Source: Chloroflexota bacterium (lineage in GTDB: Bacteria; Chloroflexota; Limnocylindria; Limnocylindrales; CSP1-4). From it: a DNA stretch of 64,000 nucleotides. The stretch lies in contig PMYK01000023.1 of NCBI GenBank assembly GCA_003171255.1, forward strand, positions 113,945 through 177,944. The letters are read 5' to 3'. Under the pieces are notes generated by a model. It made no database searches, was not told where the DNA came from, and worked only from the letters and a program-made list of their open reading frames with translations. The position numbers were made by a program, and so were the translations under genes. Numbering within the stretch: the stretch's first letter is position 1; every line of letters begins with the position of its first letter. This document shows, one piece after another, positions 1 through 64,000 of the stretch.

Positions 1-1
1 T

Positions 2-241
2 GTGTTCGTGCTCGACCGCGTGGACGAGGAACTGGCGGCTGCGGTCCGGGCTCTCGGACCGGAGGTCGTCGTCACCGACACGATCATGACCGACGCCGGA
101 TCGCGAGCCTTGCTTGCCCGCGAGATGCTCTCGGCAGCAGCCTGGCAGGGTGCGGTCCGGGCCGAGGATCGACACGCCGGCGGCGCCGCACCGCGCCCGC
201 AGGCCGCCGACCCTGCCACGGGAGAGGAAGCGAGCCGATGA
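2..241 (+). CDS. C-terminal fragment of a protein truncated by the window edge; possibly 2-phospho-L-lactate transferase (CofD/FbiA) given its position directly upstream of cofC-cofE
   Basis: Open frame from the window edge, stop overlapping the cofC start (ATGA at 238-241); ...VVVTDTIMTD... is weakly CofD-like; assignment rests mainly on operon context. Confidence 0.3.
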   Translation: MFVLDRVDEELAAAVRALGPEVVVTDTIMTDAGSRALLAREMLSAAAWQGAVRAEDRHAGGAAPRPQAADPATGEEASR

Positions 242-885
242 CGCGGGCCAGCCTCAGCCGCATCGTTGCGCTCGTGCCGGTGCGATCGCTGAGCGGGGCC
301 AAGTCCCGGCTCGGCGAGCCGCTCGATGCCGAAGAGCGAGCGGACCTGATTCTGGGGTTGCTCCGCCGGACTCTCGACGAGGCCCTGACCGCGACTCGGC
401 TGGCGGGCGTCGTCGTGGTGTCGATGGACGCCGACCTGCTCGAGAATGCCCGGGCGATGGGCGCCGTGTCACTCCTGCAGGAGACGGATGGGCTCAACGA
501 AGGCCTGACCGAGGCACGATTGGCGGCCGGCCCGGAGGCGACGGCGGTCATGGTCCTGCCCGCAGACCTGCCCGGCGTTGCGGCATCGGCGATCGACCAG
601 CTGGCCGAGGCAGCCGACCTCGCCATGCAGACTGCTCCCGAGAAGTCGCTAGTGGCGCTTGTGCCGGACCACCATGGAACGGGCACGAACGCCCTCCTCA
701 TCGCGCCCGCGGACGCGATCCCGTTTCATTTCGGCGAGGGCAGTCGGGCGGCGCACAGGGCCGCGGCGGAGGCGGCAGGGGCGTCGTATCTGGAGCTCGA
801 CGGGCCGCTCAGCTTCGACGTCGACACGCCCGACGACCTGCTCGAGGCCGATCTGGGCGGTCTCGATCACGAGGTCGGCCGGTGA
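238..885 (+). CDS. cofC: 2-phospho-L-lactate guanylyltransferase (CofC/FbiD), F420 biosynthesis
   Basis: N-terminus IVALVPVRSLSGAKSRLGEPL is the MobA-like nucleotidyltransferase signature of CofC; stop overlaps the cofE start (GTGA). Confidence 0.75.
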   Translation: MTRASLSRIVALVPVRSLSGAKSRLGEPLDAEERADLILGLLRRTLDEALTATRLAGVVVVSMDADLLENARAMGAVSLLQETDGLNEGLTEARLAAGPEATAVMVLPADLPGVAASAIDQLAEAADLAMQTAPEKSLVALVPDHHGTGTNALLIAPADAIPFHFGEGSRAAHRAAAEAAGASYLELDGPLSFDVDTPDDLLEADLGGLDHEVGR

Positions 886-1694
886 AGGGCGGACGCGATC
901 CACTGGACGCTCCTGGCGGCCAATCGCCCGAGGGCCGACTCTCGGTCATCGCGCTTGAAGGTATCCCGGAGGTCCGCCCGGGTGATGACCTGGCGGCGAT
1001 GCTGATAGCAGGCGTCCGATCCACGGCCGGCGTGCTGCCGCTGGCCGAAGACGACGTTCTGGTGGTCACCCAGAAGGTCGTGTCGAAGGCCGAGGGCGCG
1101 GTAGTCGACCTGACCGCGGTGGAGCCGCGCGCCGAGGCCGTGGCCTTCGCCGAACGCTGGGATCGGGACGCGCGCCAGCTCGAGGTGGTCCTGCGCGAGG
1201 CCCGACGAATCGTTCGCATGGCCCACGGCGTGCTCATCACGGAAACGAGGCACGGCTTTATCTGCGCCAACGGCGGCATCGATGCTTCGAACATGGGAGC
1301 CGGCAGCGGCAACGTGGTGACGCTACTGCCGGCCGATCCGGACGCATCCGCCGACCGCATCCGCGCCGCCGTCCGATCCGCTCTTGGCGTCGATGTCCCA
1401 GTCCTCATCTCGGACAGTTTCGGCCGTCCGTGGCGGTGGGGCATCACGGACGTGGCCATCGGCGTGAGCGGCATGATGCCGCTCGACGACATGCGCGGCA
1501 CACCAGACGCGGATGGCCGGATCATGCGCAGCACGATCCGGGCGACGGCCGATGAGATCGCCACGGCCGCGGAACTGGCGCTCGGCAAGACCGGGCGGCG
1601 ACCCGCCGCGATCGTCAGGGGAGCCAACCCGACGCGCGGCGAAGGCCGCATCGCGGACGTTCTGATGCCGCGCGAGTTCGACCTGTTCCAGTGA
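882..1694 (+). CDS. cofE: Coenzyme F420-0:L-glutamate ligase (CofE / FbiB N-terminal domain)
   Basis: GTG at 882 in frame with ORF 114..1694; family-typical ...VLVVTQKVVSKAEG... HGFICANGGID..., both CofE-like; 4-nt overlap with the cofC stop and with the next gene's start. Confidence 0.8.
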   Translation: MKGGRDPLDAPGGQSPEGRLSVIALEGIPEVRPGDDLAAMLIAGVRSTAGVLPLAEDDVLVVTQKVVSKAEGAVVDLTAVEPRAEAVAFAERWDRDARQLEVVLREARRIVRMAHGVLITETRHGFICANGGIDASNMGAGSGNVVTLLPADPDASADRIRAAVRSALGVDVPVLISDSFGRPWRWGITDVAIGVSGMMPLDDMRGTPDADGRIMRSTIRATADEIATAAELALGKTGRRPAAIVRGANPTRGEGRIADVLMPREFDLFQ

Positions 1695-2632
1695 CCGAGG
1701 ACGGTCCGGACGCCAACGCGGATGCGCCGCCGCTCGAGGCCCGCTTCGCGGCCCCGGAGCCCATCGACCTCCGCCTCTCGCTGGAGCCCCTCCGCCACGG
1801 CACCAATGACCCGACTATCCGCTTCGGCCGCGACGGCGTTTGGTTGGCTCGTCGCACCGCGGCCGGGCCGACGAGTCTGCGCCTGTGGACCGAACCGGAC
1901 GATGGGTCGGTCCGAGCCCAGGCCTGGGGGCCCGGGGCGGAGCTTGCCCTGGCAGCGGCGCCGGGTCTGGCGGGCATGCTCGACGACCCGACCCAACTCG
2001 TGCCCCGGCACCGTCTGGTGCGAGAGCTGCAACGCCGCTTCGGCGGATTGCGGCTGCCTCGAACCGGGCAGCTGCTGCCGGCGCTGATCCCGGCGATCAT
2101 CGAGCAGAAGGTCACGGCCGGGGAAGCTCAATCGGCCTATGCCGCCCTGACTCGGCGCCTCGGTGAACGCGCACCCGGGCCGGTCGAGTTGCTCCTTCCA
2201 CCCACCGGGGCCGGCCTGGCCGCACTCCCCTACTTCGAATTTCACCCCATGGGATTGGAGCGACATCGGGCCGAGCTGCTCAGGTACGTCGGGCGGCTGG
2301 AGCCCAGGATCGAGGCCTGGTCGGCGTTGCCGCCGTCGGACGTCCGCTCGCGTCTGCAGGAGATCCCGGGCATCGGCCCGTGGACCTCAGCCGAAGCGTC
2401 TCGCGCCGCCTTCGGCGATCCCGACGCAGTCAGCCTCGGCGACGCCCACCTCCCAGACCTGGTGGCCTGGGCGATTGCCGGCGAGCCACGCGGCGATGAC
2501 GCGCGAATGCAGGAGCTGCTGGCCCCCTATAGCGGCAAGCGTGGCCGGGTGGTCCGGCTGCTCGAAGCCTCCCGGATCAGGATCCCGAGGTACGGTCCCC
2601 GCTTCGCGCCCGGCCACATTGAACGCCTCTAG
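1691..2632 (+). CDS. alkA: DNA-3-methyladenine glycosylase II / HhH-GPD base-excision glycosylase (AlkA-like)
   Basis: HhH-GPD hallmark LQEIPGIGPWTSAEASRAAFGDPD and AlkA-like N-terminal domain; start overlaps the cofE stop (GTGA). Confidence 0.7.
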   Translation: MTEDGPDANADAPPLEARFAAPEPIDLRLSLEPLRHGTNDPTIRFGRDGVWLARRTAAGPTSLRLWTEPDDGSVRAQAWGPGAELALAAAPGLAGMLDDPTQLVPRHRLVRELQRRFGGLRLPRTGQLLPALIPAIIEQKVTAGEAQSAYAALTRRLGERAPGPVELLLPPTGAGLAALPYFEFHPMGLERHRAELLRYVGRLEPRIEAWSALPPSDVRSRLQEIPGIGPWTSAEASRAAFGDPDAVSLGDAHLPDLVAWAIAGEPRGDDARMQELLAPYSGKRGRVVRLLEASRIRIPRYGPRFAPGHIERL

Positions 2633-2731
2633 CCAAGGCGCCGACGAGCACCGCAGCGAGCGCACCCTGGCGTGCGTGAGCGAGCAGCGCAGAAGGCAAC
2701 GAAGGCATCGGCCGGCCAACCGGCGAGCGAT

Positions 2732-3961
2732 TCAGCAGCCTGCCAGGTAGGCGCACGGATTGACCGCGTCGGACACGTTGCCCAGGCCCCACGGGTATCC
2801 GAGCCACACCTCGAAATGGAGGTGCGGGCCGGTGGCCTCGCCCGTGGCGCCAACCAGCCCGAGCCGCTGGCCTGCGGACACCTTCTGCCCGGTCCGGACA
2901 GACCAGCTGGAGAGGTGGTTGTAGGTCGTGTAGAGCTTCGTACCGCTCATCACCCAAACGACGTTGCCACCGCCGGTATAGCCATTCCAACCCACGCGAA
3001 CCACAGTTCCGCCGACGGCCGCCACGACGGGGGTCCCATAGGAGGCGGCGATATCGACGGCGTGGTGGCCGGACCAGAAGTACTGACTGATGTAGTTGTA
3101 GCCCGAGACCGGCCACAGCCAGCCGCCGGAGCTCGGGGCGCGCGTGCCGGCCCTTGACGCGGGCATCGGTCCGCCGCTGGCACCCGGGATGATCAGCGTC
3201 TGGCCGACAGTCAATGTGATTTCCGGCAGGTTGTTGGCATCGACGATGTCCTGAGCCGAGACCTTGTATTTGGTGGCAAGGGAATCAAGCGTGTCCTTTG
3301 CTCCGACCTGGACAAGGAGGCCATCCATCGGCGGGACCAGCAGCCCCTGACCGATGCGGATCGAGGCAGGATCGGGCAGGGCAGCCTTGTTGGCCCAGTA
3401 GAGCGTCGACGTCGCCAGGTCGTACCGACCGGCGATCAGGTTGAGCGTGTCGCCCGCCTGGACGGTATAGGTCCGGAGCAGCGTCTTCGCGTCCGTTCCG
3501 ACGCCCGGAAGCTGGAGTGTATTGGAGATCGACCCGTCGCCGAGATAGAGGTCGCTAGAGTCTTTCGCTAGAGGCCCGTCTCCGACACCGAACTGCGCTT
3601 GCGGAACATCGACCGCGACCGCGATCAACTGCTGCTGGCCGCTCGGCCGCACGGCCGCGGAGGCGGGCGAGACTTCGGGCATCGAGCTGACGAGGGCAGC
3701 CAGCACCAGGAGCGTGCAGACGCCGATTGGAACCAGCCGCTCGACGCCATCGCGGCGGATCAGCTGTGCAGCGGCTCTGCGAAACGAGTCGAAGTGTTCG
3801 GTCTTCGGGGGCGCGCCAGACCGGTCGCTCGTGGATGTTGAACCAGGCGCGAGACGGCCGAGGACTCGACTCACTGAGGCCAATGCCTGACGCAATACGG
3901 GCTCCAGCTTGGGGGGACGGCTCCACGGACGGTGGCGGGAGGCCGGTCGATCGATGGACAC
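2732..3961 (-). CDS. LysM-domain M23 family metallopeptidase (secreted peptidoglycan hydrolase)
   Basis: Two LysM repeats (YTVQAGDTLNLIAGRY..., VQVGAKDTLDSLATKYKV...) and C-terminal M23 motifs HHAVDIAASYGTPVVA ... GATGEATGPHLHFEV; N-terminal TM/signal segment. Confidence 0.8.
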   Translation of the reverse strand: MSIDRPASRHRPWSRPPKLEPVLRQALASVSRVLGRLAPGSTSTSDRSGAPPKTEHFDSFRRAAAQLIRRDGVERLVPIGVCTLLVLAALVSSMPEVSPASAAVRPSGQQQLIAVAVDVPQAQFGVGDGPLAKDSSDLYLGDGSISNTLQLPGVGTDAKTLLRTYTVQAGDTLNLIAGRYDLATSTLYWANKAALPDPASIRIGQGLLVPPMDGLLVQVGAKDTLDSLATKYKVSAQDIVDANNLPEITLTVGQTLIIPGASGGPMPASRAGTRAPSSGGWLWPVSGYNYISQYFWSGHHAVDIAASYGTPVVAAVGGTVVRVGWNGYTGGGNVVWVMSGTKLYTTYNHLSSWSVRTGQKVSAGQRLGLVGATGEATGPHLHFEVWLGYPWGLGNVSDAVNPCAYLAGC

Positions 3962-4124
3962 CCTACCAGAGGATGGGCCTGAAACGCAAACGCGCAGGTG
4001 CCGTCGGGCAACGTCCCGCCGCGTCCGGTGGGATCGAGTTGTTGCGGTGCTAACCTGTAGCCACCACCTCAGACCTCACCTGCGGTCCGCCACAGGACCC
4101 ATTCCAGGCCAACGGAGTCACCTC

Positions 4125-5099
4125 GTGAAGATCGGTCTCCAGGTCCCGTCGTTCACCTGGCCGGGCGGCGACGCGGCGATCGGCCCGACCCTCGCCAGCA
4201 TCTCGGAGACGGCGGACGCAGCCGGCTTCGACTCGCTCTGGGTGATGGACCACTTCTACCAGATTCGGGGCGTCGGTCGGCCCGAAGAACCGATGCTCGA
4301 AGGTTGGTCGGCGCTCGCCTTCATGGCCGCGCACTCCAAGCAAGCCACGCTTGGGCTCATGGTCGGCGGCGTGCACTACCGGCAGGCCGGGCTCTGGGCA
4401 AAGGCCGCCACCACGCTCGACGTCTTGAGCGGCGGCCGGTCGTATCTGGGCATCGGCGCAGCCTGGAACGAGGAGGAGAGCCACGGCCTCGGCTTCCCCA
4501 TGCCGTCGCTCGGCGTCCGCTTCGAGATGCTCGAAGAGACCCTCCAGATAGTCCACGCCATGTGGCAGGGCGAGCGCGGCTCGGGCGAGGCTTTCAACGG
4601 CAAGCACTATCAGGCCGAGAGGCTGCTCAATTCGCCTCAGGTCCTCGCCAGGCCGCATCCCAAGATCCTCATCGGCGGGGGCGGCGAGCAGAAGACGCTG
4701 CGCCTGGTGGCCAAGTACGCCGACGCCTGCAACATCTTCGGCGGGCCCGACCAGCTGACCCACAAGTTCTCGGTCCTCCGCGAGCGCTGCGCCGAGGTCG
4801 GCCGACCCTTCGATGAGATCGAACGGACGAACCTGACCCGCGCCGACGTGACCCAGCAGACGCCCGCCCAGATTGTCGCCGTATTCGGGGCTCTGGCGGA
4901 GGTTGGAGTCCAGCACGTCATCGTGCATCTGGCCAACGCAGAGGACGTTCGCAACATCGAGACATTGGGCCGCGAGGTACTTCCGCAGGTCCACGCCATC
5001 AAACCCAAGGCGATCGAGCACGGCGCGGACGGAGATGGAGAAACAGCCAGCCCTGGTGGGGCGGGGCGCCGAAGACTCGGGGCGATCGATCGGTCGTGA
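4125..5099 (+). CDS. LLM-class F420-dependent oxidoreductase (luciferase-like monooxygenase family)
   Basis: GTG 4125 preceded by GGAG; luciferase-like TIM-barrel signatures (GLQVPSF..., SLWVMDHF, LGIGAAW, KILIGGGGEQ); lies next to the F420 biosynthesis genes. Confidence 0.75.
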   Translation: MKIGLQVPSFTWPGGDAAIGPTLASISETADAAGFDSLWVMDHFYQIRGVGRPEEPMLEGWSALAFMAAHSKQATLGLMVGGVHYRQAGLWAKAATTLDVLSGGRSYLGIGAAWNEEESHGLGFPMPSLGVRFEMLEETLQIVHAMWQGERGSGEAFNGKHYQAERLLNSPQVLARPHPKILIGGGGEQKTLRLVAKYADACNIFGGPDQLTHKFSVLRERCAEVGRPFDEIERTNLTRADVTQQTPAQIVAVFGALAEVGVQHVIVHLANAEDVRNIETLGREVLPQVHAIKPKAIEHGADGDGETASPGGAGRRRLGAIDRS

Positions 5100-5106
5100 C
5101 TCACAG

Positions 5107-5679
5107 GTGGTCAGACGCGCCCTGGCTTTCTTCCTGCCGGTCTCCGTCCTGGCCACTCTCGCCTGCGGCTTGGTCTACGCCGAGGTCCAGCAGGACCTGC
5201 GCAGCGGAGCCAACGACCCGCAGTACCAGCTCGCGGAAGATGAGGCTGCCCGCCTCGACGCCGGCGCCGCGCCCAGTTCGGTGGTGGATGCGGCTCAAAC
5301 CGTCGATCTGGCCTCGAGCCTGGCGCCTTTCGTCATCGTCTTCGACTCGAGCCACGCCGTGATTGCGACCAACGCCACCCTGGACGGCGGGTCGCCGGCG
5401 CCGCCCCGTGGAGTCCTCGACGCGGCTCGGCCGGGTTCGCCGAGTGCGGTCACGTGGCAGCCGCGAGGCGGCATTCGCATCGCCACGGTCACCGTCCCCT
5501 GGGAGGGCGGCTTCGTCCTTGCCGGCCGATCGCTGCGCCGCGTTGAGCAGCTCGAGTCGAACGCTGAGTTGCTGGCAGGCCTCGCGTGGCTGGCAGGTCT
5601 GGCGGCCCTGGCGATCGCGTCTTTCGCGGCGGCCTGGCTCTGGCCGAGAGAAGAGGAGCGGGGCCGACCGGTCGCCTGA
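5107..5679 (+). CDS. Hypothetical membrane-anchored protein
   Basis: GTG 5107 in frame with ORF 4873..5679, just downstream of the previous stop; N- and C-terminal hydrophobic segments; no family recognised. Confidence 0.35.
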   Translation: MVRRALAFFLPVSVLATLACGLVYAEVQQDLRSGANDPQYQLAEDEAARLDAGAAPSSVVDAAQTVDLASSLAPFVIVFDSSHAVIATNATLDGGSPAPPRGVLDAARPGSPSAVTWQPRGGIRIATVTVPWEGGFVLAGRSLRRVEQLESNAELLAGLAWLAGLAALAIASFAAAWLWPREEERGRPVA

Positions 5680-5685
5680 CTGAAC

Positions 5686-6021
5686 TCACCTATCCTGCGG
5701 TGCGGATCGTGCCACCAGCGCCAGCACGAGGCCCAGCGCCAGGGGAACGAGCCCGAGCGCAAGCCACAGGGGCACGACAACAAGCGGAACGCATGTCGGA
5801 TCGCTTGCGCAGGCCAGGTTTGCCCCACCGATCAAGACGAGCACGGCCACTCCATAACCGACGAGGCCGCCCGCGATCGCCGGCAGCCGAGTATCGCTCT
5901 CTCGCAGCAGCAGGACCCAAACGATCAGACCCGGAAATACGCTTATCGGGAACACCAGGTAGGCAAACCCCATCAAGGCGCCGAGCGCCAGACCCATGCG
6001 AGCCGTCGGTCTTGACCGCAT
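5686..6021 (-). CDS. Hypothetical small integral membrane protein (3 predicted TM helices)
   Basis: Second ATG (6021) has GGAGG 8 nt upstream; strongly hydrophobic product; divergent from trxB. Confidence 0.4.
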   Translation of the reverse strand: MRSRPTARMGLALGALMGFAYLVFPISVFPGLIVWVLLLRESDTRLPAIAGGLVGYGVAVLVLIGGANLACASDPTCVPLVVVPLWLALGLVPLALGLVLALVARSAPQDR

Positions 6022-6149
6022 GCCCATTGCCTCCGAAGTGCGGCGTCATCGTGCGCGCGAACGCCAGGCGGGTCAACGAGTTGGACCGCGCGTTGTTGCC
6101 GGCGCAACGGGACCTGCCGTCGGGCGGCCAGAGCGCCTGGCGCGCCCAT

Positions 6150-6166
6150 ATACTCCCTGGGAGTAT
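6150..6166. promoter_or_regulatory. Perfect 17-bp palindrome ATACTCCC-T-GGGAGTAT about 25 bp upstream of the trxB start; candidate operator
   Basis: Read directly in the sequence (8-bp arms, 1-bp centre) within the divergent intergenic region between the membrane-protein gene and trxB. Confidence 0.3.
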
Positions 6167-6189
6167 CGCTCTCGTGCTAGGATTAGAGC

Positions 6190-7284
6190 GTGAACGACAA
6201 CGCCACTCCCAAGACCCAGAGCCCGCTCAGCGGCCTCAACCTGACCATCCTCGCCCCCGCCGAAGGCGAAGCCGCGCCCGTCGCGGCCGCGCCCGTCGCG
6301 AACGGATCCGGGCATCCTGTCGCGGCGCGCGTCGTCATCGTGGGCTCAGGCCCGGCAGGGCTCACGGCCGCGATCTACGCCGCGCGGGCCAACCTCGAGC
6401 CGATCGTGATCGGCGGAGTGGTTGGCGGTGGCCAGCTGATGATCACGAGCGAGGTCGAAAACTACCCGGGCTTTCCCGAGGGGGTCCAGGGGCCGGAGTT
6501 GATGGGCCTCTTCCGCAAGCAGGCCGAGCGCTTTGGTGCCCGAATCGTCGACGCCGACGTCGATCGTGTCGACCTGAGCGGTCGCCCGTTCCGGCTCTGG
6601 GCGGCCGGCATCGAGTACCGGGCCGAGGCCGTGATCGTGGCCACGGGCGCCGAGGCCATCTGGCTCGGGCTCGAGAGCGAGACGCGGCTTCGCGGGCGCG
6701 GCGTGAGTGCCTGCGCGACGTGCGACGGGTTCTTCTTCCGTGACAAGACGATCGCGGTCGTCGGTGGCGGAGACAGCGCCCTCGAGGAAGCACTCTTCCT
6801 GACCCGTTTTGCCAGCAAGGTCCACTTGATCCATCGCCGGGACGCCTTCCGCGGCAGCAAGATCATGCAGGCCCGCGCGGCCGCCCACCCCAAGATCGAG
6901 TTGCACCTGAACAGGACGGTCGAGGAGGTGCTGGGCGATGAACACGTCGAGGGGCTGCGCCTGGGCAGAACAGACGAGTCTGGCGAGGAAACCCTGCCCC
7001 TGGACGGGCTGTTCGTGGCCATCGGCCACCGGCCCAACGTGGCCGCCTTCCGCGACTGGCTCACGACCGACGAGAAGGGCTACCTGCGAACCGACGGCGC
7101 CACCACTGCCTCGAATATCGACGGCGTGTTCGTGGCCGGCGATGTCGACGACCATCGCTACCGCCAGGCCGTGACGGCCGCCGGCGAGGGCTGCCGCGCC
7201 GCAATCGATGCCGAGCGTTGGCTCGAGGCACAGGAAGCGCACGAGGCTCCCCGGGCCGCGGCCGGCGCCGCCACCGCGCAGTAG
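6190..7284 (+). CDS. trxB: Thioredoxin-disulfide reductase
   Basis: VVIVGSGPAGLTAAIYAARANL FAD motif, redox-active CATCDGFFF, second Rossmann motif AVVGGGDSALEEALFL; Pro/Ala-rich N-terminal extension of about 45 aa (start uncertain). Confidence 0.85.
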   Translation: MNDNATPKTQSPLSGLNLTILAPAEGEAAPVAAAPVANGSGHPVAARVVIVGSGPAGLTAAIYAARANLEPIVIGGVVGGGQLMITSEVENYPGFPEGVQGPELMGLFRKQAERFGARIVDADVDRVDLSGRPFRLWAAGIEYRAEAVIVATGAEAIWLGLESETRLRGRGVSACATCDGFFFRDKTIAVVGGGDSALEEALFLTRFASKVHLIHRRDAFRGSKIMQARAAAHPKIELHLNRTVEEVLGDEHVEGLRLGRTDESGEETLPLDGLFVAIGHRPNVAAFRDWLTTDEKGYLRTDGATTASNIDGVFVAGDVDDHRYRQAVTAAGEGCRAAIDAERWLEAQEAHEAPRAAAGAATAQ

Positions 7285-7395
7285 CACAAGCCAGGAGGCC
7301 GCTTTGCCGCTCGGCAGGGCAACCGCAAGCCCATTAGCACTCCCGAACGCTCAGCCACGCTTGTCGACCTCGTTGGTCCAGATCGACGCCCCGGA

Positions 7396-9348
7396 GTGGC
7401 CCGCGAGGTCCGGGCGATGAGCATGCGCCGGGGCATGGGCGGCGGAGGCGGCGGTGGCTGGGGGCTGATGCGTTCGTTCCGCCGGGACGAGTCGGTCACT
7501 TCTCAGAAACTCTCGCCGGGCATTCTGCGGCGAATCGCGCGCTTCGCGAGGCCATACCGGCGGATGCTGCTGATATTCCTCGCGCTGATCGTGCTGGACG
7601 CGCTGCTGAGCGCCGCTAACCCGCTCATCTACCGGGCCATCATCGACGACGGCATTCTGCCCCACCACTCCGGCGTCGTGGTCGAGCTGGCCCTGTTGCT
7701 CGCCGTCCTGGCTCTGTCCGACGTGATTCTGTCGCTGTGGCAGCGGTGGATCTCCGCACGGGTCGGCGAGGGCCTCATCTTCGACATGCGCACTCAGGTG
7801 TTCGCTCACTTCCAACGCATGCCCATTGCCTTCTTCACCAGGACCCAGACTGGCGCCCTGGTCAGCCGGCTCAATAACGACGTGCTGGACGCTCAGCAGG
7901 CGTTTACCGATACGTTCTCGTCGGTGGTCGGCAACGTCATCGGGGTGACCATCACCCTGGTCGCCATGCTGCTGCTGTCCTGGCAGATTACGCTGGTGGC
8001 GCTCGCCCTCCTGCCCATCATCCTACTTCCGGCTCGCTGGGTGGGCCGGCGCATCCAGGCGCTTACCCGCGAGAGCTATAACCTCAACGCCAAGATGATC
8101 TCGATGATGACCGAGCGCTTCAACGTGGCCGGCGCGCTCCTGGTGAAGCTCTTCGGCGAACCGCTGCGCGAGATCCAGAGCTTCGAGGAGAAGGCCGGCC
8201 GGGTCCGCGACATCGGAGTCACCCAGGCCATGTACACGCGGGTCTTCATGGCCGCGATCCTGCTCACCGCCTCGCTCGCCACCGCGCTTGTGTATGGCTG
8301 GGGCGGCGTGCTTGCCGCCGACGGCGCGCTGCAGGTGGGCACCGTGGTCGCCCTGACCGCATACCTGAACCGGCTGTACGGCCCCTTGACGGCCCTGTCG
8401 AACGTGCAGGTTGACATCATGACCGCGCTGGTCAGCTTCGACCGAGTCTTCGAGGTGCTCGACCTCGAACCCATGGTCGCCGAGAAGCCGGGCGCCGTAG
8501 CCATCCCGAACGGCCCGGCCACGATCGAGTTCGAGCACGTCGACTTCAGCTACCCGAGGGCGGAAGAAGTGTCCCTGGCTTCGCTGGAGTCGGTCGCGGT
8601 GCTCGACCAGGCGCCTTCCCAACAGGTTCTCTTCGACGTGTCGTTTACTGCCCAGCCCGGGCAGCTGGTTGCGCTGGTAGGTCCGTCCGGCGCCGGCAAG
8701 ACCACGATCAGCCACCTCATCCCGCGCCTGTACGACGTGCGCTCGGGTGCAATCCGTATCAACGGAATTGACCTGCGCGATGCGACCCTCGACTCGATCC
8801 GCCGCGAAGTCGGAGTGGTCACCCAGGACGCCCATCTCTTCCACGACACCATCCGAGCCAACCTGCGGTACGCGAAGCCCGACGCCACCGACGAGGAGAT
8901 CGACCAGGCGCTGCGGGCCGCGCAGATCATGCCGCTGGTCGAATCGCTGCCGGCCGGCCTCGATACCGTGGTGGGCGATCGTGGCTATCGGCTCTCGGGC
9001 GGCGAGAAGCAGCGCATCGCGATCGCCCGGCTCTTGCTCAAGGCGCCCAATGTCGTGGTGCTCGACGAGGCGACGGCCCACCTCGACTCGGAGTCGGAGT
9101 GGGCGGTGCAGGTGGCGCTCAAGACCGCTCTGACCGGCCGCACCTCTGTCGTCATCGCCCATCGCCTGTCCACTGTGCGCGAGGCCAATCAGATCCTCGT
9201 CATCGTCGAGGGGCGCATTGTCGAGCGAGGTACACACACCGACCTGCTCGCCACCAATGGTGTCTATGCAGAGCTGTACCGAACCCAATTCGCGCGACAG
9301 GGAGCGGCCGACACGCGCATTCCGGGCGCGTCTCTGGCGGTGGACTAA
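7396..9348 (+). CDS. ABC transporter, fused permease/ATP-binding protein (type I exporter, MsbA-like)
   Basis: Six-TM exporter domain followed by Walker A GPSGAGKTT, signature LSGGEKQRIAIAR and Walker B VVVLDEATAHLD; start may be a downstream in-frame ATG (several ATGs within the first 25 codons). Confidence 0.85.
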   Translation: MAREVRAMSMRRGMGGGGGGGWGLMRSFRRDESVTSQKLSPGILRRIARFARPYRRMLLIFLALIVLDALLSAANPLIYRAIIDDGILPHHSGVVVELALLLAVLALSDVILSLWQRWISARVGEGLIFDMRTQVFAHFQRMPIAFFTRTQTGALVSRLNNDVLDAQQAFTDTFSSVVGNVIGVTITLVAMLLLSWQITLVALALLPIILLPARWVGRRIQALTRESYNLNAKMISMMTERFNVAGALLVKLFGEPLREIQSFEEKAGRVRDIGVTQAMYTRVFMAAILLTASLATALVYGWGGVLAADGALQVGTVVALTAYLNRLYGPLTALSNVQVDIMTALVSFDRVFEVLDLEPMVAEKPGAVAIPNGPATIEFEHVDFSYPRAEEVSLASLESVAVLDQAPSQQVLFDVSFTAQPGQLVALVGPSGAGKTTISHLIPRLYDVRSGAIRINGIDLRDATLDSIRREVGVVTQDAHLFHDTIRANLRYAKPDATDEEIDQALRAAQIMPLVESLPAGLDTVVGDRGYRLSGGEKQRIAIARLLLKAPNVVVLDEATAHLDSESEWAVQVALKTALTGRTSVVIAHRLSTVREANQILVIVEGRIVERGTHTDLLATNGVYAELYRTQFARQGAADTRIPGASLAVD

Positions 9349-9519
9349 CCAGGGCTCAGCACTACGCCCCAGCCGGCAATCCCTTTGGAGCCTCTCCCTG
9401 GTCACGTGTCGCCTCCTGGGGGCCGCCCCGGGCCTGGTGGACACCTGGCCCCAAGCGGTAGGCTGCGCTCAAGAGCAACAGCGGCGTCCCGCAACCAACT
9501 CGTGTAACAGGAGGAATCC

Positions 9520-10011
9520 GTGGGCGAGAAGCAGGTCAGCCTCAGGCACGAGAGCGGGATGCGATTCGTGGCCAGAACGACTTCCGGTCACGACGTGGTC
9601 GTCGACAACGCCAGCGGCAACACGGGCCCGCGACCGACCGAGCTCGTCCTGGCCGCCATCGCCTCCTGCACGGCAATGGACTTTATCGACATCATGGCCA
9701 AGAAGCGCCAGGCCGTGGACCGGTATTCGGTGGAAGTCAGGGGCACCCAGCGCGAGAAGGCGCCGAACGTCTTCACCGACATCACGGTCGTCCACGTCGT
9801 GGAGGGCAACGTCGACACAGAGGCCGTCCGTCGTGCGATCGAGCTTTCGGCCACCAAGTACTGCACCGTCAGCGCCCAGGTCGCCGCCGGACCGGCCCGC
9901 ATCAGCCACCGCTATGCGATCAATCGGCCGGGAGGTGACGGGCAGCCGCAGAGCGAGGAATCGGGTGAGGTCGTCGTGACCGGCCCGATGAGAGACGTCC
10001 TGGCCGACTGA
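9520..10011 (+). CDS. osmC: OsmC/Ohr family peroxiredoxin-like protein
   Basis: GTG start with AGGAGGAA upstream; OsmC-like motifs PTELVLAAIASCTAMD ... ATKYCTVSA. Confidence 0.8.
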   Translation: MGEKQVSLRHESGMRFVARTTSGHDVVVDNASGNTGPRPTELVLAAIASCTAMDFIDIMAKKRQAVDRYSVEVRGTQREKAPNVFTDITVVHVVEGNVDTEAVRRAIELSATKYCTVSAQVAAGPARISHRYAINRPGGDGQPQSEESGEVVVTGPMRDVLAD

Positions 10012-10042
10012 CTGAGCTCGGCGCTTCCTATACTTCTCGCCC

Positions 10043-11653
10043 ATGAGCGAAACCGCCGCGCCGCCAGACGGTCTTTCGTCGGATGGCCGGCCCGCCCCGC
10101 CCCGAGGAAACCGGCTCGCGCCGCTCGCCGGAACGTTGCGAGCGATTCCGCCCGAAGCCCTCCTGGTTGGCGCGTGCCTGTTCGCACTGCTCGCAGTGTT
10201 CGTGGCAGCCGACCCGTCGAGCCACGTAACGGCCAGCAACTCGCCATTCACGGACGAGGGTTACAACACCGCCAACGCCCGCAACCTCGTCCAGCTCGGC
10301 CGGTGGAGCATGGACGAGTGGAATCTGTACCTCGCCAACTTGCCGTTCACGCTCGTGGAGGCCGTCTGGTTCCGCCTGGTCGGGGTCGGCATCGTCGGGG
10401 CCCGTCTGGTCACGATCGCCTGCGTTTCTCTGGCCGCGACGGGCCTGGTTTGGGGTCTGCGCGGGGTCGTCGGCCGGGCGACGGCCCTGTTCGCCGGGCT
10501 CGCGTTCGCGACGAGTGGCCTGGTCCTCGTCTACGGCCGCCTCGCCTATCTGGAGGACATGGTCGTGCTCGGCCTGACGCTCGGGACGCTGGTCCTCGCC
10601 CGTGACGACCGGCTCACGATGCGCTGGGGCGCTCTCTCCGGCGTCTGCTACGCCGTTGCGATCGGCGCCAAGCCGTCCGCGGCCTTCGCTGTGGCCGGCA
10701 TCCTTGTCGCGATGGTCGCGGCCCTCGCCCCGCACGACCGCGCCGCCCGGCGTTGGGTGGCGGGCGCCCTCGGTGCGATCGCCCTGGCCGGCCTGGTCTG
10801 GGCTGTCGTCATCTGGCTTCCGAATCGGGAAGCGGTAGCCATGGACCTGAGGATCTGGGCCTCTGATAGCTTAAGCATCGTTCCCCGCGACATGCTCCGG
10901 TCCGCATTGCGCTACTTCACCACCGACAGCGACTCCATTTACGGGATGCAGGCGGGTCCGCTGTTGGCGCTCGGGGCCACCGGTCTTGCCGCCATCGCCG
11001 TCCTGCGTCGTCGGCTGAGCCGCGCCCAGGCCAGGCTGGCCGCGGTCTCGATCGGCTGGCTTGCTATCGGCTTCGGCATTCTGTTGACCGCGTCGTATCG
11101 ACCGAACCGATACGTTCTGCCCCTCCTGCCGCCGCTGGCTATGCTCGCGGCGCTCGGCCTTTACGTGGCGCAGCAATGGCTGCGCGAACGGCCGTGGACG
11201 CCGGCGCCTGCCGCGCCGGCCGAGGCCGGCGCGAGCCCCGAGCCGCGCCTCCGAACGTGGCGTCACGCCGCGCACTGGACCGCCCCCGCTCTGCTCGTCT
11301 CAGTCGCGGCCGTGGCCGTCACCCCGGGTCTGGTCTGGTACGGGTCGTGGGCCCGAAATGCCACTTACGATCTGCCCGATATCCAGGCCCGGTTCGCGTC
11401 CGCCGTCCCGGCCGGCGAGCGCGTGGCCGGCCAGCAGTCAGCCCTCTACTTGATGACCTCGGGGGCCATCACCATCGTTACTCAGATCCCAGCAAACGAG
11501 GGCGATCTTTATGCCGAGGGCGTCCGGTGGTACCTGGTGCCCGCAGAAGATCCGGCGCCTGCGGGTGTCTCGACCGCAACGTGGGCAGCCAGGGAGCGAG
11601 TCATGTGCGGCGACTATGGAGGCGTGTCGGAATGCCTGTTCCACGTGTCCTAG
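10043..11653 (+). CDS. Polytopic membrane glycosyltransferase, family 39-like (PMT_2 / ArnT-type)
   Basis: At least 10 TM helices; first-loop motif FTDEGYNTANARNL matches the conserved DE loop of the PMT_2/ArnT superfamily. Confidence 0.55.
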   Translation: MSETAAPPDGLSSDGRPAPPRGNRLAPLAGTLRAIPPEALLVGACLFALLAVFVAADPSSHVTASNSPFTDEGYNTANARNLVQLGRWSMDEWNLYLANLPFTLVEAVWFRLVGVGIVGARLVTIACVSLAATGLVWGLRGVVGRATALFAGLAFATSGLVLVYGRLAYLEDMVVLGLTLGTLVLARDDRLTMRWGALSGVCYAVAIGAKPSAAFAVAGILVAMVAALAPHDRAARRWVAGALGAIALAGLVWAVVIWLPNREAVAMDLRIWASDSLSIVPRDMLRSALRYFTTDSDSIYGMQAGPLLALGATGLAAIAVLRRRLSRAQARLAAVSIGWLAIGFGILLTASYRPNRYVLPLLPPLAMLAALGLYVAQQWLRERPWTPAPAAPAEAGASPEPRLRTWRHAAHWTAPALLVSVAAVAVTPGLVWYGSWARNATYDLPDIQARFASAVPAGERVAGQQSALYLMTSGAITIVTQIPANEGDLYAEGVRWYLVPAEDPAPAGVSTATWAARERVMCGDYGGVSECLFHVS

Positions 11654-12363
11654 GCTTTGGGCGAGGCCGAGCTTCCTCGGACCGACCGCCAGCACCGCCG
11701 GCCCAAGACTCAGGCGGCAATGCTGCCGCCGATCGCCCTGCCAGGACTTGGCGAATCTGGGGCGTCGACTTCGATGCTCGCATCGTCCAGGTCGTGGCCC
11801 TGGCGACGGTCATCCTGATCATCGCCTTCAACAACCGCTTCGTCGAAGCCGAATACGACCGCTTCGTCCTCGAGTTCATCATCCCGCTCGCGATCGTCCT
11901 GCTGGTCTGGCGCGAAGACCCGAGGCGCTACGGCATCGGTCTCGGAGACTGGCGGCTAGGCCTGCCGATCGTCATCGGCGGTGTGGTGGTCCTCGCTGCC
12001 GTCATCTGGGTGGTCGGCCGCCTGCCCGACTTCCGGGCCTACTACACGGGTACCATCGAAGGCCGCCCGATGTGGCGCCTGATCATTGACACCGGCATCG
12101 ACCTGTTCGCCTGGGAGTTCTTCTTCCGCGGCTGGCTCATGTGGGCCCTCGGTCGCAAGTACGGCACCGACGCCATCTGGCTCCAAATCATTCCCTTCGC
12201 CCTCATGCACGTCTGGAAACCCGAGATCGAGCAGCTTTCGACGCTCGTTGGCGGGGCCTTCTTCGGGCTCCTGGCCTGGCGGACTCGTTCGTTCCTGTGG
12301 GGCTGGCTGCTCCACTGGTTCATGATGGCCTGGGTCTTGATGGTGGCCGCGGGGTACGTCTGA
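11632..12363 (+). CDS. CPBP family intramembrane glutamic endopeptidase (CAAX protease-like)
   Basis: CPBP motifs EFFFRGW ... FALMHVW ... LLHWFMM near the C-terminus; ATG 11632 has GGAGG 9 nt upstream and overlaps the end of the upstream gene by 22 nt; an alternative later start is GTG 11794. Confidence 0.6.
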   Translation: MPVPRVLGFGRGRASSDRPPAPPAQDSGGNAAADRPARTWRIWGVDFDARIVQVVALATVILIIAFNNRFVEAEYDRFVLEFIIPLAIVLLVWREDPRRYGIGLGDWRLGLPIVIGGVVVLAAVIWVVGRLPDFRAYYTGTIEGRPMWRLIIDTGIDLFAWEFFFRGWLMWALGRKYGTDAIWLQIIPFALMHVWKPEIEQLSTLVGGAFFGLLAWRTRSFLWGWLLHWFMMAWVLMVAAGYV

Positions 12364-12414
12364 CGTTCCTGACTGGTTGCATGACTATTCATCAGACCGT
12401 ATACTCGCCGGACC

Positions 12415-13641
12415 ATGACCGTCATCCGATCCACGCCCAACGACGTCTCCGAAACCACCTCCCGAGAGGGGTCATCGCCGGCTCGGGCCGGCCGGGCGCC
12501 TGAGAACGTGGGTTCGTCGTCGAAGCCCGGATCGCAGCGTGGTTTGGGGCCCAAGGCGTTTCGGACCGGACGCGGCGACGACACGATCACCGTCGGCATC
12601 GTCGGGGCGACGGGTTACGCCGGCGGCGAGCTGGTCCGGTTGCTGCTCGGACATCCGAATGTCAGGCTGGCGGGCCTCCACGGTCGCAACCGCGACAACC
12701 AGCCCATTGCCGTGTCGCACCCGCACCTGGGCGCCACGGGCCTGGTCATCGACCAGGCGGTCCCGGAGGCCGACGCCGTCTTCACGGCGCTGCCGCATGG
12801 CGTGGCCGCAGGAATGGCCGCCGAGATTGTCGCGCGCGGGTCCGCCCTGCTCGACATCGGCCCGGACTTCCGTCTCCACGATCCCGCCGACTACCCGCGC
12901 TGGTACAAGTTCGACCACCCGGCGCCCGAACTGCTGGCCCAGGCCGTCTACGGCCTGCCCGAGCTGCACCGCGAAGAGATGCGCGCCGCCGTGAACAATG
13001 AGGCGACGATCATCGGCCTGCCCGGCTGCTATCCGACTGCCACGATCCTGACTCTGGCGCCGCTGGCCCGGGCAGGTTTGATCGGCGATCTCGCGGTCGA
13101 TGCCAAGAGCGGCGTCTCGGGTGCCGGCCGCGAACCAAAGCCGGACCTGCTCTTCTCCGAGGTCAACGAAAACGTCAAGGCCTACGGGCTGTTCAATCAC
13201 CGCCACACCGCCGAGATGGAGCAGGAGCTCCAGCAGCAGGGCGAGCGCGGCGCCCTGGCCAGCCGCGAGGCTAACCCGGGCGTAGCCACGGTCGACTTCC
13301 TGCCGCACCTGATCCCGATGACCCGCGGCATCCTGACGAGCTGTCACGTCCGCCCGACGCGACCGGTCAGCCAGGCGGAGCTGGACGCCCTCTACGACGA
13401 CGCCTACCACGACGAGCCGTTCGTTCAGGTCGTTGCCGATCCGCCTTCGACCAAGCACGTCTTCGGCAGCAACCTCTGCCGCATCTGCGTCAAGGTAGAC
13501 CCGCGCAGCGGACGGATCCTCGCCCTGGGCGTCATCGACAACCTGGTCAAGGGCGCCGCCGGTCAGGCGGTCCAGGCCCTCAACATCCTCTTCGGACTGC
13601 CCGAGACGACCGGCCTCGAGCAGTACCCGATCGCTCCGTAG
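12415..13641 (+). CDS. argC: N-acetyl-gamma-glutamyl-phosphate reductase
   Basis: VGIVGATGYAGGELVRLL NAD motif and active-site region GCYPTA; about 65-aa low-complexity N-terminal extension, so the true start may be a later in-frame GTG/TTG (for example 12508 or 12544). Confidence 0.85.
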   Translation: MTVIRSTPNDVSETTSREGSSPARAGRAPENVGSSSKPGSQRGLGPKAFRTGRGDDTITVGIVGATGYAGGELVRLLLGHPNVRLAGLHGRNRDNQPIAVSHPHLGATGLVIDQAVPEADAVFTALPHGVAAGMAAEIVARGSALLDIGPDFRLHDPADYPRWYKFDHPAPELLAQAVYGLPELHREEMRAAVNNEATIIGLPGCYPTATILTLAPLARAGLIGDLAVDAKSGVSGAGREPKPDLLFSEVNENVKAYGLFNHRHTAEMEQELQQQGERGALASREANPGVATVDFLPHLIPMTRGILTSCHVRPTRPVSQAELDALYDDAYHDEPFVQVVADPPSTKHVFGSNLCRICVKVDPRSGRILALGVIDNLVKGAAGQAVQALNILFGLPETTGLEQYPIAP

Positions 13642-13714
13642 CCCGCGCTCAGCCATCGCCGCGGGGCAGCCTGCGCGGCGAGCCACGATTACCCGAACCG
13701 CAATTCTGAGGGAA

Positions 13715-15118
13715 ATGAATCTGATGCACCAAGGTCCCGTTCGATCCTCGACTACGGGCAAGGTGCGCTCGGACGACCTGCCGGCTCTGCCCAACGGGCT
13801 GCCGCCGGTCGAGCAGCGCGCGGAGATGCCACGCGGCTTCCGCGCCGGCGGGCTTGCGGCCGGCATCAAGCCGTCCGGCCGACCCGACCTGGCGGTCATC
13901 GCCACAACCGGCGGATCCGCGGCCGTCGCCGCCGTCTTCACTCGCAATCAGGTCGTGGCGGCGCCCATCAAGCTCTCCCGCGCCCATCTCAACGCCACCG
14001 AGATCGGCGGCGGCGGGCGGTTCGGCTGGACCGACGCTGTCGTTGCCACGGCCGGCTCCGCGAACGCGGCAACGGGCGTGGAGGGCGACACAGATCAGGC
14101 CGAGGTCAGCAAGACCCTGGCAGCGCTGCTCGATACCAAGCCGGAGCGGACGCTGGCTCTGTCGACGGGAGTGATCGGCGTGCGGCTGCCGCTGACGAAG
14201 GTTCGCGACGGACTGGCCCGGCTCGTCCCCCAGCTCGCGGAAACGGACGCCGGACTCGAGGCCGTGGCCGGGGCGATGATGACCACTGACACGAAGATCA
14301 AGCTGGCCACGACGACGCTGCAGCTTCCGAGGTCGGACGGAACCCCGGCCAAGGTCACCGTCTCCGGTATCGCCAAGGGCGTGGGCATGATCCACCCCCG
14401 TATGGCCACGATGCTGAGCGTGATCCTGACCGACGCCAGCGTTGCTCCGGCAACCCTATTCGGGCTGCTCTCGCCGATAGTTCAGCGAACCTGGAACCAG
14501 CTCAGCGTGGACGGCGACACCAGCACCAACGACACGGTCTTCCTGCTCGCATCGGGTCAGGCGGGGGCATCCGTAGCCGTAGCCAGCCACGAGGCAGCGA
14601 TGCTCGGCGAGGCTATCGAGGCCGTGGCTCGTTCGCTGGCCCGCCAGCAAGCCGCCGACGGCGAGGGCGCCTCGACCCTGATCACCTGCCAGGTCAGCGG
14701 CGCGGCCGACGACCACGACGCCCGGGCGATCGCCCGCGCCGTAGTCAGCAGCAGCCTCCTGAAGGCCGCGGTTCACGGCCGCGATCCCAACTGGGGCCGT
14801 GTGGCCAGTGCTGCCGGCAACGCCCGCCTGCCCGACGAGCAGCTCCTCGAGGCGGCCGGCCTGCACCATACCGAGGCCATGCCACGGGCCGGCCGAGCGC
14901 CCGAGCTCGACCTGGACAAGCTCCAGATCGCCATCGCCGGCACGCTCGTCTTCAAGGGCACTCCCCTGCTCTTCGACCGGGCCGCAATTCGCACGGCAAT
15001 GGAGGCGCCTGAGGTGCTGATCCGTCTCCACCTCGGCCTTGGCGGCGGCACCGGCGAGGCCTTCGGCTGCGACCTGACCGAGCAATACGTCATCGAGAAC
15101 GCGGAGTACACGACGTGA
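13715..15118 (+). CDS. argJ: Bifunctional glutamate N-acetyltransferase / amino-acid acetyltransferase (ornithine acetyltransferase)
   Basis: ArgJ self-cleavage site ATMLSVILTDA and flanking conserved blocks; alternative starts at 13724 or 13826 (MPRGFRAGG). Confidence 0.85.
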   Translation: MNLMHQGPVRSSTTGKVRSDDLPALPNGLPPVEQRAEMPRGFRAGGLAAGIKPSGRPDLAVIATTGGSAAVAAVFTRNQVVAAPIKLSRAHLNATEIGGGGRFGWTDAVVATAGSANAATGVEGDTDQAEVSKTLAALLDTKPERTLALSTGVIGVRLPLTKVRDGLARLVPQLAETDAGLEAVAGAMMTTDTKIKLATTTLQLPRSDGTPAKVTVSGIAKGVGMIHPRMATMLSVILTDASVAPATLFGLLSPIVQRTWNQLSVDGDTSTNDTVFLLASGQAGASVAVASHEAAMLGEAIEAVARSLARQQAADGEGASTLITCQVSGAADDHDARAIARAVVSSSLLKAAVHGRDPNWGRVASAAGNARLPDEQLLEAAGLHHTEAMPRAGRAPELDLDKLQIAIAGTLVFKGTPLLFDRAAIRTAMEAPEVLIRLHLGLGGGTGEAFGCDLTEQYVIENAEYTT

Positions 15119-15912
15119 GCGAAGTGCTCATCCTCAAGCTCGGCGGGACGACCCTCGCCGACCAGGCACACGTCCTCGACGAGGTCGCGGCCGTCGCCCG
15201 TACCCGTCCCGTCGTGCTCGTCCACGGCGGCGGCAAGCGCATCACCGAATGGCTCGAGCGCCTCGGCGTGCCGAGTCGGTTCGAAGGCGGCCTGCGGGTG
15301 ACCGACCAGGCGGCCCTCGACGTGGCCGCGGCCGTGCTGCGTGGAGTGGTCAACTCCGAGCTCGTGTCGGACCTACGCGACCGCGGCGTCGACGCCGTGG
15401 GCCTGAGTGGCGTGGACGGCGGCTTCATGATCGCCGAGCGCGTGCCCGGTCTCGGGCTCGTGGCCCATGTCGTCGGCATACGCCGCGACTTCCTCGACAC
15501 TCTCCTGGTTGCGGGGCAGGTAGCCGTCGTGGCGCCGCTCGCCCGCGACGAGCACGGCATAGTCTGCAACGTCAACGCTGACGACGCCGCCGCGGGCATC
15601 GCCGCCGGACTCGGAGCGCGCCAGCTCGTGCTCATGACCGACGTCGACGGGATCCGCGACGCCGCCGGCGAGAAGCTGGCCACGATGACCGCCGACCAGG
15701 CCGAGCGGCTCATCGCCGACGGAGTAATCAAGGGCGGCATGGTTCCCAAGATCCGGGCCGCCCTCCAGGCGGTCGCCTGGTCCGGCGCCCAGGCCGTGAT
15801 CGCCGACTCGTCCGACCCGCACGCCCTGACCCGCGCCCTCGACGACCCAAGCTTCGGTACTCGCATTACCGCCGCGCGCGAGGCAAGCGAAGCCCCGGCC
15901 GGCACGGCCTGA
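15115..15912 (+). CDS. argB: Acetylglutamate kinase
   Basis: LILKLGGTT ... VLVHGGG amino-acid kinase motifs; GTG start overlaps the argJ stop. Confidence 0.9.
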   Translation: MSEVLILKLGGTTLADQAHVLDEVAAVARTRPVVLVHGGGKRITEWLERLGVPSRFEGGLRVTDQAALDVAAAVLRGVVNSELVSDLRDRGVDAVGLSGVDGGFMIAERVPGLGLVAHVVGIRRDFLDTLLVAGQVAVVAPLARDEHGIVCNVNADDAAAGIAAGLGARQLVLMTDVDGIRDAAGEKLATMTADQAERLIADGVIKGGMVPKIRAALQAVAWSGAQAVIADSSDPHALTRALDDPSFGTRITAAREASEAPAGTA

Positions 15913-15916
15913 TCCG

Positions 15917-16458
15917 ATGGCAGAAATGGTCATCAGCGGAAACGGCGTCAATGTCAAGCAGCGCCGCCAGCGCGCTCTACTCGAGCTCGTCGCCCGCTCA
16001 CCGATCGGCAGCCAGGAGGAGTTGGTGGAGTTGCTCCGCGAGGCCAACTACGAGGTCACGCAGGCCACTGTCAGCCGCGACCTGACCGAGCTGGGTCTGG
16101 TCAAAGTGCCGCGAGGCGACCGCCACGTATATGCCACCCCGGAGAGCGCGGCCACCGGTAACCTGTACGACGCCAGGCTGAACCGTCTCCTCGAGGACAT
16201 TCCGGTTCGCATCGCGCGGAGTGGCCTGAGCCTCGTCCTCCTGGCCACACCGGGCTCCGCGGGCGCGATTGCCCAGGCGATCGACCAATCGAGCTTGCAG
16301 GATCAGGTCGGCACCCTCGCCGGCGACAACACGTTGCTCGTCCTATTCGAGACCGAGGCCGCCCTCGAGCGGTGGCTGGTCCGTTTCCAGAGCTATCAAC
16401 CGGCCGGGGCCGCAACGCTGCCGATCGGCCGCCCTTTCGCGCATTCGGAGGCTCCTCG

Positions 16459-16462
<4 letters not shown>
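15917..16462 (+). CDS. argR: Arginine repressor
   Basis: N-terminal winged-helix QEELVELLREANYEVTQATVSRDLTELGLVK and C-terminal oligomerisation/arginine-binding domain (GDNTLLVL). Confidence 0.85.
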
Positions 16463-17745
<1,283 letters not shown>

Positions 17746-17758
17746 CCCCACGAACCGA

Positions 17759-19144
17759 GTGCCCGCCAAGATGCCCAGTCCAGCTCACCGTGCCGGCGCC
17801 GTCGGGGCCAAGAGCAGACCCGTGGCCCCGGTTGACCCCGTGCCCCCATTCGACGCCGAGCGCAAGCTGCTCGAGCTGTCGTTCCTGCACGAGTTCGCCA
17901 AGCTTCTGACCACGGCCAGAAACTGGGACGAGTTGATGCGGACGATCGTCGACCGCACTACCGACGCCTTGAACGTCGAGGTCTGCTCCGTCTACCTGAT
18001 GGATCGCGACGCGGCGCGGCTGCGACTGTCCGCGACTAACGGCCTCGACCGCGACCAGATCGGGGTCGTCACGCTGGCCGTCGGCGAGGGCCTGACGGGC
18101 AGCGCGGCGCAGATCGGTCAGCCGATCGCCTCGCCCGACGTGCGGGTCGATCCGCGGTTCAAGTGGGTTCCGGGTTTCGACCAGTCGCAGTTCGTGTCGA
18201 TGCTTTCGGTGCCAATGCCCTGGAACGACTCGATCATCGGCGTCATCAACGTCCAGGCCATCGAGTCGCGGACGTTCTCGCCAGAAGAGGTCGAGTTCCT
18301 GGTCACCATTGGGGCGCTGCTCGGCGGCATCGTCGAGAAGGGCCGTCTCCAGGCCGAGGCCGAGGAGCAGCTCGAAACCCTCACAGCCCTCGACGGCGCC
18401 CGGGCCGAGCTGCTGGCCGTGGTCACCCACGAGCTGCGCACGCCGCTGGCGGTCGTCCGCGCCTACCTGGACCTGCTCGCCGATGCCGCGGTCGAAGCCG
18501 CCGGGGGTTCGACACCCAAACCGGAGCTCGTCGAGGAATGGCGGATCCAGGCAATCGCCCAGGTCACGCGGCTGGATCGGCTTGTCGACTCGATCCTCGC
18601 TTCCGTCCGCGGCGACGGTCTTGCCGCCGGTCTAGCCCGCGTTCCGTTCGACCTCGCCCGCGCCGTCAACGACACGATCGGCGAGATGACGCCGCTGCTG
18701 CGCGGCCACCCGCTCCGCCGCACCGGCACCTGGGAAGCGCTGATGGGTATCGGTGACGAAGGCCGCTTCCGCCAGGTTCTCGAGCATCTCCTCGAGAACG
18801 AGGTCAAGTATTCGCCGGAGGGCGGCTCGGTCAGCGTCGGGACGATGCGGTCCGGGGGCGAGATCCAGATCTACGTCACCGACGACGGACCGGGCATTCC
18901 CGAGCCCGAGTGGGAGTCGGTCTTCGAGGCCTACGTACGAACGGCCCATCGTCCGCGGGGCTCCGGAATCGGTCTCTACGCCGCTCGACGGCTCATGAGC
19001 GCGATGGGCGGACGTGTCTGGTTGGAACCAAATGGGTACGGCGGCAGTCGATTCGTGGTGGCCGTGCCCGAGATGCGCCACACTGAAGGCGACACGACCG
19101 GTCCAGAGGCGGGCGTGATGTCCGAGGCGGGCCCGGAAGGGTAG
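17759..19144 (+). CDS. GAF-domain sensor histidine kinase
   Basis: GAF domain (VYLMDRD..GEGLTGSAAQ..), HisKA H-box VTHELRTPL and HATPase_c motifs (DDGPGIP, GSGIGL). Confidence 0.8.
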   Translation: MPAKMPSPAHRAGAVGAKSRPVAPVDPVPPFDAERKLLELSFLHEFAKLLTTARNWDELMRTIVDRTTDALNVEVCSVYLMDRDAARLRLSATNGLDRDQIGVVTLAVGEGLTGSAAQIGQPIASPDVRVDPRFKWVPGFDQSQFVSMLSVPMPWNDSIIGVINVQAIESRTFSPEEVEFLVTIGALLGGIVEKGRLQAEAEEQLETLTALDGARAELLAVVTHELRTPLAVVRAYLDLLADAAVEAAGGSTPKPELVEEWRIQAIAQVTRLDRLVDSILASVRGDGLAAGLARVPFDLARAVNDTIGEMTPLLRGHPLRRTGTWEALMGIGDEGRFRQVLEHLLENEVKYSPEGGSVSVGTMRSGGEIQIYVTDDGPGIPEPEWESVFEAYVRTAHRPRGSGIGLYAARRLMSAMGGRVWLEPNGYGGSRFVVAVPEMRHTEGDTTGPEAGVMSEAGPEG

Positions 19145-19174
19145 CCGGTCGGCTAGGCTGAGCGGAGGCGTCGA

Positions 19175-19885
19175 GTGAGCGGTATCGGTCCCGGGGAGAC
19201 GAGCCTGCTGGTGCTGGTCGTCGATGACGAGCCGGCGATGGTCGGCGCCGTCTCGGCCCTGGTCGGCCGCGCCGGCCACCGCGTCGTCACCGCGTACGAC
19301 GGCAACACCGCCCTGCGCCGCTTCAGCGAGGAGCGTCCGGATCTCGTGCTGCTCGACCTGGCCATGCCGGGGCTCGACGGCGTCGAAGTCTGTCGCGCGA
19401 TCCGCCGCATGTCGCAGACCCCGATCATCGTCCTGACCGGCGAGGCCGACGAGCGAGCCAAGGTCGAAGCGCTCGACACCGGCGCCGACGACTACGTGGT
19501 CAAGCCATTCGGCAAGCAGGAATTGCTCGCCCGCATCCGCGCCGTCATGCGCCGCCGGGGCAACGAAGCCGAGCCACACGGCGTCGGCGAGCTGCGCTGG
19601 GGCCCGATCGTCCTCGACCGCGGCCGCCACACCGCGGCGGTGTCGGACCGCGAGATCATCCTGACCCGCACCGAATACAGCCTGTTGGCGTCGCTGGTCG
19701 CCGCCGCCGGCCACGTGGTCTCGCATTCCACGCTGCTCTCCGCGGGCTGGCCCGGCGAGCCCAACCCCGACCCGCAGTGGCTCAAGCCCCACCTCGCCCG
19801 CCTCCGCTCCAAGCTCCAAGCGGCCGGCGCCCCCGTCCCCGCCTCCGTCCGCGGCGTCGGCTACCGCCTCGAGGGCGGCGAGTAG
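19175..19885 (+). CDS. OmpR-family response regulator (receiver + winged-helix DNA-binding domain)
   Basis: Receiver motifs VLVVDDE ... LVLLDLAMPGLDG ... KPF; C-terminal trans_reg_C domain (RGVGYRL); cognate with the upstream kinase. Confidence 0.8.
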   Translation: MSGIGPGETSLLVLVVDDEPAMVGAVSALVGRAGHRVVTAYDGNTALRRFSEERPDLVLLDLAMPGLDGVEVCRAIRRMSQTPIIVLTGEADERAKVEALDTGADDYVVKPFGKQELLARIRAVMRRRGNEAEPHGVGELRWGPIVLDRGRHTAAVSDREIILTRTEYSLLASLVAAAGHVVSHSTLLSAGWPGEPNPDPQWLKPHLARLRSKLQAAGAPVPASVRGVGYRLEGGE

Positions 19886-19990
19886 CGCCTGCTGGGCCGG
19901 CGCCGGAGCTGACTTGCCCGGGCAGGCCACAGGGAGGATCGGCTTCGCCGGCCCTTCGCGAGCCTCGGTTCATCACAGATAGTCGGGTCC

Positions 19991-20230
19991 TGACTGCTAT
20001 CAAGCGGTCGAACGATCGACTTGGCCGAAAACAGGGTGCGGTCGCTGGTCGGACATGCCGCCTGAGCGTGGTCGGGCCGCCGTCGAGGCTTCTGCTAGTG
20101 CTGATCGAGACCAACTCCCGGACCAGAGTTCGATAGCAGTCACGCGGCGCCTGAGCGAGATGTCGGACGCCTTCTGGGTTCAATAGCAGTCGCCTGGCGC
20201 ATGAACGAGAAGTCGCGGCTCGGCGCGCGC
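19991..20230. repeat. Repeat-rich non-coding leader between the response-regulator gene and cydA: three copies of TT(C/G)(G/A)ATAGCAGTC (one inverted) and two degenerate tandem units of about 50 nt
   Basis: TGACTGCTATC at 19991-20001 is the reverse complement of GATAGCAGTCA at 20132-20142; GTTCGATAGCAGTCA at 20128 and GTTCAATAGCAGTCG at 20178, each followed by a GCGC(C/A)TGA(G/A)CGAGA(T/A)GTCG block. Confidence 0.35.
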
Positions 20231-20390
20231 CCCGCGCCCAACCCGTTCGGGTATTCGATATGAGGCTGTTATTGCCCAGGCGGATGGGCCACGATACCTT
20301 TCGCGGTGCGCGTGGCGAAACGCACGCGGGCCGAAACACCGCGACATGAACTGTCGAGCACGGTGAAGGTAGTCCATCTAACCCGGAGGA

Positions 20391-21797
20391 GTGCCATGGG
20401 AGCGGCGTGTGGACGCGCTTGATCTCGCGCGGTGGCAGTTCGGTATCACCACCGTCTACCACTTCCTGTTCGTGCCGCTCACGATCTCGCTGGTCTTCAT
20501 CGTTGCGGGGTTCCAGACGGCCTGGTATCGAACGGGCAACGACAAGTACCTGAAGCTGACTCACTTCTACGGCGAGCTGTTCCTGATCAACTTCGCCATC
20601 GGCGTGGCCACGGGCATCGTCCAGGAGTTCCAGTTCGGCATGAACTGGAGCGACTACAGCCGGTTCGTCGGCGACATATTCGGGGCACCGCTGGCGATCG
20701 AGGGCCTGCTCGCCTTCTTCCTCGAATCGACATTCCTGGGCATCTGGATATTCGGCTGGGACAAGCTGCCCAAACGCGTCCACCTGGCCGCGATCTGGAT
20801 CGTCGCCATCGGGACGCTGCTGTCTGCCTACTTCATCCTGGCGGCCAACGCGTGGATGCAGCAGCCGGTCGGCTCCATCGTCAACACCGCCGCGGGCCGG
20901 GCCGAGCTCAAGGACTTCGGAGCCGTCCTGACCAACCCGACCGTTCTGCTCGGCTTCCCGCACGTCATCGCCGGCGCGTTCATGACCGGCGGCGCCTTCG
21001 TGCTCGGCGTTGCCGTATGGCGGCTTCTGCGCCGGGCCGGCGCGGACGACGCGCCCTTCCGAACCGCTGCCAGAGTGGGCGCCACGGCGCTGCTGGTGGG
21101 CGGGCTCTTCGTCCTGGTCACAGGCGATCAGTTGGGCCAGCATATTGCGACCGATCAGCCGATGAAGCTCGCCGCGGCCGAGAACCTGCGCACCACCGAG
21201 ACGTCGGCGCCGTTCTCCCTCTTCACGCTCTGGGACCTAAGCGGCAAGGAGATCGTTTCGATCCAGATCCCCGACATGCTCTCAATCCTGGCCACCCATG
21301 ACCCCAACGGCCAGGTCCAGGGCATCGACAATCTGCAGGCCCAATTCCAGGCCCAGTACGGCCCCGGCGACTACTCGCCCATCGTCCCCGTCACGTTCTG
21401 GTCGTTCAGATTCATGATCGGCGCGGGAAGCCTGGCGGCGCTCGCCGCGCTTTGGTTCTTGTGGCGGATGCGCAAGGGCCGGGTGCCCGGTCGAGGCGCG
21501 GTGGCAATCGCCGTCGTCCTGCCGCTGCTGCCCCTTGCCGCGAACTCGTTCGCCTGGATCTTCACCGAGATGGGGCGTCAGCCGTGGATCGTCTACGGCC
21601 AGCAGCTCACCTCCGCCGGTGTCTCGCCGAGCGTCAGCTCGCTCGAGGTGGCGGTCACGCTGGTCGGCTTCACGCTCCTCTACGGCGGACTGGCCGTGGT
21701 GGAAGTCGGGCTGCTGTTGAAGCGGATCCGAGGCCCGCTCGCGGCGGAGGGCGCCCTTGCCGACTCGGCCCAAACCTCCACCCCCTTCTCTTACTGA
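20391..21797 (+). CDS. cydA: Cytochrome bd ubiquinol oxidase subunit I
   Basis: Clear CydA homology (LDLARWQFGITTVYHFLFVPLTI, GVATGIVQEFQFGMNW, Q-loop, WIVYGQ); start ambiguous: GTG 20391 abuts GGAGGA with zero spacing, while GTG 20409 gives an N-terminus the same length as E. coli CydA. Confidence 0.85.
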   Translation: MPWERRVDALDLARWQFGITTVYHFLFVPLTISLVFIVAGFQTAWYRTGNDKYLKLTHFYGELFLINFAIGVATGIVQEFQFGMNWSDYSRFVGDIFGAPLAIEGLLAFFLESTFLGIWIFGWDKLPKRVHLAAIWIVAIGTLLSAYFILAANAWMQQPVGSIVNTAAGRAELKDFGAVLTNPTVLLGFPHVIAGAFMTGGAFVLGVAVWRLLRRAGADDAPFRTAARVGATALLVGGLFVLVTGDQLGQHIATDQPMKLAAAENLRTTETSAPFSLFTLWDLSGKEIVSIQIPDMLSILATHDPNGQVQGIDNLQAQFQAQYGPGDYSPIVPVTFWSFRFMIGAGSLAALAALWFLWRMRKGRVPGRGAVAIAVVLPLLPLAANSFAWIFTEMGRQPWIVYGQQLTSAGVSPSVSSLEVAVTLVGFTLLYGGLAVVEVGLLLKRIRGPLAAEGALADSAQTSTPFSY

Positions 21798-21807
21798 GGA
21801 GACGGCC

Positions 21808-22851
21808 ATGCTGCATGACATCTGGTTCCTGCTCATCGCCGTCCTGTGGATCGGCTACTTCGTCCTGGAGGGCTTCGACTTCGGGCTGGGGATGCTGCTG
21901 CCCTTCCTCGGCCGGAACGACGGTGAACGCCGCGCCCTGATCAACGCCATCGGACCGGTCTGGGACGGCAACGAAGTGTGGGTCCTGGTGGCCGGCGGGG
22001 CGACCTTCGCGGCCTTCCCGAACTGGTATGCCACGCTCTTCTCCGGGTTCTATATGGCGTTGTTCCTGATCGTCGTGGCGCTGATCCTGCGCGGCGTCGC
22101 ATTCGAGTACCGCAGCAAACGCGACAGCGCCCGCTGGCGCCTGGGCTGGGATTGGGCGATCTTCATCGGATCGGCCGTGCCGGCCCTGCTGTGGGGAGTG
22201 GCCTTCGCCAACATCGTGGGCGGCGTCCCGATCGACGCCCACAAGGAGTTCACGGGCAATCTGTTGACGCTGCTCAACCCCTACGGGCTGCTCGGCGGCG
22301 TCGTCACGCTGACGCTCTTCATGACTCACGGGGCCGCCTACATCGCCCTCAAGACGGAGGGCGAGCTGCGAGCGCGGGCCAATCGGCTGCTCGTCTCGAT
22401 AGGCCTGGTGGCGGCCCTCGCGGCGGTCGTGTTCCTGGGCTGGACGCAGCTGTCCAGCGTCGTCGCCGACTCGGCGGTCGTATCCGTCGTCGCGGCCGTG
22501 GCGCTCCTCGGGGCGCTGGCAGCCAACCGGCTCGGACGCGAGGGCTGGGCGTTCATCGCGACGGCGGCCACGATCGCTCTGGCGGTCACGGCGCTCTTCA
22601 TGCACCTCTACCCGAACGTGATGCCTTCGTCGACGAACCCGGCCTTCAGCCTGACGGTCAACAACGCCGCTTCCACGGACTACACGCTGGCGATCATGAC
22701 TGTCGTGGCGGTGATCTTCATGCCGCTCGTCCTGCTCTACCAGGGCTGGACCTACTGGATCTTCCGCAAGCGAGTCTCGGCCGACCGCGTCCCGGACGTT
22801 GCGGCGCCCGCCGCGCCTGCTGGGCCCGCCGCGCCCCCAGCCGCGAACTGA
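21808..22851 (+). CDS. cydB: Cytochrome bd ubiquinol oxidase subunit II
   Basis: ATG 21808 with GAGGAG 6 nt upstream, 10 nt after the cydA stop; CydB-like hydrophobic profile and conserved N-terminal block; Pro/Ala-rich C-terminal tail. Confidence 0.85.
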   Translation: MLHDIWFLLIAVLWIGYFVLEGFDFGLGMLLPFLGRNDGERRALINAIGPVWDGNEVWVLVAGGATFAAFPNWYATLFSGFYMALFLIVVALILRGVAFEYRSKRDSARWRLGWDWAIFIGSAVPALLWGVAFANIVGGVPIDAHKEFTGNLLTLLNPYGLLGGVVTLTLFMTHGAAYIALKTEGELRARANRLLVSIGLVAALAAVVFLGWTQLSSVVADSAVVSVVAAVALLGALAANRLGREGWAFIATAATIALAVTALFMHLYPNVMPSSTNPAFSLTVNNAASTDYTLAIMTVVAVIFMPLVLLYQGWTYWIFRKRVSADRVPDVAAPAAPAGPAAPPAAN

Positions 22852-23076
22852 GGGCGGTCAACTGAGGCCGGTCCGCTGAGGGCCATCGACCCTCGGCTTC
22901 TGCGGTATGCGCGTGCCACGGCCGTCGCGCTGGCGGCGGCGATAGCACTTGGCCTGGCCACGGCCGCTCTGGCGGTCGCCCAGGCGTGGCTGCTGGCTAC
23001 TGCCATCAGTTCGGCATTCCTGGCGGGCGCGGACTTCGACGCGCTGCGGGCCACCCTGGCGGCACTGGCAGTCGTC

Positions 23077-24546
23077 TTGGCAGGCCGGGCGGCGATCTCG
23101 TGGGCCCAGGAGTCGGTGGCGCGGCGCTGCTCGGCGGCCGTGAAGTCGAGCCTGCGGATGCGGCTGCTCCGTTCGGCGGCGGCGCTGTCGCCGGTACGGG
23201 CGGGCGCCCCGCCGACCGGCGAGATCGTGGCCCTCGCCACCCACGGCCTCGACGCCCTGGACGCCTACTTCGCGCGATACCTGCCCCAGCTCGTCCTGGC
23301 CGCGATCGTACCGCTCGTCGTGATCGCCTGTCTGGCGGCGGTAGATCTGGTGGCTACTTTGACGGTTGCGCTGACGGTGCCGCTCATTCCGCTGTTCATG
23401 GTGCTCATCGGATCGGCCACGGAACGGCGCCGACGGCGGCGCTGGGCTGCCCTGGCGCGGCTCTCGGGCCACTTCCTCGACATCGTCGCGGGTTTGCCGA
23501 CGCTCCGGGTCTTCGGTCGAGCGGCGGCGCAGCTGGGCCGGTTGGAGAAGGTCACCGACGACTACCGCCGCGAGAGCATGGCCACGCTCCGAGTGGCATT
23601 CCTCTCCGCTTTCGCGCTTGAGCTGGCCGCCACGCTCTCGGTCGCGCTGGTGGCGGTCGGCGTGGCGCTGCGGCTCGTCGACGGGGGGATGGAGCTTCGC
23701 ACCGGCCTGTTCGTTCTGATTCTGGCGCCCGAGGCCTACCTGCCGCTGCGCCAGCTGGGCGCCAGCTTCCACGCCGCCGAGGAGGGGCTGGGGGCGGCCG
23801 ACCGGGTCTTCAGGATCATCGAAGCGGGCGACGTGGCCGCGGGCCCGGCGGGCGACGGCGAGCTCCTACCGGACCTTCGCGGCGCCGAGCTGCGAGTCGA
23901 AGGCGTAACGGTTCGGCAACCGGGGCGGGGCCTGGAGGCGCCGTTCGAGGCTTCGCTCGTCGTCGGTCCGGGCGAGGTGGTGGCGATCTCCGGTCCGAGC
24001 GGCGCCGGCAAGAGCACGCTCGTCGAGGTGCTGCTGGGACTTCGGTCCGCGGACGCCGGTCAGGTGGCGCTCGCCACCGCGGGCGGTGAGCTGGTGCCTC
24101 TCACGACTCTCGATCGGGAGGCCTGGCACCGCCGTGTGGCCTGGGTCCCGCAGCATCCGTTCTGCTTTGCCGGCAGCGTCGCCGAGAATGTCCGGCTGGC
24201 GGCGCCCGACGCTTCGGACGCGGCCGTGGACGAGGTCATGGCGGCGGTCGGCCTGCCCGACCTGGACCGCCAGACGCTCCTGGCTGAGGGGGGCGCCGGC
24301 CTCTCCTCCGGCCAGCGCCGCCGGCTTGGAGTGGCTCGGGCCCTTCTCAAGGGCGGCGATTTCGTGCTCCTCGACGAGCCAACGGCCGGGCTCGACGCCG
24401 CATCCGAGGCCACGGTCCTGGCGGCGATTAGCGCCGCTGCCCACACCCATGGCCGGGCCGTCCTAGTGGTGACCCATCGCCGGGCCGCCCTCGAGATCGC
24501 CGATCGCGTGGTGTCGATCGAGTCTCGTTCGGGAGCGCTCGAATGA
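23077..24546 (+). CDS. cydD: Thiol reductant ABC exporter subunit CydD (permease/ATPase); annotated from the first canonical in-frame start, but homology extends upstream to about 22861
   Basis: Exporter TM domain plus Walker A GPSGAGKST, LSSGQRRRLGVAR and LLDEPTAGLD; about 70 conserved N-terminal residues (RLLRYARATAVALAAAIALG...) lie upstream of TTG 23077 in the same frame with no ATG/GTG/TTG back to the cydB TGA. Confidence 0.7.
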   Translation: MAGRAAISWAQESVARRCSAAVKSSLRMRLLRSAAALSPVRAGAPPTGEIVALATHGLDALDAYFARYLPQLVLAAIVPLVVIACLAAVDLVATLTVALTVPLIPLFMVLIGSATERRRRRRWAALARLSGHFLDIVAGLPTLRVFGRAAAQLGRLEKVTDDYRRESMATLRVAFLSAFALELAATLSVALVAVGVALRLVDGGMELRTGLFVLILAPEAYLPLRQLGASFHAAEEGLGAADRVFRIIEAGDVAAGPAGDGELLPDLRGAELRVEGVTVRQPGRGLEAPFEASLVVGPGEVVAISGPSGAGKSTLVEVLLGLRSADAGQVALATAGGELVPLTTLDREAWHRRVAWVPQHPFCFAGSVAENVRLAAPDASDAAVDEVMAAVGLPDLDRQTLLAEGGAGLSSGQRRRLGVARALLKGGDFVLLDEPTAGLDAASEATVLAAISAAAHTHGRAVLVVTHRRAALEIADRVVSIESRSGALE

Positions 24547-26219
24547 GCGGCCCTATCGCCCTGTGGCGCATCGCCTCGATCGGCCGGCCGGTAACTGGCC
24601 GGATGCTGCTGGCCGTGGCCGCGGGCGTGGCCGCGGCCGGCGCCGCGATCGGGCTGACCGCCACTTCGGCCTGGCTCATCTCGCGGGCTGCCGAGCGGCC
24701 GCCGGTTCTGTACCTCATGGTCGCTGTGACTGGGGTCCGGGCCTTTGGCGTGAGCCGCGGCGCCCTTCGCTACGCCGAGCGACTGGCCAGCCACGACGCC
24801 GCCTTCCGCGTCCTGTCGCGGCTCCGCAGCCGAGCCTACGCCCGACTCGAGGTCCTCGCCCCGGCTGGCCTGGCCGAGTTCCGTTCGGGCGATCTGCTGT
24901 CTCGACTCGTCGACGACGTGGACGGCCTGGCCGACCTGTGGCTGCGAGTGCTGCTCCCCTATCTCATCGCCGGCATTGCCGCCGGCGTCGCCGTGGCGGC
25001 TATCTGGCTGCTGGTTCCGGCCGCAGCGGCCGCCCTCGGCGCCTCGGTGCTTTTCGTGGCTTTCGTCGTTCCGGTGTTCACCGTGACCGTGGCGCGTCGG
25101 GGCGAGCGGCGTATCTCCGGCGCCCGCGGCGAACTGGCCGCGGCCACGCTCGACGTCCTCGAGGGAGCGCCCGAGATGCTCGTTGCCGGAGCCACGGAAG
25201 CGCGCCTGGTCGAGCTTGCCTCGATCGACGAGTCGCTCGCGGTGGCCGAGTCACGGACCGCGGCGGGTGCCGGGCTCGGGGCCCTGCTCTCCGGACTCGC
25301 GAGCGGCGCCGCCGTCTGGCTCGGACTCGTTGCCGGCATCGCCGCCCTCCGTGCCGGAGCCATCGAGGGCGTGGCTCTGGCCGTGGTCGCTCTCACACCG
25401 ATCGCCGTGCACGAGGCCGTGGCCGGGCTCGTGCCCGCATCTCAGCACCTGCCGGGTCTGGCGGCGATGGCCGGACGGCTGCTCGACGTGATCTCGCGGC
25501 CGGATCCGGTGCGCGAACCGGATCAGGAAGAGGCAGAGTCGCTGCCGCAGGGGCCGTACGGGCTCCGCTGCCGGGGTCTGCGGGCTCGTTACGTCGCCAC
25601 AGGCCCCGACGCCCTGATCCTGCCGGGCGTCGATCTACAGCCCGGTGGGCGGCTGCTGGTGACCGGCCCGAGTGGTTCGGGCAAGAGCACCTTCGCGGCC
25701 GTGCTGGTCCGGTTCCTCGAGCCGTCGGCCGGTTCGGTCGAGCTTGTGGGCCCCGATCGGTCGGTCGACATCCGCCGGCTCGCGGGCGACGACGTGCGGC
25801 GCGTGATCTGTCTGTGCGCCCAGGACCCGCACATCTTCGACACGTCGGTCGCCGAGAACGTCCGCCTGGCCAGGCCCGGGGCGACGGACGACGAGGTGAG
25901 CGCCGCCCTGTCCGCCGCTCAGCTGGCGCCGTGGATCGGCTCGCTGCCGGACGGGCTGGCGACACTCGTCGGCGAGCATGGGGCGCGCCTATCGGGCGGG
26001 CAGCGGCAGCGCCTTTCGCTGGCCCGGGCGCTCCTGGCCGACGCCCCGATCATCGTCTTCGACGAGCCAACCGAGCATCTCGACGACGCGACCGCCTCGG
26101 CCCTGACGGCCGACCTTCTGACCGCCACTGCCGGCCGGACGATCGTGATGATCACCCACCGCCCCGAGCTGATCGACTCGGCGACGTGGGCGGCACGGAT
26201 CGACCTGGGGTCGGCTTGA
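24543..26219 (+). CDS. cydC: Thiol reductant ABC exporter subunit CydC
   Basis: ATGA overlap with the cydD stop; exporter TM domain; Walker [23 protein letters not shown] and Walker B IIVFDEPTEHLD. Confidence 0.8.
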   Translation: MSGPIALWRIASIGRPVTGRMLLAVAAGVAAAGAAIGLTATSAWLISRAAERPPVLYLMVAVTGVRAFGVSRGALRYAERLASHDAAFRVLSRLRSRAYARLEVLAPAGLAEFRSGDLLSRLVDDVDGLADLWLRVLLPYLIAGIAAGVAVAAIWLLVPAAAAALGASVLFVAFVVPVFTVTVARRGERRISGARGELAAATLDVLEGAPEMLVAGATEARLVELASIDESLAVAESRTAAGAGLGALLSGLASGAAVWLGLVAGIAALRAGAIEGVALAVVALTPIAVHEAVAGLVPASQHLPGLAAMAGRLLDVISRPDPVREPDQEEAESLPQGPYGLRCRGLRARYVATGPDALILPGVDLQPGGRLLVTGPSGSGKSTFAAVLVRFLEPSAGSVELVGPDRSVDIRRLAGDDVRRVICLCAQDPHIFDTSVAENVRLARPGATDDEVSAALSAAQLAPWIGSLPDGLATLVGEHGARLSGGQRQRLSLARALLADAPIIVFDEPTEHLDDATASALTADLLTATAGRTIVMITHRPELIDSATWAARIDLGSA

Positions 26220-26280
26220 AGCGAGGATCACGACGGACGAATCGGGGTGGCGGACCGCCCGTAGTCCACGAACTCCCCCG

Positions 26281-26320
26281 ACAAACAACAACCCGCGCTA
26301 CCTGCCGAAAGGTGCGCGGG
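26281..26320 (-). terminator. Candidate intrinsic terminator for the minus-strand small-ORF transcript
   Basis: 7-bp GC stem CCCGCGC/GCGCGGG (26292-26320) followed on the minus strand by UUGUUGUUUGU; about 85 nt downstream of the small ORF's stop. Confidence 0.4.
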
Positions 26321-26406
26321 TCGATGTTGGAGAGGGAGGAGCTAGTGTGAGGAGCGGGTTGGCCTAAGCCTCTGAGTCAGAAGTGACCGCAAACTGCCAG
26401 GTCGTT

Positions 26407-26490
26407 CTACTCGGCCGCGTGGGCGCGAGACGGGGCGACGAACCAGCCAACCACCAGAACTCCGAAACTGATGAATGCTGCTGCGATCAT
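26407..26490 (-). CDS. Small ORF encoding a 27-aa hydrophobic single-TM peptide (MIAAAFISFGVLVVGWFVAPSRAHAAE)
   Basis: ATG at 26490 with GAAGGAG 7 nt upstream; TAG stop at 26407-26409; sits 78 nt downstream of a copy of the conserved amt promoter module and has its own downstream hairpin/U-tract; below the 60-aa cut-off of the ORF track. Confidence 0.4.
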   Translation of the reverse strand: MIAAAFISFGVLVVGWFVAPSRAHAAE

Positions 26491-26567
26491 TTCTTGGCTC
26501 CTTCGGCTGAACCACTGGGATTTGCATCCCGTTCAATATCTGGAAGTCTATAGAACGAGTCGGCGCA

Positions 26568-26632
26568 AATCAGTAGCGCGCCGGTGGACCATCGGTAGCG
26601 CTGGGGTAGCGTCAGGGTTGCCGTTCGGTACG
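26568..26632 (-). promoter_or_regulatory. Copy 1 of a conserved upstream module: AATCAGTA plus four GGTNNC hexamers at 11-bp spacing (GlnR-box-like a-b-a-b operator)
   Basis: GGTGGA 26583, GGTAGC 26594, GGTAGC 26605, GGTTGC 26616; module ends 78 nt upstream of the small ORF's ATG. Confidence 0.45.
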
Positions 26633-26682
26633 AAACGGCCGTCCCGGACCGGCGGGCGACCCGCGCGGCCGGCGGCACGCCG

Positions 26683-27906
26683 CTACGACTGGTAGACGAC
26701 CGTCTCGCCGTGTTGCGAGGCGTCCAGGCCGGCCTCTTCCTCGGACTCCTCCACACGGAGCCCGACGAACGCGCCCACCACCTTGAGAATGATCAGCGTC
26801 GCCAGCGCGCTGTAGATCCAGACTGCGGCGATGGCCACGAGCTGCGTCCCAACCTGGCCGACATTGCCGTCGATCAGGCCCTTGGCCCCGCCAATGGTCG
26901 CAACCGCGAGAACGCCTGTCAGGAAGACTCCCAACGTTCCGCCCACGCCGTGGACCGCCCAGACGTCGAGCGCGTCGTCGATCTCGAGGCGCTGGCGCAG
27001 CAGGATCGCGCCGTAGCAGACCACTCCGGCGATGAAGCCGATGACGATGGCCGAACTCGGATCGACGAACCCGGAGGCTGGCGTGATCCCGACCTCTCCG
27101 GCAATGGCGCCCGACACCGCACCGATGACCGACGGCGAACCTTTGTGCAGCCAGCTCATGGTCAGCCATGTCAGTGCGCCCATTCCGGCGGCGGTGTTGG
27201 TGACCAGGACGGCGTTGACCGCGTGGCCGTCGGCGGCCAGGGCCGAGCCGCCGTTGAAGCCGAACCAGCCGAACCACAGGATGCCCGCCCCGATGACTGT
27301 CAGGCGTACGTCGTGGGGCTCGAAACGATCCGACTCGCGGCGAACCCGCGGACCGAGCACGAGGGCGGCCACCAGGGCGGCAACGCCGGAGCTGATGTGG
27401 ACGACGGTGCCGCCGGCGTAGTCGAGGACGCCCATGTTCTTGAGCCAGCCGCCATCACCCCAGACCCAGTGGCAGATCGGCGAGTAGACGAGCAGGCTCC
27501 ACAGCAGGGCGAACAGCACGAAGGCTTTGAAGCGCTTGCGCTCGGCGAAGGCGCCGATGATCAGGGCGGGCGTGATGATCGCGAACATCATCTGGAAGAG
27601 CGCGAAGGCCGCGGACGGGATCGTCTTGGCGTAGGGGCCCGGGTCCGAACCGATCCCCTTGAGGCCGATGTTGTCCAGGTTGCCGATGATGCCCCAGCCG
27701 TTGAAGTCCTTGCCGAAGGCCAGGGTGTAGCCGACCAGGACCCACGTCACGCTGACCAGGGCCAGGATGAACATGCACTGCATGAGGATGCTGAGCACGT
27801 TCTTGCGGCGGACGAGGCCACCGTAGAAGAGGGCCAGGCCGGGCGTCATCAACATGACGAGCGCCGTGGCGGTCAGTATCCAGGCGGTGTCGCCACCATT
27901 GATCAC
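26683..27906 (-). CDS. amt: Ammonium transporter (Amt/MEP family)
   Basis: Amt family throughout (DTAWILTATALVMLMTPGLALFYGGLVRRKN, GAFAERKRF, HGVGGTLG); GTG 27906 has GAAGGAG 8 nt upstream and gives an N-terminus colinear with the paralog; the ORF-track TTG at 27936 is probably an over-extension. Confidence 0.85.
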   Translation of the reverse strand: MINGGDTAWILTATALVMLMTPGLALFYGGLVRRKNVLSILMQCMFILALVSVTWVLVGYTLAFGKDFNGWGIIGNLDNIGLKGIGSDPGPYAKTIPSAAFALFQMMFAIITPALIIGAFAERKRFKAFVLFALLWSLLVYSPICHWVWGDGGWLKNMGVLDYAGGTVVHISSGVAALVAALVLGPRVRRESDRFEPHDVRLTVIGAGILWFGWFGFNGGSALAADGHAVNAVLVTNTAAGMGALTWLTMSWLHKGSPSVIGAVSGAIAGEVGITPASGFVDPSSAIVIGFIAGVVCYGAILLRQRLEIDDALDVWAVHGVGGTLGVFLTGVLAVATIGGAKGLIDGNVGQVGTQLVAIAAVWIYSALATLIILKVVGAFVGLRVEESEEEAGLDASQHGETVVYQS

Positions 27907-27990
27907 GCTCGGGACTCCTTCGCTTCCAACTCGCAACGAAACCCGGTCTTAGGTTTCGGTTTGGCGAAGCGTACGGAGCCACGCGGCGCG

Positions 27991-28055
27991 AATCAGTAAC
28001 GACCGGGTAGCCGTCCGGTAGCGCCTGGGTGGCGGGAGGGTTGCCCTTCGGGACG
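27991..28055 (-). promoter_or_regulatory. Copy 2 of the conserved module (AATCAGTA plus four GGTNNC hexamers at 11-bp phase) upstream of amt
   Basis: GGTAGC 28006, GGTAGC 28017, GGTGGC 28028, GGTTGC 28039; 85 nt upstream of the amt GTG; a perfect 7-bp hairpin CGAAACC/GGTTTCG lies between module and SD. Confidence 0.45.
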
Positions 28056-28175
28056 CGTTCTCACGGCCGGTTCGTGTGTTCCGGCTGGGGAGTTCGCCGG
28101 GGCCGGTCGAGGGGGAGACCGGCCCCGGGTGGGGATTGGCGAGTCGGCGGCGGGTGTCCAGGCGCGCCTATTCGA

Positions 28176-29414
28176 TCAGCTCTGCCAGGCCACCTCGCCA
28201 TGCTGTGAGGAGTCGAGGCCGGCCTCCTCTTCGGATTCCTCTACCCGGAGCCCGACGAAGCGGTCGACGATCTTGAGGATGATGAAGGTGGCGACGCCGC
28301 TGTAGATCCACGTGGCGCCGACGGCGACCAGCTGCTTGAGGACCTGGCTGCCGTTGCCTTCGACCAGCCCGGACGCGCCGTTGATCGCGGCAATCGCGAA
28401 TACGCCGGTCAGAATCGCGCCGAGCGTGCCGCCCACGCCGTGGACGGCCCAGACGTCGAGCGCGTCATCGATCTTGAGCCGCTCGCGCAGCAGGATCGCG
28501 CCGTAGCAGGTCACGCCTGCCGCGAAGCCGATGATGATGGCCGAGCTGGCATCCACGTAGCCGGAGGCGGGCGTGATGGCGACGAGACCGGCCACGCCGC
28601 CCGAAATGGCGCCCACCACACTAGGCGTGCCCTTGTGCAGCCAGCTCACGGTTACCCAGGTCAGGGCGGCCATGCCGGCTGCCGTGTTCGTGACGACGAT
28701 GGCGTTGGCGGCCAGGCCGTTGGCGCCGAGAGCCGATCCGCCGTTGAATCCGAACCAGCCGAACCACAGCAATCCTGCACCGATGACGGCCAGCCGGACG
28801 TCGTGCGGCTCGAACCGCTCGGACTCGCGGCGCACTCGCGGACCCAGGACGAGCGCGGCGACCAGTGCCGCCACGCCCGAGCTGATGTGGACGACGGTGC
28901 CGCCTGCGAAGTCGATGGCGCCCAGCTTGTTTAGCCAGCCGCCCTGGCCCCAGACCCAATGTGCGATCGGCGAGTAGACCAGCAGCGTCCACAACAAGGT
29001 GAAGATGACGAAGGCCTTGAACTTCTTGCGCTCGGCGAAGGCGCCGGTGATGAGGGCCGGGGTGATGATTGCGAACATCATCTGGAAGGCCATGTAGGCG
29101 CTGGCCGGGATCGTCGGCGCGTACGAGATCGGGTCCTTACCGATGCCGTGAAGGCCTATGAAGTCCAGCCCGCCGATGATGCCCCAGCCGTTGACGTCGG
29201 GACCGAAGGCCAGCGTAAACCCGAACAGGACCCACGTGACGCTCACCAGGGCCAGGATGAAGATGCTCTGCATGATCGTGCTGAGGACGTTCTTGCGGCG
29301 AACCAGACCGCCGTAGAAGAGAGCGAGGCCGGGCGTCATGAGCATGACGAGGGCGATCGACATCAGCACCCAGGCTGTGTCGCCGGTATCGATCGGGTGT
29401 CCCGTCAGAATCAC
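28176..29414 (-). CDS. amt: Ammonium transporter (Amt/MEP family), tandem paralog
   Basis: GTG start with GAGGAGAG 6 nt upstream; about 75% identical to the downstream amt copy. Confidence 0.85.
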   Translation of the reverse strand: MILTGHPIDTGDTAWVLMSIALVMLMTPGLALFYGGLVRRKNVLSTIMQSIFILALVSVTWVLFGFTLAFGPDVNGWGIIGGLDFIGLHGIGKDPISYAPTIPASAYMAFQMMFAIITPALITGAFAERKKFKAFVIFTLLWTLLVYSPIAHWVWGQGGWLNKLGAIDFAGGTVVHISSGVAALVAALVLGPRVRRESERFEPHDVRLAVIGAGLLWFGWFGFNGGSALGANGLAANAIVVTNTAAGMAALTWVTVSWLHKGTPSVVGAISGGVAGLVAITPASGYVDASSAIIIGFAAGVTCYGAILLRERLKIDDALDVWAVHGVGGTLGAILTGVFAIAAINGASGLVEGNGSQVLKQLVAVGATWIYSGVATFIILKIVDRFVGLRVEESEEEAGLDSSQHGEVAWQS

Positions 29415-29491
29415 TTGCCGCTCTCCTCATGCATGCCGGACGGCGATGAGCCGCCTCGCCCGAACGGAAGGGTACGGATGCGGTTCGGCGG

Positions 29492-29556
29492 AATCAGTAG
29501 CCGCCGGGTGACCCCAGGGTCACAGTCTGGTGGCGCCGGGGTTGCCGTTCAGGACG
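29492..29556 (-). promoter_or_regulatory. Copy 3 of the conserved module upstream of the second amt
   Basis: AATCAGTA 29492; GGTGAC 29507, GGTCAC 29518, GGTGGC 29529, GGTTGC 29540 (11-bp phase); 78 nt upstream of the amt GTG. Confidence 0.45.
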
Positions 29557-29865
29557 GGGTTCGGGCGAGAGTCGCGCTGCGCAACGTGGCTGGTACCAGT
29601 CGGCTACGCACCTAGCTTGCCGACGCCTCCAGCGGCGTGATCCGATGCGGCAGGTCGATGCAGGCGACACGGCAGCCGCGGGCATCGTGGCCGGGCAGGC
29701 CCCAGAAATGGCGCCAGGCTGCGTCTGGGCCGTGCATGCCACCGTCCGCGAGCGACTCACGAGCCGGCAGCCGCAGGCAGCGCAGGTGAGCACGAACGAA
29801 CCCTCGCGGTGCATGGCGCGCGGCGATTCCGACTCCCCCACCGGCTCGAACTCGTGCAGCTTCAT
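29494..29865 (-). CDS. Possible small Cys-rich hypothetical protein (MKLHEFEPVGESESPRAMHREGSFVLTCAACGCRL...); 3' extent uncertain
   Basis: ATG 29865 with GGAGA 5 nt upstream; third-position GC about 85% for the first 75 codons, dropping afterwards where the frame runs through the amt operator module; no family recognised. Confidence 0.25.
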   Translation of the reverse strand: MKLHEFEPVGESESPRAMHREGSFVLTCAACGCRLVSRSRTVACTAQTQPGAISGACPATMPAAAVSPASTCRIGSRRWRRRQARCVADWYQPRCAARLSPEPRPERQPRRHQTVTLGSPGGY

Positions 29866-30007
29866 CGGGTCTCCGTCCGGCGCAATCGGGCGACTGTTCG
29901 ACGATGCGACTCGGCGGGCCCGGCGTCGAGGCCGCCCGGGTGCCGATTGGGTGGCAGATCGGGACGAGGTCCGCCGGCCTTCCGCACGACCATCCGCCCA
30001 GCTCGCG

Positions 30008-31423
30008 TTACTGCCCGAGCCGCGCTTTCGCGGCGGCAAGGGCGGTGGCCACGCGGCGCGGAGCCGTGCCCCCGGTCACGTCGCAGCCGGCCATGGCACC
30101 TTCCAGCCCGGCGGCCGCACGCAGCTCGCCGGGGACGGCGACATCGCCCACGAGTGCGATCGCGATCGAGTCGTCGGACGTGGCCAGGGCCGCGGCGATC
30201 GTGGCGTCGTCCAGCGCATCGAGCCCGACGCCGGCTCGCTCCGCTTCGGCGACGAGCGCACCAACGACGTGATGAGCGGCCCGGAATGCCACTCCCCGCC
30301 GGACGAGGGCATCGGCCACGGCGGTGGCAGTCGTGTAGCCCTCGCCGGCCGCCGCGCGCATCCGATCGCGGTCTACGGTCAGCGTGGCCACCACTCCGGC
30401 CATGACCAGCAGCGATGCCTCGAGCGTGGCCGCCGCATCGAAGAGCGGCGGCTTGTCGTCCTGCATGTCCTTCTGATACGCCAGCGGCAGGCCCTTGAGC
30501 AGCACCAGCATCGCGGTCAGGTCGCCGATGACCCGGGCGGTCTTGCCCCGCACCAGCTCGGCCGGATCGGGGTTCTTCTTATTGGGCATCATCGACGAGC
30601 CGGTCGAGAACGAGTCGGCCAGGCGCACGAACCCGAAGCGCGGGTTCGACCACCAGGTGATCTCCTCGGCCAGCCGCGACAGATGAACCATGCTCAGGGC
30701 GAACGCGGCCAGCGCCTCAACGACGAAGTCCCGGTCGCTGACACCGTCGAGCGAGTTGGCCGTCACGGCGTCGAAGCCAAGCTCCGTGGCAGTTCCTTCG
30801 CGGTCGAGCGGATAGCCCGCACCCGCCAGCGCGCCCGAGCCGAGCGGGCAGACGTTCGCCCGCCGCCGGCAGTCCGCCAGCCGTCCCCTGTCGCGTTCGA
30901 GCATCTCGACATATGCCAGCAGGTGGTGGGCGAACAACACCGGCTGGGCCGGCTGGATGTGGGTCATGCCCGGCAGGATCGCCTCGCCCTCGCGGTCGGC
31001 CAGTCCGACGAGCGCTCGCTCCATCTCGACGACCGCCGCGTCGAGACCGTCGATCGTCCGGCGCAGCCAGAGCCTGAGGTCGGTGGCGACCTGGTCGTTG
31101 CGCGACCGGCCCGTGTGGAGCCGCCCGGCGACCGGCCCGATCCGCTCGCGCAGCGCGACCTCGAGGTTCATGTGGATGTCCTCGAGCGCCGGATCCCAGG
31201 TCAGCTTGCCGGCCTCGACTTCGGCCCGCAGGCCCTCGAGCCCGGCGACCAGCGTCTCGACCTCGTCGGGATCAAGGAGGCCGGCACGACCGAGTCCGTG
31301 GACATGGGCGATGGAACCGGCGATGTCGTCGACGGCCAGAACGTCATCGAAATCGATCGAACGCGTGAACTCGGCCATGCGCTCGTCCGATGTGCCCTCG
31401 AATCGACCACCCCACATCCGCAT
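30008..31423 (-). CDS. argH: Argininosuccinate lyase
   Basis: ATG 31423 with AGGAGGAG 5 nt upstream; fumarate-lyase signature GSSMMPNKKNPD and ArgH conserved blocks; the long upstream extension in the ORF track (to 32524) is a frame artifact overlapping the MFS gene. Confidence 0.9.
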   Translation of the reverse strand: MRMWGGRFEGTSDERMAEFTRSIDFDDVLAVDDIAGSIAHVHGLGRAGLLDPDEVETLVAGLEGLRAEVEAGKLTWDPALEDIHMNLEVALRERIGPVAGRLHTGRSRNDQVATDLRLWLRRTIDGLDAAVVEMERALVGLADREGEAILPGMTHIQPAQPVLFAHHLLAYVEMLERDRGRLADCRRRANVCPLGSGALAGAGYPLDREGTATELGFDAVTANSLDGVSDRDFVVEALAAFALSMVHLSRLAEEITWWSNPRFGFVRLADSFSTGSSMMPNKKNPDPAELVRGKTARVIGDLTAMLVLLKGLPLAYQKDMQDDKPPLFDAAATLEASLLVMAGVVATLTVDRDRMRAAAGEGYTTATAVADALVRRGVAFRAAHHVVGALVAEAERAGVGLDALDDATIAAALATSDDSIAIALVGDVAVPGELRAAAGLEGAMAGCDVTGGTAPRRVATALAAAKARLGQ

Positions 31424-31530
31424 CGCTGCTCCTCCTGTGGGGCTCATGGTACCGGCGCCGGAGCGCCCGCGCGACGACGCGGCGCGGCGGCTGGCAACGC
31501 GGCCGCGGCGTTCGACCGAGGCAGCTCTGG

Positions 31531-32805
31531 CTAGGTGCCGACCACCGTCAGCGGCTCCATTGCGACCGGTTCGACCGCGGCGCGCGAGACTCGCGTATGG
31601 GCCGGCAGCGCCAGCACGGAGATCACGCCGCCCACGGCCGTCGCTCCGGCCAGGAACCAGAACACCACCTCCGTGCCGCCGAGCTTGTAGATGAAGGCGC
31701 CGGCCAGGTTCGACAGGACGGCGGCCGCCCCGAAAGCCACCGATTGGTACAGAGTCTGACCCGTCGAAACCAGCCTCTGCGGCAGGATGGTGGCCATCGT
31801 GATCACGAATGAGACCGTGACCCCGGCGAAGAAGAGGCCGGCCACCATCTTCGTGGCCGTGATCACCAGCGGCTCCGTCACGAGGGCCCAGGTGCCGAAC
31901 ACCATTGCCAGGCCCAGGGCCGAGACACCGAGGACGGGTCTGATCCCGTAGCGGACGGCGAGCCAGCTGGCCAGGATCATCCCGGGCACCTCGGCCGATG
32001 CGCCGAGACCGTTGGCGAACCCGATCGTCGAAGGGCCGCCCCCGAGCGCCTGCAGCCGCAACGTGATGAAGGTGCCGCCGCCCATGATGCCGATGAAGAT
32101 CCCCAGGCAGCCGATCAGTATGGCGATCAGCCGCGGCCGGCCGTTCAGCGCGTCGGAGACGGACCCGAAGCGGCCGTGGCCGGTGGCGGTCGCTGGACCG
32201 CTCGGCCTGGGGTTGGCCTGAGCTGGCTTCCCGGTGCCGGCAACGGTCACGGCCTTCTCGGCCGGCGTGCGTCCGCCGTGGCCCTGCGGGATCCGCACGG
32301 CGATGAAGGCGATCGCGATCGTTGTCAGCGCCCCGGCGACTGGGGCCACCACATAGCCCGTATGGTCGTAGAGGACGCCCGATACGATCGCGAACACCCC
32401 GCCGCCCAGGCTGCCGAGCATCCTTAGCCGGCCGTATTCGCGCTGCGGGTCGGCCAGTCCGGAGACTGCCTGGGCATCGGTCAGAGCGCTGATCGCGCCG
32501 CCGGTCGCAGACCCGGCCACGCATAGCAGCAGGATCGGCAGGACGGGCAGCGGCAGGGCCAGGCCAAGCACGAGCACGGCCGCAGGTATGGCTGCCAGCT
32601 GGAGCGCTCGACGCGTTCCGACTACGGCGTCGCCGAGATGGCCCCAGACCGGCAGGGCGAGCCAGAATGCGAGCGACCCCAGGCTCCCGCAGATCGCCAC
32701 CAGCGGGGCGTCGAAGCCGTGCCAGGTCAGGATCACCGGCACGAACGCGTAGAAGGTGCCGTAAACAGCACCGTTGGCGAGGTAGAGAATCCGGAGCCAG
32801 CGCAT
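31531..32805 (-). CDS. MFS transporter
   Basis: 12 predicted TM segments with a central cytoplasmic loop, MFS-like; no further subfamily assignment. Confidence 0.75.
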   Translation of the reverse strand: MRWLRILYLANGAVYGTFYAFVPVILTWHGFDAPLVAICGSLGSLAFWLALPVWGHLGDAVVGTRRALQLAAIPAAVLVLGLALPLPVLPILLLCVAGSATGGAISALTDAQAVSGLADPQREYGRLRMLGSLGGGVFAIVSGVLYDHTGYVVAPVAGALTTIAIAFIAVRIPQGHGGRTPAEKAVTVAGTGKPAQANPRPSGPATATGHGRFGSVSDALNGRPRLIAILIGCLGIFIGIMGGGTFITLRLQALGGGPSTIGFANGLGASAEVPGMILASWLAVRYGIRPVLGVSALGLAMVFGTWALVTEPLVITATKMVAGLFFAGVTVSFVITMATILPQRLVSTGQTLYQSVAFGAAAVLSNLAGAFIYKLGGTEVVFWFLAGATAVGGVISVLALPAHTRVSRAAVEPVAMEPLTVVGT

Positions 32806-32863
32806 CCGGAAATGGTACCCTCGGCCGCCTCCGGGCTACCTCATCGGCCTTACGTAGGCCCTA

Positions 32864-33070
32864 TTGGGGTGCTGGCAGTCGCGGGACCATTGGCATACCG
32901 TTGGAGCGCGACGTGACGTCCATCGGCTGAACTGCGTCATCCACCTCCTCTCGTCGATCCCGTACGAAGACACAACGCCGGACCAGATCGTCCTTCCGCC
33001 TCAACAGGTCGACACGACCTACGTCCGCCCTCCGCTCAAGAAGCAGCACTTCGTTCCCGAAACGCACTGA
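32864..33070 (+). CDS. Possible small hypothetical protein (about 68 aa, ...LNCVIHLLSSIPYEDTTPDQIVLPPQQVDTTYVRPPLKKQHFVPETH)
   Basis: Third-position GC about 78% on this frame against about 60% for the antisense frame; ends 35 nt before the ligase-like gene; only a TTG start and a weak RBS. Confidence 0.25.
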   Translation: MGCWQSRDHWHTVGARRDVHRLNCVIHLLSSIPYEDTTPDQIVLPPQQVDTTYVRPPLKKQHFVPETH

Positions 33071-33104
33071 CGGGCCCGGCTCCGGCAGGGTTTAGTATCG
33101 GGAC

Positions 33105-33839
33105 GTGTCCGACCAGCTCTCGCTGAGCCTCACCGGCGACGTGGCGCGCCTGCCACGGTCGATGCGGCCGATGCTGCCCAAACCCGCCGACGCCGCCTTC
33201 GACTCGGACGAGCACGTCTTCGAGCCACGCTGGGGTGGGCGCCGCGTCCTGGCGTTCATCGAGCCCGATCGTCCGGATCGCGGCCCGCGCCTGCGCCTGG
33301 TCGATGACAACGGCCGCGACCTGACCGCGTACTTCCCGGAGCTGGCCACCCTCGCCGACCTGGTGGGCGATCTGCCGGCCATCCTCGACGGCGAGCTCGT
33401 GATGCCCGACAAGGTCGGTCGGATGGACGAGGACGCCATGGCCGGCCGCATCTCCGACGGTGAGACTTCCGGTACAACGCCCGTCTATCTCGCCTTCGAC
33501 CTGCTCTGGGCCGGCGGCCGACCGATCATCGCCCAACCTCTCCTGCGCCGCCGCGAGCGACTGGCCAGGATCATCCACGCCGGCGCCGAGCTGGTGGTTC
33601 TGCCCGGCGTAGTCCGCGATGGCCTGGACCTCTACTCTGCGGTGGCCCAGCAGGGGCTGCACGGCGTCATGGCTCGCCACCTGCGGAGCCCCTACCTGCC
33701 GGGACGTCGCAGCGAGCTGTGGCGCTGGATCGCCTCTCAGCCCGGCGAGATGCCGCTCCATGCCGTGCCGGACCCGATTGTGGAAGTCCCGCAGCGGCCC
33801 GTCCTGGCGCTGATCCAGAGACTGCCCCTCGAGGACTGA
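33105..33839 (+). CDS. ATP-dependent DNA ligase-like protein, adenylation-domain only, with the catalytic lysine substituted (probable inactive paralog or relic)
   Basis: Ligase motifs recognisable but degenerate: motif I EPRWGGRR (expected K-x-D-G-x-R), motif III LDGELV, IIIa VYLAFDLL, IV GLHGVMARH (K to R), V RRSELWRWI (K to R/W); no OB-fold domain before the stop. Confidence 0.55.
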   Translation: MSDQLSLSLTGDVARLPRSMRPMLPKPADAAFDSDEHVFEPRWGGRRVLAFIEPDRPDRGPRLRLVDDNGRDLTAYFPELATLADLVGDLPAILDGELVMPDKVGRMDEDAMAGRISDGETSGTTPVYLAFDLLWAGGRPIIAQPLLRRRERLARIIHAGAELVVLPGVVRDGLDLYSAVAQQGLHGVMARHLRSPYLPGRRSELWRWIASQPGEMPLHAVPDPIVEVPQRPVLALIQRLPLED

Positions 33840-33846
33840 GAGTGTC

Positions 33847-35154
33847 CTAGCGAGAGACGCGGGCCGCCAGGAAGACCTGCCGGAGGCTGACGCGCTGGCC
33901 GTAGAGGAGAACGCCGGCACTGTAGATGCGGGCCGCGACGAACAGGGCAACGCCAACGCTGATCAACAGCACCAGAGCAGACAGGCCGAACTCCCACATC
34001 TCCACATGGCCCGCAGAGACCCGCGCCAGCATCAGGTATGGGCTGAAGAAGGGCACGAACGAGGCGATCTTGACCCACGAATCGTCGATCGCCTGGAGTC
34101 CAAGGATGGACATGAAGTAGCCCGCCATGACCAGCATCGTCAGTGGCGAGGCCGCGCTCTGGACGTCCTCCTGCCGGCTCACGAGCGAGCCGAGGGCCGC
34201 GTAAAGCAGCGAGTACATGAGAAAGCCAAGCACGAACAGGACCACGAACGCGGCCAGGACCGTTGGGTCCATGCCGCCGAATGGAGTGCCCGTCGACGTC
34301 CCAACTACCGCCTTGTGAATCTGGCCTTGAGCGAGGAGCCCACCCACCACCGCGGCCAGGATGATCCCGTATTGCGTCAACCCCGCCGCACCGTTGCCGA
34401 TGACCTTGCCGGCGAGCATCTGCAGCGGCGTGGTGGCGTTGAGCATCAGCTCCATGACCCGGCTGCCCTTCTCCTCGGCCACGCTCATTGCGACCCACTG
34501 ACCGTAGGTGATGATGGCCATGAAGATCAGCATGATCAACCCGGTGGAGAGCAGGTTGGTCGAGACCTCGTGGCTGATGCTGTTAGTGCCCGCCGAAGCC
34601 GCATTCGTCGGGCCGATCGTGAGCGCGAACGGGGCCGTCAGGGCGCCGGTCGATGTACCGGCCCGGAATAGCCTGTCATCGATCTCCAGGGACAGGAGGG
34701 CATCGACGATCGAACTGACCGCGGGCCCGTCCTGAGGGGTGTCGGTTCGAAGGGTGAACCCAAGGTCATTGGTGGCGGGGTCTCGAGCGACGATGAGGAG
34801 CGCGTCGTACTTGCCCTTCTCGAGGTCCTTCTGCGTCGCCGCGACATCCCCGCCGGGCAGCCAGCTGAGCACAAAGGCCTTGTGAGTGTTCGGGTCACCC
34901 GCCGGCCCGTTGAGCTGACCGTCGAGCACCGAGAGAGAGTCCGAGGGCATGCCTGCCGCCTCGACGACGACGGCGATGCGAGTCTGACTGGTGGTGATGG
35001 AGTAGTCGATCAGCACCGGCAGCTGGGTCGCGGCGAAGGCGACCAACGCCAGTAGACCAGTGCCGACGACGAAGCTGCGGGTCCGCGCCCGAGCGCGATA
35101 CTCGCGAACGGCTATGTGCCAGGCGTTGGGAAAGAGAGTCCGCCAGCCCTTCAT
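33847..35154 (-). CDS. ABC-2 family transporter permease
   Basis: N-terminal TM helix, large extracytoplasmic domain, then five C-terminal TM helices; 4-nt overlap with the upstream ATPase gene. Confidence 0.7.
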   Translation of the reverse strand: MKGWRTLFPNAWHIAVREYRARARTRSFVVGTGLLALVAFAATQLPVLIDYSITTSQTRIAVVVEAAGMPSDSLSVLDGQLNGPAGDPNTHKAFVLSWLPGGDVAATQKDLEKGKYDALLIVARDPATNDLGFTLRTDTPQDGPAVSSIVDALLSLEIDDRLFRAGTSTGALTAPFALTIGPTNAASAGTNSISHEVSTNLLSTGLIMLIFMAIITYGQWVAMSVAEEKGSRVMELMLNATTPLQMLAGKVIGNGAAGLTQYGIILAAVVGGLLAQGQIHKAVVGTSTGTPFGGMDPTVLAAFVVLFVLGFLMYSLLYAALGSLVSRQEDVQSAASPLTMLVMAGYFMSILGLQAIDDSWVKIASFVPFFSPYLMLARVSAGHVEMWEFGLSALVLLISVGVALFVAARIYSAGVLLYGQRVSLRQVFLAARVSR

Positions 35155-36092
35155 GCCGGCACCTTAGGAGCCAGGGTCCGCTCCGTGGTATCGATCTGGC
35201 CGACGTGCTCGATGAATATCTGCTCGAGCGACGGGTCGGCGATCTCGAAATGGGTGACCTTGAGGCCTCTCTCCAGGGCGGCGTGGAGCACGACCTCCGG
35301 GTCATGGCCACTGGGCACCTGCATTTCCGTGTAGTCCTGACCGCGTCGTGTGACTCGCACACCGTCCAGCTCCGCCAGCCAGGCCATCTCCGGATCTCCC
35401 TCCACCGCCAGACGGACCATCTGCCGGCCGCCGGAGCGGCGGACGTCGCGGACCGACCCGCTGACGACCACACGCCCGCGGTCGACGATGGCAATCGACT
35501 CGCACAACTCCTCGACCGTCTCCATCTGGTGAGTCGAAAAGATGAGCGTCTTGCCCCGTTCCTTGATCTCGAGGAACGCCTCCTTGAGTAGCGCGACGTT
35601 GACCGGATCGAGGCCCGTGAAGGGCTCGTCCATGAGCAGCACCTGCGGGTCGTGCAGGATGGCCGCGATGAACTGGATCTTCTGCTGATTCCCCTTGGAC
35701 AGCTGCTCGGCCCGCCGGTCCGCGTACTCCGGGATCCGAAAACGCTCCAGCCAGCCGCGCGCCTCGCGTTCGGCCACCTTGCCCCGCACGCCGTGCAGCT
35801 TGGCGAACAAGACGAGCTGCTCGAGGACATTCATCTTGGCGTACAGGCCGCGCTCTTCAGGCAGGTAGCCCCATGTCTCCCGCGGCAGGTCCGTGTTGAA
35901 CCGGCCATTCCAGGCGATGGTCCCCGAGTCGGGCCGCAGGATGTCCAACACGATGCGCATGGCGGTGGTCTTGCCGGCGCCATTGGCGCCCAACAGGCCG
36001 AAGACCTCGCCTGGCTTGATCTCCAGCGAGACTTCCTCGAGAGCCTGGACATCGCCGAACCGTTTGGAGACCGAGTCGATGATCAGGGACAT
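35151..36092 (-). CDS. ABC transporter ATP-binding protein (with C-terminal DUF4162-like domain)
   Basis: ATG 36092 (GAGG 8 nt upstream); Walker A GANGAGKTT, Q-loop, signature LSKGNQQKIQ, Walker B LLMDEPFTGLD. Confidence 0.85.
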   Translation of the reverse strand: MSLIIDSVSKRFGDVQALEEVSLEIKPGEVFGLLGANGAGKTTAMRIVLDILRPDSGTIAWNGRFNTDLPRETWGYLPEERGLYAKMNVLEQLVLFAKLHGVRGKVAEREARGWLERFRIPEYADRRAEQLSKGNQQKIQFIAAILHDPQVLLMDEPFTGLDPVNVALLKEAFLEIKERGKTLIFSTHQMETVEELCESIAIVDRGRVVVSGSVRDVRRSGGRQMVRLAVEGDPEMAWLAELDGVRVTRRGQDYTEMQVPSGHDPEVVLHAALERGLKVTHFEIADPSLEQIFIEHVGQIDTTERTLAPKVPA

Positions 36093-36169
36093 TCGCTGAA
36101 CCTCAGGCTGGATATCCGCTGCCCGTGCCTGCGTCAATTATGGTCGAGGGGCCGACATTGGGTCGCGGA

Positions 36170-36568
36170 TCACTGCCGCCATCTGTACCACAGGATGCCA
36201 CCGAGGTAGAAGATCGCGAAGGTTGCACCCAACCAGGCATATGGCATCCAGTCGCCGCCGCCAAACTCCGTGATCAGGAATGCGGCCACGAGGATCACCG
36301 CTATGGCCGCGCCGGCCATAGCCAGAGCCTTCATGTTGATGGACTCCCAGCGCTCGTCGACCGGCAGACCGGACAGCAGGCTGGCCGTCTCGCTCCTCGA
36401 CTGGCGGAGGCGCAAGCCCAGGGCATAGGCGGCGCAGATCGCGAAAGCGATAAAGGCCTGCAAAGGCGTCGCGTTTCGGCCAAGCGCGGCAGCTGCCATC
36501 AGCAGACCGATCACGAAGCCGACCGCCGGCACGAGCCACCTATTCATGCGCGTCATCGTGGAAGACAT
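36170..36568 (-). CDS. Small membrane protein (DUF2178-like), commonly paired with XRE regulators
   Basis: Four hydrophobic helices; lies directly downstream of the HTH gene; start ambiguous among three in-frame ATGs. Confidence 0.5.
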   Translation of the reverse strand: MSSTMTRMNRWLVPAVGFVIGLLMAAAALGRNATPLQAFIAFAICAAYALGLRLRQSRSETASLLSGLPVDERWESINMKALAMAGAAIAVILVAAFLITEFGGGDWMPYAWLGATFAIFYLGGILWYRWRQ

Positions 36569-36740
36569 TCTCGAGAGCCTTTCCGAAGAACCGCCCTATG
36601 GCCAGGGCCAGCGGAAGCGACGGCAGGTACCGTCCTGTCTCGATGGCATTGACCGTCTGCCGCGAAACGCCCAGTTCCCTGGCCAGATCGCCCTGGCTCA
36701 GCGACCTGCCTTCGCGCAGCTTCCGGACGTCGTTCTGCAT
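36540..36740 (-). CDS. XRE-family helix-turn-helix transcriptional regulator (66 aa)
   Basis: HTH_3 signature LSQGDLARELGVSRQTVNAIETGRY; ATG 36740 preferred because the upstream part of the 36776 ORF has low third-position GC and contains the promoter. Confidence 0.7.
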   Translation of the reverse strand: MQNDVRKLREGRSLSQGDLARELGVSRQTVNAIETGRYLPSLPLALAIGRFFGKALENVFHDDAHE

Positions 36741-36754
36741 GGCTGTAAAGCTAG

Positions 36755-36777
36755 CTTGACATCTTCGCCCTGTCAAG
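36755..36777 (-). promoter_or_regulatory. Promoter/operator for the XRE operon: inverted repeat CTTGACA-n9-TGTCAAG overlapping a TTGACA -35 box; TAGCTT -10 box 7 nt before the ATG
   Basis: Seen directly on the minus strand: CTTGACAGGGCGAAGATGTCAAGCTAGCTTTACAGCCATG; consistent with a leaderless, autoregulated transcript. Confidence 0.35.
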
Positions 36778-36809
36778 TCTCCTTTACAGACGCTGTCGGT
36801 AGGACGACC

Positions 36810-39401
36810 TCAGGCCACCCAGGGCTTGTGGCGAACGGCTCGGTAGACCTCGGCGATCAGGGCCGGCGCAAGGGCGATTCCGCCCACCAGCAGCCAGTCC
36901 TTGGCGTCGAGGGGCGTGGCCTGGAAGGCATCCTGGAGGGGCGGCACGAACGGGATGACAATCTGGATGGCCACGCATACGATCCCACCCGCGAGCAGCA
37001 GGGCGTTCGGGCGGCGCAACAGGACCGGGTAGGCAAGGCTGCGATTGGCATTCGCTCGCACAACCTGGCCAACCACAAGCGCCGTGTAGGCGAGCCAGCG
37101 GGCGTGCTCGAAGTCGGGGCTATGCTGCTCGATCAAGATCAGGGCGGCCACCGCGCTGAAGCCGCCGGCCAGGCATATTCGAGCCAGGATGGACCAGTCG
37201 AGAAGCGGCTTCGTGCGTGGCCGGGGGGGCCTCAGCATCGACCCCGGCTCCTCCGCCTCGCCCTCGAAAGAGACGGCCGTGAGAAGGTCGATGAAGACCT
37301 CGAGCCACAGGATCTGGATCGGCAGCAGGGGCTGGCTGAAGCCGGCGACCGTAGCGATGAGAATGAACCCGAGCATCGCCACGTGGGTCGAAATCAGAAA
37401 GACGAGCCCCTTCTGCACGTTGGCCACCAGCCGACGGCCTTCGCGCAACCCGTACATCAGCGTGACGAACGAGTCGTCGCCGAGGACCAGGTCCGATGCC
37501 TCGCGGGCGACGGCGGTGCCACTGCCCATCGCCACGGCGACGTCGGCGTGGTGCAGGGCCGGGGCATCGTTCACGCCGTCGCCGGTTACGGCCACGGTCC
37601 GATTGGAGCGGCGAGCGACGTCGACGATCCGCAGCTTCTGCTCTGGGATCGCCCGGGCGACGATATTGAGTCGGGGCAGCTCAGCGGCCAACCGCTCGTC
37701 GTCCCAGGTGTCGAGTTCGGTGCCGGTCACGACGCGCTCGTTGGGCAACCCCGCGTCCGCCGCGATCGCCGCGGCAGTCGTGGGGTGGTCGCCGGTGACG
37801 ACGAGTGGTTGGATACCGGCCTCGACCGCCATCGCCATGGCCTCGCGGATCCCGGCTCGGATCCGGTCGGCGAAGCCCACCAGGCCCAGCGGCAGCCACG
37901 CCTTGTCCTCGACCCGGCGCGCCAGCAGCAGCAGCCGCTCGCCGGCCTCGGCGCCGGCTTCGATGAGATCGTGCCACTCGGCGGCCTCCCGGCGCCCGAG
38001 CCCCGCGCACATCTCCAGGACGGCTTCGGGAGCCCCCAGTGCCAGCTCCTCCACGGATTCCGCTCCGTTGGGGTCGTGACGACGGGCTCGAGTGCGCGAG
38101 TAGTGGCGCTCATCGCTCACCGGATCCGCGTCCAGCAGGTCGGCCGGGTCAAGGTCGAGGACGATCGCCTGGTCCGACAGGAACCCAAACAGCGAACGGC
38201 TGAATGAGCCGGGCTTACTGCCAGTGGCAACGCTCCATGCGTCCTCCTCGGCCCGGACGGCCAGGGTGGCAAGCTCGACCACGCGGCTGCGATCCTCCAC
38301 GACACCCTTCGGCGTCCGGATGGTCGTCAGCGCCAGTCGGTTCTCGGTGAGCGTGCCGGTCTTGTCCGTGACGATCAGGTCCACGGAACCGAGCGTCTCC
38401 TGCGCCGACAGCCGGCGCACCAGCACGTTCATCCGCAGGAGCCGGTAGGCCCCCAGACCGAGAACCACGGCTACAAGGGCCGGTGGCTCCTCCGGGATCG
38501 CGGCAATTGCCGCCGACACGCCCGCCAGGAGGTTCTTGCCGGGCTCATTGCCGCGCAGGAACCCAAGGCCCACGACGATGGCTATCAGGCCGATGGCGAC
38601 GAAGAGCAGCAGCCTGACGAGGCGATCCAGCTCTCGTTGCAGAGGCGATCGACGCCGTTCGCGCCCACCCAGCGCCGTTGAGATGCGACCGAACTCTGTG
38701 GCAACCCCAGTGGCGACGACCACGCCCTCGCCCCGTCCGCCCACCACGGCGGTCCCGCCATAGGCAATCGCCCGGCAGTCGGCCAGGGCTGCACCCTCCG
38801 GATCAGGTTCCGTAGACCCGGGCTCGGGCAACGACTCGCCTGTCAGGGCGCTCCGGTCAAAGGAGATCGACTCGGCCCGGATGAGCCGCAGGTCGGCCGG
38901 TACGACGTCCCCGGTCCGGAGCAAGACCAGATCGCCCGGCACCAGTTCGCGGGTGGGTACGTCGTCAACGCGGCCATCGCGTCTCACCCTGGCCGACGGC
39001 GCCACGGCCTCTCTCAATGTCTCGAGCGCCTTCTCGCCGCGGTATTCGGTGATCACGCCCGCGCCTACGATCGGAGCCAGGATGACCAGCACGAGGATCC
39101 CGTCGCGAACCTCGTTGAGGGCGATGGCCAGGCAGCCGGCGATGAACAGCAGAACGACGAACGGCTCGCGAGCACCATCCCAGAAGAGCCGCAGCAGCGA
39201 CGTCTTCTTGCCCGACTCAAGCTCATTTGGACCGAACTCGGCGAGCCGGACCGAAGTCTGATCAGATGTGAGGCCACGGGCGGGATCCGTGCCGAGAGCC
39301 TCGAGAACGGAGTCGGCCGGAAGCTGTGCAGCTCGACCAGATAGATCGACGGAGGGACGGGCCGAGGTCTGGCCCGGACGCCCTGGGGCGGCGGGATTCA
39401 T
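36810..39401 (-). CDS. Cation-transporting P-type ATPase (P2/P3-like, Ca2+/Mg2+ type)
   Basis: Phosphorylation motif DKTGTLT, TGES, hinge VTGDGVNDAPAL, 10 TM helices. Confidence 0.85.
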   Translation of the reverse strand: MNPAAPGRPGQTSARPSVDLSGRAAQLPADSVLEALGTDPARGLTSDQTSVRLAEFGPNELESGKKTSLLRLFWDGAREPFVVLLFIAGCLAIALNEVRDGILVLVILAPIVGAGVITEYRGEKALETLREAVAPSARVRRDGRVDDVPTRELVPGDLVLLRTGDVVPADLRLIRAESISFDRSALTGESLPEPGSTEPDPEGAALADCRAIAYGGTAVVGGRGEGVVVATGVATEFGRISTALGGRERRRSPLQRELDRLVRLLLFVAIGLIAIVVGLGFLRGNEPGKNLLAGVSAAIAAIPEEPPALVAVVLGLGAYRLLRMNVLVRRLSAQETLGSVDLIVTDKTGTLTENRLALTTIRTPKGVVEDRSRVVELATLAVRAEEDAWSVATGSKPGSFSRSLFGFLSDQAIVLDLDPADLLDADPVSDERHYSRTRARRHDPNGAESVEELALGAPEAVLEMCAGLGRREAAEWHDLIEAGAEAGERLLLLARRVEDKAWLPLGLVGFADRIRAGIREAMAMAVEAGIQPLVVTGDHPTTAAAIAADAGLPNERVVTGTELDTWDDERLAAELPRLNIVARAIPEQKLRIVDVARRSNRTVAVTGDGVNDAPALHHADVAVAMGSGTAVAREASDLVLGDDSFVTLMYGLREGRRLVANVQKGLVFLISTHVAMLGFILIATVAGFSQPLLPIQILWLEVFIDLLTAVSFEGEAEEPGSMLRPPRPRTKPLLDWSILARICLAGGFSAVAALILIEQHSPDFEHARWLAYTALVVGQVVRANANRSLAYPVLLRRPNALLLAGGIVCVAIQIVIPFVPPLQDAFQATPLDAKDWLLVGGIALAPALIAEVYRAVRHKPWVA

Positions 39402-39485
39402 GGCAACCCACGCAATCGAGCCGGGTCCGCTGCTCCGTGATCACGCTGGTGGGCGTCCGCCCCGACGCCGCCCCTAGAATGAGGC

Positions 39486-39836
39486 ATGAGCCAGAGTCCC
39501 GCAAACAAGCCAACCAGCATCAAGGCGGACCGCGAAGCCGGCCTGGTCACGATCGATTGGTCGGACGGTCATCGCACCGAGTTCGACGTCGTGACCCTTC
39601 GACTGCTTTGCCCGTGTGCCTTCTGTCAGGGCGAGGGCGGACGACCCGGCTGGCTCGACACCAACCCGACGCTTACGCCGGTCCAGACGCAACTCGTGGA
39701 CATGCGGCTCATCGGCTCCTACGCCCTGGCGCCGACGTGGGCCGATGGTCACGACACGGGCTACTACACGTACGAGGCGCTCCGGGCCAACTGCCCGTGC
39801 CCCACCTGCTCGGCGACGCGGGCGAGCGGGGTATAG
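39486..39836 (+). CDS. DUF971 family protein (gamma-butyrobetaine hydroxylase-like N-terminal zinc-ribbon domain)
   Basis: LVTIDWSDGHRTEFDVVTLRLLCPCAFC and second CPCPTC motif, typical of DUF971. Confidence 0.7.
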   Translation: MSQSPANKPTSIKADREAGLVTIDWSDGHRTEFDVVTLRLLCPCAFCQGEGGRPGWLDTNPTLTPVQTQLVDMRLIGSYALAPTWADGHDTGYYTYEALRANCPCPTCSATRASGV

Positions 39837-39888
39837 AGATGCAACCACTCGACCCAGCCGTCGCCATGAAACCTTCGGAGGAGATCGA

Positions 39889-40236
39889 ATGATCGTCACC
39901 ACAACCCCGTACGCAGCCGGCTATCGCGTCACCGAGGTCAAGGGCCAGGTCTTCGGGCTGGTCGTGCGGAGCCGCGGTTTGGCCGGCAACTTCGCGGCGG
40001 GTCTACGATCGCTCGTCGGCGGCGAGATCCACGAGTACACCCAGCTGCTCGAAGACACGCGCCGCCAGGCCCTCGACCGGATGGTCCAGAACGCGACTCT
40101 CATGGGAGCCAACGCGGTCCTGTCGATGCGTTTCGACTCGTCCGAGATCGGCACCTCGATGTCCGAGATCGTGGCCTACGGGACCGCGATGGTAGTGGTT
40201 CCCGATGCCGAGGGCGGCCGCCCGACTAACGAGTAG
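39889..40236 (+). CDS. YbjQ/UPF0145 family protein (putative heavy-metal-binding domain)
   Basis: ATG 39889 with GGAGGAG 5 nt upstream; family motifs TTTPYAAGYRVTEVKGQVFGLVVRSRG ... EIVAYGTAV. Confidence 0.75.
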   Translation: MIVTTTPYAAGYRVTEVKGQVFGLVVRSRGLAGNFAAGLRSLVGGEIHEYTQLLEDTRRQALDRMVQNATLMGANAVLSMRFDSSEIGTSMSEIVAYGTAMVVVPDAEGGRPTNE

Positions 40237-40359
40237 CACCGTCACGGGCTCGGTGGGGCTACCGCAAGACCGCGGCAGCTCCACCGGCTCGAGCCACGCC
40301 CGTTCTTCTGAGCGTGGCTCGACCAGGCCGCCGCCAGGGCGGGTGGCACTGAGGCAGGA

Positions 40360-40707
40360 ATGCTCCATTCATCGATACGGATACTCAGCTTCGTTTTGGG
40401 GCTGCTGTTCTTCCTGGGCGGCCTGGCGATGCTGTCCACGAACTCGCCAGAGGCGCCCACAGGCCTCTGGGGGATCGTCATCGGCATCGCGGCGATGGTT
40501 ACGTCCGTGCTCCAGAGGACGCGCTATCGCTCTATCGCCGCGGAGCGAAGCAACGCCGAGCCGGGCCCCGGTGGAGGCGAGGTCGGCTACATGGAGCCGC
40601 GCTTCGCGCCTACCACAGAGGTATTCACGGACCCAACCAGCCACTGCTTGATGCGCGTCTACATGGATCCACGAACGGGCGAGCGTCGCTATCGGGCCGA
40701 GGGCTGA
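40360..40707 (+). CDS. Hypothetical membrane protein (two TM helices)
   Basis: ORF with a hydrophobic N-terminal half; no family recognised; weak RBS. Confidence 0.35.
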   Translation: MLHSSIRILSFVLGLLFFLGGLAMLSTNSPEAPTGLWGIVIGIAAMVTSVLQRTRYRSIAAERSNAEPGPGGGEVGYMEPRFAPTTEVFTDPTSHCLMRVYMDPRTGERRYRAEG

Positions 40708-40871
40708 GGCTGGATCCGCCGGTCGAGCTCCGTTCGCGACTCCCGGGCAGAATATCGCCCCACGATGTCAGGGACCCCCGCCTATTGCGGTCGCGCGCCG
40801 ACTGTTGAGAATGGGCCGATACACTCCCCCAGTCGTCTGGCACCAGTACCTCGAGGCGCACGGACAAACAG

Positions 40872-43037
40872 GTGACCGCAATCATCCGCAGGACAGCCGC
40901 CAGGCCCGCGCCCCCCAAGGGCGAGGCTGGTTCGGCGTTCCCGTACATCAACCGTGAGCTGAGCTCCCTGGAGTTCAACCACCGTGTCCTGTACGAGGCC
41001 GGCGATGAGCGGAATCCGTTGCTGGAGCGGATCAAGTTTCTGGCCATCTTCGCCAGCAACATGGATGAGTTCTTTCAGATCCGCGTATCCGGACTGATGG
41101 AGCAGGCGGAAGCCCACGCCGTTTCGGCCACACCGGGCGAGAAGCCCGCCGCCGAGCAGCTGGCTGATATCCGGACGCGATTCCGCTCGCTGCTCGATGA
41201 GCAGCGCGAGGTCTTCGAGCGAGTCTGCCGGGAGCTTGCGACGGCCGGCATCGACATCGTCGACTACGCCGACGTGCCCGACTACCACGCGGAGCTGCGG
41301 CAGCGCTTCATCGACGAGATCTATCCCGTGCTGACGCCCCTGGCCGTGGATCCCGGCCATCCATTCCCCTATATCAGCACGTTGAGCCTCTCCATCGCAA
41401 TCCGCATGGAAGATCCCGATGAGCGGGAGGAGCGGTTCGCTCGCGTCAAGGTGCCGCCGGTTCTGCCACGTTTCCTCCAGGTCGGGCAGAGCAAGTTCGT
41501 CCTCCTCGAACAGGTCATCGCCGCCAACCTGGACATGCTCTTCTCGGGCATGACCATCCTCGAGACTCACCTGTTCCGCGTCACCCGCGATGCGGATCTG
41601 GAGCTCCAGGAGGACGAGGCTGACGACCTCATGCTGGCCCTCGAGGAGGAGCTTCGCCGACGGCGCTTCGGCGACGCAGTTCGACTCGAGGTCGACAAGG
41701 TCATGCCCGCTTCGATGCGCAGGGTCCTCGAGAAGGGCGTGGGCGTCGACCCCGCAGACTGCTACGAGATCCCCGGCATGCTCGACCACACCGGCCTCTG
41801 GCAGATCGCCGGGCTGGACCGGCCCGATCTCAAGCTGCCCCCCTACTCGCCTGTCGTGCCGTCCCGCCTGGTGCAGCTCGACGAGGACGAGCCGGCCGAT
41901 GTCTTCGCCGCGATCCGCAACGGCGACATCCTCGTCCACCATCCATACGAGAGCTTCGCGGCCTCGACGCAGCGCTTCATCACCCAGGCGGCTACGGATC
42001 CCGAAGTCCTGTCGATCAAGATGACCCTGTATCGCACGAGCGGCGACTCGCCGATCATCCGGGACCTGATTTCCGCAGCGGAACGAGGCAAGCAGGTCGT
42101 GGTCCTGGTGGAGATCAAGGCCCGTTTCGACGAAGAGGCGAACATCGTCTGGGCTCGCAAGCTCGAGCAGGCCGGCGCTCATGTCGTTTACGGACTGGTC
42201 GGCCTGAAGACGCACTCCAAGACATCGCTCGTGGTTCGCCGCGAAGGGTCGACCCTCAGGCGCTACGTCCACATCGGAACGGGGAACTACAACTCCGGCA
42301 CGGCCCGGCTGTACACGGACTTCGGGCTGCTGTCCTGTCGTCCCGAGCTCGGCGCCGACGTCAGCGACCTCTTCAACGTGCTGACCGGCCTGTCCCGGCA
42401 GCGCGACTTCAGGCGCCTCATCGTGGCCCCGATGAACCTTCGCAGCTGGATCCTCGAGATGATCCAACGCGAGACCGACCACGCCCGAGCCGGCCGGCCG
42501 GCTCGCATCATCCTGAAGTTGAACTCCCTCGTGGACCCTGCCTGCGTCGCCGGGTTGTACGAGGCGTGGCAAGCGGGAGTCCGGGTCGACCTCATCATCC
42601 GCGGCATCTGCTCCTTGTGGCCCGGCATCCCTGAGATCAGCGAGGGCATCCGCGTTCGGTCGATCGTCGGCCAGTACCTCGAGCACTCTCGGGTCTTCTC
42701 GTTCCTCAACGGCGGCGAGCCGGAGCTGTTCATCGGTTCGGCCGACCTCATGGAGCGGAACCTCGATCGCCGCGTCGAGGCGCTCGTACCCATTGAGGAC
42801 CCGGAGGCCAGGGCTCGGATCGACGCCGTGCTCGACGTGATGCTGGCAGACGACCGGCGGTCCTGGCAGCTGGGCGCCGATGGCAAGTACCACCGAACCG
42901 AAGATCTGACCGGCGCACGGGGTACCATCGACACGTTCGAGACGCTCAAGGGGCAAGCCGTCGAGATGGCGACGGCTGCGGTCGTGGCACCCCACCGACC
43001 GCATGCCGGCATGGGCTCGCTCGATCCGAGGGCATAG
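40872..43037 (+). CDS. ppk: Polyphosphate kinase 1
   Basis: PPK1 N-terminal FINRELSSLEFNHRVL, two PLD-like HxK domains, full length of about 720 aa. Confidence 0.9.
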   Translation: MTAIIRRTAARPAPPKGEAGSAFPYINRELSSLEFNHRVLYEAGDERNPLLERIKFLAIFASNMDEFFQIRVSGLMEQAEAHAVSATPGEKPAAEQLADIRTRFRSLLDEQREVFERVCRELATAGIDIVDYADVPDYHAELRQRFIDEIYPVLTPLAVDPGHPFPYISTLSLSIAIRMEDPDEREERFARVKVPPVLPRFLQVGQSKFVLLEQVIAANLDMLFSGMTILETHLFRVTRDADLELQEDEADDLMLALEEELRRRRFGDAVRLEVDKVMPASMRRVLEKGVGVDPADCYEIPGMLDHTGLWQIAGLDRPDLKLPPYSPVVPSRLVQLDEDEPADVFAAIRNGDILVHHPYESFAASTQRFITQAATDPEVLSIKMTLYRTSGDSPIIRDLISAAERGKQVVVLVEIKARFDEEANIVWARKLEQAGAHVVYGLVGLKTHSKTSLVVRREGSTLRRYVHIGTGNYNSGTARLYTDFGLLSCRPELGADVSDLFNVLTGLSRQRDFRRLIVAPMNLRSWILEMIQRETDHARAGRPARIILKLNSLVDPACVAGLYEAWQAGVRVDLIIRGICSLWPGIPEISEGIRVRSIVGQYLEHSRVFSFLNGGEPELFIGSADLMERNLDRRVEALVPIEDPEARARIDAVLDVMLADDRRSWQLGADGKYHRTEDLTGARGTIDTFETLKGQAVEMATAAVVAPHRPHAGMGSLDPRA

Positions 43038-43061
43038 CGCTCCAGGCAGCGGGGTTGGTCG

Positions 43062-44864
43062 ATGTCTACGGGCCGCAGGATTGAAGTCGAGACAAAGTTC
43101 CAGGTGGCGTCGCCCGGCGGAGCCGATCGCTACCTGGTGGCACCCGAGCTCGGCCCATTCACGCCCGCCGGACCGATCAACTCAGAACGGGTGGAGGATC
43201 GCTACGTCGACTCGCCAGACTGGGCGCTGGCTCGGGCGGGCTTCGCGGCGCGTCTGCGCAAGACGTCACACGGCACCGAGATCAGCCTCAAGGCTCTGAA
43301 CGTTTCCAGTGGACAGTTCCAACGTCGCGAGGAAATCGAGGGTCCGGCCGATGCGGGTTTGATTCCCGCTGATTGGCCCGCCTCGCAGGCCCGGAACGTG
43401 GTCATGGAGCTTTGCGGCGACGAGGCCGTAGTCGAGTTCCTGACGATACGGCAGCTGCGGCGGTCACGACCTCTGCAGGCCCGCGGCACGCGGGTCGAGT
43501 TGAGCCTCGACGAGGTCGAGATCGTGGGCGACGGGAGGGTCCTCGACAGCTTCGAGGAGCTCGAGGTCGAGTTGAAGCGAGGCGCCGAGACGCCGCTGGC
43601 CGCGCTGGCCGCCATCCTCGGGACCGATGACAGCCTGCGCCCGGTCTCGCGTTCCAAGCTCGCTCGGGGCGTGAAGGCGATCCGAGCAGCCATGCCGTCG
43701 ATGCCGCAGGATCTCCAGAAGCGCTGGCTTGAGGCACCCGCCGACCTGCTCGGGGCCAAGCCCAAGATGCGCCGCGGCGGGGCGGCCGCCGAGGACTCGA
43801 TGGCCGACGCCGAGGAGACGGCGGGCACCGAGACCGAGACCGAGCTTGCCCCAGTGGCCGAGGAGGCCACGGCTGACCCCGCAGCGGCTGACCCGGCAGC
43901 GGCCGAGCCGCCGGTCCGAACCAGACTCGGCCCTCGCACGCTCGGCGTGCTCGCCGAGGACAGCCTGCCCGAGGCCGCATGCAAGGTACTGCGATTCCAC
44001 TTCTCCAAGATGCAGCACCGCGAAGAGGGAACCCGCGCCGGCACCGACCCAGAAGAAGTCCACGATATGCGCGTCGCCACCAGGAGAATGCGGGCGGCCT
44101 GGCGCGTATTCGACGGTGCCTTCAAGTCGGGCAAGACCAAGAAGATTCGTCGGCACCTCGAGACGATCGCGGACCGGCTCGGAGTGGTGCGCGACCTGGA
44201 CGTTCTGATCGGGGGCCTCGAGGCCTACAGCAACGGCCTGGACGAGGATCATCAGCCAGGCCTCAATCCCATGCTGTCGCTCTGGCGCCGGCAGCGGTCG
44301 TCGGCTCGGAAGGAACTCATAGCCGAGCTGGATTCGGACCGATACGCGACCTTCACCACGGAGATGGACGCATTTCTGGACGCCGGGGCCAATAGCGCAG
44401 CCGCGGTGGCCACGCCGACGGCCCCGCACCGCGTCCGGGACCGCGCCGCGTCCGCGATCTGGGCCGCCTACGAGGCAGTCCGAGCCTACGAGCTGGTCCT
44501 GCCCTGGGCAGACGTGGAGACCCTGCACGACCTCAGGATCGCGACGAAGTGGCTGCGATACACGCTGGAGTTCTTCGGCGAGACGCTCGGCCCGGACTCG
44601 GCGCTTCTGCTCGAGCGAGTCGCGGCCCTGCAGGACCACCTCGGTTGCCTCAACGACGCCGATGTCGCCACGAAGCTGGCCCGCGACCTTCTGGTGGCCC
44701 GGGCCGACGAGTTGTCCACGGTGGAGTCGGAGGCGATCGGTGCCTATCTCCACTCCCGCGAGCGCGAGGTCGCCCGCCGGCGGCGGGCGCTCGGCCCGGT
44801 CTGGCGGGCAGTCGACGGGGCCCCGTTCCGCCGCGCCCTGGGTCGGGCAACGGCCGCCCTGTAG
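43062..44864 (+). CDS. CYTH-domain plus CHAD-domain protein (triphosphate tunnel metalloenzyme-like, polyphosphate-associated)
   Basis: N-terminal CYTH signature IEVETKFQV ... EISLK; C-terminal CHAD with HDMRVATRRMRAAWRVF; acidic Ala/Glu-rich linker. Confidence 0.75.
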   Translation: MSTGRRIEVETKFQVASPGGADRYLVAPELGPFTPAGPINSERVEDRYVDSPDWALARAGFAARLRKTSHGTEISLKALNVSSGQFQRREEIEGPADAGLIPADWPASQARNVVMELCGDEAVVEFLTIRQLRRSRPLQARGTRVELSLDEVEIVGDGRVLDSFEELEVELKRGAETPLAALAAILGTDDSLRPVSRSKLARGVKAIRAAMPSMPQDLQKRWLEAPADLLGAKPKMRRGGAAAEDSMADAEETAGTETETELAPVAEEATADPAAADPAAAEPPVRTRLGPRTLGVLAEDSLPEAACKVLRFHFSKMQHREEGTRAGTDPEEVHDMRVATRRMRAAWRVFDGAFKSGKTKKIRRHLETIADRLGVVRDLDVLIGGLEAYSNGLDEDHQPGLNPMLSLWRRQRSSARKELIAELDSDRYATFTTEMDAFLDAGANSAAAVATPTAPHRVRDRAASAIWAAYEAVRAYELVLPWADVETLHDLRIATKWLRYTLEFFGETLGPDSALLLERVAALQDHLGCLNDADVATKLARDLLVARADELSTVESEAIGAYLHSREREVARRRRALGPVWRAVDGAPFRRALGRATAAL

Positions 44865-44931
44865 ACTTCGGGCCATGCCAATCAGCCGCTTCCAGCGCCG
44901 CTCCGGCTGCCGTGACAAGCGCCCCTAGCCA

Positions 44932-45309
44932 ATGGACCTGATCCTGATCGGAGCTGGGGGCTTCTTCGGTGCCATCGCCCGCTATCTCGTCGATGGCTGG
45001 ATCAGCGGCAGCACCAGGGTCGGGGCCTTTCCGGCCGGCACGTTCGTCGTGAATTTGAGCGGCGCCTTCGCCCTGGGTCTGCTATTTGCACTGGCACTCG
45101 AGAAGGCGTCGATCGATCCACGCATCCGGGGGCCGGTGATGATCGGTTTCATCGGCGCCTACACGACTTTCTCAACTCTGATGCTCGAATCGTGGCGCCT
45201 GGCCGAGGACGGCAGCTGGGGCCTGGCCCTGCTCAACCTCACACTGTCGGTGGTCCTCGGCATGGGTGCCGTTTTGGCCGGTCTCACAGTCGGGAGAGCC
45301 ATCGGATGA
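44932..45309 (+). CDS. crcB: Fluoride ion channel CrcB/FluC
   Basis: Four TM helices; family motifs GGFFGAIARY ... GTFVVNLSGAF ... GAYTTFSTL. Confidence 0.85.
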   Translation: MDLILIGAGGFFGAIARYLVDGWISGSTRVGAFPAGTFVVNLSGAFALGLLFALALEKASIDPRIRGPVMIGFIGAYTTFSTLMLESWRLAEDGSWGLALLNLTLSVVLGMGAVLAGLTVGRAIG

Positions 45310-45662
45310 AGCTCGAAGGAACCGCCCTGCTGGTCCGGATCTACATCGGCGAGAGCGACCACTGGCACGGCCGGCCCCTCTATCAGGCGATCGTCGAGTT
45401 CTTGCGAGAGCGCCACATCGCCGGGGCAACGGTGCTGCGAGGCATCGAGGGCTTCGGTGCCAAGTCCCATCTGCACACGACTCGGATCCTGCGGCTCTCA
45501 GAGGACCTGTCGGTGCTGATCGAAATCGTGGACGAGGAGGGGCGCCTCCGGGCGGTTCTGCCTGACCTCGATGCCATGGTGGGTGACGGCTTGATCACCC
45601 TCGAGAAGGTCGAAGTCTTCGCCTACAGAGCGACGGCGCCGGAGGCGGCACCGAAGGGCTGA
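45306..45662 (+). CDS. DUF190 (PII-like) protein, CrcB-associated
   Basis: ATGA overlap with the crcB stop; LLVRIYIGESDHWHGRPLYQAIVEFLRERHIAGATVLRGIEGFG typical of DUF190. Confidence 0.75.
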   Translation: MKLEGTALLVRIYIGESDHWHGRPLYQAIVEFLRERHIAGATVLRGIEGFGAKSHLHTTRILRLSEDLSVLIEIVDEEGRLRAVLPDLDAMVGDGLITLEKVEVFAYRATAPEAAPKG

Positions 45663-45711
45663 CTCGCGGTTGTTTCAGGCGAGAGGCGCGGGTCGGTGGC
45701 ATGATCCGTGC

Positions 45712-46212
45712 ATGAGCGCCCACCCGGAGCTGCATCTGCATCTACTGCGCCACGCCCACGCCGGCGATCCGATGAAGTGGTCCGGGCCCGACGCCGCCAG
45801 GCCCCTCAGCGACAAGGGCCGACTCCAAGCCGAGGCCCTGGGCCTCTTCCTCGCGGAGGTCGGCTTCGAGCCGGACGCGATCGTCAGCTCGCCCAAGGCG
45901 AGAGCGCTAGAGACTGCGCGACTCGTGGCCACACCCCTGAACCTGCCGATCCGGGTCGACGACGCCCTGGGCGGACCGCTGAGCCTCGAGGCGATAGAGG
46001 AGATACTCCGGGCTTCGGGGGATCCTGCCACTCCCCTGCTGGTCGGCCACGATCCCGACTTCAGCGAGCTTGCAGCCGAACTCACCGGGATTCCTGCACT
46101 GCCCATTCGGAAGGGCGCGCTGGTGCGGATCGACCTGGTCCGACCGATCGGCGCGGGCGAGGGTGTGCTGCGCTGGCTGATCCCCCCGGACCTGCTCACG
46201 AATCGCGATTGA
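45712..46212 (+). CDS. Histidine phosphatase family protein (SixA-like phosphohistidine phosphatase)
   Basis: RHG catalytic motif LHLLRHAHAG and second His motif LLVGHDPD. Confidence 0.7.
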   Translation: MSAHPELHLHLLRHAHAGDPMKWSGPDAARPLSDKGRLQAEALGLFLAEVGFEPDAIVSSPKARALETARLVATPLNLPIRVDDALGGPLSLEAIEEILRASGDPATPLLVGHDPDFSELAAELTGIPALPIRKGALVRIDLVRPIGAGEGVLRWLIPPDLLTNRD

Positions 46213-46327
46213 CAGCCGACTGTTAGACGGCGCACCCGTTTGTATACTTGCTGTGCCAATTTGAACGGGCGATTCGCACCTGGCCATTCGGGTGACTTGA
46301 AATAAGCCGAAGCGGGAGGACCGCGAG

Positions 46328-46891
46328 ATGCCAAAGGGTCGAGTTCGGAGAGCAGATGGAGCGGCGCCGGCGGGCAACGCATCCAGGCTCGAGACATTCA
46401 TTGCGGAAGGTGTAGCTGGCCTGCCCAAGCCCAAGCGCGTTCCCAAGAAGCGAGTGATGCGGCTCGAGCGCCAGCTCGCAGGCGCTACCAAGACCGAGGT
46501 GCAGCGGGTCCGCAAGCTCGAGAGAGCTCACCGGCGCCGCCAGCGACTGGAGACTGCGGTAGACGCGGCCAGGATGGCGAAGTCCAGTCGGCTCCTGTGG
46601 AAGGCGGCTGCCAAGAAGGCCGCAAGCGCTTCGAAGGCAAAGGGCCTCGCCAAGACCGCCAAGACCGCCAGGGCCAAAGTCCAGGTCAAGCCGCCGGCCA
46701 AGGCCGCTGCACCTACCGCTGCACCTCCCGCTGCAAAGACGCCGACGCCGACGCCGACTCGGACCGCGACATCGAAGACGACCGCACGGACCGCAGCGAC
46801 CAGAACGCCCGCTCGGCCGGCGGCGCCGAGGACAACTACCAGGACCGCGGCGGCAAAGAGGAACCCCCCCTCGCCCGAAGTCCAGGCCTGA
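46328..46891 (+). CDS. Lys/Ala/Pro-rich basic protein, histone H1-like (putative nucleoid-associated protein)
   Basis: ATG with GGGAGGA 7 nt upstream; AKKAASASKAKGLAKTAKTARAK and PAAKTPTPTPT low-complexity repeats; preceded by an unusually AT-rich promoter-like stretch (46213-46327). Confidence 0.5.
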   Translation: MPKGRVRRADGAAPAGNASRLETFIAEGVAGLPKPKRVPKKRVMRLERQLAGATKTEVQRVRKLERAHRRRQRLETAVDAARMAKSSRLLWKAAAKKAASASKAKGLAKTAKTARAKVQVKPPAKAAAPTAAPPAAKTPTPTPTRTATSKTTARTAATRTPARPAAPRTTTRTAAAKRNPPSPEVQA

Positions 46892-46938
46892 ACCGTCGTC
46901 GCGGCAGACGGTCCGCCCAGACCGGGACCAGCGGCCGA

Positions 46939-48216
46939 TCAGGCGACAGGCGCGTCCGACATGGCGTCAACGGCCGGTCTCGCGTCCGGGTTCTTGGTCG
47001 TCCCGGCGACCGGAGCCGTAGGAATCGAGAATGTAAAGGTCGAGCCCGAACCCTCCTCGGAATCGGCCCAGATACGTCCGCCATGTGATTCGACCACGTG
47101 GCGCGCGATCGACAAACCCAGACCGGTGCCGCCTCGGCCCCTGACGCGAGCCCGGTCTACCTTGTAGAAGCGTTCGAAGATGCGGGTCAGGTCGGCGTTT
47201 GGCACCCCTATACCGGGATCCCGAACCCAGACCCTGACCTCGCCTTCCTCCTCCCGAACGCCGACCACGATCCGACCTCCGTCCGGGCTGAACTTGACGG
47301 CGTTATGAAGCAAGTTGATCAGGACCTGGCCCAGCCGATCCTCGTCGCCGCGAACAGGTGCGACATGATCGGGCAATTCGAGATCGAGGCGGAGACCCTG
47401 GCGTTCGGCAAAGAGACGGAGCCGTTCGGCAGTGGTTCGGGCGACGCGGACCAGATCGACGTCGTCGAGCAGAAGCTGCGCCGTCCCGCTCTCTATGCGC
47501 GACAGGTCGAGCAGCTCGTTGACCATCTGAGTCAGGTGCCCTGTCTCGATCTCGATCTTCGAGATCCGGTCCCGCAGACGAGACGAAGCCGACCTGGCGT
47601 CTCGAGCGGCCAGCTCAGCCAGCAGGCTGATCGTCGTCAATGGAGTACGTAGCTCGTGCGACAGGTTGTCGATGAACTCGGCCCGGATCCGCTGCAAGCG
47701 GCGCAGCTCCGACACGTCCTCCAGAACGAGCCACACGCCTGACACAGGCGAGCGGCGAGCCCGCACGGTCACGGTGGCGCCCGAGCCGGAGCGGACCGTC
47801 AACTCGCCATTGGCGGAGCCGAACTCCATCGCCGTCCGTGCGATGTCCTCGATGCGGGCGTCCACGAACGCCTCCAGCGCGGACCGTCCCACCATCGAGC
47901 CCGGCCGCCGTTCGAGCATCACGTGGGCAGCTCCGTTGGCAGACTCCACCGTCAGGTCGTCGCCAAGCCGAACCACGCCCGCCGTCAGAAGTTCGGTGAG
48001 GTAGCCTGTGTCGTGGCCCGTCTGCTCTGCCTGCCAGCGGGCATCGTCGGTCTCCTCGAGCGCCCGACGGACCCGTCTCTCGACATCGTCGGCGTCGGCC
48101 GCGCCGGTCGCCTCGCGCAACCGTTCGAGCGCCCGGCCGCGAGTGATGGCCAGCGCGAGAGCCCAACCCAGCAGCGAGGCCAGGGCCCCGATGAACAGGA
48201 TCTCGACCCAATCCAT
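46939..48216 (-). CDS. Sensor histidine kinase (PhoR/SenX3-like)
   Basis: N-terminal TM, PAS-like region, H-box LSHELRTPL and HATPase_c motifs (DPGIGVP, GGTGLGLSIA). Confidence 0.8.
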   Translation of the reverse strand: MDWVEILFIGALASLLGWALALAITRGRALERLREATGAADADDVERRVRRALEETDDARWQAEQTGHDTGYLTELLTAGVVRLGDDLTVESANGAAHVMLERRPGSMVGRSALEAFVDARIEDIARTAMEFGSANGELTVRSGSGATVTVRARRSPVSGVWLVLEDVSELRRLQRIRAEFIDNLSHELRTPLTTISLLAELAARDARSASSRLRDRISKIEIETGHLTQMVNELLDLSRIESGTAQLLLDDVDLVRVARTTAERLRLFAERQGLRLDLELPDHVAPVRGDEDRLGQVLINLLHNAVKFSPDGGRIVVGVREEEGEVRVWVRDPGIGVPNADLTRIFERFYKVDRARVRGRGGTGLGLSIARHVVESHGGRIWADSEEGSGSTFTFSIPTAPVAGTTKNPDARPAVDAMSDAPVA

Positions 48217-48387
48217 GTGTCGAGCATGGCACAGCTCAGGACGCTCGGCACGCAGACCGGGTCGATATGGCAGTGTGGACCGCCGACCGCTACCCTAACG
48301 GGTGTTGGTGTCTTGAGGTTCCGCGGCTGAGCCCCGACAGAGCCGGGCCGTCAGACCGATCGCTGCTTCTCTCGGAGGTTTGGCCAG

Positions 48388-49008
48388 GTGCCCTCGTTTC
48401 GACTGATCCCGCGCGAAGAGCGCTTCTTCGACCTCTTCGTTGAGGATGCCGCCAACGTCCTGGACGGCGCCCGCCAGCTCGAGGCCATGCTGCGCAGCTT
48501 TGACAACCCCGACAAGGCGGCCAAGAAGATCCGCGACACCGAGCACAGGGGCGACGAGATCAGCCACAACATCGGCCGCCGCCTGGAGGCGACCTTCGTC
48601 ACGCCCTTCGACCGCGAGGAGATCCACGCCCTGATCAGCGGCCTGGACGACATCCTCGATCTGATCGAAGAGGTAGCCGACACCTTCGTCCTCTACCGCA
48701 TCGAATCGCCGACCAAGATGTCGGTGAAGCAGGCCGCCCTGGTCGTTCAGGCCTGCGAGACGCTCCACCAGGCTCTGAGCAACTTGCGTGGTTTCAAGGA
48801 TCTGGACCCGTTCATCATCGAAGTCCATCGCATCGAGAACGAGGGCGACAAGCTAAGCCGCTCGGCGATCGCCGGGCTCTTCGACGATGGCGCCAAGACG
48901 ATCGACGTTCTCAAATGGAAGGATGTCTACTCGCTCCTCGAAGAAACGATCGACAAGTGCGAGGACGTCGCGGACCTGATCGAGCGCATAGTCGTCAAGC
49001 ACGCCTAG
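48388..49008 (+). CDS. DUF47 family protein (PhoU-like, TIGR00153 phosphate-transport regulator homolog)
   Basis: Family-typical N-terminus FDLFVEDAANVLDGARQLEAMLRSF and C-terminal IEVHRIENEGDKLSR block. Confidence 0.8.
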   Translation: MPSFRLIPREERFFDLFVEDAANVLDGARQLEAMLRSFDNPDKAAKKIRDTEHRGDEISHNIGRRLEATFVTPFDREEIHALISGLDDILDLIEEVADTFVLYRIESPTKMSVKQAALVVQACETLHQALSNLRGFKDLDPFIIEVHRIENEGDKLSRSAIAGLFDDGAKTIDVLKWKDVYSLLEETIDKCEDVADLIERIVVKHA

Positions 49009-49154
49009 CCGCCCTCCGACGGCGGATTCCGTCGTTGGCGGGTGCGCTCCTCGCTCGCGGGTCGGGCTATCTGTTCGACCCTCCGCTGGGGTCCACGGGC
49101 GGCGAACAGGATAGCCCCCGGCCTACCCCGGCCTAGCCCCGTCCACCCGCGAAC

Positions 49155-49193
49155 GTTAACGAACCGCCAACACCGCGTTAAGCCCGCGCCTTG
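49155..49193 (+). promoter_or_regulatory. Candidate PHO-box array upstream of pstS: four hexamers G(T/C)(T/C)(A/T)(A/T)(C/G) at 11-bp phase
   Basis: GTTAAC 49155, GCCAAC 49166, GTTAAG 49177, GCCTTG 49188; one-helical-turn spacing as for OmpR/PhoB-family direct-repeat sites. Confidence 0.3.
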
Positions 49194-49257
49194 ACGATTC
49201 CCTCGGAACTGGGAACAGGTTGATTGAGTTAGCTGCCCAGCAAGAGGAGACACAGAG

Positions 49258-50223
49258 TTGATCAAGGGAACTCGGCGCTTCGGCGCTCTGGCCATCGCGG
49301 CGGCGATGTTCGCCGCAGCCTGTAGCTCGACCGGCGCCACGCCCACGGCCGAGCCCACCGACACTCCGACGCCGGCAACTCCTGCGGCCGCCATGGCGTC
49401 CGTGGCCGCGTCGACCGCCCCCGTCGCGACCCCGGCGCCGACCACCAATTGCGTGACCGGTACCATCACGACCTCGGGCTCCACCGCCCTCCAGCCGCTG
49501 ATCCAGGACGCCGCAACGGCGTACGCGGCGGAATGCCCAGGCGCCACGATCACCGTCAACGGCGGCGGCTCGGGCACCGGCCTCAGCCAGGTTCTGGCTG
49601 GCTCTGTCAACATCGGTGAGTCGGACGTCCTGGCCAACACCAAGCTGGCCACTCCGGACGCCAACTCGCTCGTCGACCATGTCGTCTGCCGCCAGGGCTG
49701 GATCGTCGTAACCAACCTCGACGTGACCGGCGTCACGAACCTGACCACGCAGCAGAACCAGGACATCTGGACCGGCAAGGACACCAACTGGAATCAGGTT
49801 GGCGGGCCCGACCTCCCGATCGTCCTGATCTTCCGCCCGGCCTCGTCCGGTACGCGCGCCACCTTCAAGAAGCTGGTGCTCAACGGCATGACCGAGGCGA
49901 CCGGCGGCACGACCCTGACCCTCGACACCAACGGCGCGGTGACGACCGCGATCACCACGACCAAGGGCGCCGTGAGCGTCATCGGCTTCTCCTACTACAA
50001 CGACCCGACCAACAAGCCGCTCCTCAACGGCCTCCAGCTCGACGGCACAGACGCCACGATCGCCAACGTCGGAAGCGGCACCTACAAGCTGGCCGCCGAC
50101 GGCAACCTATACACCAAGGGTGATGCCACCGGCCTCACCGCGGCGTTCCTCCAGTACATGGTTGGTCCGGAAGTCCAGGGCACCATCATCCCTAAGGACT
50201 CCTACGGGCCGATCTCCAAGTAG
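49258..50223 (+). CDS. pstS: Phosphate ABC transporter substrate-binding lipoprotein
   Basis: TTG start with AGGAGA 9 nt upstream; lipobox AAACSS; PstS/PBP-like fold motifs (TITTSGSTAL, GGGSGTG). Confidence 0.85.
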   Translation: MIKGTRRFGALAIAAAMFAAACSSTGATPTAEPTDTPTPATPAAAMASVAASTAPVATPAPTTNCVTGTITTSGSTALQPLIQDAATAYAAECPGATITVNGGGSGTGLSQVLAGSVNIGESDVLANTKLATPDANSLVDHVVCRQGWIVVTNLDVTGVTNLTTQQNQDIWTGKDTNWNQVGGPDLPIVLIFRPASSGTRATFKKLVLNGMTEATGGTTLTLDTNGAVTTAITTTKGAVSVIGFSYYNDPTNKPLLNGLQLDGTDATIANVGSGTYKLAADGNLYTKGDATGLTAAFLQYMVGPEVQGTIIPKDSYGPISK

Positions 50224-50235
50224 GCTCGAAGCACG

Positions 50236-50285
50236 CTCCGGGTCCCGTGGTGACGAACGGGACCCGGAGCATTCCTGTTTCTCAC
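50236..50285 (+). terminator. Intrinsic terminator/attenuator between pstS and pstC
   Basis: Perfect 12-bp stem CTCCGGGTCCCG/CGGGACCCGGAG, 10-nt loop, followed by CATTCCTGTTTCTC. Confidence 0.55.
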
Positions 50286-50310
50286 GAGTGATCGCTTCGA
50301 GGCAGCGCCG

Positions 50311-51288
50311 ATGGCTTCACTGACAAGCGCCTACCCAACATCGAAACTGCGGGCCAAGCCTGGCCTGCTCGAGCGGCTCGACCTCCCGAGACGGGTCGTT
50401 TTCGTCGCGGCAGCCTCGATGATCATCGTCGTTGCCATGCTGATGATCTTCATCGTCTGGCAGGGCACCCAGCTGTTCGTCAAGGACGGCTACTCGCTCG
50501 GGGCGATCTTCGACGCCAAGTGGGACCCTCTGGCCGACACGCCAGAATTCGGCATCCTGCCCTTCATCCTCGGAACCATCGTCGTCACGGCGGGCGCGCT
50601 TCTGATCTCGACGCCGCTGTCGGTTGGCGTGGCGCTCTTCCTTTCCGAGGTTGCGCCCAAATGGGCCAAGTCGATCGTCCAGCCCGCTCTCGAGATCTTC
50701 GTCGGCATCCCGAGCGTCGTCTGGGGCTGGCTTGGCATCACGGTCCTGGTGCCCTTCCTCGCGGACACCTTCAACGGTCCGATCGTGATCTCGCTGCCGA
50801 TCGTCGGGACGATTTTCAGCATGCCGGGTTTCCTGACCGGCTTCTCATGGCTGGCGGGTTCGCTGGTGTTATCGATCATGGTGCTGCCAACGATCACCAG
50901 CGTCTCGTACGACGCCTTCCGCGCAGTGCCCCAGGAGCTTCGGACCGGCTCTCTGGCCTTGGGCACAACACGCTGGCAGATGATCCGCCACATCCTGATC
51001 CCGTCGGCGCTCAGCGGCGTGCTCACAGCCGTAGTGCTGGGCATGACCCGTGCCGCGGGCGAGGCCCTGGCGGTCCAGATGGTCATCGGCAACTCGCCCA
51101 CCCTGCCCGAGGCGATCACGCAGCCGATGACGACCCTGACATCGCAGATCACGCTCGATATGGGCAACACGGTGTTCGGCGAACCGTGGCAGGACGCGCT
51201 CTGGACAATGAGCCTGGTCCTGCTGGTCATCTCGATCACTTCGGTCGTACTTGTTCGGGTCATCAACAAGCGGAGGATGGGCTCGTGA
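50311..51288 (+). CDS. pstC: Phosphate ABC transporter permease
   Basis: PstC family, six TM helices, EAA-like loop; stop overlaps the pstA start. Confidence 0.9.
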   Translation: MASLTSAYPTSKLRAKPGLLERLDLPRRVVFVAAASMIIVVAMLMIFIVWQGTQLFVKDGYSLGAIFDAKWDPLADTPEFGILPFILGTIVVTAGALLISTPLSVGVALFLSEVAPKWAKSIVQPALEIFVGIPSVVWGWLGITVLVPFLADTFNGPIVISLPIVGTIFSMPGFLTGFSWLAGSLVLSIMVLPTITSVSYDAFRAVPQELRTGSLALGTTRWQMIRHILIPSALSGVLTAVVLGMTRAAGEALAVQMVIGNSPTLPEAITQPMTTLTSQITLDMGNTVFGEPWQDALWTMSLVLLVISITSVVLVRVINKRRMGS

Positions 51289-52238
51289 CCGCGAACGCAG
51301 GATCCATCGGCCGGAGCAGTGGCGCGAAACCAAGCCTCAAAGGCAAGGCCTCCCGAGGAAGCATCCTGGCCGACCGAGCGGCGACTGTCGTCCTGTGGGG
51401 AACGGGCGCGCTGGTCCTCTTGATTCTTGGCAGCATCATCCTCCACTTCGCCATGGCAGCGTGGGGTGTGGTCTCGCTTAGCTTCATCCTCGACAACCCG
51501 AGCCAAACCACGCTGGGCGGCATCATGCCGGTCCTGTGGAACTCGATCTACATGCTGGCGTTGACGATGCTCATCGCCGTTCCGGTCGGCCTCCTTGGCG
51601 GGATCTACATGGCCGAATACGCCGGCGACAACATCGTGACTGGCGCCATCCGGTTCGCCGAAGAGTCGATCAGTTCCGTGCCTTCGATCGTTGTCGGCCT
51701 GTTCGGCCTGATTCTCTTCGTCGACGACTTCCACTGGGGCTTCACCGCCCTGGCCGGCGCGCTGGCCCTGACCTTCTTCAACCTGCCGCTCATGACGCGC
51801 CTCTCGGAACAGGCTCTGCGCGCCGTGCCGCAGGACGAGCGCAGCGCCAGCCTGGCGCTGGGCGCCACCAAGTGGCAGACCATCAGGCACGTCGTCGTGC
51901 CGCTGGCCATACCGGGTCTGATCACCGGCGTGATCCTGACTGCCGGCCGGGTCTTCGGCGAGGCGGCCGTGCTGCTCTTCACAGCAGGCATCGGAACGCC
52001 GCCTCACTACAACTTCATGAACCTGGACATCACCAACCCAACCTCCCCGTGGAGTCCATTCCGCCCGGCCACGACCCTTTCGGTCTACATCTACAAGCTC
52101 AACTCCGAGGGCCTGGGAGCATTCAAGAACCAGATCGTCGATGGCTCGGCCGCGATCCTCATATCGATGGTCCTGATCTTCAACCTCGGGGCGCGTTTCG
52201 TTGGACGCGTCCTCTCCCGAAAGCTGACCGCCTCATGA
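51285..52238 (+). CDS. pstA: Phosphate ABC transporter permease
   Basis: GTG 51285 (GTGA overlap with the pstC stop); PstA family motifs. Confidence 0.9.
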
Positions 52239-53116
52239 GCGCTGGAGACGAGATGCCAATCACAGCTGTCTATCCTGAACCCGTGCTCCGGCGTGTCGAA
52301 GTGACGGCGCCTCGCGCGGCCGTCCAAGTGGCCGCCAGGCCCGCCGATATCAAGATCGCCACCGAGCATGTCTCGATCAGCTATGGCGATAAGGTTGCCG
52401 TCCGCGACGTGTCGCTCACGGTCCAGGACCGCTCGATCCTGGCCCTCATCGGACCATCCGGCAGCGGCAAGTCCACGTTCCTGCGCTGCTTCAACCGCAT
52501 GAACGACCTGATCCCCGGGGCCAGCGTCAAAGGCGAGGTCTGCCTGGACGGGGAGAACGTAATGGAGGCCGACGTCAGCGTGGTCGAGCTTCGGCGTCGC
52601 GTCGGCATGGTCTTCCAGCGGCCTAACCCGTTCCCGATGTCGATCTACGAGAACGTCGCCTACGGCCCGCGCCGCCGCGGCTTGAACGACCGGCGCAAGC
52701 TCAACGATCTCGTCGAGACCAGCCTGAAACGGGCTGCGCTCTGGGATGAGGTGAAGGACGACCTTCGGCGCAAGTCCGGCCTGGCGCTCTCGGGCGGCCA
52801 GCAGCAGCGGCTCTGCATCGCTCGCGTCCTGGCGACCGATCCTGAAGTGATCCTCATGGACGAGCCGGCCTCCGCCCTGGACCCGGTCTCCACGCTCCGC
52901 ATCGAGGAGTTGATGCGCGAGCTTCGCGAGGCCTACACAATCGTCATCGTTACGCACAATATGCAGCAGGCGGCCCGGGTCAGCGACGTTACCGCCTTCT
53001 TCACGATGGCCGACGACAGGGCCGGGTATCTGGTCGAGGTCGGACCGACCGGCCAGATCTTCACGCGACCCAGCGAGCAGCTTACCGAGGACTACATCTC
53101 CGGGCGGTTCGGATGA
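52235..53116 (+). CDS. pstB: Phosphate ABC transporter ATP-binding protein
   Basis: ATG 52235 (ATGA overlap); Walker [23 protein letters not shown], Walker [12 protein letters not shown]. Confidence 0.9.
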
Positions 53117-53898
53117 GCGCCCGGCAGCACGAGGAGTCGACGATGCGCTCCGTGGAGGATCAGCCCGGCATGCCTATCCTGGGATCGGGCACGCTCTCTG
53201 CGGTCGACACGGCCGCGGAGACTGAGCGACACGACGCCAAACGAATGCGCGAGAGTCTCGACGGCGAGATGCGCGAGGTCAAGGACGGCGTCCTGCGCAT
53301 GGGCTCGTATGTCGAGGAACAGATCCTCGCCGCCCTGGACGCAATCGTGCACCGCGACGCCGAGCTGGCCCGCAAGGTCATCGCCTCCGACGGCCGAGTC
53401 AACGAGACTCAACGGGCAGTCTCAGCCGTGGTGGCGATGACCATAGCGACCCAGGCGCCGGTTGCCCGTGATCTGCGGTTCCTGATGGCGCTGGACCGCG
53501 TGACCTACGAGCTCGAACGGATGGGCGACCACGCCGGCTCGGTCGCCAAGCAGGCCCGGAAGCTCGCCGGTGTGACCAGCATGGTCACCTACGACGAGCT
53601 GACGCCCATGGCGACGCTGGCCGCCCGCCAGGTCCGCGACGTGGTCATGGCCCTGGTCGACATCGACGAGCAGCGGGCCCGCGAGGTCGCCGCCCGCGAC
53701 GACGAGATCGACAGGCTTTACCACCAGCTCTTCGATGACGTGCTCGAGGAAATGCGTACCGATCCCGCCAAAGTGGACCCGGGCACACGGATCCTATTCG
53801 CCGCCCACTACCTCGAGCGCATCGGCGACCGAGTGACGAATATCGCCGAAGACGTAGTCTTCCTGGCCACGGGCGAGGTCGAAGACCTGAACCCATAG
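53113..53898 (+). CDS. phoU: Phosphate signalling complex protein PhoU
   Basis: ATGA overlap with the pstB stop; two PhoU repeats ([22 protein letters not shown]). Confidence 0.9.
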
Positions 53899-54028
53899 CA
53901 CCCGCCTGATCAGGTAGGGCGGAAGACGCCCTTCGGGTGTCGGCCAGCGGCAACCGGGCTCCCGACCTGCTAGCCTCTAGTCGACCGCCGGCGGTCGCCG
54001 GAGCCTAGGAACACGAGGGCGCACCGAC

Positions 54029-55174
<1,146 letters not shown>

Positions 55175-55213
55175 AGACCGCCGGCTTCCTGCCGACAACT
55201 CGCCACCTGCGCC

Positions 55214-55912
55214 TCAACCGCCCTCGGGGCGTCGCAGAACATAGCCAACTCCTCGGACAGTCTCCAGATACGCGGGATTTGCGGGATCGTCCTCGATCTG
55301 GGCCCGCAGCCAGTGGACGTGGACATCCACGGTCCTGGTCTCCCCGGCGAAATCGTAGCCCCAGACGTGCTCGAGCAGCTGGTCTCGGGTGAAGACGTGG
55401 CCGGCGTTGCGCAGCAGGAAGGCCAGCAGCTCGAAGGCCTTCGGTTTCATGGGCAGAACCTCGCTGCCGCGGAGCAGCCGTCGCCCTGCCAGATCCACTC
55501 TCACCTGGCCGATGTCGACGGTCTCCGGTTCAGGTGACATGGCCTGCGTCTCGGACCGGCGCAGCAAGGCCCGGATTCGGGCCAGCAACTCGCGGAAGCT
55601 GAATGGCTTGGTGACGTAGTCGTCGGCGCCGAGCTCGAGCCCGACGACCTTGTCCACCTCCGCGCTCTTCGCGGTGAGCATGAGGATGGGCACGCCCGAC
55701 TCGGCCCTGATGATCCGGCAAACGTCGGTTCCCGATATCTCCGGGAGCATCAGGTCGAGCAGTATCAGGTCCGGGTGATGGCGCCGGAAGGCCTCGACCG
55801 CCTCGCGACCGTCGGCAGCCTGGACCACCGCGAATCCTTCGTCCGCGAGACTTTCGGCCAGCGTCTCGCGGAGTGTCTTCTCGTCATCGACGACCAGTAT
55901 CGTTCGAGCCAT
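55214..55912 (-). CDS. OmpR/PhoB-family response regulator (probable PhoP/RegX3-like partner of the kinase at 46939-48216)
   Basis: Receiver motifs ILVVDDE, LILLDLMLP, KPF plus C-terminal winged helix (VWGYDF, RGVGYVL); same strand as the PhoR-like kinase, but separated by the plus-strand pst-phoU-pit block. Confidence 0.8.
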   Translation of the reverse strand: MARTILVVDDEKTLRETLAESLADEGFAVVQAADGREAVEAFRRHHPDLILLDLMLPEISGTDVCRIIRAESGVPILMLTAKSAEVDKVVGLELGADDYVTKPFSFRELLARIRALLRRSETQAMSPEPETVDIGQVRVDLAGRRLLRGSEVLPMKPKAFELLAFLLRNAGHVFTRDQLLEHVWGYDFAGETRTVDVHVHWLRAQIEDDPANPAYLETVRGVGYVLRRPEGG

Positions 55913-55923
55913 CCCGAGTACTC

Positions 55924-57432
55924 CTACGGGGTGGGGCCCGCCTGCGCCGCGAGCTTCTCGATCGCCCGATCCAGCCGGGCCAGCGTCCGCTCGTAGCCAA
56001 GGGCCACCATCGTATCGAAGAGTGGCGGTGTGGCTGTCCGGCCGGTGACGGCGACGCGGATGGCCATGAACAGATCGCCGGCCTTCCAGCCGCGATCCTC
56101 GACAAGACGCCGCAGCGGCGGCTCGATCTCATCCGCTTCCCACGCTACGCGGCCGATTTCGGAGATCGTCTGGCGGGCGGTCGCCAGGGCGGCGGCGGTT
56201 GTGGCGGCATCCCAGCGCTTCGGTACGAGGACCGCGACCTCCGGGTCGAGGTCCTTCACGAACAGGAAGCCGATCAGGTCGCCGATGGAATCGAGGGTCG
56301 GCAATCGCTCCTGGACGACGGGCAGCAGGGCCCGCAGCTCATCGTCCGCCGGCAGCCAGTCGATGCGCCCGGCATCGAGTTCGGCCTGCAGGAACGGCCG
56401 CAACCGGTCGATCAGGTCGGTCGGCGAGAGGCGTCGAATCCACTGGCCGTTGAGCCACTCCAGGCGCTCGCGGTCGAAGATGGCGCCGGCCTTGTTGACG
56501 GTCGTTAGGTCGAAACGCTCGATCAGCTCAGCGCTCGACAGAACCTCCTCCTCGGTGCCGGTCGACCAGCCGAGCAGCGCCAGGTAGTTGACGAAGGCCT
56601 CCGGAATGAACCCCTCTGCCCGATATGCGGCCACCGAGGTCTGGCTCTTGCGCTTGCTCATCTTGGTCCGGTCCGGGTTGAGGATGAGCGGCAGGTGCGC
56701 GAACTGCGGGATGGCCGATCCCAGAGCCTCGAAGAGAAGGATGTGCTTGGGCGTGTTGGAGAGGTGGTCTTCGCCGCGGATGACGTGGCTGATGGCCATC
56801 GCCGCGTCATCGACCGCAACGGTGAAGTGGTACAACGGCGAGCCGTCGGAGCGCACGATCACCAGGTCGCCGCCGAGGGCGCTGGTATCGATCTCGACGT
56901 GGCCGCGGATTATGTCGTCGAAGGCGATCGTCCGGTCCGTCGGGATCCGGAAGCGCACCACCGGTGAGCGGCCGGCGGCCTCGAAGGCGACCCGTTCGGA
57001 CGCGGTCAGGCGGGCGCAGCGGCCGTTGTAGCGTGGCGACTGGTGCGCCGCCTCCTGGCGCTTGCGCTCGGCATCCAGCTCTTCGGGCGTGCAGTAGCAG
57101 TAGTAGGCCTTGTCCTCGGCCAGCAGGCGCGTGGCGGCTTCGGTGTAGCGCTCGAGTCGCTGCATCTGGCGGTACGGCCCATATGTTCCGTGCTCGGTCC
57201 CACCCGCGACGCCGGGCCCCTCATCCCACGTGATCCCGAGCCAGTGCATCCCCTCGATGATGTCGCGTTCGTAGGCCTCGGTGGAGCGGGCCTGGTCCGT
57301 GTCCTCGAGACGGAAGATGAACGTCCCGCCGGTATGGCGCGCGAAAAGGAAGTTGAACAGCGCCGTCCGGGCATTGCCCAGGTGGAACTGTCCCGTTGGG
57401 CTGGGCGCGATTCGAACCCGGATGTCGGTCAT
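55924..57432 (-). CDS. gltX: Glutamate--tRNA ligase
   Basis: Class I motifs PSPTGQFHLGN (HIGH-type) and KMSKRK (KMSKS). Confidence 0.9.
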   Translation of the reverse strand: MTDIRVRIAPSPTGQFHLGNARTALFNFLFARHTGGTFIFRLEDTDQARSTEAYERDIIEGMHWLGITWDEGPGVAGGTEHGTYGPYRQMQRLERYTEAATRLLAEDKAYYCYCTPEELDAERKRQEAAHQSPRYNGRCARLTASERVAFEAAGRSPVVRFRIPTDRTIAFDDIIRGHVEIDTSALGGDLVIVRSDGSPLYHFTVAVDDAAMAISHVIRGEDHLSNTPKHILLFEALGSAIPQFAHLPLILNPDRTKMSKRKSQTSVAAYRAEGFIPEAFVNYLALLGWSTGTEEEVLSSAELIERFDLTTVNKAGAIFDRERLEWLNGQWIRRLSPTDLIDRLRPFLQAELDAGRIDWLPADDELRALLPVVQERLPTLDSIGDLIGFLFVKDLDPEVAVLVPKRWDAATTAAALATARQTISEIGRVAWEADEIEPPLRRLVEDRGWKAGDLFMAIRVAVTGRTATPPLFDTMVALGYERTLARLDRAIEKLAAQAGPTP

Positions 57433-57465
57433 GGGCTAAGTGTACGGGGCGGCGGCCTGCGCGCC

Positions 57466-58716
57466 CTACAGCAGTTCCCCGACCGGGGCCAGCTCGAACT
57501 CCGCGACCGCGTAGCCGGCAGGCTCGCCTCGGGGATCAAGAGCCACGGGGCGGTGATACCGACCCAGCGCCCGCAACGCCGCGGGGTCGAGCGCCCCGAC
57601 CTGCCGGAGCGTCTCCACCGACGCGGCCGAGGCGGCCCGATCGTAGCCGCCGCCGTCCTCGATCTTGAGCGCAACCCCAGAGGCAGTGGCACGACCCTCG
57701 CCCGCGAGGACCGCGAAACCCCGCAGACCCTCGGCCCCACCCTTGGCCAGGATGCGGCCCGGTGCGGCCTTCATAACCGACGTGTCGAGCCTGTTGCGGC
57801 TGCCCGCCACCATCTCGGGGTTGGCCATCATGGCGTCGCGGATGCGGACGAGGGCCTCGGCCAGACTCGAGCGAGGATCGGAGGCGGGTACGGCAGCCGG
57901 ATCGGCCAGCATGGCGAACGCCCGGGCCACCTCGTGGAGGGGAAAGGCGTAGGTCGGTACGCCGCAGCCATCGACCGAGAGGACGAGCATTTCGGGCGTG
58001 GTGGTGAAGACGCGCGCGATCGTCGCCTCGAGCAGACGCTGGACCGGATGGTCGAGCAGCCAGTACTCCTCGAGCGGCCAGCCATTCATCCGGCAGAGCA
58101 GCAGCATCGACGCGTGCTGGCCCGAGCACATGTGTCGAACGGAACCGGGCTTCTCGCCATCTCGCGCTAGCCGGGTCGCGGTCAAGACGTCGAGGGGCGC
58201 TCCCTCAGAGCCACAAGCGAGGTACTGCTGCGACACGTTGGCTCTGCGGAAGATGGCCTGCAGCGTCCTGACGTGGAGGTCCTCGCCGGAATGGGATCCG
58301 GCCATGATGGCAAGCTCGGCGTCCGAGATTTCGAACTCCCCCACCCCGCCCGCCTCGACGAAGGCCACAAGGGTGAATGGCTTAGCCGCGGACCGGAGGT
58401 TGACGAGGGTGTCCGGGTCGCCCAGAGCTCGACGGACAGAACCGTCGGTGCCGACTTCGACGATCGACCCGCGATGCCGGCTCTCGGACACGCCGCCCCG
58501 CAGCTGACGGACCAGGACGGGTGGCGTCCGAGACGGCTCGAGGGCACGGGCGGGCGGCCTGGGGCCTCGCACGTTCTTGACGCCCGCCGATCGGCCTGGG
58601 ATCGAAGCCGGCCGGCCCGCGGGAACCGCGTGCTTCGAAGCGGCGGGCTTGGACGCTGGCGCCGGCCGACCTGGATCTCTCGCGGGGTTCGACCCGGGGC
58701 GCGACGGCGGCATCAT
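57466..58716 (-). CDS. Asparaginase II family protein (PF06089-like), with a Pro-rich N-terminal extension; start uncertain
   Basis: Core RGGVSESRHRGSIVEV ... RSAAKPF ... GSHSGE matches the asparaginase-II-type family; ATG 58716 chosen so as not to overlap the next gene; the ORF track extends to 58908. Confidence 0.55.
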   Translation of the reverse strand: MMPPSRPGSNPARDPGRPAPASKPAASKHAVPAGRPASIPGRSAGVKNVRGPRPPARALEPSRTPPVLVRQLRGGVSESRHRGSIVEVGTDGSVRRALGDPDTLVNLRSAAKPFTLVAFVEAGGVGEFEISDAELAIMAGSHSGEDLHVRTLQAIFRRANVSQQYLACGSEGAPLDVLTATRLARDGEKPGSVRHMCSGQHASMLLLCRMNGWPLEEYWLLDHPVQRLLEATIARVFTTTPEMLVLSVDGCGVPTYAFPLHEVARAFAMLADPAAVPASDPRSSLAEALVRIRDAMMANPEMVAGSRNRLDTSVMKAAPGRILAKGGAEGLRGFAVLAGEGRATASGVALKIEDGGGYDRAASAASVETLRQVGALDPAALRALGRYHRPVALDPRGEPAGYAVAEFELAPVGELL

Positions 58717-58849
58717 CCCTCCGAAAACTTGGCCCGGACAGGGGCGGCCATGGAGTTCATCCGCCAGTCCGGGGAGCCCTCCGAGGATACTCCGACGGGC
58801 GCCGAACTGGTGCGGCACGACCGCCTCGAGGGCGTACGGCGCGTCCCGA

Positions 58850-59938
58850 TCAGGCGACCGGCCCCGTCGTCTCCACGGTGTGGCCTTCGGTGGCGGTCGA
58901 ATCTCCATCGGCCGGCTCGCCCAGGCTAGTGTCGGTCGCGATGGCGGTCTGGTCCGCGGCGGTCTTCTGGGCGACGACTAGAGCGGCCTTCTCCGACCGT
59001 GCCTCGAGGCGCGCGACTCGACGCCGGCCCAGCGCGGCCCGAGTGCGGCGGAGTGCAGTCGCGGTCGGCGGCCCGTACAAGGCCACCATTGCCACCAACG
59101 CAAGTACCGCCTGGTCGGCCACGAATGGACCAAGGACGTGGGCGTCGCGCCATGTGAACGCAGCAACGAACCTCACGATTGCCCACAGGCCGAGAACGGT
59201 CAGGTAGCGCCGGCCACCGGCAAGGAGCGCCCAGTCGCGCCGCGGCGCGAGGGCGGGCCGGGCGAACGACCGCCAGCGCCGCACTCTGAGCCGGAGCAGC
59301 GAGGGCGCAGCGAGAACGAGGACCGCCAGTGCGAGTATGAGCACGCCTTCGACGGCCTGGGACGGCAGCGCCGGGAAGCTCGGGTTGATGCTGCCCCACG
59401 GTCCCGTCTGAACGTAGCTGGTCGCCCATGACGCGTCCGAGTAGCTGCCCTGCCCGGTACCGCCGAGGATCATGGTCAACTTGCCGAGGCCGAGCCCCAG
59501 AAGGACCGGGACGCTGGCGACACTCAGCCACCGCCCGACGGGCGCGGCGAGCAGTCGGGCCACGGCCACGGCGGTCAGCGTCCCCAGTACGACTCCAAGG
59601 GTCAGGCCCAAGCTGCCCTGTCCGGGGTCGGTAATCGCACCCGGATTGGCGGAGTAGTAGTCGAAGTGGAGCAGCCCGTAGCCGAGTCGTCCGCCGACGA
59701 CGGCCCCGGGCACGGCCCCGAAGGCAATGAGTACCAGGTCATCGCGCCGCAGCCTCGGCCCGGCGGCATCGACTGCTCCTTCCGGCCCGGCCGGGGCGCC
59801 GCGCGACCTGCCCGCGCTCAGCGCCGCGAGCACCAGCACGAAGAAGATGACGCCGGCGAGGGCGAGCGTCTCCAAGCGCATCGACAGCCCGAAGACGGTC
59901 GTCGATGGGTCGAAGTCGAGACGAATGGCGGCGGGCAC
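58850..59938 (-). CDS. Prolipoprotein diacylglyceryl transferase-like paralog (divergent Lgt family member with a long C-terminal Ala/Arg-rich extension)
   Basis: Lgt-like blocks FDPSTTVFG, GGRLGYGLLHFDYY, GLGLGKL, but the signature HPSQLYE reads ALPSQAVE (conserved Tyr missing) and no counterpart of the conserved His was found. Confidence 0.45.
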   Translation of the reverse strand: MPAAIRLDFDPSTTVFGLSMRLETLALAGVIFFVLVLAALSAGRSRGAPAGPEGAVDAAGPRLRRDDLVLIAFGAVPGAVVGGRLGYGLLHFDYYSANPGAITDPGQGSLGLTLGVVLGTLTAVAVARLLAAPVGRWLSVASVPVLLGLGLGKLTMILGGTGQGSYSDASWATSYVQTGPWGSINPSFPALPSQAVEGVLILALAVLVLAAPSLLRLRVRRWRSFARPALAPRRDWALLAGGRRYLTVLGLWAIVRFVAAFTWRDAHVLGPFVADQAVLALVAMVALYGPPTATALRRTRAALGRRRVARLEARSEKAALVVAQKTAADQTAIATDTSLGEPADGDSTATEGHTVETTGPVA

Positions 59939-59975
59939 CGATCGAGTTTACCGATACCTGGCCGTCGGGGTCGGG

Positions 59976-60015
59976 CGACACTCGAAATGTCGGCTGGCCG
60001 ACACTTCGAGTGTCG
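59976..60015. repeat. Near-perfect 40-bp palindrome (19-bp arms, 1 mismatch, 2-bp spacer) between mdh and the lgt-like gene, plus an adjacent third half-copy
   Basis: CGACACTCGAAATGTCGGC tg GCCGACACTTCGAGTGTCG, then ACACTCGG at about 60021. Confidence 0.35.
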
Positions 60016-60312
60016 GGTAGACACTCGGTCGGACCAGCCGATACGTGGCTTCATACAGATGTCGGAGAAAGCCCGGTACAATACCAGGCAATCTCCGAAT
60101 CAAGTGGGGGGAGATCGCCCGATGTGCGGCAACGGGCCGCCACCGAGGGGGATCGGACGGGCGAAATGCGCTGGTCCCGTAGTCCGCGGGGGACGGGGCC
60201 AGCGTCATTTGGGTCGACTGGCCCAGGGAAGCTCCGGCAGGACGGGACCGCCGGGGCTTTCCTGTGTGCCGGCCTTCCGGACCTGGGGCGGCGGGTACGG
60301 CCCGGAAGTAGT

Positions 60313-63280
<2,968 letters not shown>

Positions 63281-63586
63281 GTTGTCTCCTAGCTGTCCCC
63301 GGGCTGATGGCCCGCCTCACGCAGCGAAGCCACTCGAGGCTCGGGGCAGCGGGACCGGCGGGGCGACGGTTCTGTCTAGAGTTGCGTCGGTATTCGGGGA
63401 TGTCCGAATTGTACGGATCAGCAGGGGTGTCGCGCAAACGGGGCCGTTCAGCGACCGCCCGAGGCGCTCGCGACGGGCTGCCCGATCGACCACCGCGCTA
63501 CCCTGCCCAAAGGGGCGGTAGGCGTCGGGGATAGGATTCGATCGCTTCAGAAGCGCCGGCGCTCTTCGTCTTACGAGTTGGCGAGG

Positions 63587-64000
63587 CTAGGTTGTCGGGT
63601 CCGGATCTGCGAAGTCGGCGGGTTCGGCGAGTCCGGCGGGTTCGGCGAGTCCGGCGGGTTCGGCGGGCTCAGGCGCCGCTTCGGTCGTGCCCCCACCGGC
63701 GCTCTCCGGATGACTGCGTACCCACCAGTGGCGGACCAGGATGGCGACGATGGCCGCGACCGCGGCCCCAATCCCCACGAGCTGGGCCATCGGGAGGCCG
63801 AAGAGGGTCCAATCGTAGCCGCTGCGGAACAGCTCGAGTCCGCTCCGCTCCAGCCCGTACCAGACGAAGTAGAGCAGGCCAACGTCTCCGGCGATGAGCA
63901 GGCGGCCACGCGCGGTGAAGCGACGCCACAGGTAGAGCATCACGAAGATGCCGATCAGGCTGAGCACCGACTCATAGAAGAAGAGCGGGATGAAGTGGGC
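63587..64000 (-). CDS. lgt: Prolipoprotein diacylglyceryl transferase, C-terminal part (gene continues beyond the window edge)
   Basis: Canonical Lgt signature FIPLFFYES at the window edge followed by LYLWRRF ... YFVWYGLERSGLELFR; C-terminal tail with PAGLAE repeats. Confidence 0.7.
   Translation of the reverse strand, partial: AHFIPLFFYESVLSLIGIFVMLYLWRRFTARGRLLIAGDVGLLYFVWYGLERSGLELFRSGYDWTLFGLPMAQLVGIGAAVAAIVAILVRHWWVRSHPESAGGGTTEAAPEPAEPAGLAEPAGLAEPADFADPDPTT
63613..63666. repeat. 18-nt tandem repeat (about three copies) inside the lgt 3' end, encoding EPAGLA repeats
   Basis: tccggcgggttcggcgag repeated at 63613, 63631 and (partial) 63649. Confidence 0.4.

Follow-up and report, generated by a model that had tools for sequence, protein, structure and literature searches.

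Nearly all that is understood about the regulation of prokaryotic Amt/Mep/Rh ammonium channels concerns the soluble PII protein GlnK. To our knowledge, the only small protein known to take part in Amt regulation is sP36, which works via GlnK too. In Methanosarcina mazei, sP36 (61 aa, cytoplasmic) bridges GlnK1 to AmtB1 and reaches the membrane only on nitrogen upshift (PMC10714827). GlnK/PII is the only Amt regulator listed in a 2023 review of transporter modulators (PMC10710835). Small single-pass proteins of the KdpF, AcrZ, MgtS and MgtR type bind and modulate transporters (AcrZ-AcrB, PMC7267776; review, PMC10710835). Full-text literature searches for a membrane-integral small partner of Amt found none.

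The small open reading frame (ORF) described here lies directly downstream of the ammonium transporter gene amt2, in a 64-kb stretch of Chloroflexota DNA (64,000 nucleotides) that was analysed as a whole and is referred to as the window. Its 27-residue product resembles the KdpF/AcrZ/MgtS/MgtR kind in several respects: fewer than 50 aa, a single transmembrane helix followed by a short polar tail, a gene that is beside or co-regulated with that of a transporter, and a history of being missed by gene callers. KdpF, a peptide of ~29 aa encoded in the operon of its transporter, is particularly like the second of the two gene arrangements described below (type B). The peptide differs from all these proteins in that it has no sequence similarity to them and no Pfam match, the KdpF family included, and in that its inferred partner is the Amt channel, to which binding is predicted. 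sP36 is alike in being a small protein of nitrogen limitation that acts on an ammonium transporter (AmtB1); the peptide is set apart from it by description, being 27 aa long, essentially a single hydrophobic helix, bacterial, and encoded in loci without glnK.

In the window, argH, amt1 and amt2 are all on the minus strand, with the two amt genes in tandem. The source lineage is an uncultured soil Chloroflexota (Candidatus Limnocylindrales), and the exact Amt2 protein was found on eight public contigs. The ATG of the small ORF is 193 nt 3' of the amt2 stop codon. An initial annotation of this DNA had proposed an ORF with a ribosome-binding site of its own, and both were found (Table 1); the GAAGGAG motif is common to the small ORF and amt2. 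Transcription is predicted to start at ~26539-26541, and in the window the small ORF would have its own short transcript of ~260 nt. That this assembly is more than chance was indicated by the relatives, in which the ORF, the ribosome-binding site, the promoter module and the terminator are all kept in ~50 distinct loci. In three loci (L092, L093 and L115), two foreign genes (one for 59 aa with an HTH domain, one for 161 aa) lie between amt2 and the small-ORF unit; the unit is still whole there, 1.6 kb from amt2. Since it stays whole despite genes inserted after amt2, the unit is autonomous. The earlier description of an independent, co-regulated gene for a small membrane protein is thus borne out by a unit that survives insertion and by a promoter module that all 55 distinct relatives have.

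Table 1. Positions of the small ORF, its signals and the neighbouring genes discussed in the text, counted from the first nucleotide of the window.
Feature	Position	Strand	Remarks
Candidate regulator pair (inferred)	17759..19885	plus	Pfam and NCBIfam matches
Soluble GAF-HisKA-HATPase histidine kinase	17759..19144	plus	Pfam/NCBIfam
OmpR/PhoB-type response regulator	19175..19885	plus	Pfam/NCBIfam
Intrinsic terminator	26281..26320	minus	GC-rich hairpin 26292-26320; T-rich tail 26281-26291
3'UTR, 86 nt	26321..26406	minus	
Small ORF, 27 codons + TAG, product MIAAAFISFGVLVVGWFVAPSRAHAAE	26407..26490	minus	ATG at 26490; TAG 26407-26409
Shine-Dalgarno GAAGGAG, 7 nt before ATG, inside nearly invariant TTCAGCCGAAGGAGCC	26498..26504	minus	
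5'UTR hairpin GGGAT-GCAA-ATCCC	26517..26530	minus	
Putative -10 hexamer TAGACT (TAnnnT)	26545..26550	minus	
Upstream activator-site module: GAACGGCAACC, five GCnACC-like hexamers, then TACTGATT	26568..26626	minus	Small-ORF copy
amt2, ammonium transporter, 407 aa, GTG start	26683..27906	minus	TIGR00836, 5.5e-141; directly upstream of small ORF
Promoter module copy before amt2	27991..28045	minus	Pattern match
amt1, ammonium transporter, 412 aa	28176..29414	minus	TIGR00836, 1.4e-143
Promoter module copy before amt1	29492..29546	minus	Pattern match

Relatives of the small ORF were retrieved in two ways. Close homologues of Amt2 (88–100% identity) led to 17 loci (L081-L097), a set without bias towards the peptide; the small ORF was at the same place in all 17, in nine distinct nucleotide versions. 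In these loci pN/pS was 0.27 in the frame of the small ORF, whereas the other two forward frames gave 1.31 and 1.42; nucleotide identity was 87% at codon positions 1 and 2 taken together and 65% at position 3. The other retrieval relied on the peptide: 241 million metagenome records were scanned for an exact match to either of two degenerate peptide patterns, the only ones used, which yielded 171 confirmed relatives; 80 loci of these were kept. In the larger sets, the core had a pN/pS of 0.29 in type A and 0.11 in type B (the two arrangements are described below), while the other forward frames gave values of 1.3–3.5. The antisense frame that shares its third positions with the small ORF gave 0.28–0.45, as expected for a mirror frame, and an ORF in that frame would begin within the unconserved 3'UTR. 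The openness of the other frames is uninformative, because the DNA is GC-rich. Codon entropy was 0.84 bits at position 3, against 0.38 and 0.31 bits at positions 1 and 2. Over ~97 loci the start codon was ATG (81), GTG (15) or TTG (1) and the stop codon TAG (82), TAA (13) or TGA (1). The ORF was 26, 27, 29 or 36-39 aa long, with every length difference a multiple of three nucleotides, and its Shine-Dalgarno sequence was invariant among the relatives. Loss of the reading frame in related genomes, which the initial annotation had named as an argument against the gene, was not seen: frame, start and stop are kept in ~97 loci, at pN/pS values of 0.27–0.29 against 1.3–1.7 in the remaining forward frames. 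The small ORF is almost certainly protein-coding, and the comparison of relatives shows it to be a real gene under purifying selection.

Residues 2-19 of the peptide are uncharged and hydrophobic and form one helix, followed by the tail PSRAHAAE with a conserved P20-S21-R22. With fewer than 50 aa and essentially one transmembrane helix, it has the make-up of a single-pass small membrane protein. Across 48 distinct peptides F6, F9, L12, V13, W16 and P20 are invariant, and positions 7, 10, 11, 15 and 18 vary. Conservation peaks at 100 degrees per residue (permutation p ~0.013), a signal in which ascertainment has some part, as the patterns used for retrieval enforce some of the conservation. This periodicity is expected of, and suggests, a helix that packs one face on a conserved partner. 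Type B members and L002 (a Chloroflexota locus), which were found via only one pattern or via amt, still keep the other half. By the positive-inside rule the topology would be N-out, C-in: the N-terminus lacks charge except for E2 in type B, and the residues R, H and K come after the helix.

The peptide had no match in Pfam, in NCBIfam (E-values up to 10) or in the PDB. The Pfam family DUF7186 aligned to type B at E = 0.082, but with 13 bits against a cutoff of 27 this was taken as noise. Identity with KdpF was rejected, as there was no profile match at E-values up to 10 and no kdp genes are nearby; so was identity with CydX, which gave no profile match and for which the cydDC neighbour in the window is replaced by other genes in relatives. 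A signal peptide, with AHA-AE as AxA site, was also considered. The motif is not conserved (AHV, AKV, ANV and AEA variants occur), a positively charged N-region is missing, and only two residues would be left after cleavage. It had been anticipated that standard gene callers would miss the gene, and the three 27-aa sequences that were looked up (that of the window and two close variants) were indeed all absent from a collection of 15 billion proteins. Type B occurs in that collection only as 'hypothetical protein'; PLD-like proteins grouped there with peptide matches are unrelated, a clustering artefact. Some versions that had been called bear bogus N-terminal extensions, which are translated 5'UTR, and a 41-aa in-frame query that included 14 residues of 5'UTR gave only three protein matches. 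A profile search of 1.84 billion representative proteins gave 17 matches, 14 of them genuine. Judged by these searches, the peptide defines a protein family that had not been described before and that is confined to Limnocylindria-type Chloroflexota.

Wherever the peptide-retrieved loci had enough upstream DNA (73 loci), an amt gene was upstream on the same strand; the six loci without an upstream amt have just 106-320 nt of upstream sequence. L002 and L178 likewise carry an amt-linked small ORF. Two arrangements can be told apart. Type A, to which the window belongs, is a stand-alone unit with its own promoter, mostly 173-364 nt after amt, with outliers at 572 and 1600 nt. In type B the peptide is 35-38 aa long (e.g. 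MEILAFVSFAVLVVAWLVAPSRGNVAVVSHAEDRKAA), its ATG is 16-17 nt after the amt stop, and it is preceded by a strong Shine-Dalgarno sequence, TAAGGAGG. The Amt proteins of the type B clade are only 56–64% identical to Amt2, and the neighbouring genes differ. The most divergent genuine member, P0163 (33 aa), is encoded 20 nt beyond an amt gene of 61% identity; it came from the profile search, which was made without reference to amt. An Amt-peptide fusion was not found among 120 Amt homologues. Linkage and co-regulation are thus seen as synteny in 73 of 73 loci, as an operon in type B, and as a module common to the small ORF, amt1 and amt2. Among the loci compared, the small ORF proved to be obligatorily syntenic with amt, and the suggestion that Amt would be the obvious partner has strong support from this synteny, including the 16-17 nt spacing in type B.

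As a control, distant Amt loci (50–65% identity) from many phyla were taken from a genome collection, 80 of them among the matches listed. Only one of these 80 listed loci, the Chloroflexota locus L002, carries the small ORF. A glnK gene adjoins amt in 52 of the 80 distant loci among the matches listed, Dehalococcoidia included (raw counts that ignore phylogeny), whereas the count of PII/glnK genes, made within the retrieved loci, was zero for all 97 loci with the small ORF and zero for the window. From 0 of 97 against 52 of 80, the small ORF appears to occupy the slot normally held by glnK. GlnK and the peptide have in common the slot directly downstream of amt and co-expression with amt, and their distribution is complementary in the loci examined. 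They differ in kind: GlnK is a soluble trimer of subunits of ~112 aa whose T-loop plugs the channel, whereas the peptide is a membrane helix with an 8-residue tail; the two are not homologous, and gating of the channel by the peptide would be a conjecture. Always beside amt, and in the usual place of GlnK, the small protein is probably a new transporter partner.

The small ORF and the amt genes have a promoter module in common. The pattern GGCAACC-...-TACTGATT, derived from these three copies themselves, occurs exactly three times in 64 kb, where none is expected by chance, and the copies precede the small ORF, amt2 and amt1; the view that a third copy of the amt promoter module drives the small ORF agrees with this. 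Extra copies at 52393 and 63246 were dismissed as chance partial matches without repeats. In the small-ORF copy the hexamers are GCAACC, GCTACC, GCTACC, TCCACC and GCTACT, in exact 11-bp phasing; the last one runs into TACTGATT, and TAGACT follows 17 nt further on. All 55 distinct upstream regions of type A contain the module, and in each of them the last hexamer is GCTACT, in phase. The -10 sequence is TAGACT in 42 of the 55 relatives and TAGAGT, TAGGCT, TAAACT or TAGATT in the others, and it aligns with TACCCT and TACGCT 5' of amt1 and amt2. In type A relatives the TAnnnT -10 lies 16-24 nt 3' of the TACTGAT core, and in 54 of 55 distinct type A regions the ATG is 49-60 nt after the -10.

The promoter had also been called nitrogen-type. 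What stands of this is the association with amt, the sole basis of the label: from its presence upstream of amt alone, the module would be nitrogen-responsive. A sigma-54 (NtrC-type) promoter was considered as well. All three modules in the window chance to fit GG-N10-GC (GGCAACC...GC), but the first G of the -24 GG is C, T or A in relatives (CCGCAAC, AGCGCAAC, CTGCAAC); because the GG is not conserved, the module is not a sigma-54 promoter and this candidate was rejected. Direct repeats that are one helical turn apart and extend up to the -35 are the signature of OmpR/PhoB-family activators, as in pho boxes and GlnR boxes. The module looks like a class II activator site of this family, with its 11-bp repeats abutting the -35 and its TAnnnT -10. 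It shares with pho boxes and the GlnR boxes of actinobacteria the 11-bp direct repeats to the -35, and GlnR boxes in actinomycetes are likewise found before amt genes; the GCnACC consensus and the five-repeat layout are particular to this Chloroflexota lineage.

Given the same activator-site module before both amt genes, the small ORF would be switched on together with the ammonium transporters. The activator is probably an OmpR/PhoB-type response regulator, such as that of the GAF-kinase/regulator pair located 7 kb from the small ORF in the window. The GAF domain of the kinase resembles that of PtsP/EI-Ntr (6.3e-29), and by domain content the kinase has no membrane segment. In L088, L089 and L094 the pair is directly 3' of the small-ORF terminator. 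Where GlnR is an orphan regulator, the regulator here is paired with a GAF kinase, and a match to Pfam GlnR_1st was weak and under threshold (18 bits against a cutoff of 27). We regard the pair as a candidate for the regulator of the module.

At the other end of the unit, the proposed terminator with a GC hairpin and a U-tract was readily recognised. The hairpin, CCCGCGC-ACCTTTCGGCAGGTA-GCGCGGG, has 11-12 bp and a free energy of −33.4 kcal/mol (z = −5.0; none of 200 shuffles was equally stable) and is followed by TTGTTGTTTGT, a tail that is U-rich and interrupted. It occurs once in the 64-kb window; a simple terminator scan missed it, as its loop and bulge fall outside the scan rules. Among distinct relatives the hairpin is kept in 56 of 59, 33-105 nt after the stop codon of the small ORF, with compensatory AU to GC changes at two of 12 pairs. 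The 3'UTR itself shows little sequence conservation; in relatives it ranges from 33 to 105 nt, with a median of 87. The 5'UTR hairpin was scored with an explicit structure: 93% of the cells in the alignment of relatives are paired, four of the five pairs are changed on both sides, with UA to CG in 21 sequences, and none of 500 shuffles attained the observed values. RNAalifold gave no prediction on the same alignment, owing to alignment gaps. Pairing of the Shine-Dalgarno sequence with the 3'UTR, present in the minimum-energy fold of the transcript from the window, is not conserved in relatives and was discarded; the Shine-Dalgarno sequence is able to pair with an upstream GGUUC. Conservation of the terminator hairpin, loop included, and of the TTCAGCCGAAGGAGCC stretch exceeds that of the peptide tail, and for this reason the transcript may have an added role at the RNA level.

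Such a role could go further, with the RNA as the actual product: a nitrogen-regulated small RNA of ~260 nt, in which the ORF is incidental or is the secondary element of a dual-function RNA. The unit would suit this explanation as a short, stand-alone transcript whose 5' hairpin covaries and whose terminator hairpin is almost invariant, loop included, since such traits are typical among small RNAs. The pN/pS values specific to the frame, variation with a period of 3 nt, substitutions at the start codon that lead only to other start codons, and in-frame indels contradict a role as non-coding RNA alone. Type B, moreover, keeps the peptide without any separate transcript features. The complete transcript does not fold significantly more stably than shuffled sequence (z = −1.26), the whole window has no Rfam match at gathering thresholds, and an E-value scan of 26200-26700 against Rfam gave only matches at chance level (E ≥ 0.78). 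We consider this explanation very improbable. The same applies to a stress peptide of the type I toxin kind, that is, a membrane depolariser induced by starvation like TisB. The product is indeed a short hydrophobic peptide with a charged tail, made from an inducible promoter of stress type with a structured 5'UTR whose Shine-Dalgarno sequence can be paired. But there is a single copy per locus, the synteny with amt is strict across clades, and the single conserved face of the helix points to a specific partner. As the 3'UTR, where such a unit would lie, is not conserved, there is no sign of a conserved antisense unit. Above all, a toxin is hard to reconcile with type B, where the small ORF shares a transcript with amt and, behind its strong Shine-Dalgarno sequence, comes close to translational coupling with it.

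It is also conceivable, though unlikely, that the small ORF does encode a small membrane protein belonging to this regulon, with a partner other than Amt: the product may, for instance, tether or modulate the soluble GAF histidine kinase, or act on another membrane protein under nitrogen control. MgrB and SafA are examples of small membrane proteins that affect sensor kinases in such a manner, and the kinase/regulator pair adjoins the small ORF in several relatives; the kinase, by its domain content, is without a membrane segment of its own, a feature that we also count in favour of this alternative. On the other side, synteny with amt holds throughout (all 73 informative loci as well as L002 and L178), whereas that with the kinase is variable: the pair is 7 kb off in the window, and it is absent around the type B locus that was examined, in which the small ORF is operonic with amt. 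Rather unlikely, too, is that the peptide, embedded in the membrane, stands in for the GlnK system in a lineage whose amt genes no longer have glnK beside them; it would dock on the Amt trimer and then gate the channel or signal to the kinase. The P-S-R tail would gate the channel, or the occupancy of Amt would be coupled to the PtsP-like GAF histidine kinase; Amt and the peptide would then form an ammonium sensor that feeds the regulator of the shared promoter module.

The explanation that we favour, and hold to be probable, is that the small ORF is a genuine translated gene whose product, a 27-residue single-pass membrane protein, is an accessory subunit of Amt, co-regulated with amt. The peptide would insert N-out, C-in, and its invariant face (A5, F6, F9, L12, V13, W16 and P20) would pack against the transmembrane surface of Amt, which would put the conserved P-S-R tail at the cytoplasmic face. 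As an accessory subunit it may stabilise or tune Amt, as KdpF, AcrZ and MgtS do for their transporters, and it would be produced together with Amt, either through the activator-dependent promoter that the genes share or as part of one operon. From synteny, shared control and the conserved face, we infer that the peptide binds Amt physically and has an effect on it, and that the small ORF most likely encodes an accessory or regulatory subunit of the transporter.

Overall, the observation made in the initial annotation is confirmed and its interpretation largely holds. What is new is a family of small transmembrane proteins of the transporter-partner type, with Amt as its inferred partner and a position in the genome that appears to replace glnK. 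The small ORF represents a gene under strong selection that escapes automated annotation. Both the gene itself and its linkage stand on solid ground, so that the function inferred for it becomes a specific and testable hypothesis. Should the peptide bind Amt, Amt channels would gain their first accessory subunit that is integral to the membrane, and a new family would join the few characterised micro-proteins that modulate transporters. Limnocylindria are abundant Chloroflexota of soil and peat that are uncultured, and the shared module and the nearby GAF-kinase/regulator pair may offer a first handle on nitrogen control in this group.

At phylogenetically broad amt loci (L001-L080), glnK adjoined amt in 52 of the 80; among the small-ORF-carrying loci (L081-L177), adjacency of glnK to amt was observed in 0 of 97. 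The cyd cluster next to the small-ORF unit is an incidental neighbour, because in relatives the convergent position is taken by other genes. The inserted gene pair, seen in one sublineage, encodes a 59-aa HTH_3-domain protein and a 161-aa protein, function unassigned. The TPP riboswitch of L168, a locus with a type B small ORF, goes with the gene that follows, an unrelated one.

Features in the window and at related small-ORF loci (L-numbers)
Feature	Position	Strand	Context or basis
Soluble GAF-HisKA-HATPase kinase and OmpR/PhoB-type response regulator	Window 17759-19885	+	Pfam/NCBIfam domain content
cydA-cydB-cydD-cydC cluster	Window 20391-26219	+	Convergent on small-ORF terminator
Nearly invariant stretch TTCAGCCGAAGGAGCC	Window 26491-26515	-	Includes small-ORF Shine-Dalgarno sequence
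amt2 5'UTR hairpin, putative (CGAAACC-taagacc-GGGTTTCG)	Window 27937-27990	-	Noted by eye
Cys-rich 86-aa ORF (MKLHEYEP...CAACGC...)	Window 29615-29865; L084 736-996	- (window)	Between argH and amt1 promoter
Inserted gene pair	L092 4558-5219; L093 and L115 likewise		Between amt2 and small-ORF promoter
TPP riboswitch RF00059	L168 2618-2728		66.5 bits; directly 3' of type B small ORF

Within the nearly invariant stretch preceding the small ORF, GGUUC is complementary to GGAGCC, and the small hairpin that they may form would sequester the Shine-Dalgarno sequence. The variation found among relatives was one-sided only, and the hairpin thus remains putative. The putative amt2 hairpin, located between the -10 and the Shine-Dalgarno sequence of amt2, parallels that in the small ORF's own 5'UTR.

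Public gene calls of the small-ORF family frequently started too far upstream. The proteins P0147, P0154, P0155, P0157 and P0160, recovered by profile search with the peptide family, have spurious upstream start codons, so that 5'UTR is translated (e.g. ...SRRSQDM...); these extensions apparently serve to attain the minimum gene length.

At least 17 related loci keep the Cys-rich ORF, with argH on one side of it and the amt1 promoter on the other; the ORF gave no match in Pfam or NCBIfam. Its coding sequence in the window is broken across two reading frames, and the cause is a frameshift or else an error in sequencing.

The GAF domain of the soluble kinase is similar to that of PtsP/EI-Ntr. 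In L088, L089 and L094 the kinase/response-regulator pair lies downstream of the small ORF, between its terminator and argG. The GAF kinase and the OmpR/PhoB-type regulator are a candidate nitrogen two-component system that may act on the 11-bp-phased repeats, the GCnACC-like hexamers upstream of amt1, amt2 and the small ORF.

Follow-up and report, generated by a model that had tools for sequence, protein, structure and literature searches.

The window, the whole 64-kb stretch of Chloroflexota DNA that was analysed, carries on its minus strand two ammonium transporter genes and a small ORF, each preceded by a copy of the same module. The features of this region are as follows.

29612-29865, minus strand: gene for a Cys-rich small protein, between argH and module 1, frameshifted in the window
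29469-29556, minus strand: module 1, before amt1, defined by its anatomy patterns and kept in an 82-sequence alignment
28176-29414, minus strand: amt1, ammonium transporter of 412 aa with a GTG start (Pfam PF00909, 1e-131; TIGR00836 above cut-off)
28097-28128, minus strand: 12-bp G+C hairpin past the amt1 stop codon and 5' of module 2, found by folding (intergenic segment z = -3.5)
27968-28055, minus strand: module 2, before amt2, defined and aligned like module 1
26683-27906, minus strand: amt2, paralogous ammonium transporter of 407 aa with a GTG start (Pfam PF00909; TIGR00836 above cut-off)
26545-26632, minus strand: module 3, before the small ORF, defined and aligned like module 1
26407-26490, minus strand: small ORF of 27 aa (MIAAAFISFGVLVVGWFVAPSRAHAAE), unannotated, with the Shine-Dalgarno sequence GAAGGAG
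26281-26322, minus strand: terminator-like hairpin with a 13-bp G+C stem followed by UUGUUGUUUGU, found by folding and predicted to end the small-ORF transcription unit

The hairpin at 28097-28128 probably ends the amt1 transcript. A simple terminator scan called neither hairpin, as the rules it applies did not cover their loop or tail.

The sequence TACTGATT (AATCAGTA on the plus strand) occurs three times in the 64 kb, always on the minus strand, whilst shuffled sequences lead one to expect 0.16 occurrences. To the 5' side of each copy, AC(C/T) recurs at a spacing of exactly 11 bp; the TAC within TACTGATT forms a fifth in-phase unit, and a sixth, CGT(A/C)C, is positioned 11 bp 5' of GGCAACC. 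Within the 64-kb window, the pattern (ACY-N8)x4-ACY gave four matches (0 expected), which were confined to the three TACTGATT sites. A hexamer TA(C/G)NCT, resembling a -10 element of the TANNNT type, lies exactly 17 nt 3' of each TACTGATT (three matches, 0 expected). With five to six units, TACTGATT and the -10-like hexamer spaced at 17 nt, each module therefore measures 88 bp.

Module 1, minus strand: units CGTCCT, GGCAACC, GCCACC, GTGACC, GTCACC and GCTACT at 11-bp phase; -35-like TACTGATT at 29492-29499; 17-nt spacer; -10-like TACCCT at 29469-29474
Module 2, minus strand: units CGTCCC, GGCAACC, GCCACC, GCTACC, GCTACC and GTTACT; TACTGATT at 27991-27998; -10-like TACGCT at 27968-27973
Module 3, minus strand: units CGTACC, GGCAACC, GCTACC, GCTACC, TCCACC and GCTACT; TACTGATT at 26568-26575; -10-like TAGACT at 26545-26550

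An earlier, sequence-only reading of this DNA had described three near-identical minus-strand modules 78-85 nt before start codons, the third in front of a small ORF and not a transporter gene, with no further copies in the window. All of this was confirmed: the start codons lie 78, 85 and 78 nt from TACTGATT, module 3 precedes the 27-aa ORF, and neither pattern nor profile searches of the 64-kb window found a copy beyond the three. Chance is excluded as the source of the module. The search pattern proposed at that time gave two matches (0 expected) and missed the third copy because its proximal hexamer is GGTGGA, a variant that the accompanying text, which allowed (C/A), would have admitted. 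The four hexamers were correctly placed at exact 11-bp phase, but there are five to six units, and AATCAGTA is no separate element, as it had been taken to be, but the putative -35 region, which merges with the last unit.

The module is conserved well beyond this window. When 185,579 species, each represented by one genome, were scanned with a strict pattern, 35 Chloroflexota/Limnocylindria MAGs yielded 52 true copies, of which 25 precede amt and 27 the small ORF; nhmmer added 33 further, diverged copies in the same loci, every one before amt or the small ORF. The same two targets followed 144 of the 145 matches to a relaxed pattern in JGI metagenomes, and 260 of 274 matches to a model of the distal half. 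The remaining relaxed-pattern match, beside a cysA-like ABC ATPase (locus L137), is probably due to chance and is missing the distal signature. In total there are about 230 copies in 35 MAGs and 100 metagenome contigs, and an amt paralog or a conserved small ORF of 26-29 aa lies downstream of essentially every one. A full module is also found 5' of gltB in two sister lineages (L147 and L152), whereas the GltB homologs of more distant lineages (L150 and L151) have no clear module. In other genomes the gene for the Cys-rich small protein is an occasional target; there it encodes a conserved product of 85-93 aa (MKLHEFEP...CAACGCRL...DARGCRVAC). The expectation that the targets would be nitrogen-assimilation genes was borne out by amt everywhere and by gltB in the sister lineages, but sites at glnA, ure (ureABC) and nir (nirBD), also predicted, were not found by the strict or relaxed pattern scans.

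Across copies, AC(C) and CG are invariant at 11-bp phase while the spacers are free, variants of TACTGATT retain CTGA, and the 17-nt spacer is fixed; within TAnnCT, the T, A and final T are invariant throughout the 82-sequence alignment. Conservation of this kind, as judged from the alignment, is what protein contacts combined with promoter hexamers would leave.

The small ORF has likewise been maintained. Across 91 loci it occurs as 59 peptide variants of conserved length (26-29 aa), in which residues A5, F6, F9, L12, V13, W16, A19, P20 and S21 are conserved, and synonymous codon differences make up 36% in the reading frame but 10-13% in the alternative ones. The product is predicted to be a single-pass membrane peptide. 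It has no Pfam or NCBIfam match, and an exact look-up did not find the 27-aa peptide in a collection of 15 billion proteins. This conserved peptide, overlooked by every gene caller, is co-located and appears to be tightly co-regulated with the Amt transporters. In other bacteria the corresponding position beside amt is occupied by glnK; a PII gene was absent from all of the roughly 150 loci covered.

Two plus-strand genes of the window encode a candidate sensor and regulator.

17759-19144, plus strand: candidate sensor, a soluble histidine kinase with an N-terminal GAF domain of the PtsP/EI-Ntr type, HisKA and HATPase_c
19175-19885, plus strand: candidate regulator RR1, an OmpR/PhoB-family response regulator (PF00072 and PF00486)

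The kinase has the H-box VTHELRTPL and no transmembrane segment, and its gene starts 14 nt past the argG stop codon. Its GAF domain matches the PtsP GAF region of NF008283 (5-168) at 6e-29 and the PtsP GAF structures 3trc and 3ci6 at 2e-18, making EI-Ntr (PtsP) the nearest relative of this sensor domain by GAF type. The EI-Ntr GAF domain, which binds glutamine (PMC4848567), is fused to a PEP-dependent phosphotransferase, whereas that of the window kinase is fused to HisKA/HATPase. The receiver domain of RR1 is canonical (DD...D...T...K). The best PDB matches of RR1 are RegX3, PrrA and MtrA, with RegX3 the closest solved relative (2oqr, 4.7e-45), and GlnR was not among the 60 PDB chains listed. 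The top NCBIfam model, MtrA, scored below its cut-off, and no equivalog cut-off was reached.

The gene order argG-HK(GAF)-RR-(cydABDC)-sORF-amt-amt-argH was found in all loci of sufficient length, RR1 being 83-95% identical in these loci. In lineages whose regulator is 61-73% identical, the kinase-regulator pair again lies near gltB and/or amt. Overall, the pair is syntenic with the amt/small-ORF cluster or with gltB in all lineages covered, and RR1 orthologs adjoin amt or gltB in three gene orders, including synteny with gltB in L147 and L150. It should be noted that the pair always follows argG, so its nearness to amt could partly reflect a conserved position in the arg locus and not a link in regulation. 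RR1 is the most likely regulator of the module.

The window also contains a separate Pho two-component system with pst, phoU and pit, comprising a PAS kinase (46939-48216) and a regulator (55214-55912). Its pstS gene is preceded by different repeats (GTTAAC), which make the Pho regulator unlikely as the binder of the module.

We compared the module with characterized operator arrays. At ompF and ompC of Escherichia coli, OmpR occupies three contiguous dimer sites (F1-F3 and C1-C3) from about -100 to -40. As in the module, six half-sites follow one another head to tail at intervals of about one helical turn and cover an equal span, with the better-conserved sites distal, the weakest beside the -35, and the -35 itself, putative in the module, a poor one. 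The module differs in its period of 11 bp and not 10, in its G+C-rich unit (gCGCnACC) and in the fusion of the last unit to an invariant ACTGA core of the putative -35; further, its candidate kinase is soluble with a GAF sensor, whereas the partner of OmpR is the membrane protein EnvZ, and the host belongs to the Chloroflexota. The pho boxes bound by PhoB are 11-bp direct repeats that take the place of the -35. They share with the module the 11-bp period, a proximal repeat at the -35 position and an activator-dependent promoter (both proposed for the module), but the module has another unit sequence, more units and, as proposed, nitrogen and not phosphate as its signal.

For RegX3 of Mycobacterium tuberculosis, whose site is GGTGCcaactGGTGA, a 10-bp period and three repeats have been described (bioRxiv 10.1101/400960). 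Read on the opposite strand, the GGTG(A/C) core of its direct repeats is (T/G)CACC, in agreement with the module units. RegX3 controls phosphate genes, whereas the module precedes amt and gltB and the window has a Pho system of its own, and SenX3 is a membrane PAS kinase, unlike the soluble GAF kinase found here. Membership of a SenX3-RegX3/Pho regulon was rejected, given that no equivalog cut-off was reached and that the Pho cluster of the window has different repeats.

In the actinobacterial GlnR box, which occurs at amtB, glnA and further promoters, 6 nt separate an a-site gTnAc from a b-site GaAAc (PMC10704036), and the core is AC-n9-AC (PMC3662644). Its 11-bp-phased cores of 5-6 nt with an essential AC, the presence of several boxes per promoter, the location upstream of ammonium transporter genes and the OmpR-family binder (here a candidate) all resemble the module. 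The resemblance to GlnR boxes pointed out in the sequence-only reading thus holds for the generic AC-n9-AC core, which is all that the two have in common in sequence. The a-b-a-b two-box architecture does not stand, since the units neither alternate between a and b nor include a GaAAc b-site, and the host belongs not to the Actinobacteria but to the Chloroflexota, in the uncultured class Ca. Limnocylindria. GlnR, an orphan, has an atypical pocket, whereas RR1 has a canonical receiver and a putative cognate kinase of its own; the phyla differ, and the set of module targets recovered here (amt, the small ORF, gltB and the Cys-rich protein) is narrow. Neither an a/b box in the module nor an orphan, atypical regulator linked to it, as would mark a GlnR system, is apparent from the sequences. 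The broader attribution to an OmpR-family type of architecture was upheld, direct repeats at one helical turn being the signature of OmpR/PhoB winged-helix proteins: direct repeats at an exact 11-bp phase are present in all three window copies and in 82 aligned copies, and an OmpR-family gene is linked to the targets. The module is best read as a promoter array with five to six units arranged like OmpR, PhoB or GlnR sites.

We consider it probable that the module is an activator-dependent promoter of the sigma-70 type, run by RR1 and the GAF kinase under nitrogen limitation. The -10 would be TAnnCT and the -35 a poor cTGAtt, joined to the final member of a head-to-tail series of five to six half-sites of consensus gCG(C/T)nACC that lie 11 bp apart, so that the array would cover roughly -33 to -97, counted from the inferred -10 and the putative transcription start site that goes with it. 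A simple sigma-70 consensus scan called no promoter at the modules because the -35 matches at 3/6 positions. In the proposed mechanism, the PtsP-like GAF domain would read glutamine/2-oxoglutarate status and the kinase (17759-19144) would phosphorylate RR1. Winged-helix dimers of the OmpR/PhoB type would load first on the well-conserved distal units 0-3 and then spread, by cooperative binding, across unit 4, a weak one, as far as unit 5. Unit 5 overlaps the -35, and from it the bound regulator would recruit RNA polymerase. Nitrogen limitation would thereby switch on both amt genes jointly with the 27-aa membrane peptide, and in sister lineages gltB and the Cys-rich small protein likewise.

It is possible, although we think it rather unlikely, that the same architecture is bound by a different winged-helix protein encoded elsewhere, such as an orphan GlnR-like regulator, an atypical OmpR-family regulator or a SARP-type protein, and that the adjacent kinase-regulator pair serves, for example, arginine metabolism or cyd control. 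The invariable position of the pair directly 3' of argG would suit this, as would the likeness of the AC-n9-AC and G(T/C)nAC cores to published GlnR boxes. There is also a second OmpR-type regulator, RR2, an atypical pseudo-receiver protein that is 40% identical to RR1, has lost the acidic pocket, and adjoins gltB/amt in L147 and RR1 in L149; a counterpart could exist elsewhere in the genome of the window. However, RR2 is missing from all main-clade loci with a full module, whereas RR1 is present in every locus long enough, adjoining amt or gltB in its several gene orders, and the b-site alternation of GlnR is lacking. The direction of control, which we propose to be activation, could also be reversed, with binding over -33 to -97 and the -35 blocking RNA polymerase when nitrogen is plentiful. 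The array does overlap the -35 region, and OmpR-family members can act as repressors or as activators, like GlnR, which has both roles (PMC3662644). We regard repression as improbable, as activator-requiring promoters typically have a poor -35 that escapes a consensus scan, and the array extends about 60 bp 5' of the -35. Such a reach far upstream of the -35 is a property of activator arrays, including OmpR F1-F3 and the pho boxes.

A different interpretation places the module within a transcript that starts at a promoter further upstream, as part of a structured 5' leader such as a riboswitch, an attenuator or an RNA bound by protein. The surroundings of TACTGATT do have a weak dyad symmetry, with 52-92% pairing per position in one register and some G-C/C-G swaps; in the amtB2 type, CGCUUCC after the -10 is complementary to GGAAGCG beside the Shine-Dalgarno sequence, and the variant L015:3910 has a 9-bp complement. 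The amtB2 complementarity would carry weight if the transcript began further upstream. A hairpin with TACTGATT as its loop has too many mismatches and no support from RNAalifold, which predicted 0 pairs in 82 sequences, and a separate alifold run (-10.7 against -5.8 +/- 2.5 for column shuffles) carried a covariation penalty. The anti-Shine-Dalgarno pairing exceeds shuffles in the amtB2 type only (-11.8 against -8.3 +/- 2.6) and is missing in the small-ORF and amtB1 types, and the L015:3910 complement is a single, post-hoc case. The top pairs by mutual information track paralog type and not Watson-Crick covariation, and the sole Rfam match in 24000-32000 at E <= 5 was a chance one to a snoRNA, inside amt2, so that neither a covarying structure nor a curated RNA family was found. 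Moreover, the conserved positions are direct repeats at the helical period of DNA, and module 3 begins only about 50 nt past the amt2 stop codon, directly after a hairpin. A leader RNA is thus largely refuted and very improbable, in agreement with the earlier preference for a DNA operator. Finally, the tandem paralogy of amt1 and amt2 might suggest that the modules are functionless relics of a duplication that included the upstream region. The conservation pattern refutes this: the small ORF, unrelated to amt, has the module, as does gltB in other lineages, and specific positions are invariant in more than 200 copies from 35 MAGs whilst the spacers have fully diverged.

Searches of the literature on nitrogen regulation in Limnocylindria and Chloroflexi turned up no paper on the subject, and nitrogen control in the Chloroflexota is essentially uncharted. 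We tentatively speculate that ammonium uptake in Limnocylindria may be governed with no PII/GlnK partner at amt, by a soluble GAF kinase of the EI-Ntr type that senses glutamine and/or 2-oxoglutarate directly and signals through an OmpR-family regulator to a small regulon, including the 27-aa micro-protein, which would be a new kind of Amt subunit with an accessory or regulatory role. Metagenomes of peat, fen, soil and freshwater are rich in Limnocylindria. The operator, a candidate sensor-regulator pair and a short list of targets (the amt paralogs, gltB and two unannotated small proteins) make the nitrogen response of these bacteria testable, both in metatranscriptomes and in vitro.

The sequence-only reading had placed near-identical copies of one promoter module before two amt genes and a small ORF, and these copies are real. 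The motif TACTGATT occurs on the minus strand at 29492-29499, 27991-27998 and 26568-26575, against a shuffle expectation of 0.16 for the whole window, and lies 78, 85 and 78 nt from the respective start codons, as the proposed range of 78-85 nt had implied. The minus strand of the window contains no TACTGATT beyond these three sites, again as first claimed. The target genes are:

28176-29414, minus strand: amt1, an Amt-family transporter gene
26683-27906, minus strand: amt2, an Amt-family transporter gene
26407-26490, minus strand: sORF, a small ORF of 27 codons with a strong Shine-Dalgarno sequence and a terminator-like hairpin 3' of it

Hairpins 3' of amt1, amt2 and the sORF suggest that the three are transcribed separately, each under its own copy of the switch.

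Upstream of each TACTGATT copy, AC(C/T) recurs at exact 11-bp steps. The hexamer pattern proposed earlier retrieved two copies, with none expected, but missed the third by one hexamer base that had already been allowed; the pattern (ACY-N8)x4-ACY gave four matches in the window, against none expected, all confined to the three module sites. The original count of four units proved too low, as the TAC within TACTGATT is a fifth unit in phase and CGT(A/C)C, one helical turn 5' of GGCAACC, is a sixth. The role of AATCAGTA was also revised: it is the putative -35 region fused to the last unit, unit 5 (units being numbered from distal unit 0). Exactly 17 nt 3' of TACTGATT, TA(C/G)NCT is present in all three copies (three matches, none expected).

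The anatomy of the module was derived from 82-85 copies, giving the consensus CGT(c/a)C-n2-AAC-n-GCAACC-n4-CGnnACC-n4-CGnnACC-n8-AC(C)-n5-G-n-(T)ACTGAtt-N17-TAnnCT. In this set, conservation is strong in units 1-3 and 5 and the spacers are free, whilst unit 4 keeps the AC(C) core alone, with weakly conserved flanks. The TACTGATT variants CACTGATT, TACTGAAT, TACTGATC, TGCTGATT and AACTGACT all retain CTGA, as would be expected of a -35 resembling TTGACA. Essentially all copies have a 17-nt spacer to TAnnCT, whose T, A and last T never change while positions 3-4 do, a pattern that reads as the signature of a -10 hexamer. A simple promoter scan called no promoter at the modules, their match to the consensus being weak, which would be compatible with activator dependence. 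In one sub-clade, the promoter of the amtB2 paralog type retains units 0-3 and a -10 of TAAGCT (L032:2436-2479, L006:2391-2433, L004:3755-3844 and L125:4799-4837), but in place of units 4-5 and the -35 it has unit 3 (GCGCTACC) repeated in inverted orientation (GGTAGCGC), 15 nt away.

The window itself comes from a metagenome contig. A strict scan for ACC-N8-ACC-N8-ACC-N8-ACC-N7-TACTGATT across 185,579 species, each represented by a single genome, returned 45 stretches, three of them unrelated (one Saccharibacteria match and two tandem-repeat arrays). All others belonged to 35 MAGs that carry the labels Chloroflexi/Chloroflexota, Ca. Limnocylindria/Limnocylindrales, uncultured Chloroflexia or Anaerolineaceae; the organism is thus from Chloroflexota and not from the actinobacteria with which the first comparison was drawn. 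The 52 true copies divide into 25 upstream of amt and 27 upstream of the same sORF, and a profile search of these loci added 33 diverged copies, found only before amt paralogs or the sORF. A relaxed pattern (cores of units 2-5, ACTGA, N19, TANNCT) matched 145 times on 100 JGI metagenome contigs; on inspection, 144 matches preceded amt or the sORF, and the other, before a cysA-like ABC ATPase gene, is probably due to chance. With a model of the distal half, 260 of 274 matches in ~1.1 Mb of loci belonged to amt or the sORF, the others lying at amt genes with variant N-termini, at gltB (L147) and at a gene for a Cys-rich small protein (L055 and L148). A full module variant, CGTCCTCAACGGAAACC..CGCCACC..CCGCACC..CACTGAAG-N17-TACGGT, precedes gltB in L147 and L152. 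The pattern scans detected no broad, GlnR-like regulon of the kind named in the proposed genome-wide check.

We considered whether the module might be a structured RNA leader. RNAalifold predicted zero base pairs over 82 module sequences, and the module region had no Rfam match. A separate alifold run with ribosum scoring gave -10.7 kcal/mol, its covariation term being a positive penalty, where column shuffles gave -5.8 +/- 2.5; mutual information was dominated by paralog type rather than Watson-Crick pairs. A weak dyad surrounds TACTGATT, but only 52-92% of sequences pair at each position, and the complementarity of -10-proximal CGCTTCC with SD-proximal GGAAGCG is restricted to the amt2 type. 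Conserved hairpins do occur near the predicted 5' ends of the leaders, 3' of the -10 and outside the module. The sORF leader (26491-26544, minus strand) has a GGGA-loop-UCCC hairpin with one covarying pair, and the amt2 leader (27907-27967, minus strand) has a CGAAACC-loop-GGUUUCG hairpin. The module most probably acts as a DNA operator, as initially supposed.

The idea of an OmpR-type nitrogen regulator acting at amt promoters was largely right, with its details corrected. The candidate regulator pair, ~6.5 kb from the sORF, is:

17759-19144: HK, a histidine kinase, candidate sensor
19175-19885: RR1, an OmpR-family response regulator, candidate regulator

The order argG-HK-RR-(cydABDC, +/-)-sORF-amt(-amt)-Cys-rich ORF-argH holds in all loci that extend far enough; RR1 is 83-95% identical across them and directly adjoins the sORF in 12 loci. 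In lineages where the regulator is 61-73% identical, the pair again adjoins argG; it lies close to gltB and amt in L147 and immediately adjoins gltB in L150. The receiver of RR1 is canonical, with its acidic pocket as well as the phospho-acceptor Asp, the Thr and the Lys in place. Among solved structures RegX3 is nearest to RR1 (4.7e-45); no NCBIfam equivalog cut-off was reached (best MtrA, 188 bits versus 300 needed). For RegX3, the site described in the literature is a direct repeat, GGTGCcaactGGTGA (bioRxiv 10.1101/400960), the complement of the module's (T/G)CACC cores. No membrane segment was found in HK. Its GAF domain is closest to the N-terminal GAF domain of PtsP/EI-Ntr (NF008283 region, 6e-29; PDB 3trc/3ci6, 2e-18), which binds glutamine in EI-Ntr (PMC4848567).

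The main rival as module binder is RR2, an atypical OmpR-family paralog 40% identical to RR1, with a pseudo-receiver in which the acidic pocket and the Thr and Lys residues are missing; it had no PDB relative at 1e-20. It is encoded at:

L147:17264-17977: RR2, beside gltB/amt
L149:10800-11516: RR2, beside RR1

Its proximity to gltB/amt in two distant lineages speaks for it, but it is missing from all main-clade loci.

A role for the amt-linked RR1 as Pho regulator was ruled out, since a separate phosphate system is present and the GTTAAC repeats before pstS differ from the module. The phosphate cluster (40872-55912) encodes Ppk, a CHAD/CYTH protein, DUF47, PstS, a Pst permease component, PhoU and Pit, with GTTAAC...GTTAAG repeats upstream of pstS at ~49150-49200, and includes:

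46939-48216: PAS histidine kinase
55214-55912: second OmpR-family regulator

Whatever goes beyond sequence anatomy, conservation and synteny is inferred. Dimers of the regulator would nucleate at distal units 0-3 and spread cooperatively across weak unit 4 onto unit 5, at the overlap with the -35, where they would recruit RNA polymerase. OmpR at ompF/ompC and PhoB at pho boxes are known to work in this way. The scheme agrees too with the actinomycete promoters that carry several GlnR boxes (PMC10704036; PMC3662644), which share with the module an AC-n9-AC core, the 11-bp phase and an amt target. Four features are not shared with GlnR, the regulator first proposed: the GaAAc b-site is absent, the phylum differs (Chloroflexota versus actinomycetes), the pattern scans showed no broad regulon and, unlike GlnR, the linked RR1 is not an orphan, having a kinase beside it, and its receiver is not atypical.

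The sORF peptide was found in 59 variants among 91 occurrences (26-32 aa, almost all 26-29), with invariant A5, F6, F9, L12, V13, W16, A19, P20 and S21. Synonymous codon differences reach 36% in frame versus 10-13% out of frame, and entropy peaks at the third codon position. No family matches the peptide and a 15-billion-protein collection does not contain it, so the product is an unannotated, conserved micro-protein, probably a single-pass membrane one. Usually, amtB is paired with glnK. A tblastn search with an approximate E. coli GlnK query found no PII/GlnK-like gene in the window or ~150 loci (L001-L149); in these amt clusters no glnK/PII gene adjoins, and it is the 27-aa ORF that lies downstream.

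Between argH and amt1 lies a gene (29612-29865, minus strand) annotated 'hypothetical protein', encoding a conserved Cys-rich protein of 85-93 aa (CxxCxC ... CxxxC). It is intact in ~20 other loci and frameshifted in the window, the frameshift marking a pseudogene or else an assembly error. In L055 and L148 the gene has the distal module half upstream. Three copies of ATAGCAGTC, one inverted (0.13 expected), lie at 19992-20191 in the 500-bp RR1-cydA intergenic region, probably as an operator of the cydABDC operon unrelated to the amt module. An argC-like gene, argJ, argB, argR and argG (12415-17745, plus strand) are located 5' of HK, and argH (30008-31534, minus strand) lies beyond the amt cluster. 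The arginine genes are split between argG and argH, and the nitrogen genes and cydABDC are therefore an insert between them, whose content differs by lineage (gltB, amino-acid permease, adenosine deaminase).

As by-products, our analysis yielded a new small protein, the sORF product, and in HK a candidate GAF-kinase nitrogen sensor. The module itself adds a new member, specific to this lineage, to a well-known class of promoter architectures.

What the first reader, a model, noticed from the sequence alone, without database searches (positions are those of the whole stretch)
32864..33839. ATP-dependent DNA ligase homolog with the catalytic lysine replaced by arginine and no OB domain, preceded by a possible small ORF
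- The 244-aa protein has the ligase nucleotidyltransferase motifs in the correct order.
- Every lysine in them is substituted:
  - motif I KxDGxR reads RWGGRR;
  - motif IV reads ...MARH;
  - motif V reads LWRWI.
- The protein ends about 40 residues after motif V, so there is no OB fold.
- The adenylated lysine is indispensable for ligation, so this is a catalytically dead ligase-like protein or a decaying LigC/LigD remnant.
- It has no Ku partner nearby.
- A 68-codon ORF with coding-like third-position GC ends 35 nt upstream and may be cotranscribed.
Basis: partly seen in the sequence, partly recalled or inferred. Interest (0 to 1): 0.6.

Follow-up and report, generated by a model that had tools for sequence, protein, structure and literature searches.

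The report
Conserved catalytically dead DNA-ligase relative
This gene encodes a protein with the fold of a DNA ligase's ATP-binding domain but none of the residues needed to seal DNA; it is kept under selection across a class of Chloroflexota, so it is a working non-enzyme (probably a DNA-repair adaptor) and not a broken gene, and the small ORF in front of it is the leftover tail of a deleted polyphosphate kinase gene.

Summary
ORF 33105..33839 (+) encodes a 244-aa ATP-dependent-ligase adenylation domain (PF01068; closest to the M. tuberculosis LigD ligase domain). It has no motif I, IV or V lysine and no OB domain.

It is not decaying. The gene has intact, same-length orthologues in Limnocylindria (Chloroflexota); about 500 species genomes encode a relative. 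dN/dS is 0.06-0.20. The "catalytic" position is R, W, S, N, T, A or C in 79 species and never K, and no lysine is conserved anywhere. Adenosine-pocket residues (R47, E97, F131) stay nearly invariant.

Two tethered terminal peptides are invariant: N-terminal DQLxLxL, which matches the beta-clamp-binding hexapeptide, and C-terminal PVLALIxRLPL(D/E). A K-intact ligase and a second, more degenerate K-less paralogue carry the same peptides, and both sit directly downstream of Ku.

Best reading: a ligase-derived pseudoenzyme that acts as a peptide-tethered adaptor in nick or end repair. The partner and the function are inferred.

The 68-codon ORF is the 3' remnant of a PPK2 gene that is intact in relatives. 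The ligase-like gene has its own conserved -10 box 6 nt upstream of its start, so its mRNA is probably leaderless.

No description of this family was found in the literature.

The parts
33105..33839 (+). Gene for the 244-aa lysine-less, OB-less ligase adenylation-domain protein ('type B'); GTG start, TGA stop
33093..33098 (+). -10-like hexamer TAGTAT, 6 nt upstream of the GTG. It is the gene's own promoter element and the mRNA is probably leaderless (inferred).
   Evidence: TAnnAT lies 6-11 nt upstream of the start codon in 74 of 79 orthologues, against 0.7% of random 22-mers. The generic sigma-70 scan found no full two-hexamer promoter.
33111..33131 (+). N-terminal peptide motif D3-Q-L-S-L-S-L9 (family pattern DQLxLxL); candidate beta-clamp-binding or partner-binding linear motif
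   Evidence: Present in 79 of 79 species, at residues 3-9 in nearly all of them. Present in representatives below 50% identity. pLDDT 66 in the model. Consensus comparison from PMC12309361.
33219..33245 (+). Motif I equivalent F39-E-P-R-W-G-G-R-R47. The nucleophile Lys is Arg here (variable in the family) and the motif Asp is Gly. R47 is kept.
33381..33401 (+). Motif III I93-L-D-G-E-L-V99. D95, G96 and E97 are retained.
   Evidence: D95 and G96 in 79 of 79, E97 in 77 of 79
33489..33509 (+). Motif IIIa L129-A-F-D-L-L-W135. F131 and D132 are retained.
   Evidence: F131 in 77 of 79, D132 in 79 of 79
33654..33680 (+). Motif IV equivalent G184-L-H-G-V-M-A-R-H192. The canonical Glu is His (variable) and the canonical Lys is Arg (R191 invariant).
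33690..33731 (+). P196-Y-L-P-G-R-R-S-E-L-W-R-W-I209: LigD-type PYxPGxRS segment plus the motif V equivalent. Both motif V lysines are lost.
33735..33794 (+). Variable proline-rich linker, residues 211-230, with low model confidence
33795..33836 (+). C-terminal peptide motif R231-P-V-L-A-L-I-Q-R-L-P-L-E-D244 (family pattern PxLAhhxRLP[LF][DE]), with a predicted short helix at residues 233-239
   Evidence: Also present in the Ku-adjacent type A paralogue and in the OB-retaining P0135.
32864..33070 (+). The 68-codon ORF, which is the 3' remnant of a deleted PPK2 (polyphosphate kinase 2) gene. Only codons from about 10-21 to 68 (32891..33067) are PPK2-derived. It is not a gene in its own right.
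   Evidence: - tblastn hits the C-termini of PPK2 genes of about 300 aa in more than 30 loci.
- L010:7067-7966 is PF03976 with E 8e-105.
- Residue-by-residue alignment.
- No gene is called here in four independent assemblies.

Best explanation
The gene encodes a pseudoenzyme: a non-catalytic descendant of a Ku-associated, stand-alone LigD-type ATP-dependent DNA ligase.

**What it kept and lost.** It keeps the adenylation-domain fold and the residues that hold the adenosine moiety (R47, E97, F131). It has lost the nucleophilic lysine, the motif I aspartate, the motif Ia arginine, the motif IV glutamate and lysine, both motif V lysines and the whole OB domain. It therefore cannot self-adenylylate or seal nicks.

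**What selection preserves best.** The most strongly conserved elements are two short peptides tethered to the core by linkers. One is N-terminal, DQLxLxL. The other is C-terminal, PVLALIxRLPL(D/E).

**Proposed mechanism (inferred).** The peptides dock the protein onto a DNA-bound ring protein. The N-terminal one fits the beta-clamp-binding hexapeptide QLxLxL, and Ku is the alternative or second partner. The ligase-fold core, possibly with a bound adenine nucleotide, then acts as a structural or regulatory module at nicks or ends. This would resemble the non-catalytic role of ligase-dead LIG4 in NHEJ.

**Expression.** The gene is transcribed from its own -10 element directly upstream of the start codon, probably as a leaderless mRNA.

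**Shown:** fold, loss of catalytic residues, purifying selection, motif conservation, Ku linkage of relatives, promoter-element conservation.

**Inferred:** partner identity, nucleotide binding, role in repair.
For: - **Fold and homology:**
- **No lysine:** motif I position is R31/W25/S13/N6/T2/A1/C1 in 79 species. No alignment column reaches 30% K.
- **Other catalytic or DNA-contact residues:** the motif Ia Arg of the canonical consensus RLxxRxGxDxT is E/A/D here.
- **Selection:**
  - 120 close homologues have the same length.
  - 496 species genomes encode a relative.
  - dN/dS is 0.06-0.20 at dS 0.19-0.40; window versus L010 gives 0.159.
- **Pocket residues:** R47 in 79/79, E97 in 77/79 and F131 in 77/79. 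The Ku-adjacent paralogue with the same fold has replaced them: R47 to S/P, E97 to T/A/S, F131 to S in 118/120. Their retention here is therefore not merely structural.
- **Terminal motifs:**
  - DQLxLxL in 79/79 and the RLP[LF] tail in all.
  - Both persist in representatives below 50% identity while the linkers vary in length and sequence.
  - Model confidence is low in the tail.
- **Ku link:**
  - The K-intact NTase+OB relative P0306/P0143 carries N-terminal DQLQIEL and lies 26 nt downstream of Ku.
  - The K-less type A paralogue carries both motifs and lies directly downstream of Ku, overlapping it by 4 nt in two of the three loci read.
  - 24 contig lengths are shared between the Ku and type A hit lists.
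  - The OB-retaining K-less intermediate P0135 has both motifs.
- **Clamp motif:** consensus QL[S/D]LF and the tight-binding Hda hexapeptide QLSLPL, from PMC12309361.
- **Precedent:** a structural role for catalytically dead LIG4, PMC9638927 and PMC10858965.
- **Promoter:**
Against: - No Ku lies within the 64-kb window or within +/-8-10 kb of any of 90 type B loci.
- I could not show that type B and Ku occur in the same genome. The long contigs in the type B lists and the Ku lists do not overlap.
- Assigning the motifs to the beta-clamp or to Ku rests on sequence resemblance and shared ancestry only. No complex prediction or binding data exist.
- The basic motif Ia residues are replaced by acidic ones, which argues against canonical nick binding by the core.
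- The locus sits in a conserved polyphosphate neighbourhood: PPK2 directly upstream in 29/79 loci, and PPK1-CYTH/CHAD 0.6-7.9 kb downstream on the same strand in 59/79. This could point to a role in nucleotide or polyphosphate metabolism instead.
- Nucleotide binding is untested.
Confidence: 0.5

Rival explanations
1. Adenine-nucleotide (or related ligand) sensor or regulator tied to polyphosphate metabolism rather than to DNA repair. The retained adenosine pocket would bind AMP, ADP, ATP or a similar ligand non-covalently, and the protein would act within the conserved PPK2 / PPK1 / CYTH-CHAD neighbourhood.
For: - PPK2 lies on the same strand, typically 34-39 nt upstream, in 29 of 79 loci.
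- PPK1 lies on the same strand 0.6-7.9 kb downstream in 59 of 79 loci; 12 of the remaining loci have less than 6 kb of downstream sequence.
- In L094 the gene heads a same-strand run: lig-like, GBBH_N, YbjQ, hypothetical, PPK1, CYTH/CHAD, His_Phos.
- Pocket residues R47, E97 and F131 are nearly invariant, whereas the Ku-linked paralogue lost them.
Against: - The window genome deleted the adjacent PPK2 but kept the ligase-like gene intact.
- PPK2 is absent from the neighbourhood in the more distant subfamily and in L007.
- Variable genes on the opposite strand separate the gene from PPK1.
- The gene has its own promoter.
- The terminal motifs are shared with Ku-operon ligases, not with polyphosphate proteins.
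- Synteny within one class may simply be inherited gene order.
Confidence: 0.17
2. It is still an enzyme with non-canonical chemistry. Examples are sealing or de-adenylylating pre-adenylylated (AppDNA) nicks without a covalent lysyl-AMP step, or working in trans with a separately encoded OB-fold or catalytic subunit.
For: - Motif III and IIIa residues, R47, and the invariant R191 and R207 could still position an adenylate.
- From my own knowledge, not tested here: motif I lysine mutants of Chlorella virus ligase can still close pre-adenylylated nicks.
Against: - The motif I Asp, motif Ia Arg, motif IV Glu and both motif V lysines are all gone.
- The OB domain needed for steps 1 and 3 is absent.
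- The former nucleophile position tolerates W, S, N, T, A and C.
- No conserved partner gene is adjacent.
Confidence: 0.08
3. Decaying pseudogene or simple truncation of a LigC/LigD gene.
For: Loss of all catalytic lysines and of the OB domain.
Against: - The ORF is intact and of the same length in about 500 species genomes.
- dN/dS is 0.06-0.20.
- 90 or more invariant positions in alignment A1, including both termini.
- A promoter element is conserved.
- No orthologue at this locus has KxDG or an OB domain.
Confidence: 0.02

Closest known systems
Ligase domain of bacterial LigD / stand-alone LigC-type ATP-dependent DNA ligases (e.g. M. tuberculosis LigD LigDom, PDB 1vs0, 6nhx)
   Same: - Same adenylation (nucleotidyltransferase) fold, about 30% identity.
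- Motifs III and IIIa, the PYxPGxRS segment and the motif I arginine are retained.
- The closest K-intact relative that carries the N-terminal motif (P0306/P0143) is encoded next to Ku.
   Different: - No nucleophilic lysine.
- No motif I Asp, no motif Ia Arg, no motif IV Glu or Lys, no motif V lysines.
- No OB domain, no POL or PE domains, no adjacent Ku.
- Gains two invariant terminal peptide motifs that 83 of 87 K-intact representatives lack.
Ku-adjacent lysine-less paralogue in Limnocylindria
   Same: Ligase adenylation-domain homologue of about 233 aa with no lysine and no OB domain. It has the same N-terminal QLxLx[ILF] and C-terminal LLQRLP[LI] motifs.
   Different: - Type A lies directly downstream of Ku, overlapping it by 4 nt in two of the three loci read.
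- Type A has also lost the adenosine-pocket residues R47, E97 and F131.
- It is only about 35% identical to the window protein.
- The window's type B is stand-alone, keeps the pocket and has its own promoter.
Catalytically inactive DNA ligase IV acting structurally in eukaryotic NHEJ
   Same: A ligase scaffold that promotes repair without sealing (PMC9638927, PMC10858965; titles and abstracts seen). This is a functional analogy for a ligase-dead protein from a Ku-linked lineage.
   Different: LIG4 is normally active and the dead forms are engineered. It binds XRCC4 through BRCT domains. No homology exists beyond the shared ligase fold. The role of the bacterial protein is untested.
Beta-sliding-clamp-binding motifs (QL[S/D]LF; Hda N-terminal QLSLPL)
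   Same: The N-terminal DQLSLSL fits QLxLxL and, as in Hda, sits at the extreme N-terminus on a linker.
   Different: Binding to DnaN is not shown. The motif could instead bind Ku or another partner. The C-terminal RLPL motif does not fit the clamp consensus.

Membership tests
ATP-dependent DNA ligase (functional enzyme; LigD LigDom / LigC type) | Adenylation (nucleotidyltransferase) domain, PF01068 fold | tested here: met
   PF01068 E 1.2e-14. Foldseek to 6nhx and 1vs0 gives E 2e-15 and rmsd 2.2-2.6 A.
ATP-dependent DNA ligase (functional enzyme; LigD LigDom / LigC type) | Motif I KxDGxR with the AMP-accepting lysine | tested here: not met
   The motif reads RWGGRR here. The position is R/W/S/N/T/A/C and never K in 79 species, and no lysine is conserved anywhere.
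ATP-dependent DNA ligase (functional enzyme; LigD LigDom / LigC type) | C-terminal OB-fold domain (PF04679) | tested here: not met
   Only PF01068 is found. The protein ends 35 residues after motif V with a low-confidence tail. Relatives P0143 and P0135 still have the OB domain.
ATP-dependent DNA ligase (functional enzyme; LigD LigDom / LigC type) | Motif IV (EGxxxK) and motif V (WxKxK) phosphate-contacting residues | tested here: not met
   The sequences are HGVMARH and LWRWI, and the loss is family-wide.
ATP-dependent DNA ligase (functional enzyme; LigD LigDom / LigC type) | Self-adenylylation and nick sealing activity | not testable with these tools
   Needs purified protein and an [alpha-32P]ATP assay.
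Bacterial NHEJ module (Ku + LigD) | Genomic linkage to, or co-occurrence with, Ku | tested here: inconclusive
   - No Ku in the window or in 90 type B loci.
- Ku is present in Limnocylindrales and is linked to the type A paralogue and to the K-intact relative.
- Co-occurrence in the same genome could not be checked.
Pseudoenzyme (conserved non-catalytic homologue of an enzyme) | Catalytic residues lost, yet the protein is under purifying selection with a conserved architecture | tested here: met
   dN/dS 0.06-0.20. 79 species-level orthologues and about 500 genomes encoding a relative.
Beta-clamp-binding proteins | Linear motif matching QL[S/D]LF or QLxLxL on an accessible terminus | tested here: met
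   DQLSLSL at residues 3-9, with DQLxLxL in 79 of 79 species. Consensus from PMC12309361.
Beta-clamp-binding proteins | Physical binding to the DnaN hydrophobic cleft | not testable with these tools
PPK2 (for the 68-codon ORF) | Full PPK2 domain (PF03976, about 230 residues, with the Walker A motif) | tested here: not met
   The ORF has no Pfam hit. Only the last 48-59 residues align to PPK2 C-termini. The intact PPK2 in L010 scores E 8e-105.

The most novel reading that the evidence does not exclude
Limnocylindria would have converted their Ku-associated ligase lineage into two ligase-dead, peptide-tethered adaptors: type A in the Ku operon and type B at this locus. These would scaffold end or nick repair on Ku and/or the beta-clamp, while another enzyme (for example LigA) does the sealing. 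That would be a bacterial counterpart of the non-catalytic LIG4/XRCC4-type scaffold. Type B would additionally read the adenylate or polyphosphate energy state through its retained adenosine pocket.
Probability: 0.2. Interest if true: 0.8.

Novelty: new variant of a known kind. Interest (0 to 1): 0.55.

Why it matters
- **Annotation.** Bacterial NHEJ is described as a two-component system of Ku plus a catalytic LigD. Surveys classify genomes by the presence of a ligase domain. This family is annotated "ATP-dependent DNA ligase" or "LigD" in public sources but cannot ligate. It therefore inflates NHEJ+ calls for a widespread soil, peat and freshwater class.
- **Biology.** A ligase fold kept under selection for hundreds of species after losing all its chemistry implies a non-catalytic job. 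The fold is flanked by two invariant docking peptides that Ku-operon relatives share. If the partner is the beta-clamp or Ku, this would be a natural bacterial example of a ligase-derived repair scaffold. It would also supply new short linear motifs for clamp or Ku recruitment.
- **A wider pattern.** Motif I lysine loss appears repeatedly among LigC/LigD-like proteins.

Tried and rejected
- **First AlphaFold run.** With only close homologues it was useless (pLDDT 48.7). It was redone with a 127-sequence alignment.
- **The search for related loci.** It failed on the broad alignment A2 and worked with A3.
- **Neighbourhood clustering.** Clustering raw ORFs gave unusable clusters, because high GC produces long spurious ORFs. 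Called-gene tables were used instead.
- **Recovering the P0135 contig.** I tried a metagenome scan to test whether an OB-retaining K-less protein and a type A protein share a contig. The contig was not found.
- **Same-genome co-occurrence of type B with Ku or type A.** Matching contig lengths across the hit lists gave no overlap, which is inconclusive because only the top 80-120 hits are listed.
- **Database and scan checks.**
  - PADLOC: no hit, so not a known defence-system component.
  - Rfam on 32400-34200: nothing meaningful.
  - The generic sigma-70 scan found no two-hexamer promoter. The conserved -10 element came from comparing orthologues.
- **Small ORF.** It was rejected as a gene because it is a PPK2 remnant.
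- **Opposite-strand ORF.** The 306-aa ORF 33036..33956 is treated as a high-GC artefact, because homology, dN/dS and Pfam all support the + strand.
- **AFDB fold search.** The library was unavailable.
- **Literature.** Searches for lysine-less or pseudo-ligases, and for clamp motifs in LigC/LigD, found no description of this family.
Full report
**1. What is in the sequence**

The + strand ORF 33105..33839 (GTG start, 244 aa) is real. It matches Pfam PF01068, the ATP-dependent DNA ligase adenylation domain, over residues 23-206 (E 1.2e-14). It matches LigD/NHEJ-ligase NCBIfam models only over their adenylation-domain part and far below their cut-offs.

The closest solved structure by sequence is the M. 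tuberculosis LigD ligase domain (1vs0, 6nhx; E about 1e-17). That alignment gives these substitutions:
- Motif I EGKWDGYR becomes EPRWGGRR.
- Motif IV EGVIAKR becomes HGVMARH.
- Motif V, canonically WLKVK as in the K-intact relative P0143, becomes LWRWI.

No OB domain is detected, and the protein ends 35 residues after motif V.

With a deep alignment (127 sequences) AlphaFold gives a confident model: pLDDT 89, pTM 0.85, with the core residues 11-210 above 86. Its best PDB matches are LigD, then archaeal and human ligase adenylation domains (E 2e-15, rmsd 2.2-2.6 A).

**2. It is not a decaying gene**

A search of 5.8 billion proteins returned 704 homologues. The best 120 are 72-99% identical, almost all 241-247 aa, and come from Candidatus Limnocylindrales / Chloroflexota MAGs. 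A scan of one genome per GTDB species found 496 genomes that encode a relative. The best 80 are all Chloroflexota, mostly Limnocylindria (taxonomy).

Nei-Gojobori dN/dS is 0.06-0.20 for pairs with unsaturated dS (0.19-0.40). For the window against its closest species representative L010, dN is 0.063, dS is 0.397 and omega is 0.159. Alignment A1 (the window protein plus 20 close homologues) has more than 90 invariant positions.

**3. The lysine is lost, not replaced**

Among 79 distinct species-level genes the motif I "lysine" position is R (31), W (25), S (13), N (6), T (2), A (1) or C (1), and never K. The following Gly-Gly, which replaces Asp-Gly, is invariant. No alignment column reaches 30% lysine, so no alternative conserved nucleophile exists.

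Other losses are also family-wide:
- The arginine of motif Ia, seen in the canonical consensus RLxxRxGxDxT, is E, A or D.
- The motif IV glutamate is variable.
- Both motif V lysines are gone.

By contrast, the residues that hold the adenosine in ligases remain almost invariant. That assignment of residues is from my own knowledge of the family. The counts are R47 in 79/79, D95 and G96 in 79/79, E97 in 77/79, F131 in 77/79 and D132 in 79/79. Two arginines that sit at or beside former lysine positions are also fixed: R191 in 79/79 and R207 in 76/79.

**4. Two invariant terminal peptides**

The sequence DQLxLxL is present in 79 of 79 genes, at residues 3-9 in nearly all of them. The extreme C-terminus reads PVLALIxRLP[LF][DE] in all of them.

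Both peptides persist in representatives that are less than 50% identical to the window protein. Meanwhile the segments that connect them to the core vary in length and composition. In the model the tail 211-244 has pLDDT 40-68 with a short helix at 233-239, and residues 1-10 have pLDDT 66. This is the pattern expected of tethered short linear motifs.

The N-terminal peptide fits the bacterial sliding-clamp-binding hexapeptide. The consensus is QL[S/D]LF, and the tight-binding N-terminal motif of Hda is QLSLPL (PMC12309361). The C-terminal peptide fits no motif I know.

**5. Ancestry: a Ku-linked ligase lineage**

An exhaustive profile search of 1.84 billion cluster representatives and motif extraction gave three results:
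- A broader K-less family of 240-280 aa carries both peptides.
- An intermediate, P0135 (362 aa), has motif I FEPSWDGLR but still has an OB domain inserted between motif V and the C-terminal peptide.
- A K-intact, apparently functional NTase+OB ligase, P0143/P0306, starts with DQLQIEL and ends in ...YDLTRFPF. It is encoded 26 nt downstream of Ku (L095-L097).

A second lysine-less paralogue also exists, which I call type A (P0255/P0440 family, about 233 aa). It lies directly downstream of Ku in all three loci I read:
- L093 and L101: 4-nt overlap with Ku.
- L100: 86-nt gap.

The identity of these Ku-adjacent genes was confirmed with the family HMM (E 1e-32 to 1e-40).

The Ku proteins concerned are 70-100% identical to Ku proteins named Candidatus Limnocylindrales. 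Twenty-four contig lengths are shared between the top-120 Ku list and the top-120 type A list, so the Ku-type A pairing is general.

Type A carries the same N-terminal (E/D)QLPLx(I/F) and ends exactly in ...LLQRLP(L/I). Unlike the window's family, it has also lost the adenosine-pocket residues: R47 to S/P, E97 to T/A/S, and F131 to S in 118 of 120 sequences.

Of 87 K-intact representatives, only P0143 and its truncated relative P0145 have the N-terminal motif. The peptides therefore mark a specific Ku-linked clade, and they predate the loss of the lysine and the OB domain.

**6. Context of the window's gene (type B)**

The gene is monocistronic. It diverges from or follows variable upstream genes, and it converges on an ABC-2 permease gene whose stop codon lies 7 nt beyond its own. 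Neither the window nor any of 90 related loci contains Ku.

A hexamer TAnnAT lies 6-11 nt upstream of the start codon in 74 of 79 orthologues (TACCAT 55, TAGTAT 12), although the surrounding sequence is otherwise unalignable. Such a hexamer occurs in 0.7% of random 22-mers. In the window it is TAGTAT at 33093-33098, 6 nt before the GTG. I read it as the gene's own -10 element and infer a leaderless or nearly leaderless transcript. A generic two-hexamer sigma-70 scan finds nothing.

**7. The 68-codon ORF**

The ORF has no Pfam or NCBIfam hit and is never called as a gene in four independent assemblies of this locus. Its residues 10/21-68 align at 45-75% identity to the C-termini of same-strand PPK2 genes of about 300 aa. 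Those genes end 34-39 nt upstream of the ligase-like gene in more than 30 relatives.

In the closest relative the gene is an intact PPK2 (PF03976, E 8e-105). Its last 48 residues are nearly identical to the window ORF.

Comparison with L010 shows that about 0.78 kb is missing in the window. That stretch includes the PPK2 start and the whole kinase domain. The same scar is 100% identical in four assemblies. This explains the ORF's "coding-like" composition: it is a gene remnant, not a small gene.

**8. Mechanism**

*Shown:*
- The protein has the ligase adenylation fold.
- It lacks every residue of phosphoryl-transfer chemistry, and it lacks the OB domain.
- It is under purifying selection.
- Its most constrained non-core elements are two terminal peptides shared with Ku-operon relatives.

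*Inferred:* it is a non-catalytic adaptor that its peptides dock onto a DNA-bound ring protein. The beta-clamp is suggested by the QLxLxL match, and Ku by ancestry and operon context. The core then serves as a structural or ligand-binding module. Retention of R47, E97 and F131, in contrast to type A, suggests that it still binds an adenine nucleotide or a related ligand. The documented structural role of ligase-dead LIG4 (PMC9638927, PMC10858965) is a functional analogy only.

*Against:*
- Ku linkage is not shown for type B itself.
- Motif Ia has turned acidic, which argues against canonical nick binding.
- The locus lies in a conserved polyphosphate neighbourhood. PPK2 is directly upstream in 29 of 79 loci. 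PPK1 lies 0.6-7.9 kb downstream on the same strand in 59 of 79 loci, followed by CYTH/CHAD in the gene tables examined. This supports a rival nucleotide or polyphosphate-sensor reading.

I put the pseudoenzyme conclusion above 0.9, the repair-adaptor mechanism near 0.45-0.5, and the specific clamp assignment near 0.35.

**9. Comparison with what is known, and novelty**

The protein is a homologue of LigD/LigC ligase domains but fails their defining features: the lysine, the OB domain and motifs IV and V. It should not be annotated as a DNA ligase or as LigD, as JGI sources do.

It has no PADLOC match and no Rfam element nearby. Full-text searches found no description of lysine-less LigD-like proteins, of their terminal motifs, or of Ku-adjacent dead ligases.

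I rate it a new variant of a known kind. It is of moderate to good interest to NHEJ and replication-repair specialists, and it is limited by the lack of any functional data and by the uncultured hosts.

Noticed in passing
window 32864..33070 (PPK2-derived part 32891..33067); compare L010:7067-7966: The small ORF is the 3' remnant of a PPK2 gene. About 0.78 kb, including the kinase domain, is deleted relative to the closest relative. The scar is identical in four independent assemblies.
   Followed up: yes
window 32901..32926 versus L010 7694..7719 (reverse strand): A 26-bp stretch inside the deletion scar matches L010 in inverted orientation (96% identity). The deletion therefore involved a small rearrangement and was not a clean excision.
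   Followed up: no
window 33093..33098; the equivalent position in 74 of 79 orthologous loci: A strongly conserved GG-nn-TACCAT/TAGTAT-CG element lies 6-11 nt upstream of the start codon, implying leaderless transcription. In the distant subfamily a further conserved upstream segment (…AGTCTAGCGGGCTACCATCG…) contains a short inverted repeat TAGC-n-GCTA that could be an operator.
   Followed up: partly
L093 7078-8711; L100 6001-7661; L101 10219-11870: Limnocylindria Ku genes are followed directly by a second, more degenerate lysine-less ligase-like gene (type A, with a 4-nt overlap in two of the three loci). In these operons Ku's operon partner is a dead ligase. No catalytic ATP-dependent ligase was seen within +/-6-8 kb.
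   Followed up: partly
L101 6001-6930 and 10219-11172: Two Ku genes lie 3.3 kb apart on one contig. Only the second is followed by the type A gene.
   Followed up: no
L093 9261-10394: A Beta-CASP/RMMBL metallo-beta-lactamase-fold nuclease gene lies on the same strand, 550 nt downstream of the Ku-type A pair. It is a possible end-processing partner.
   Followed up: no
window 40872..43037 (PPK1) and 43062..44864 (CYTH/CHAD); also L001, L005, L008, L091, L094: A polyphosphate gene set (GBBH-like_N, YbjQ, PPK1, CYTH/CHAD, sometimes His_Phos_1) lies on the same strand downstream of the ligase-like gene across the class. PPK1 is within 8 kb in 59 of 79 loci. In L094 the ligase-like gene directly heads this run, with an 18-nt gap.
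   Followed up: partly
representatives P0184, P0186, P0197, P0242, P0170/P0175, P0158, P0174, P0243, P0204: Many full-length (NTase+OB, 330-400 aa) LigC/LigD-like proteins also lack the motif I lysine (A, L, R, D or M at that position), and many of them keep the motif IV lysine. Lysine loss seems recurrent in this clade, and these proteins are the nearest relatives of the K-intact Ku-adjacent P0143.
   Followed up: no
window 33036..33956 (- strand): A 306-codon ORF is open on the opposite strand across the whole gene. It is a high-GC artefact (window GC 0.68); all homology and selection signals are on the + strand.
   Followed up: partly
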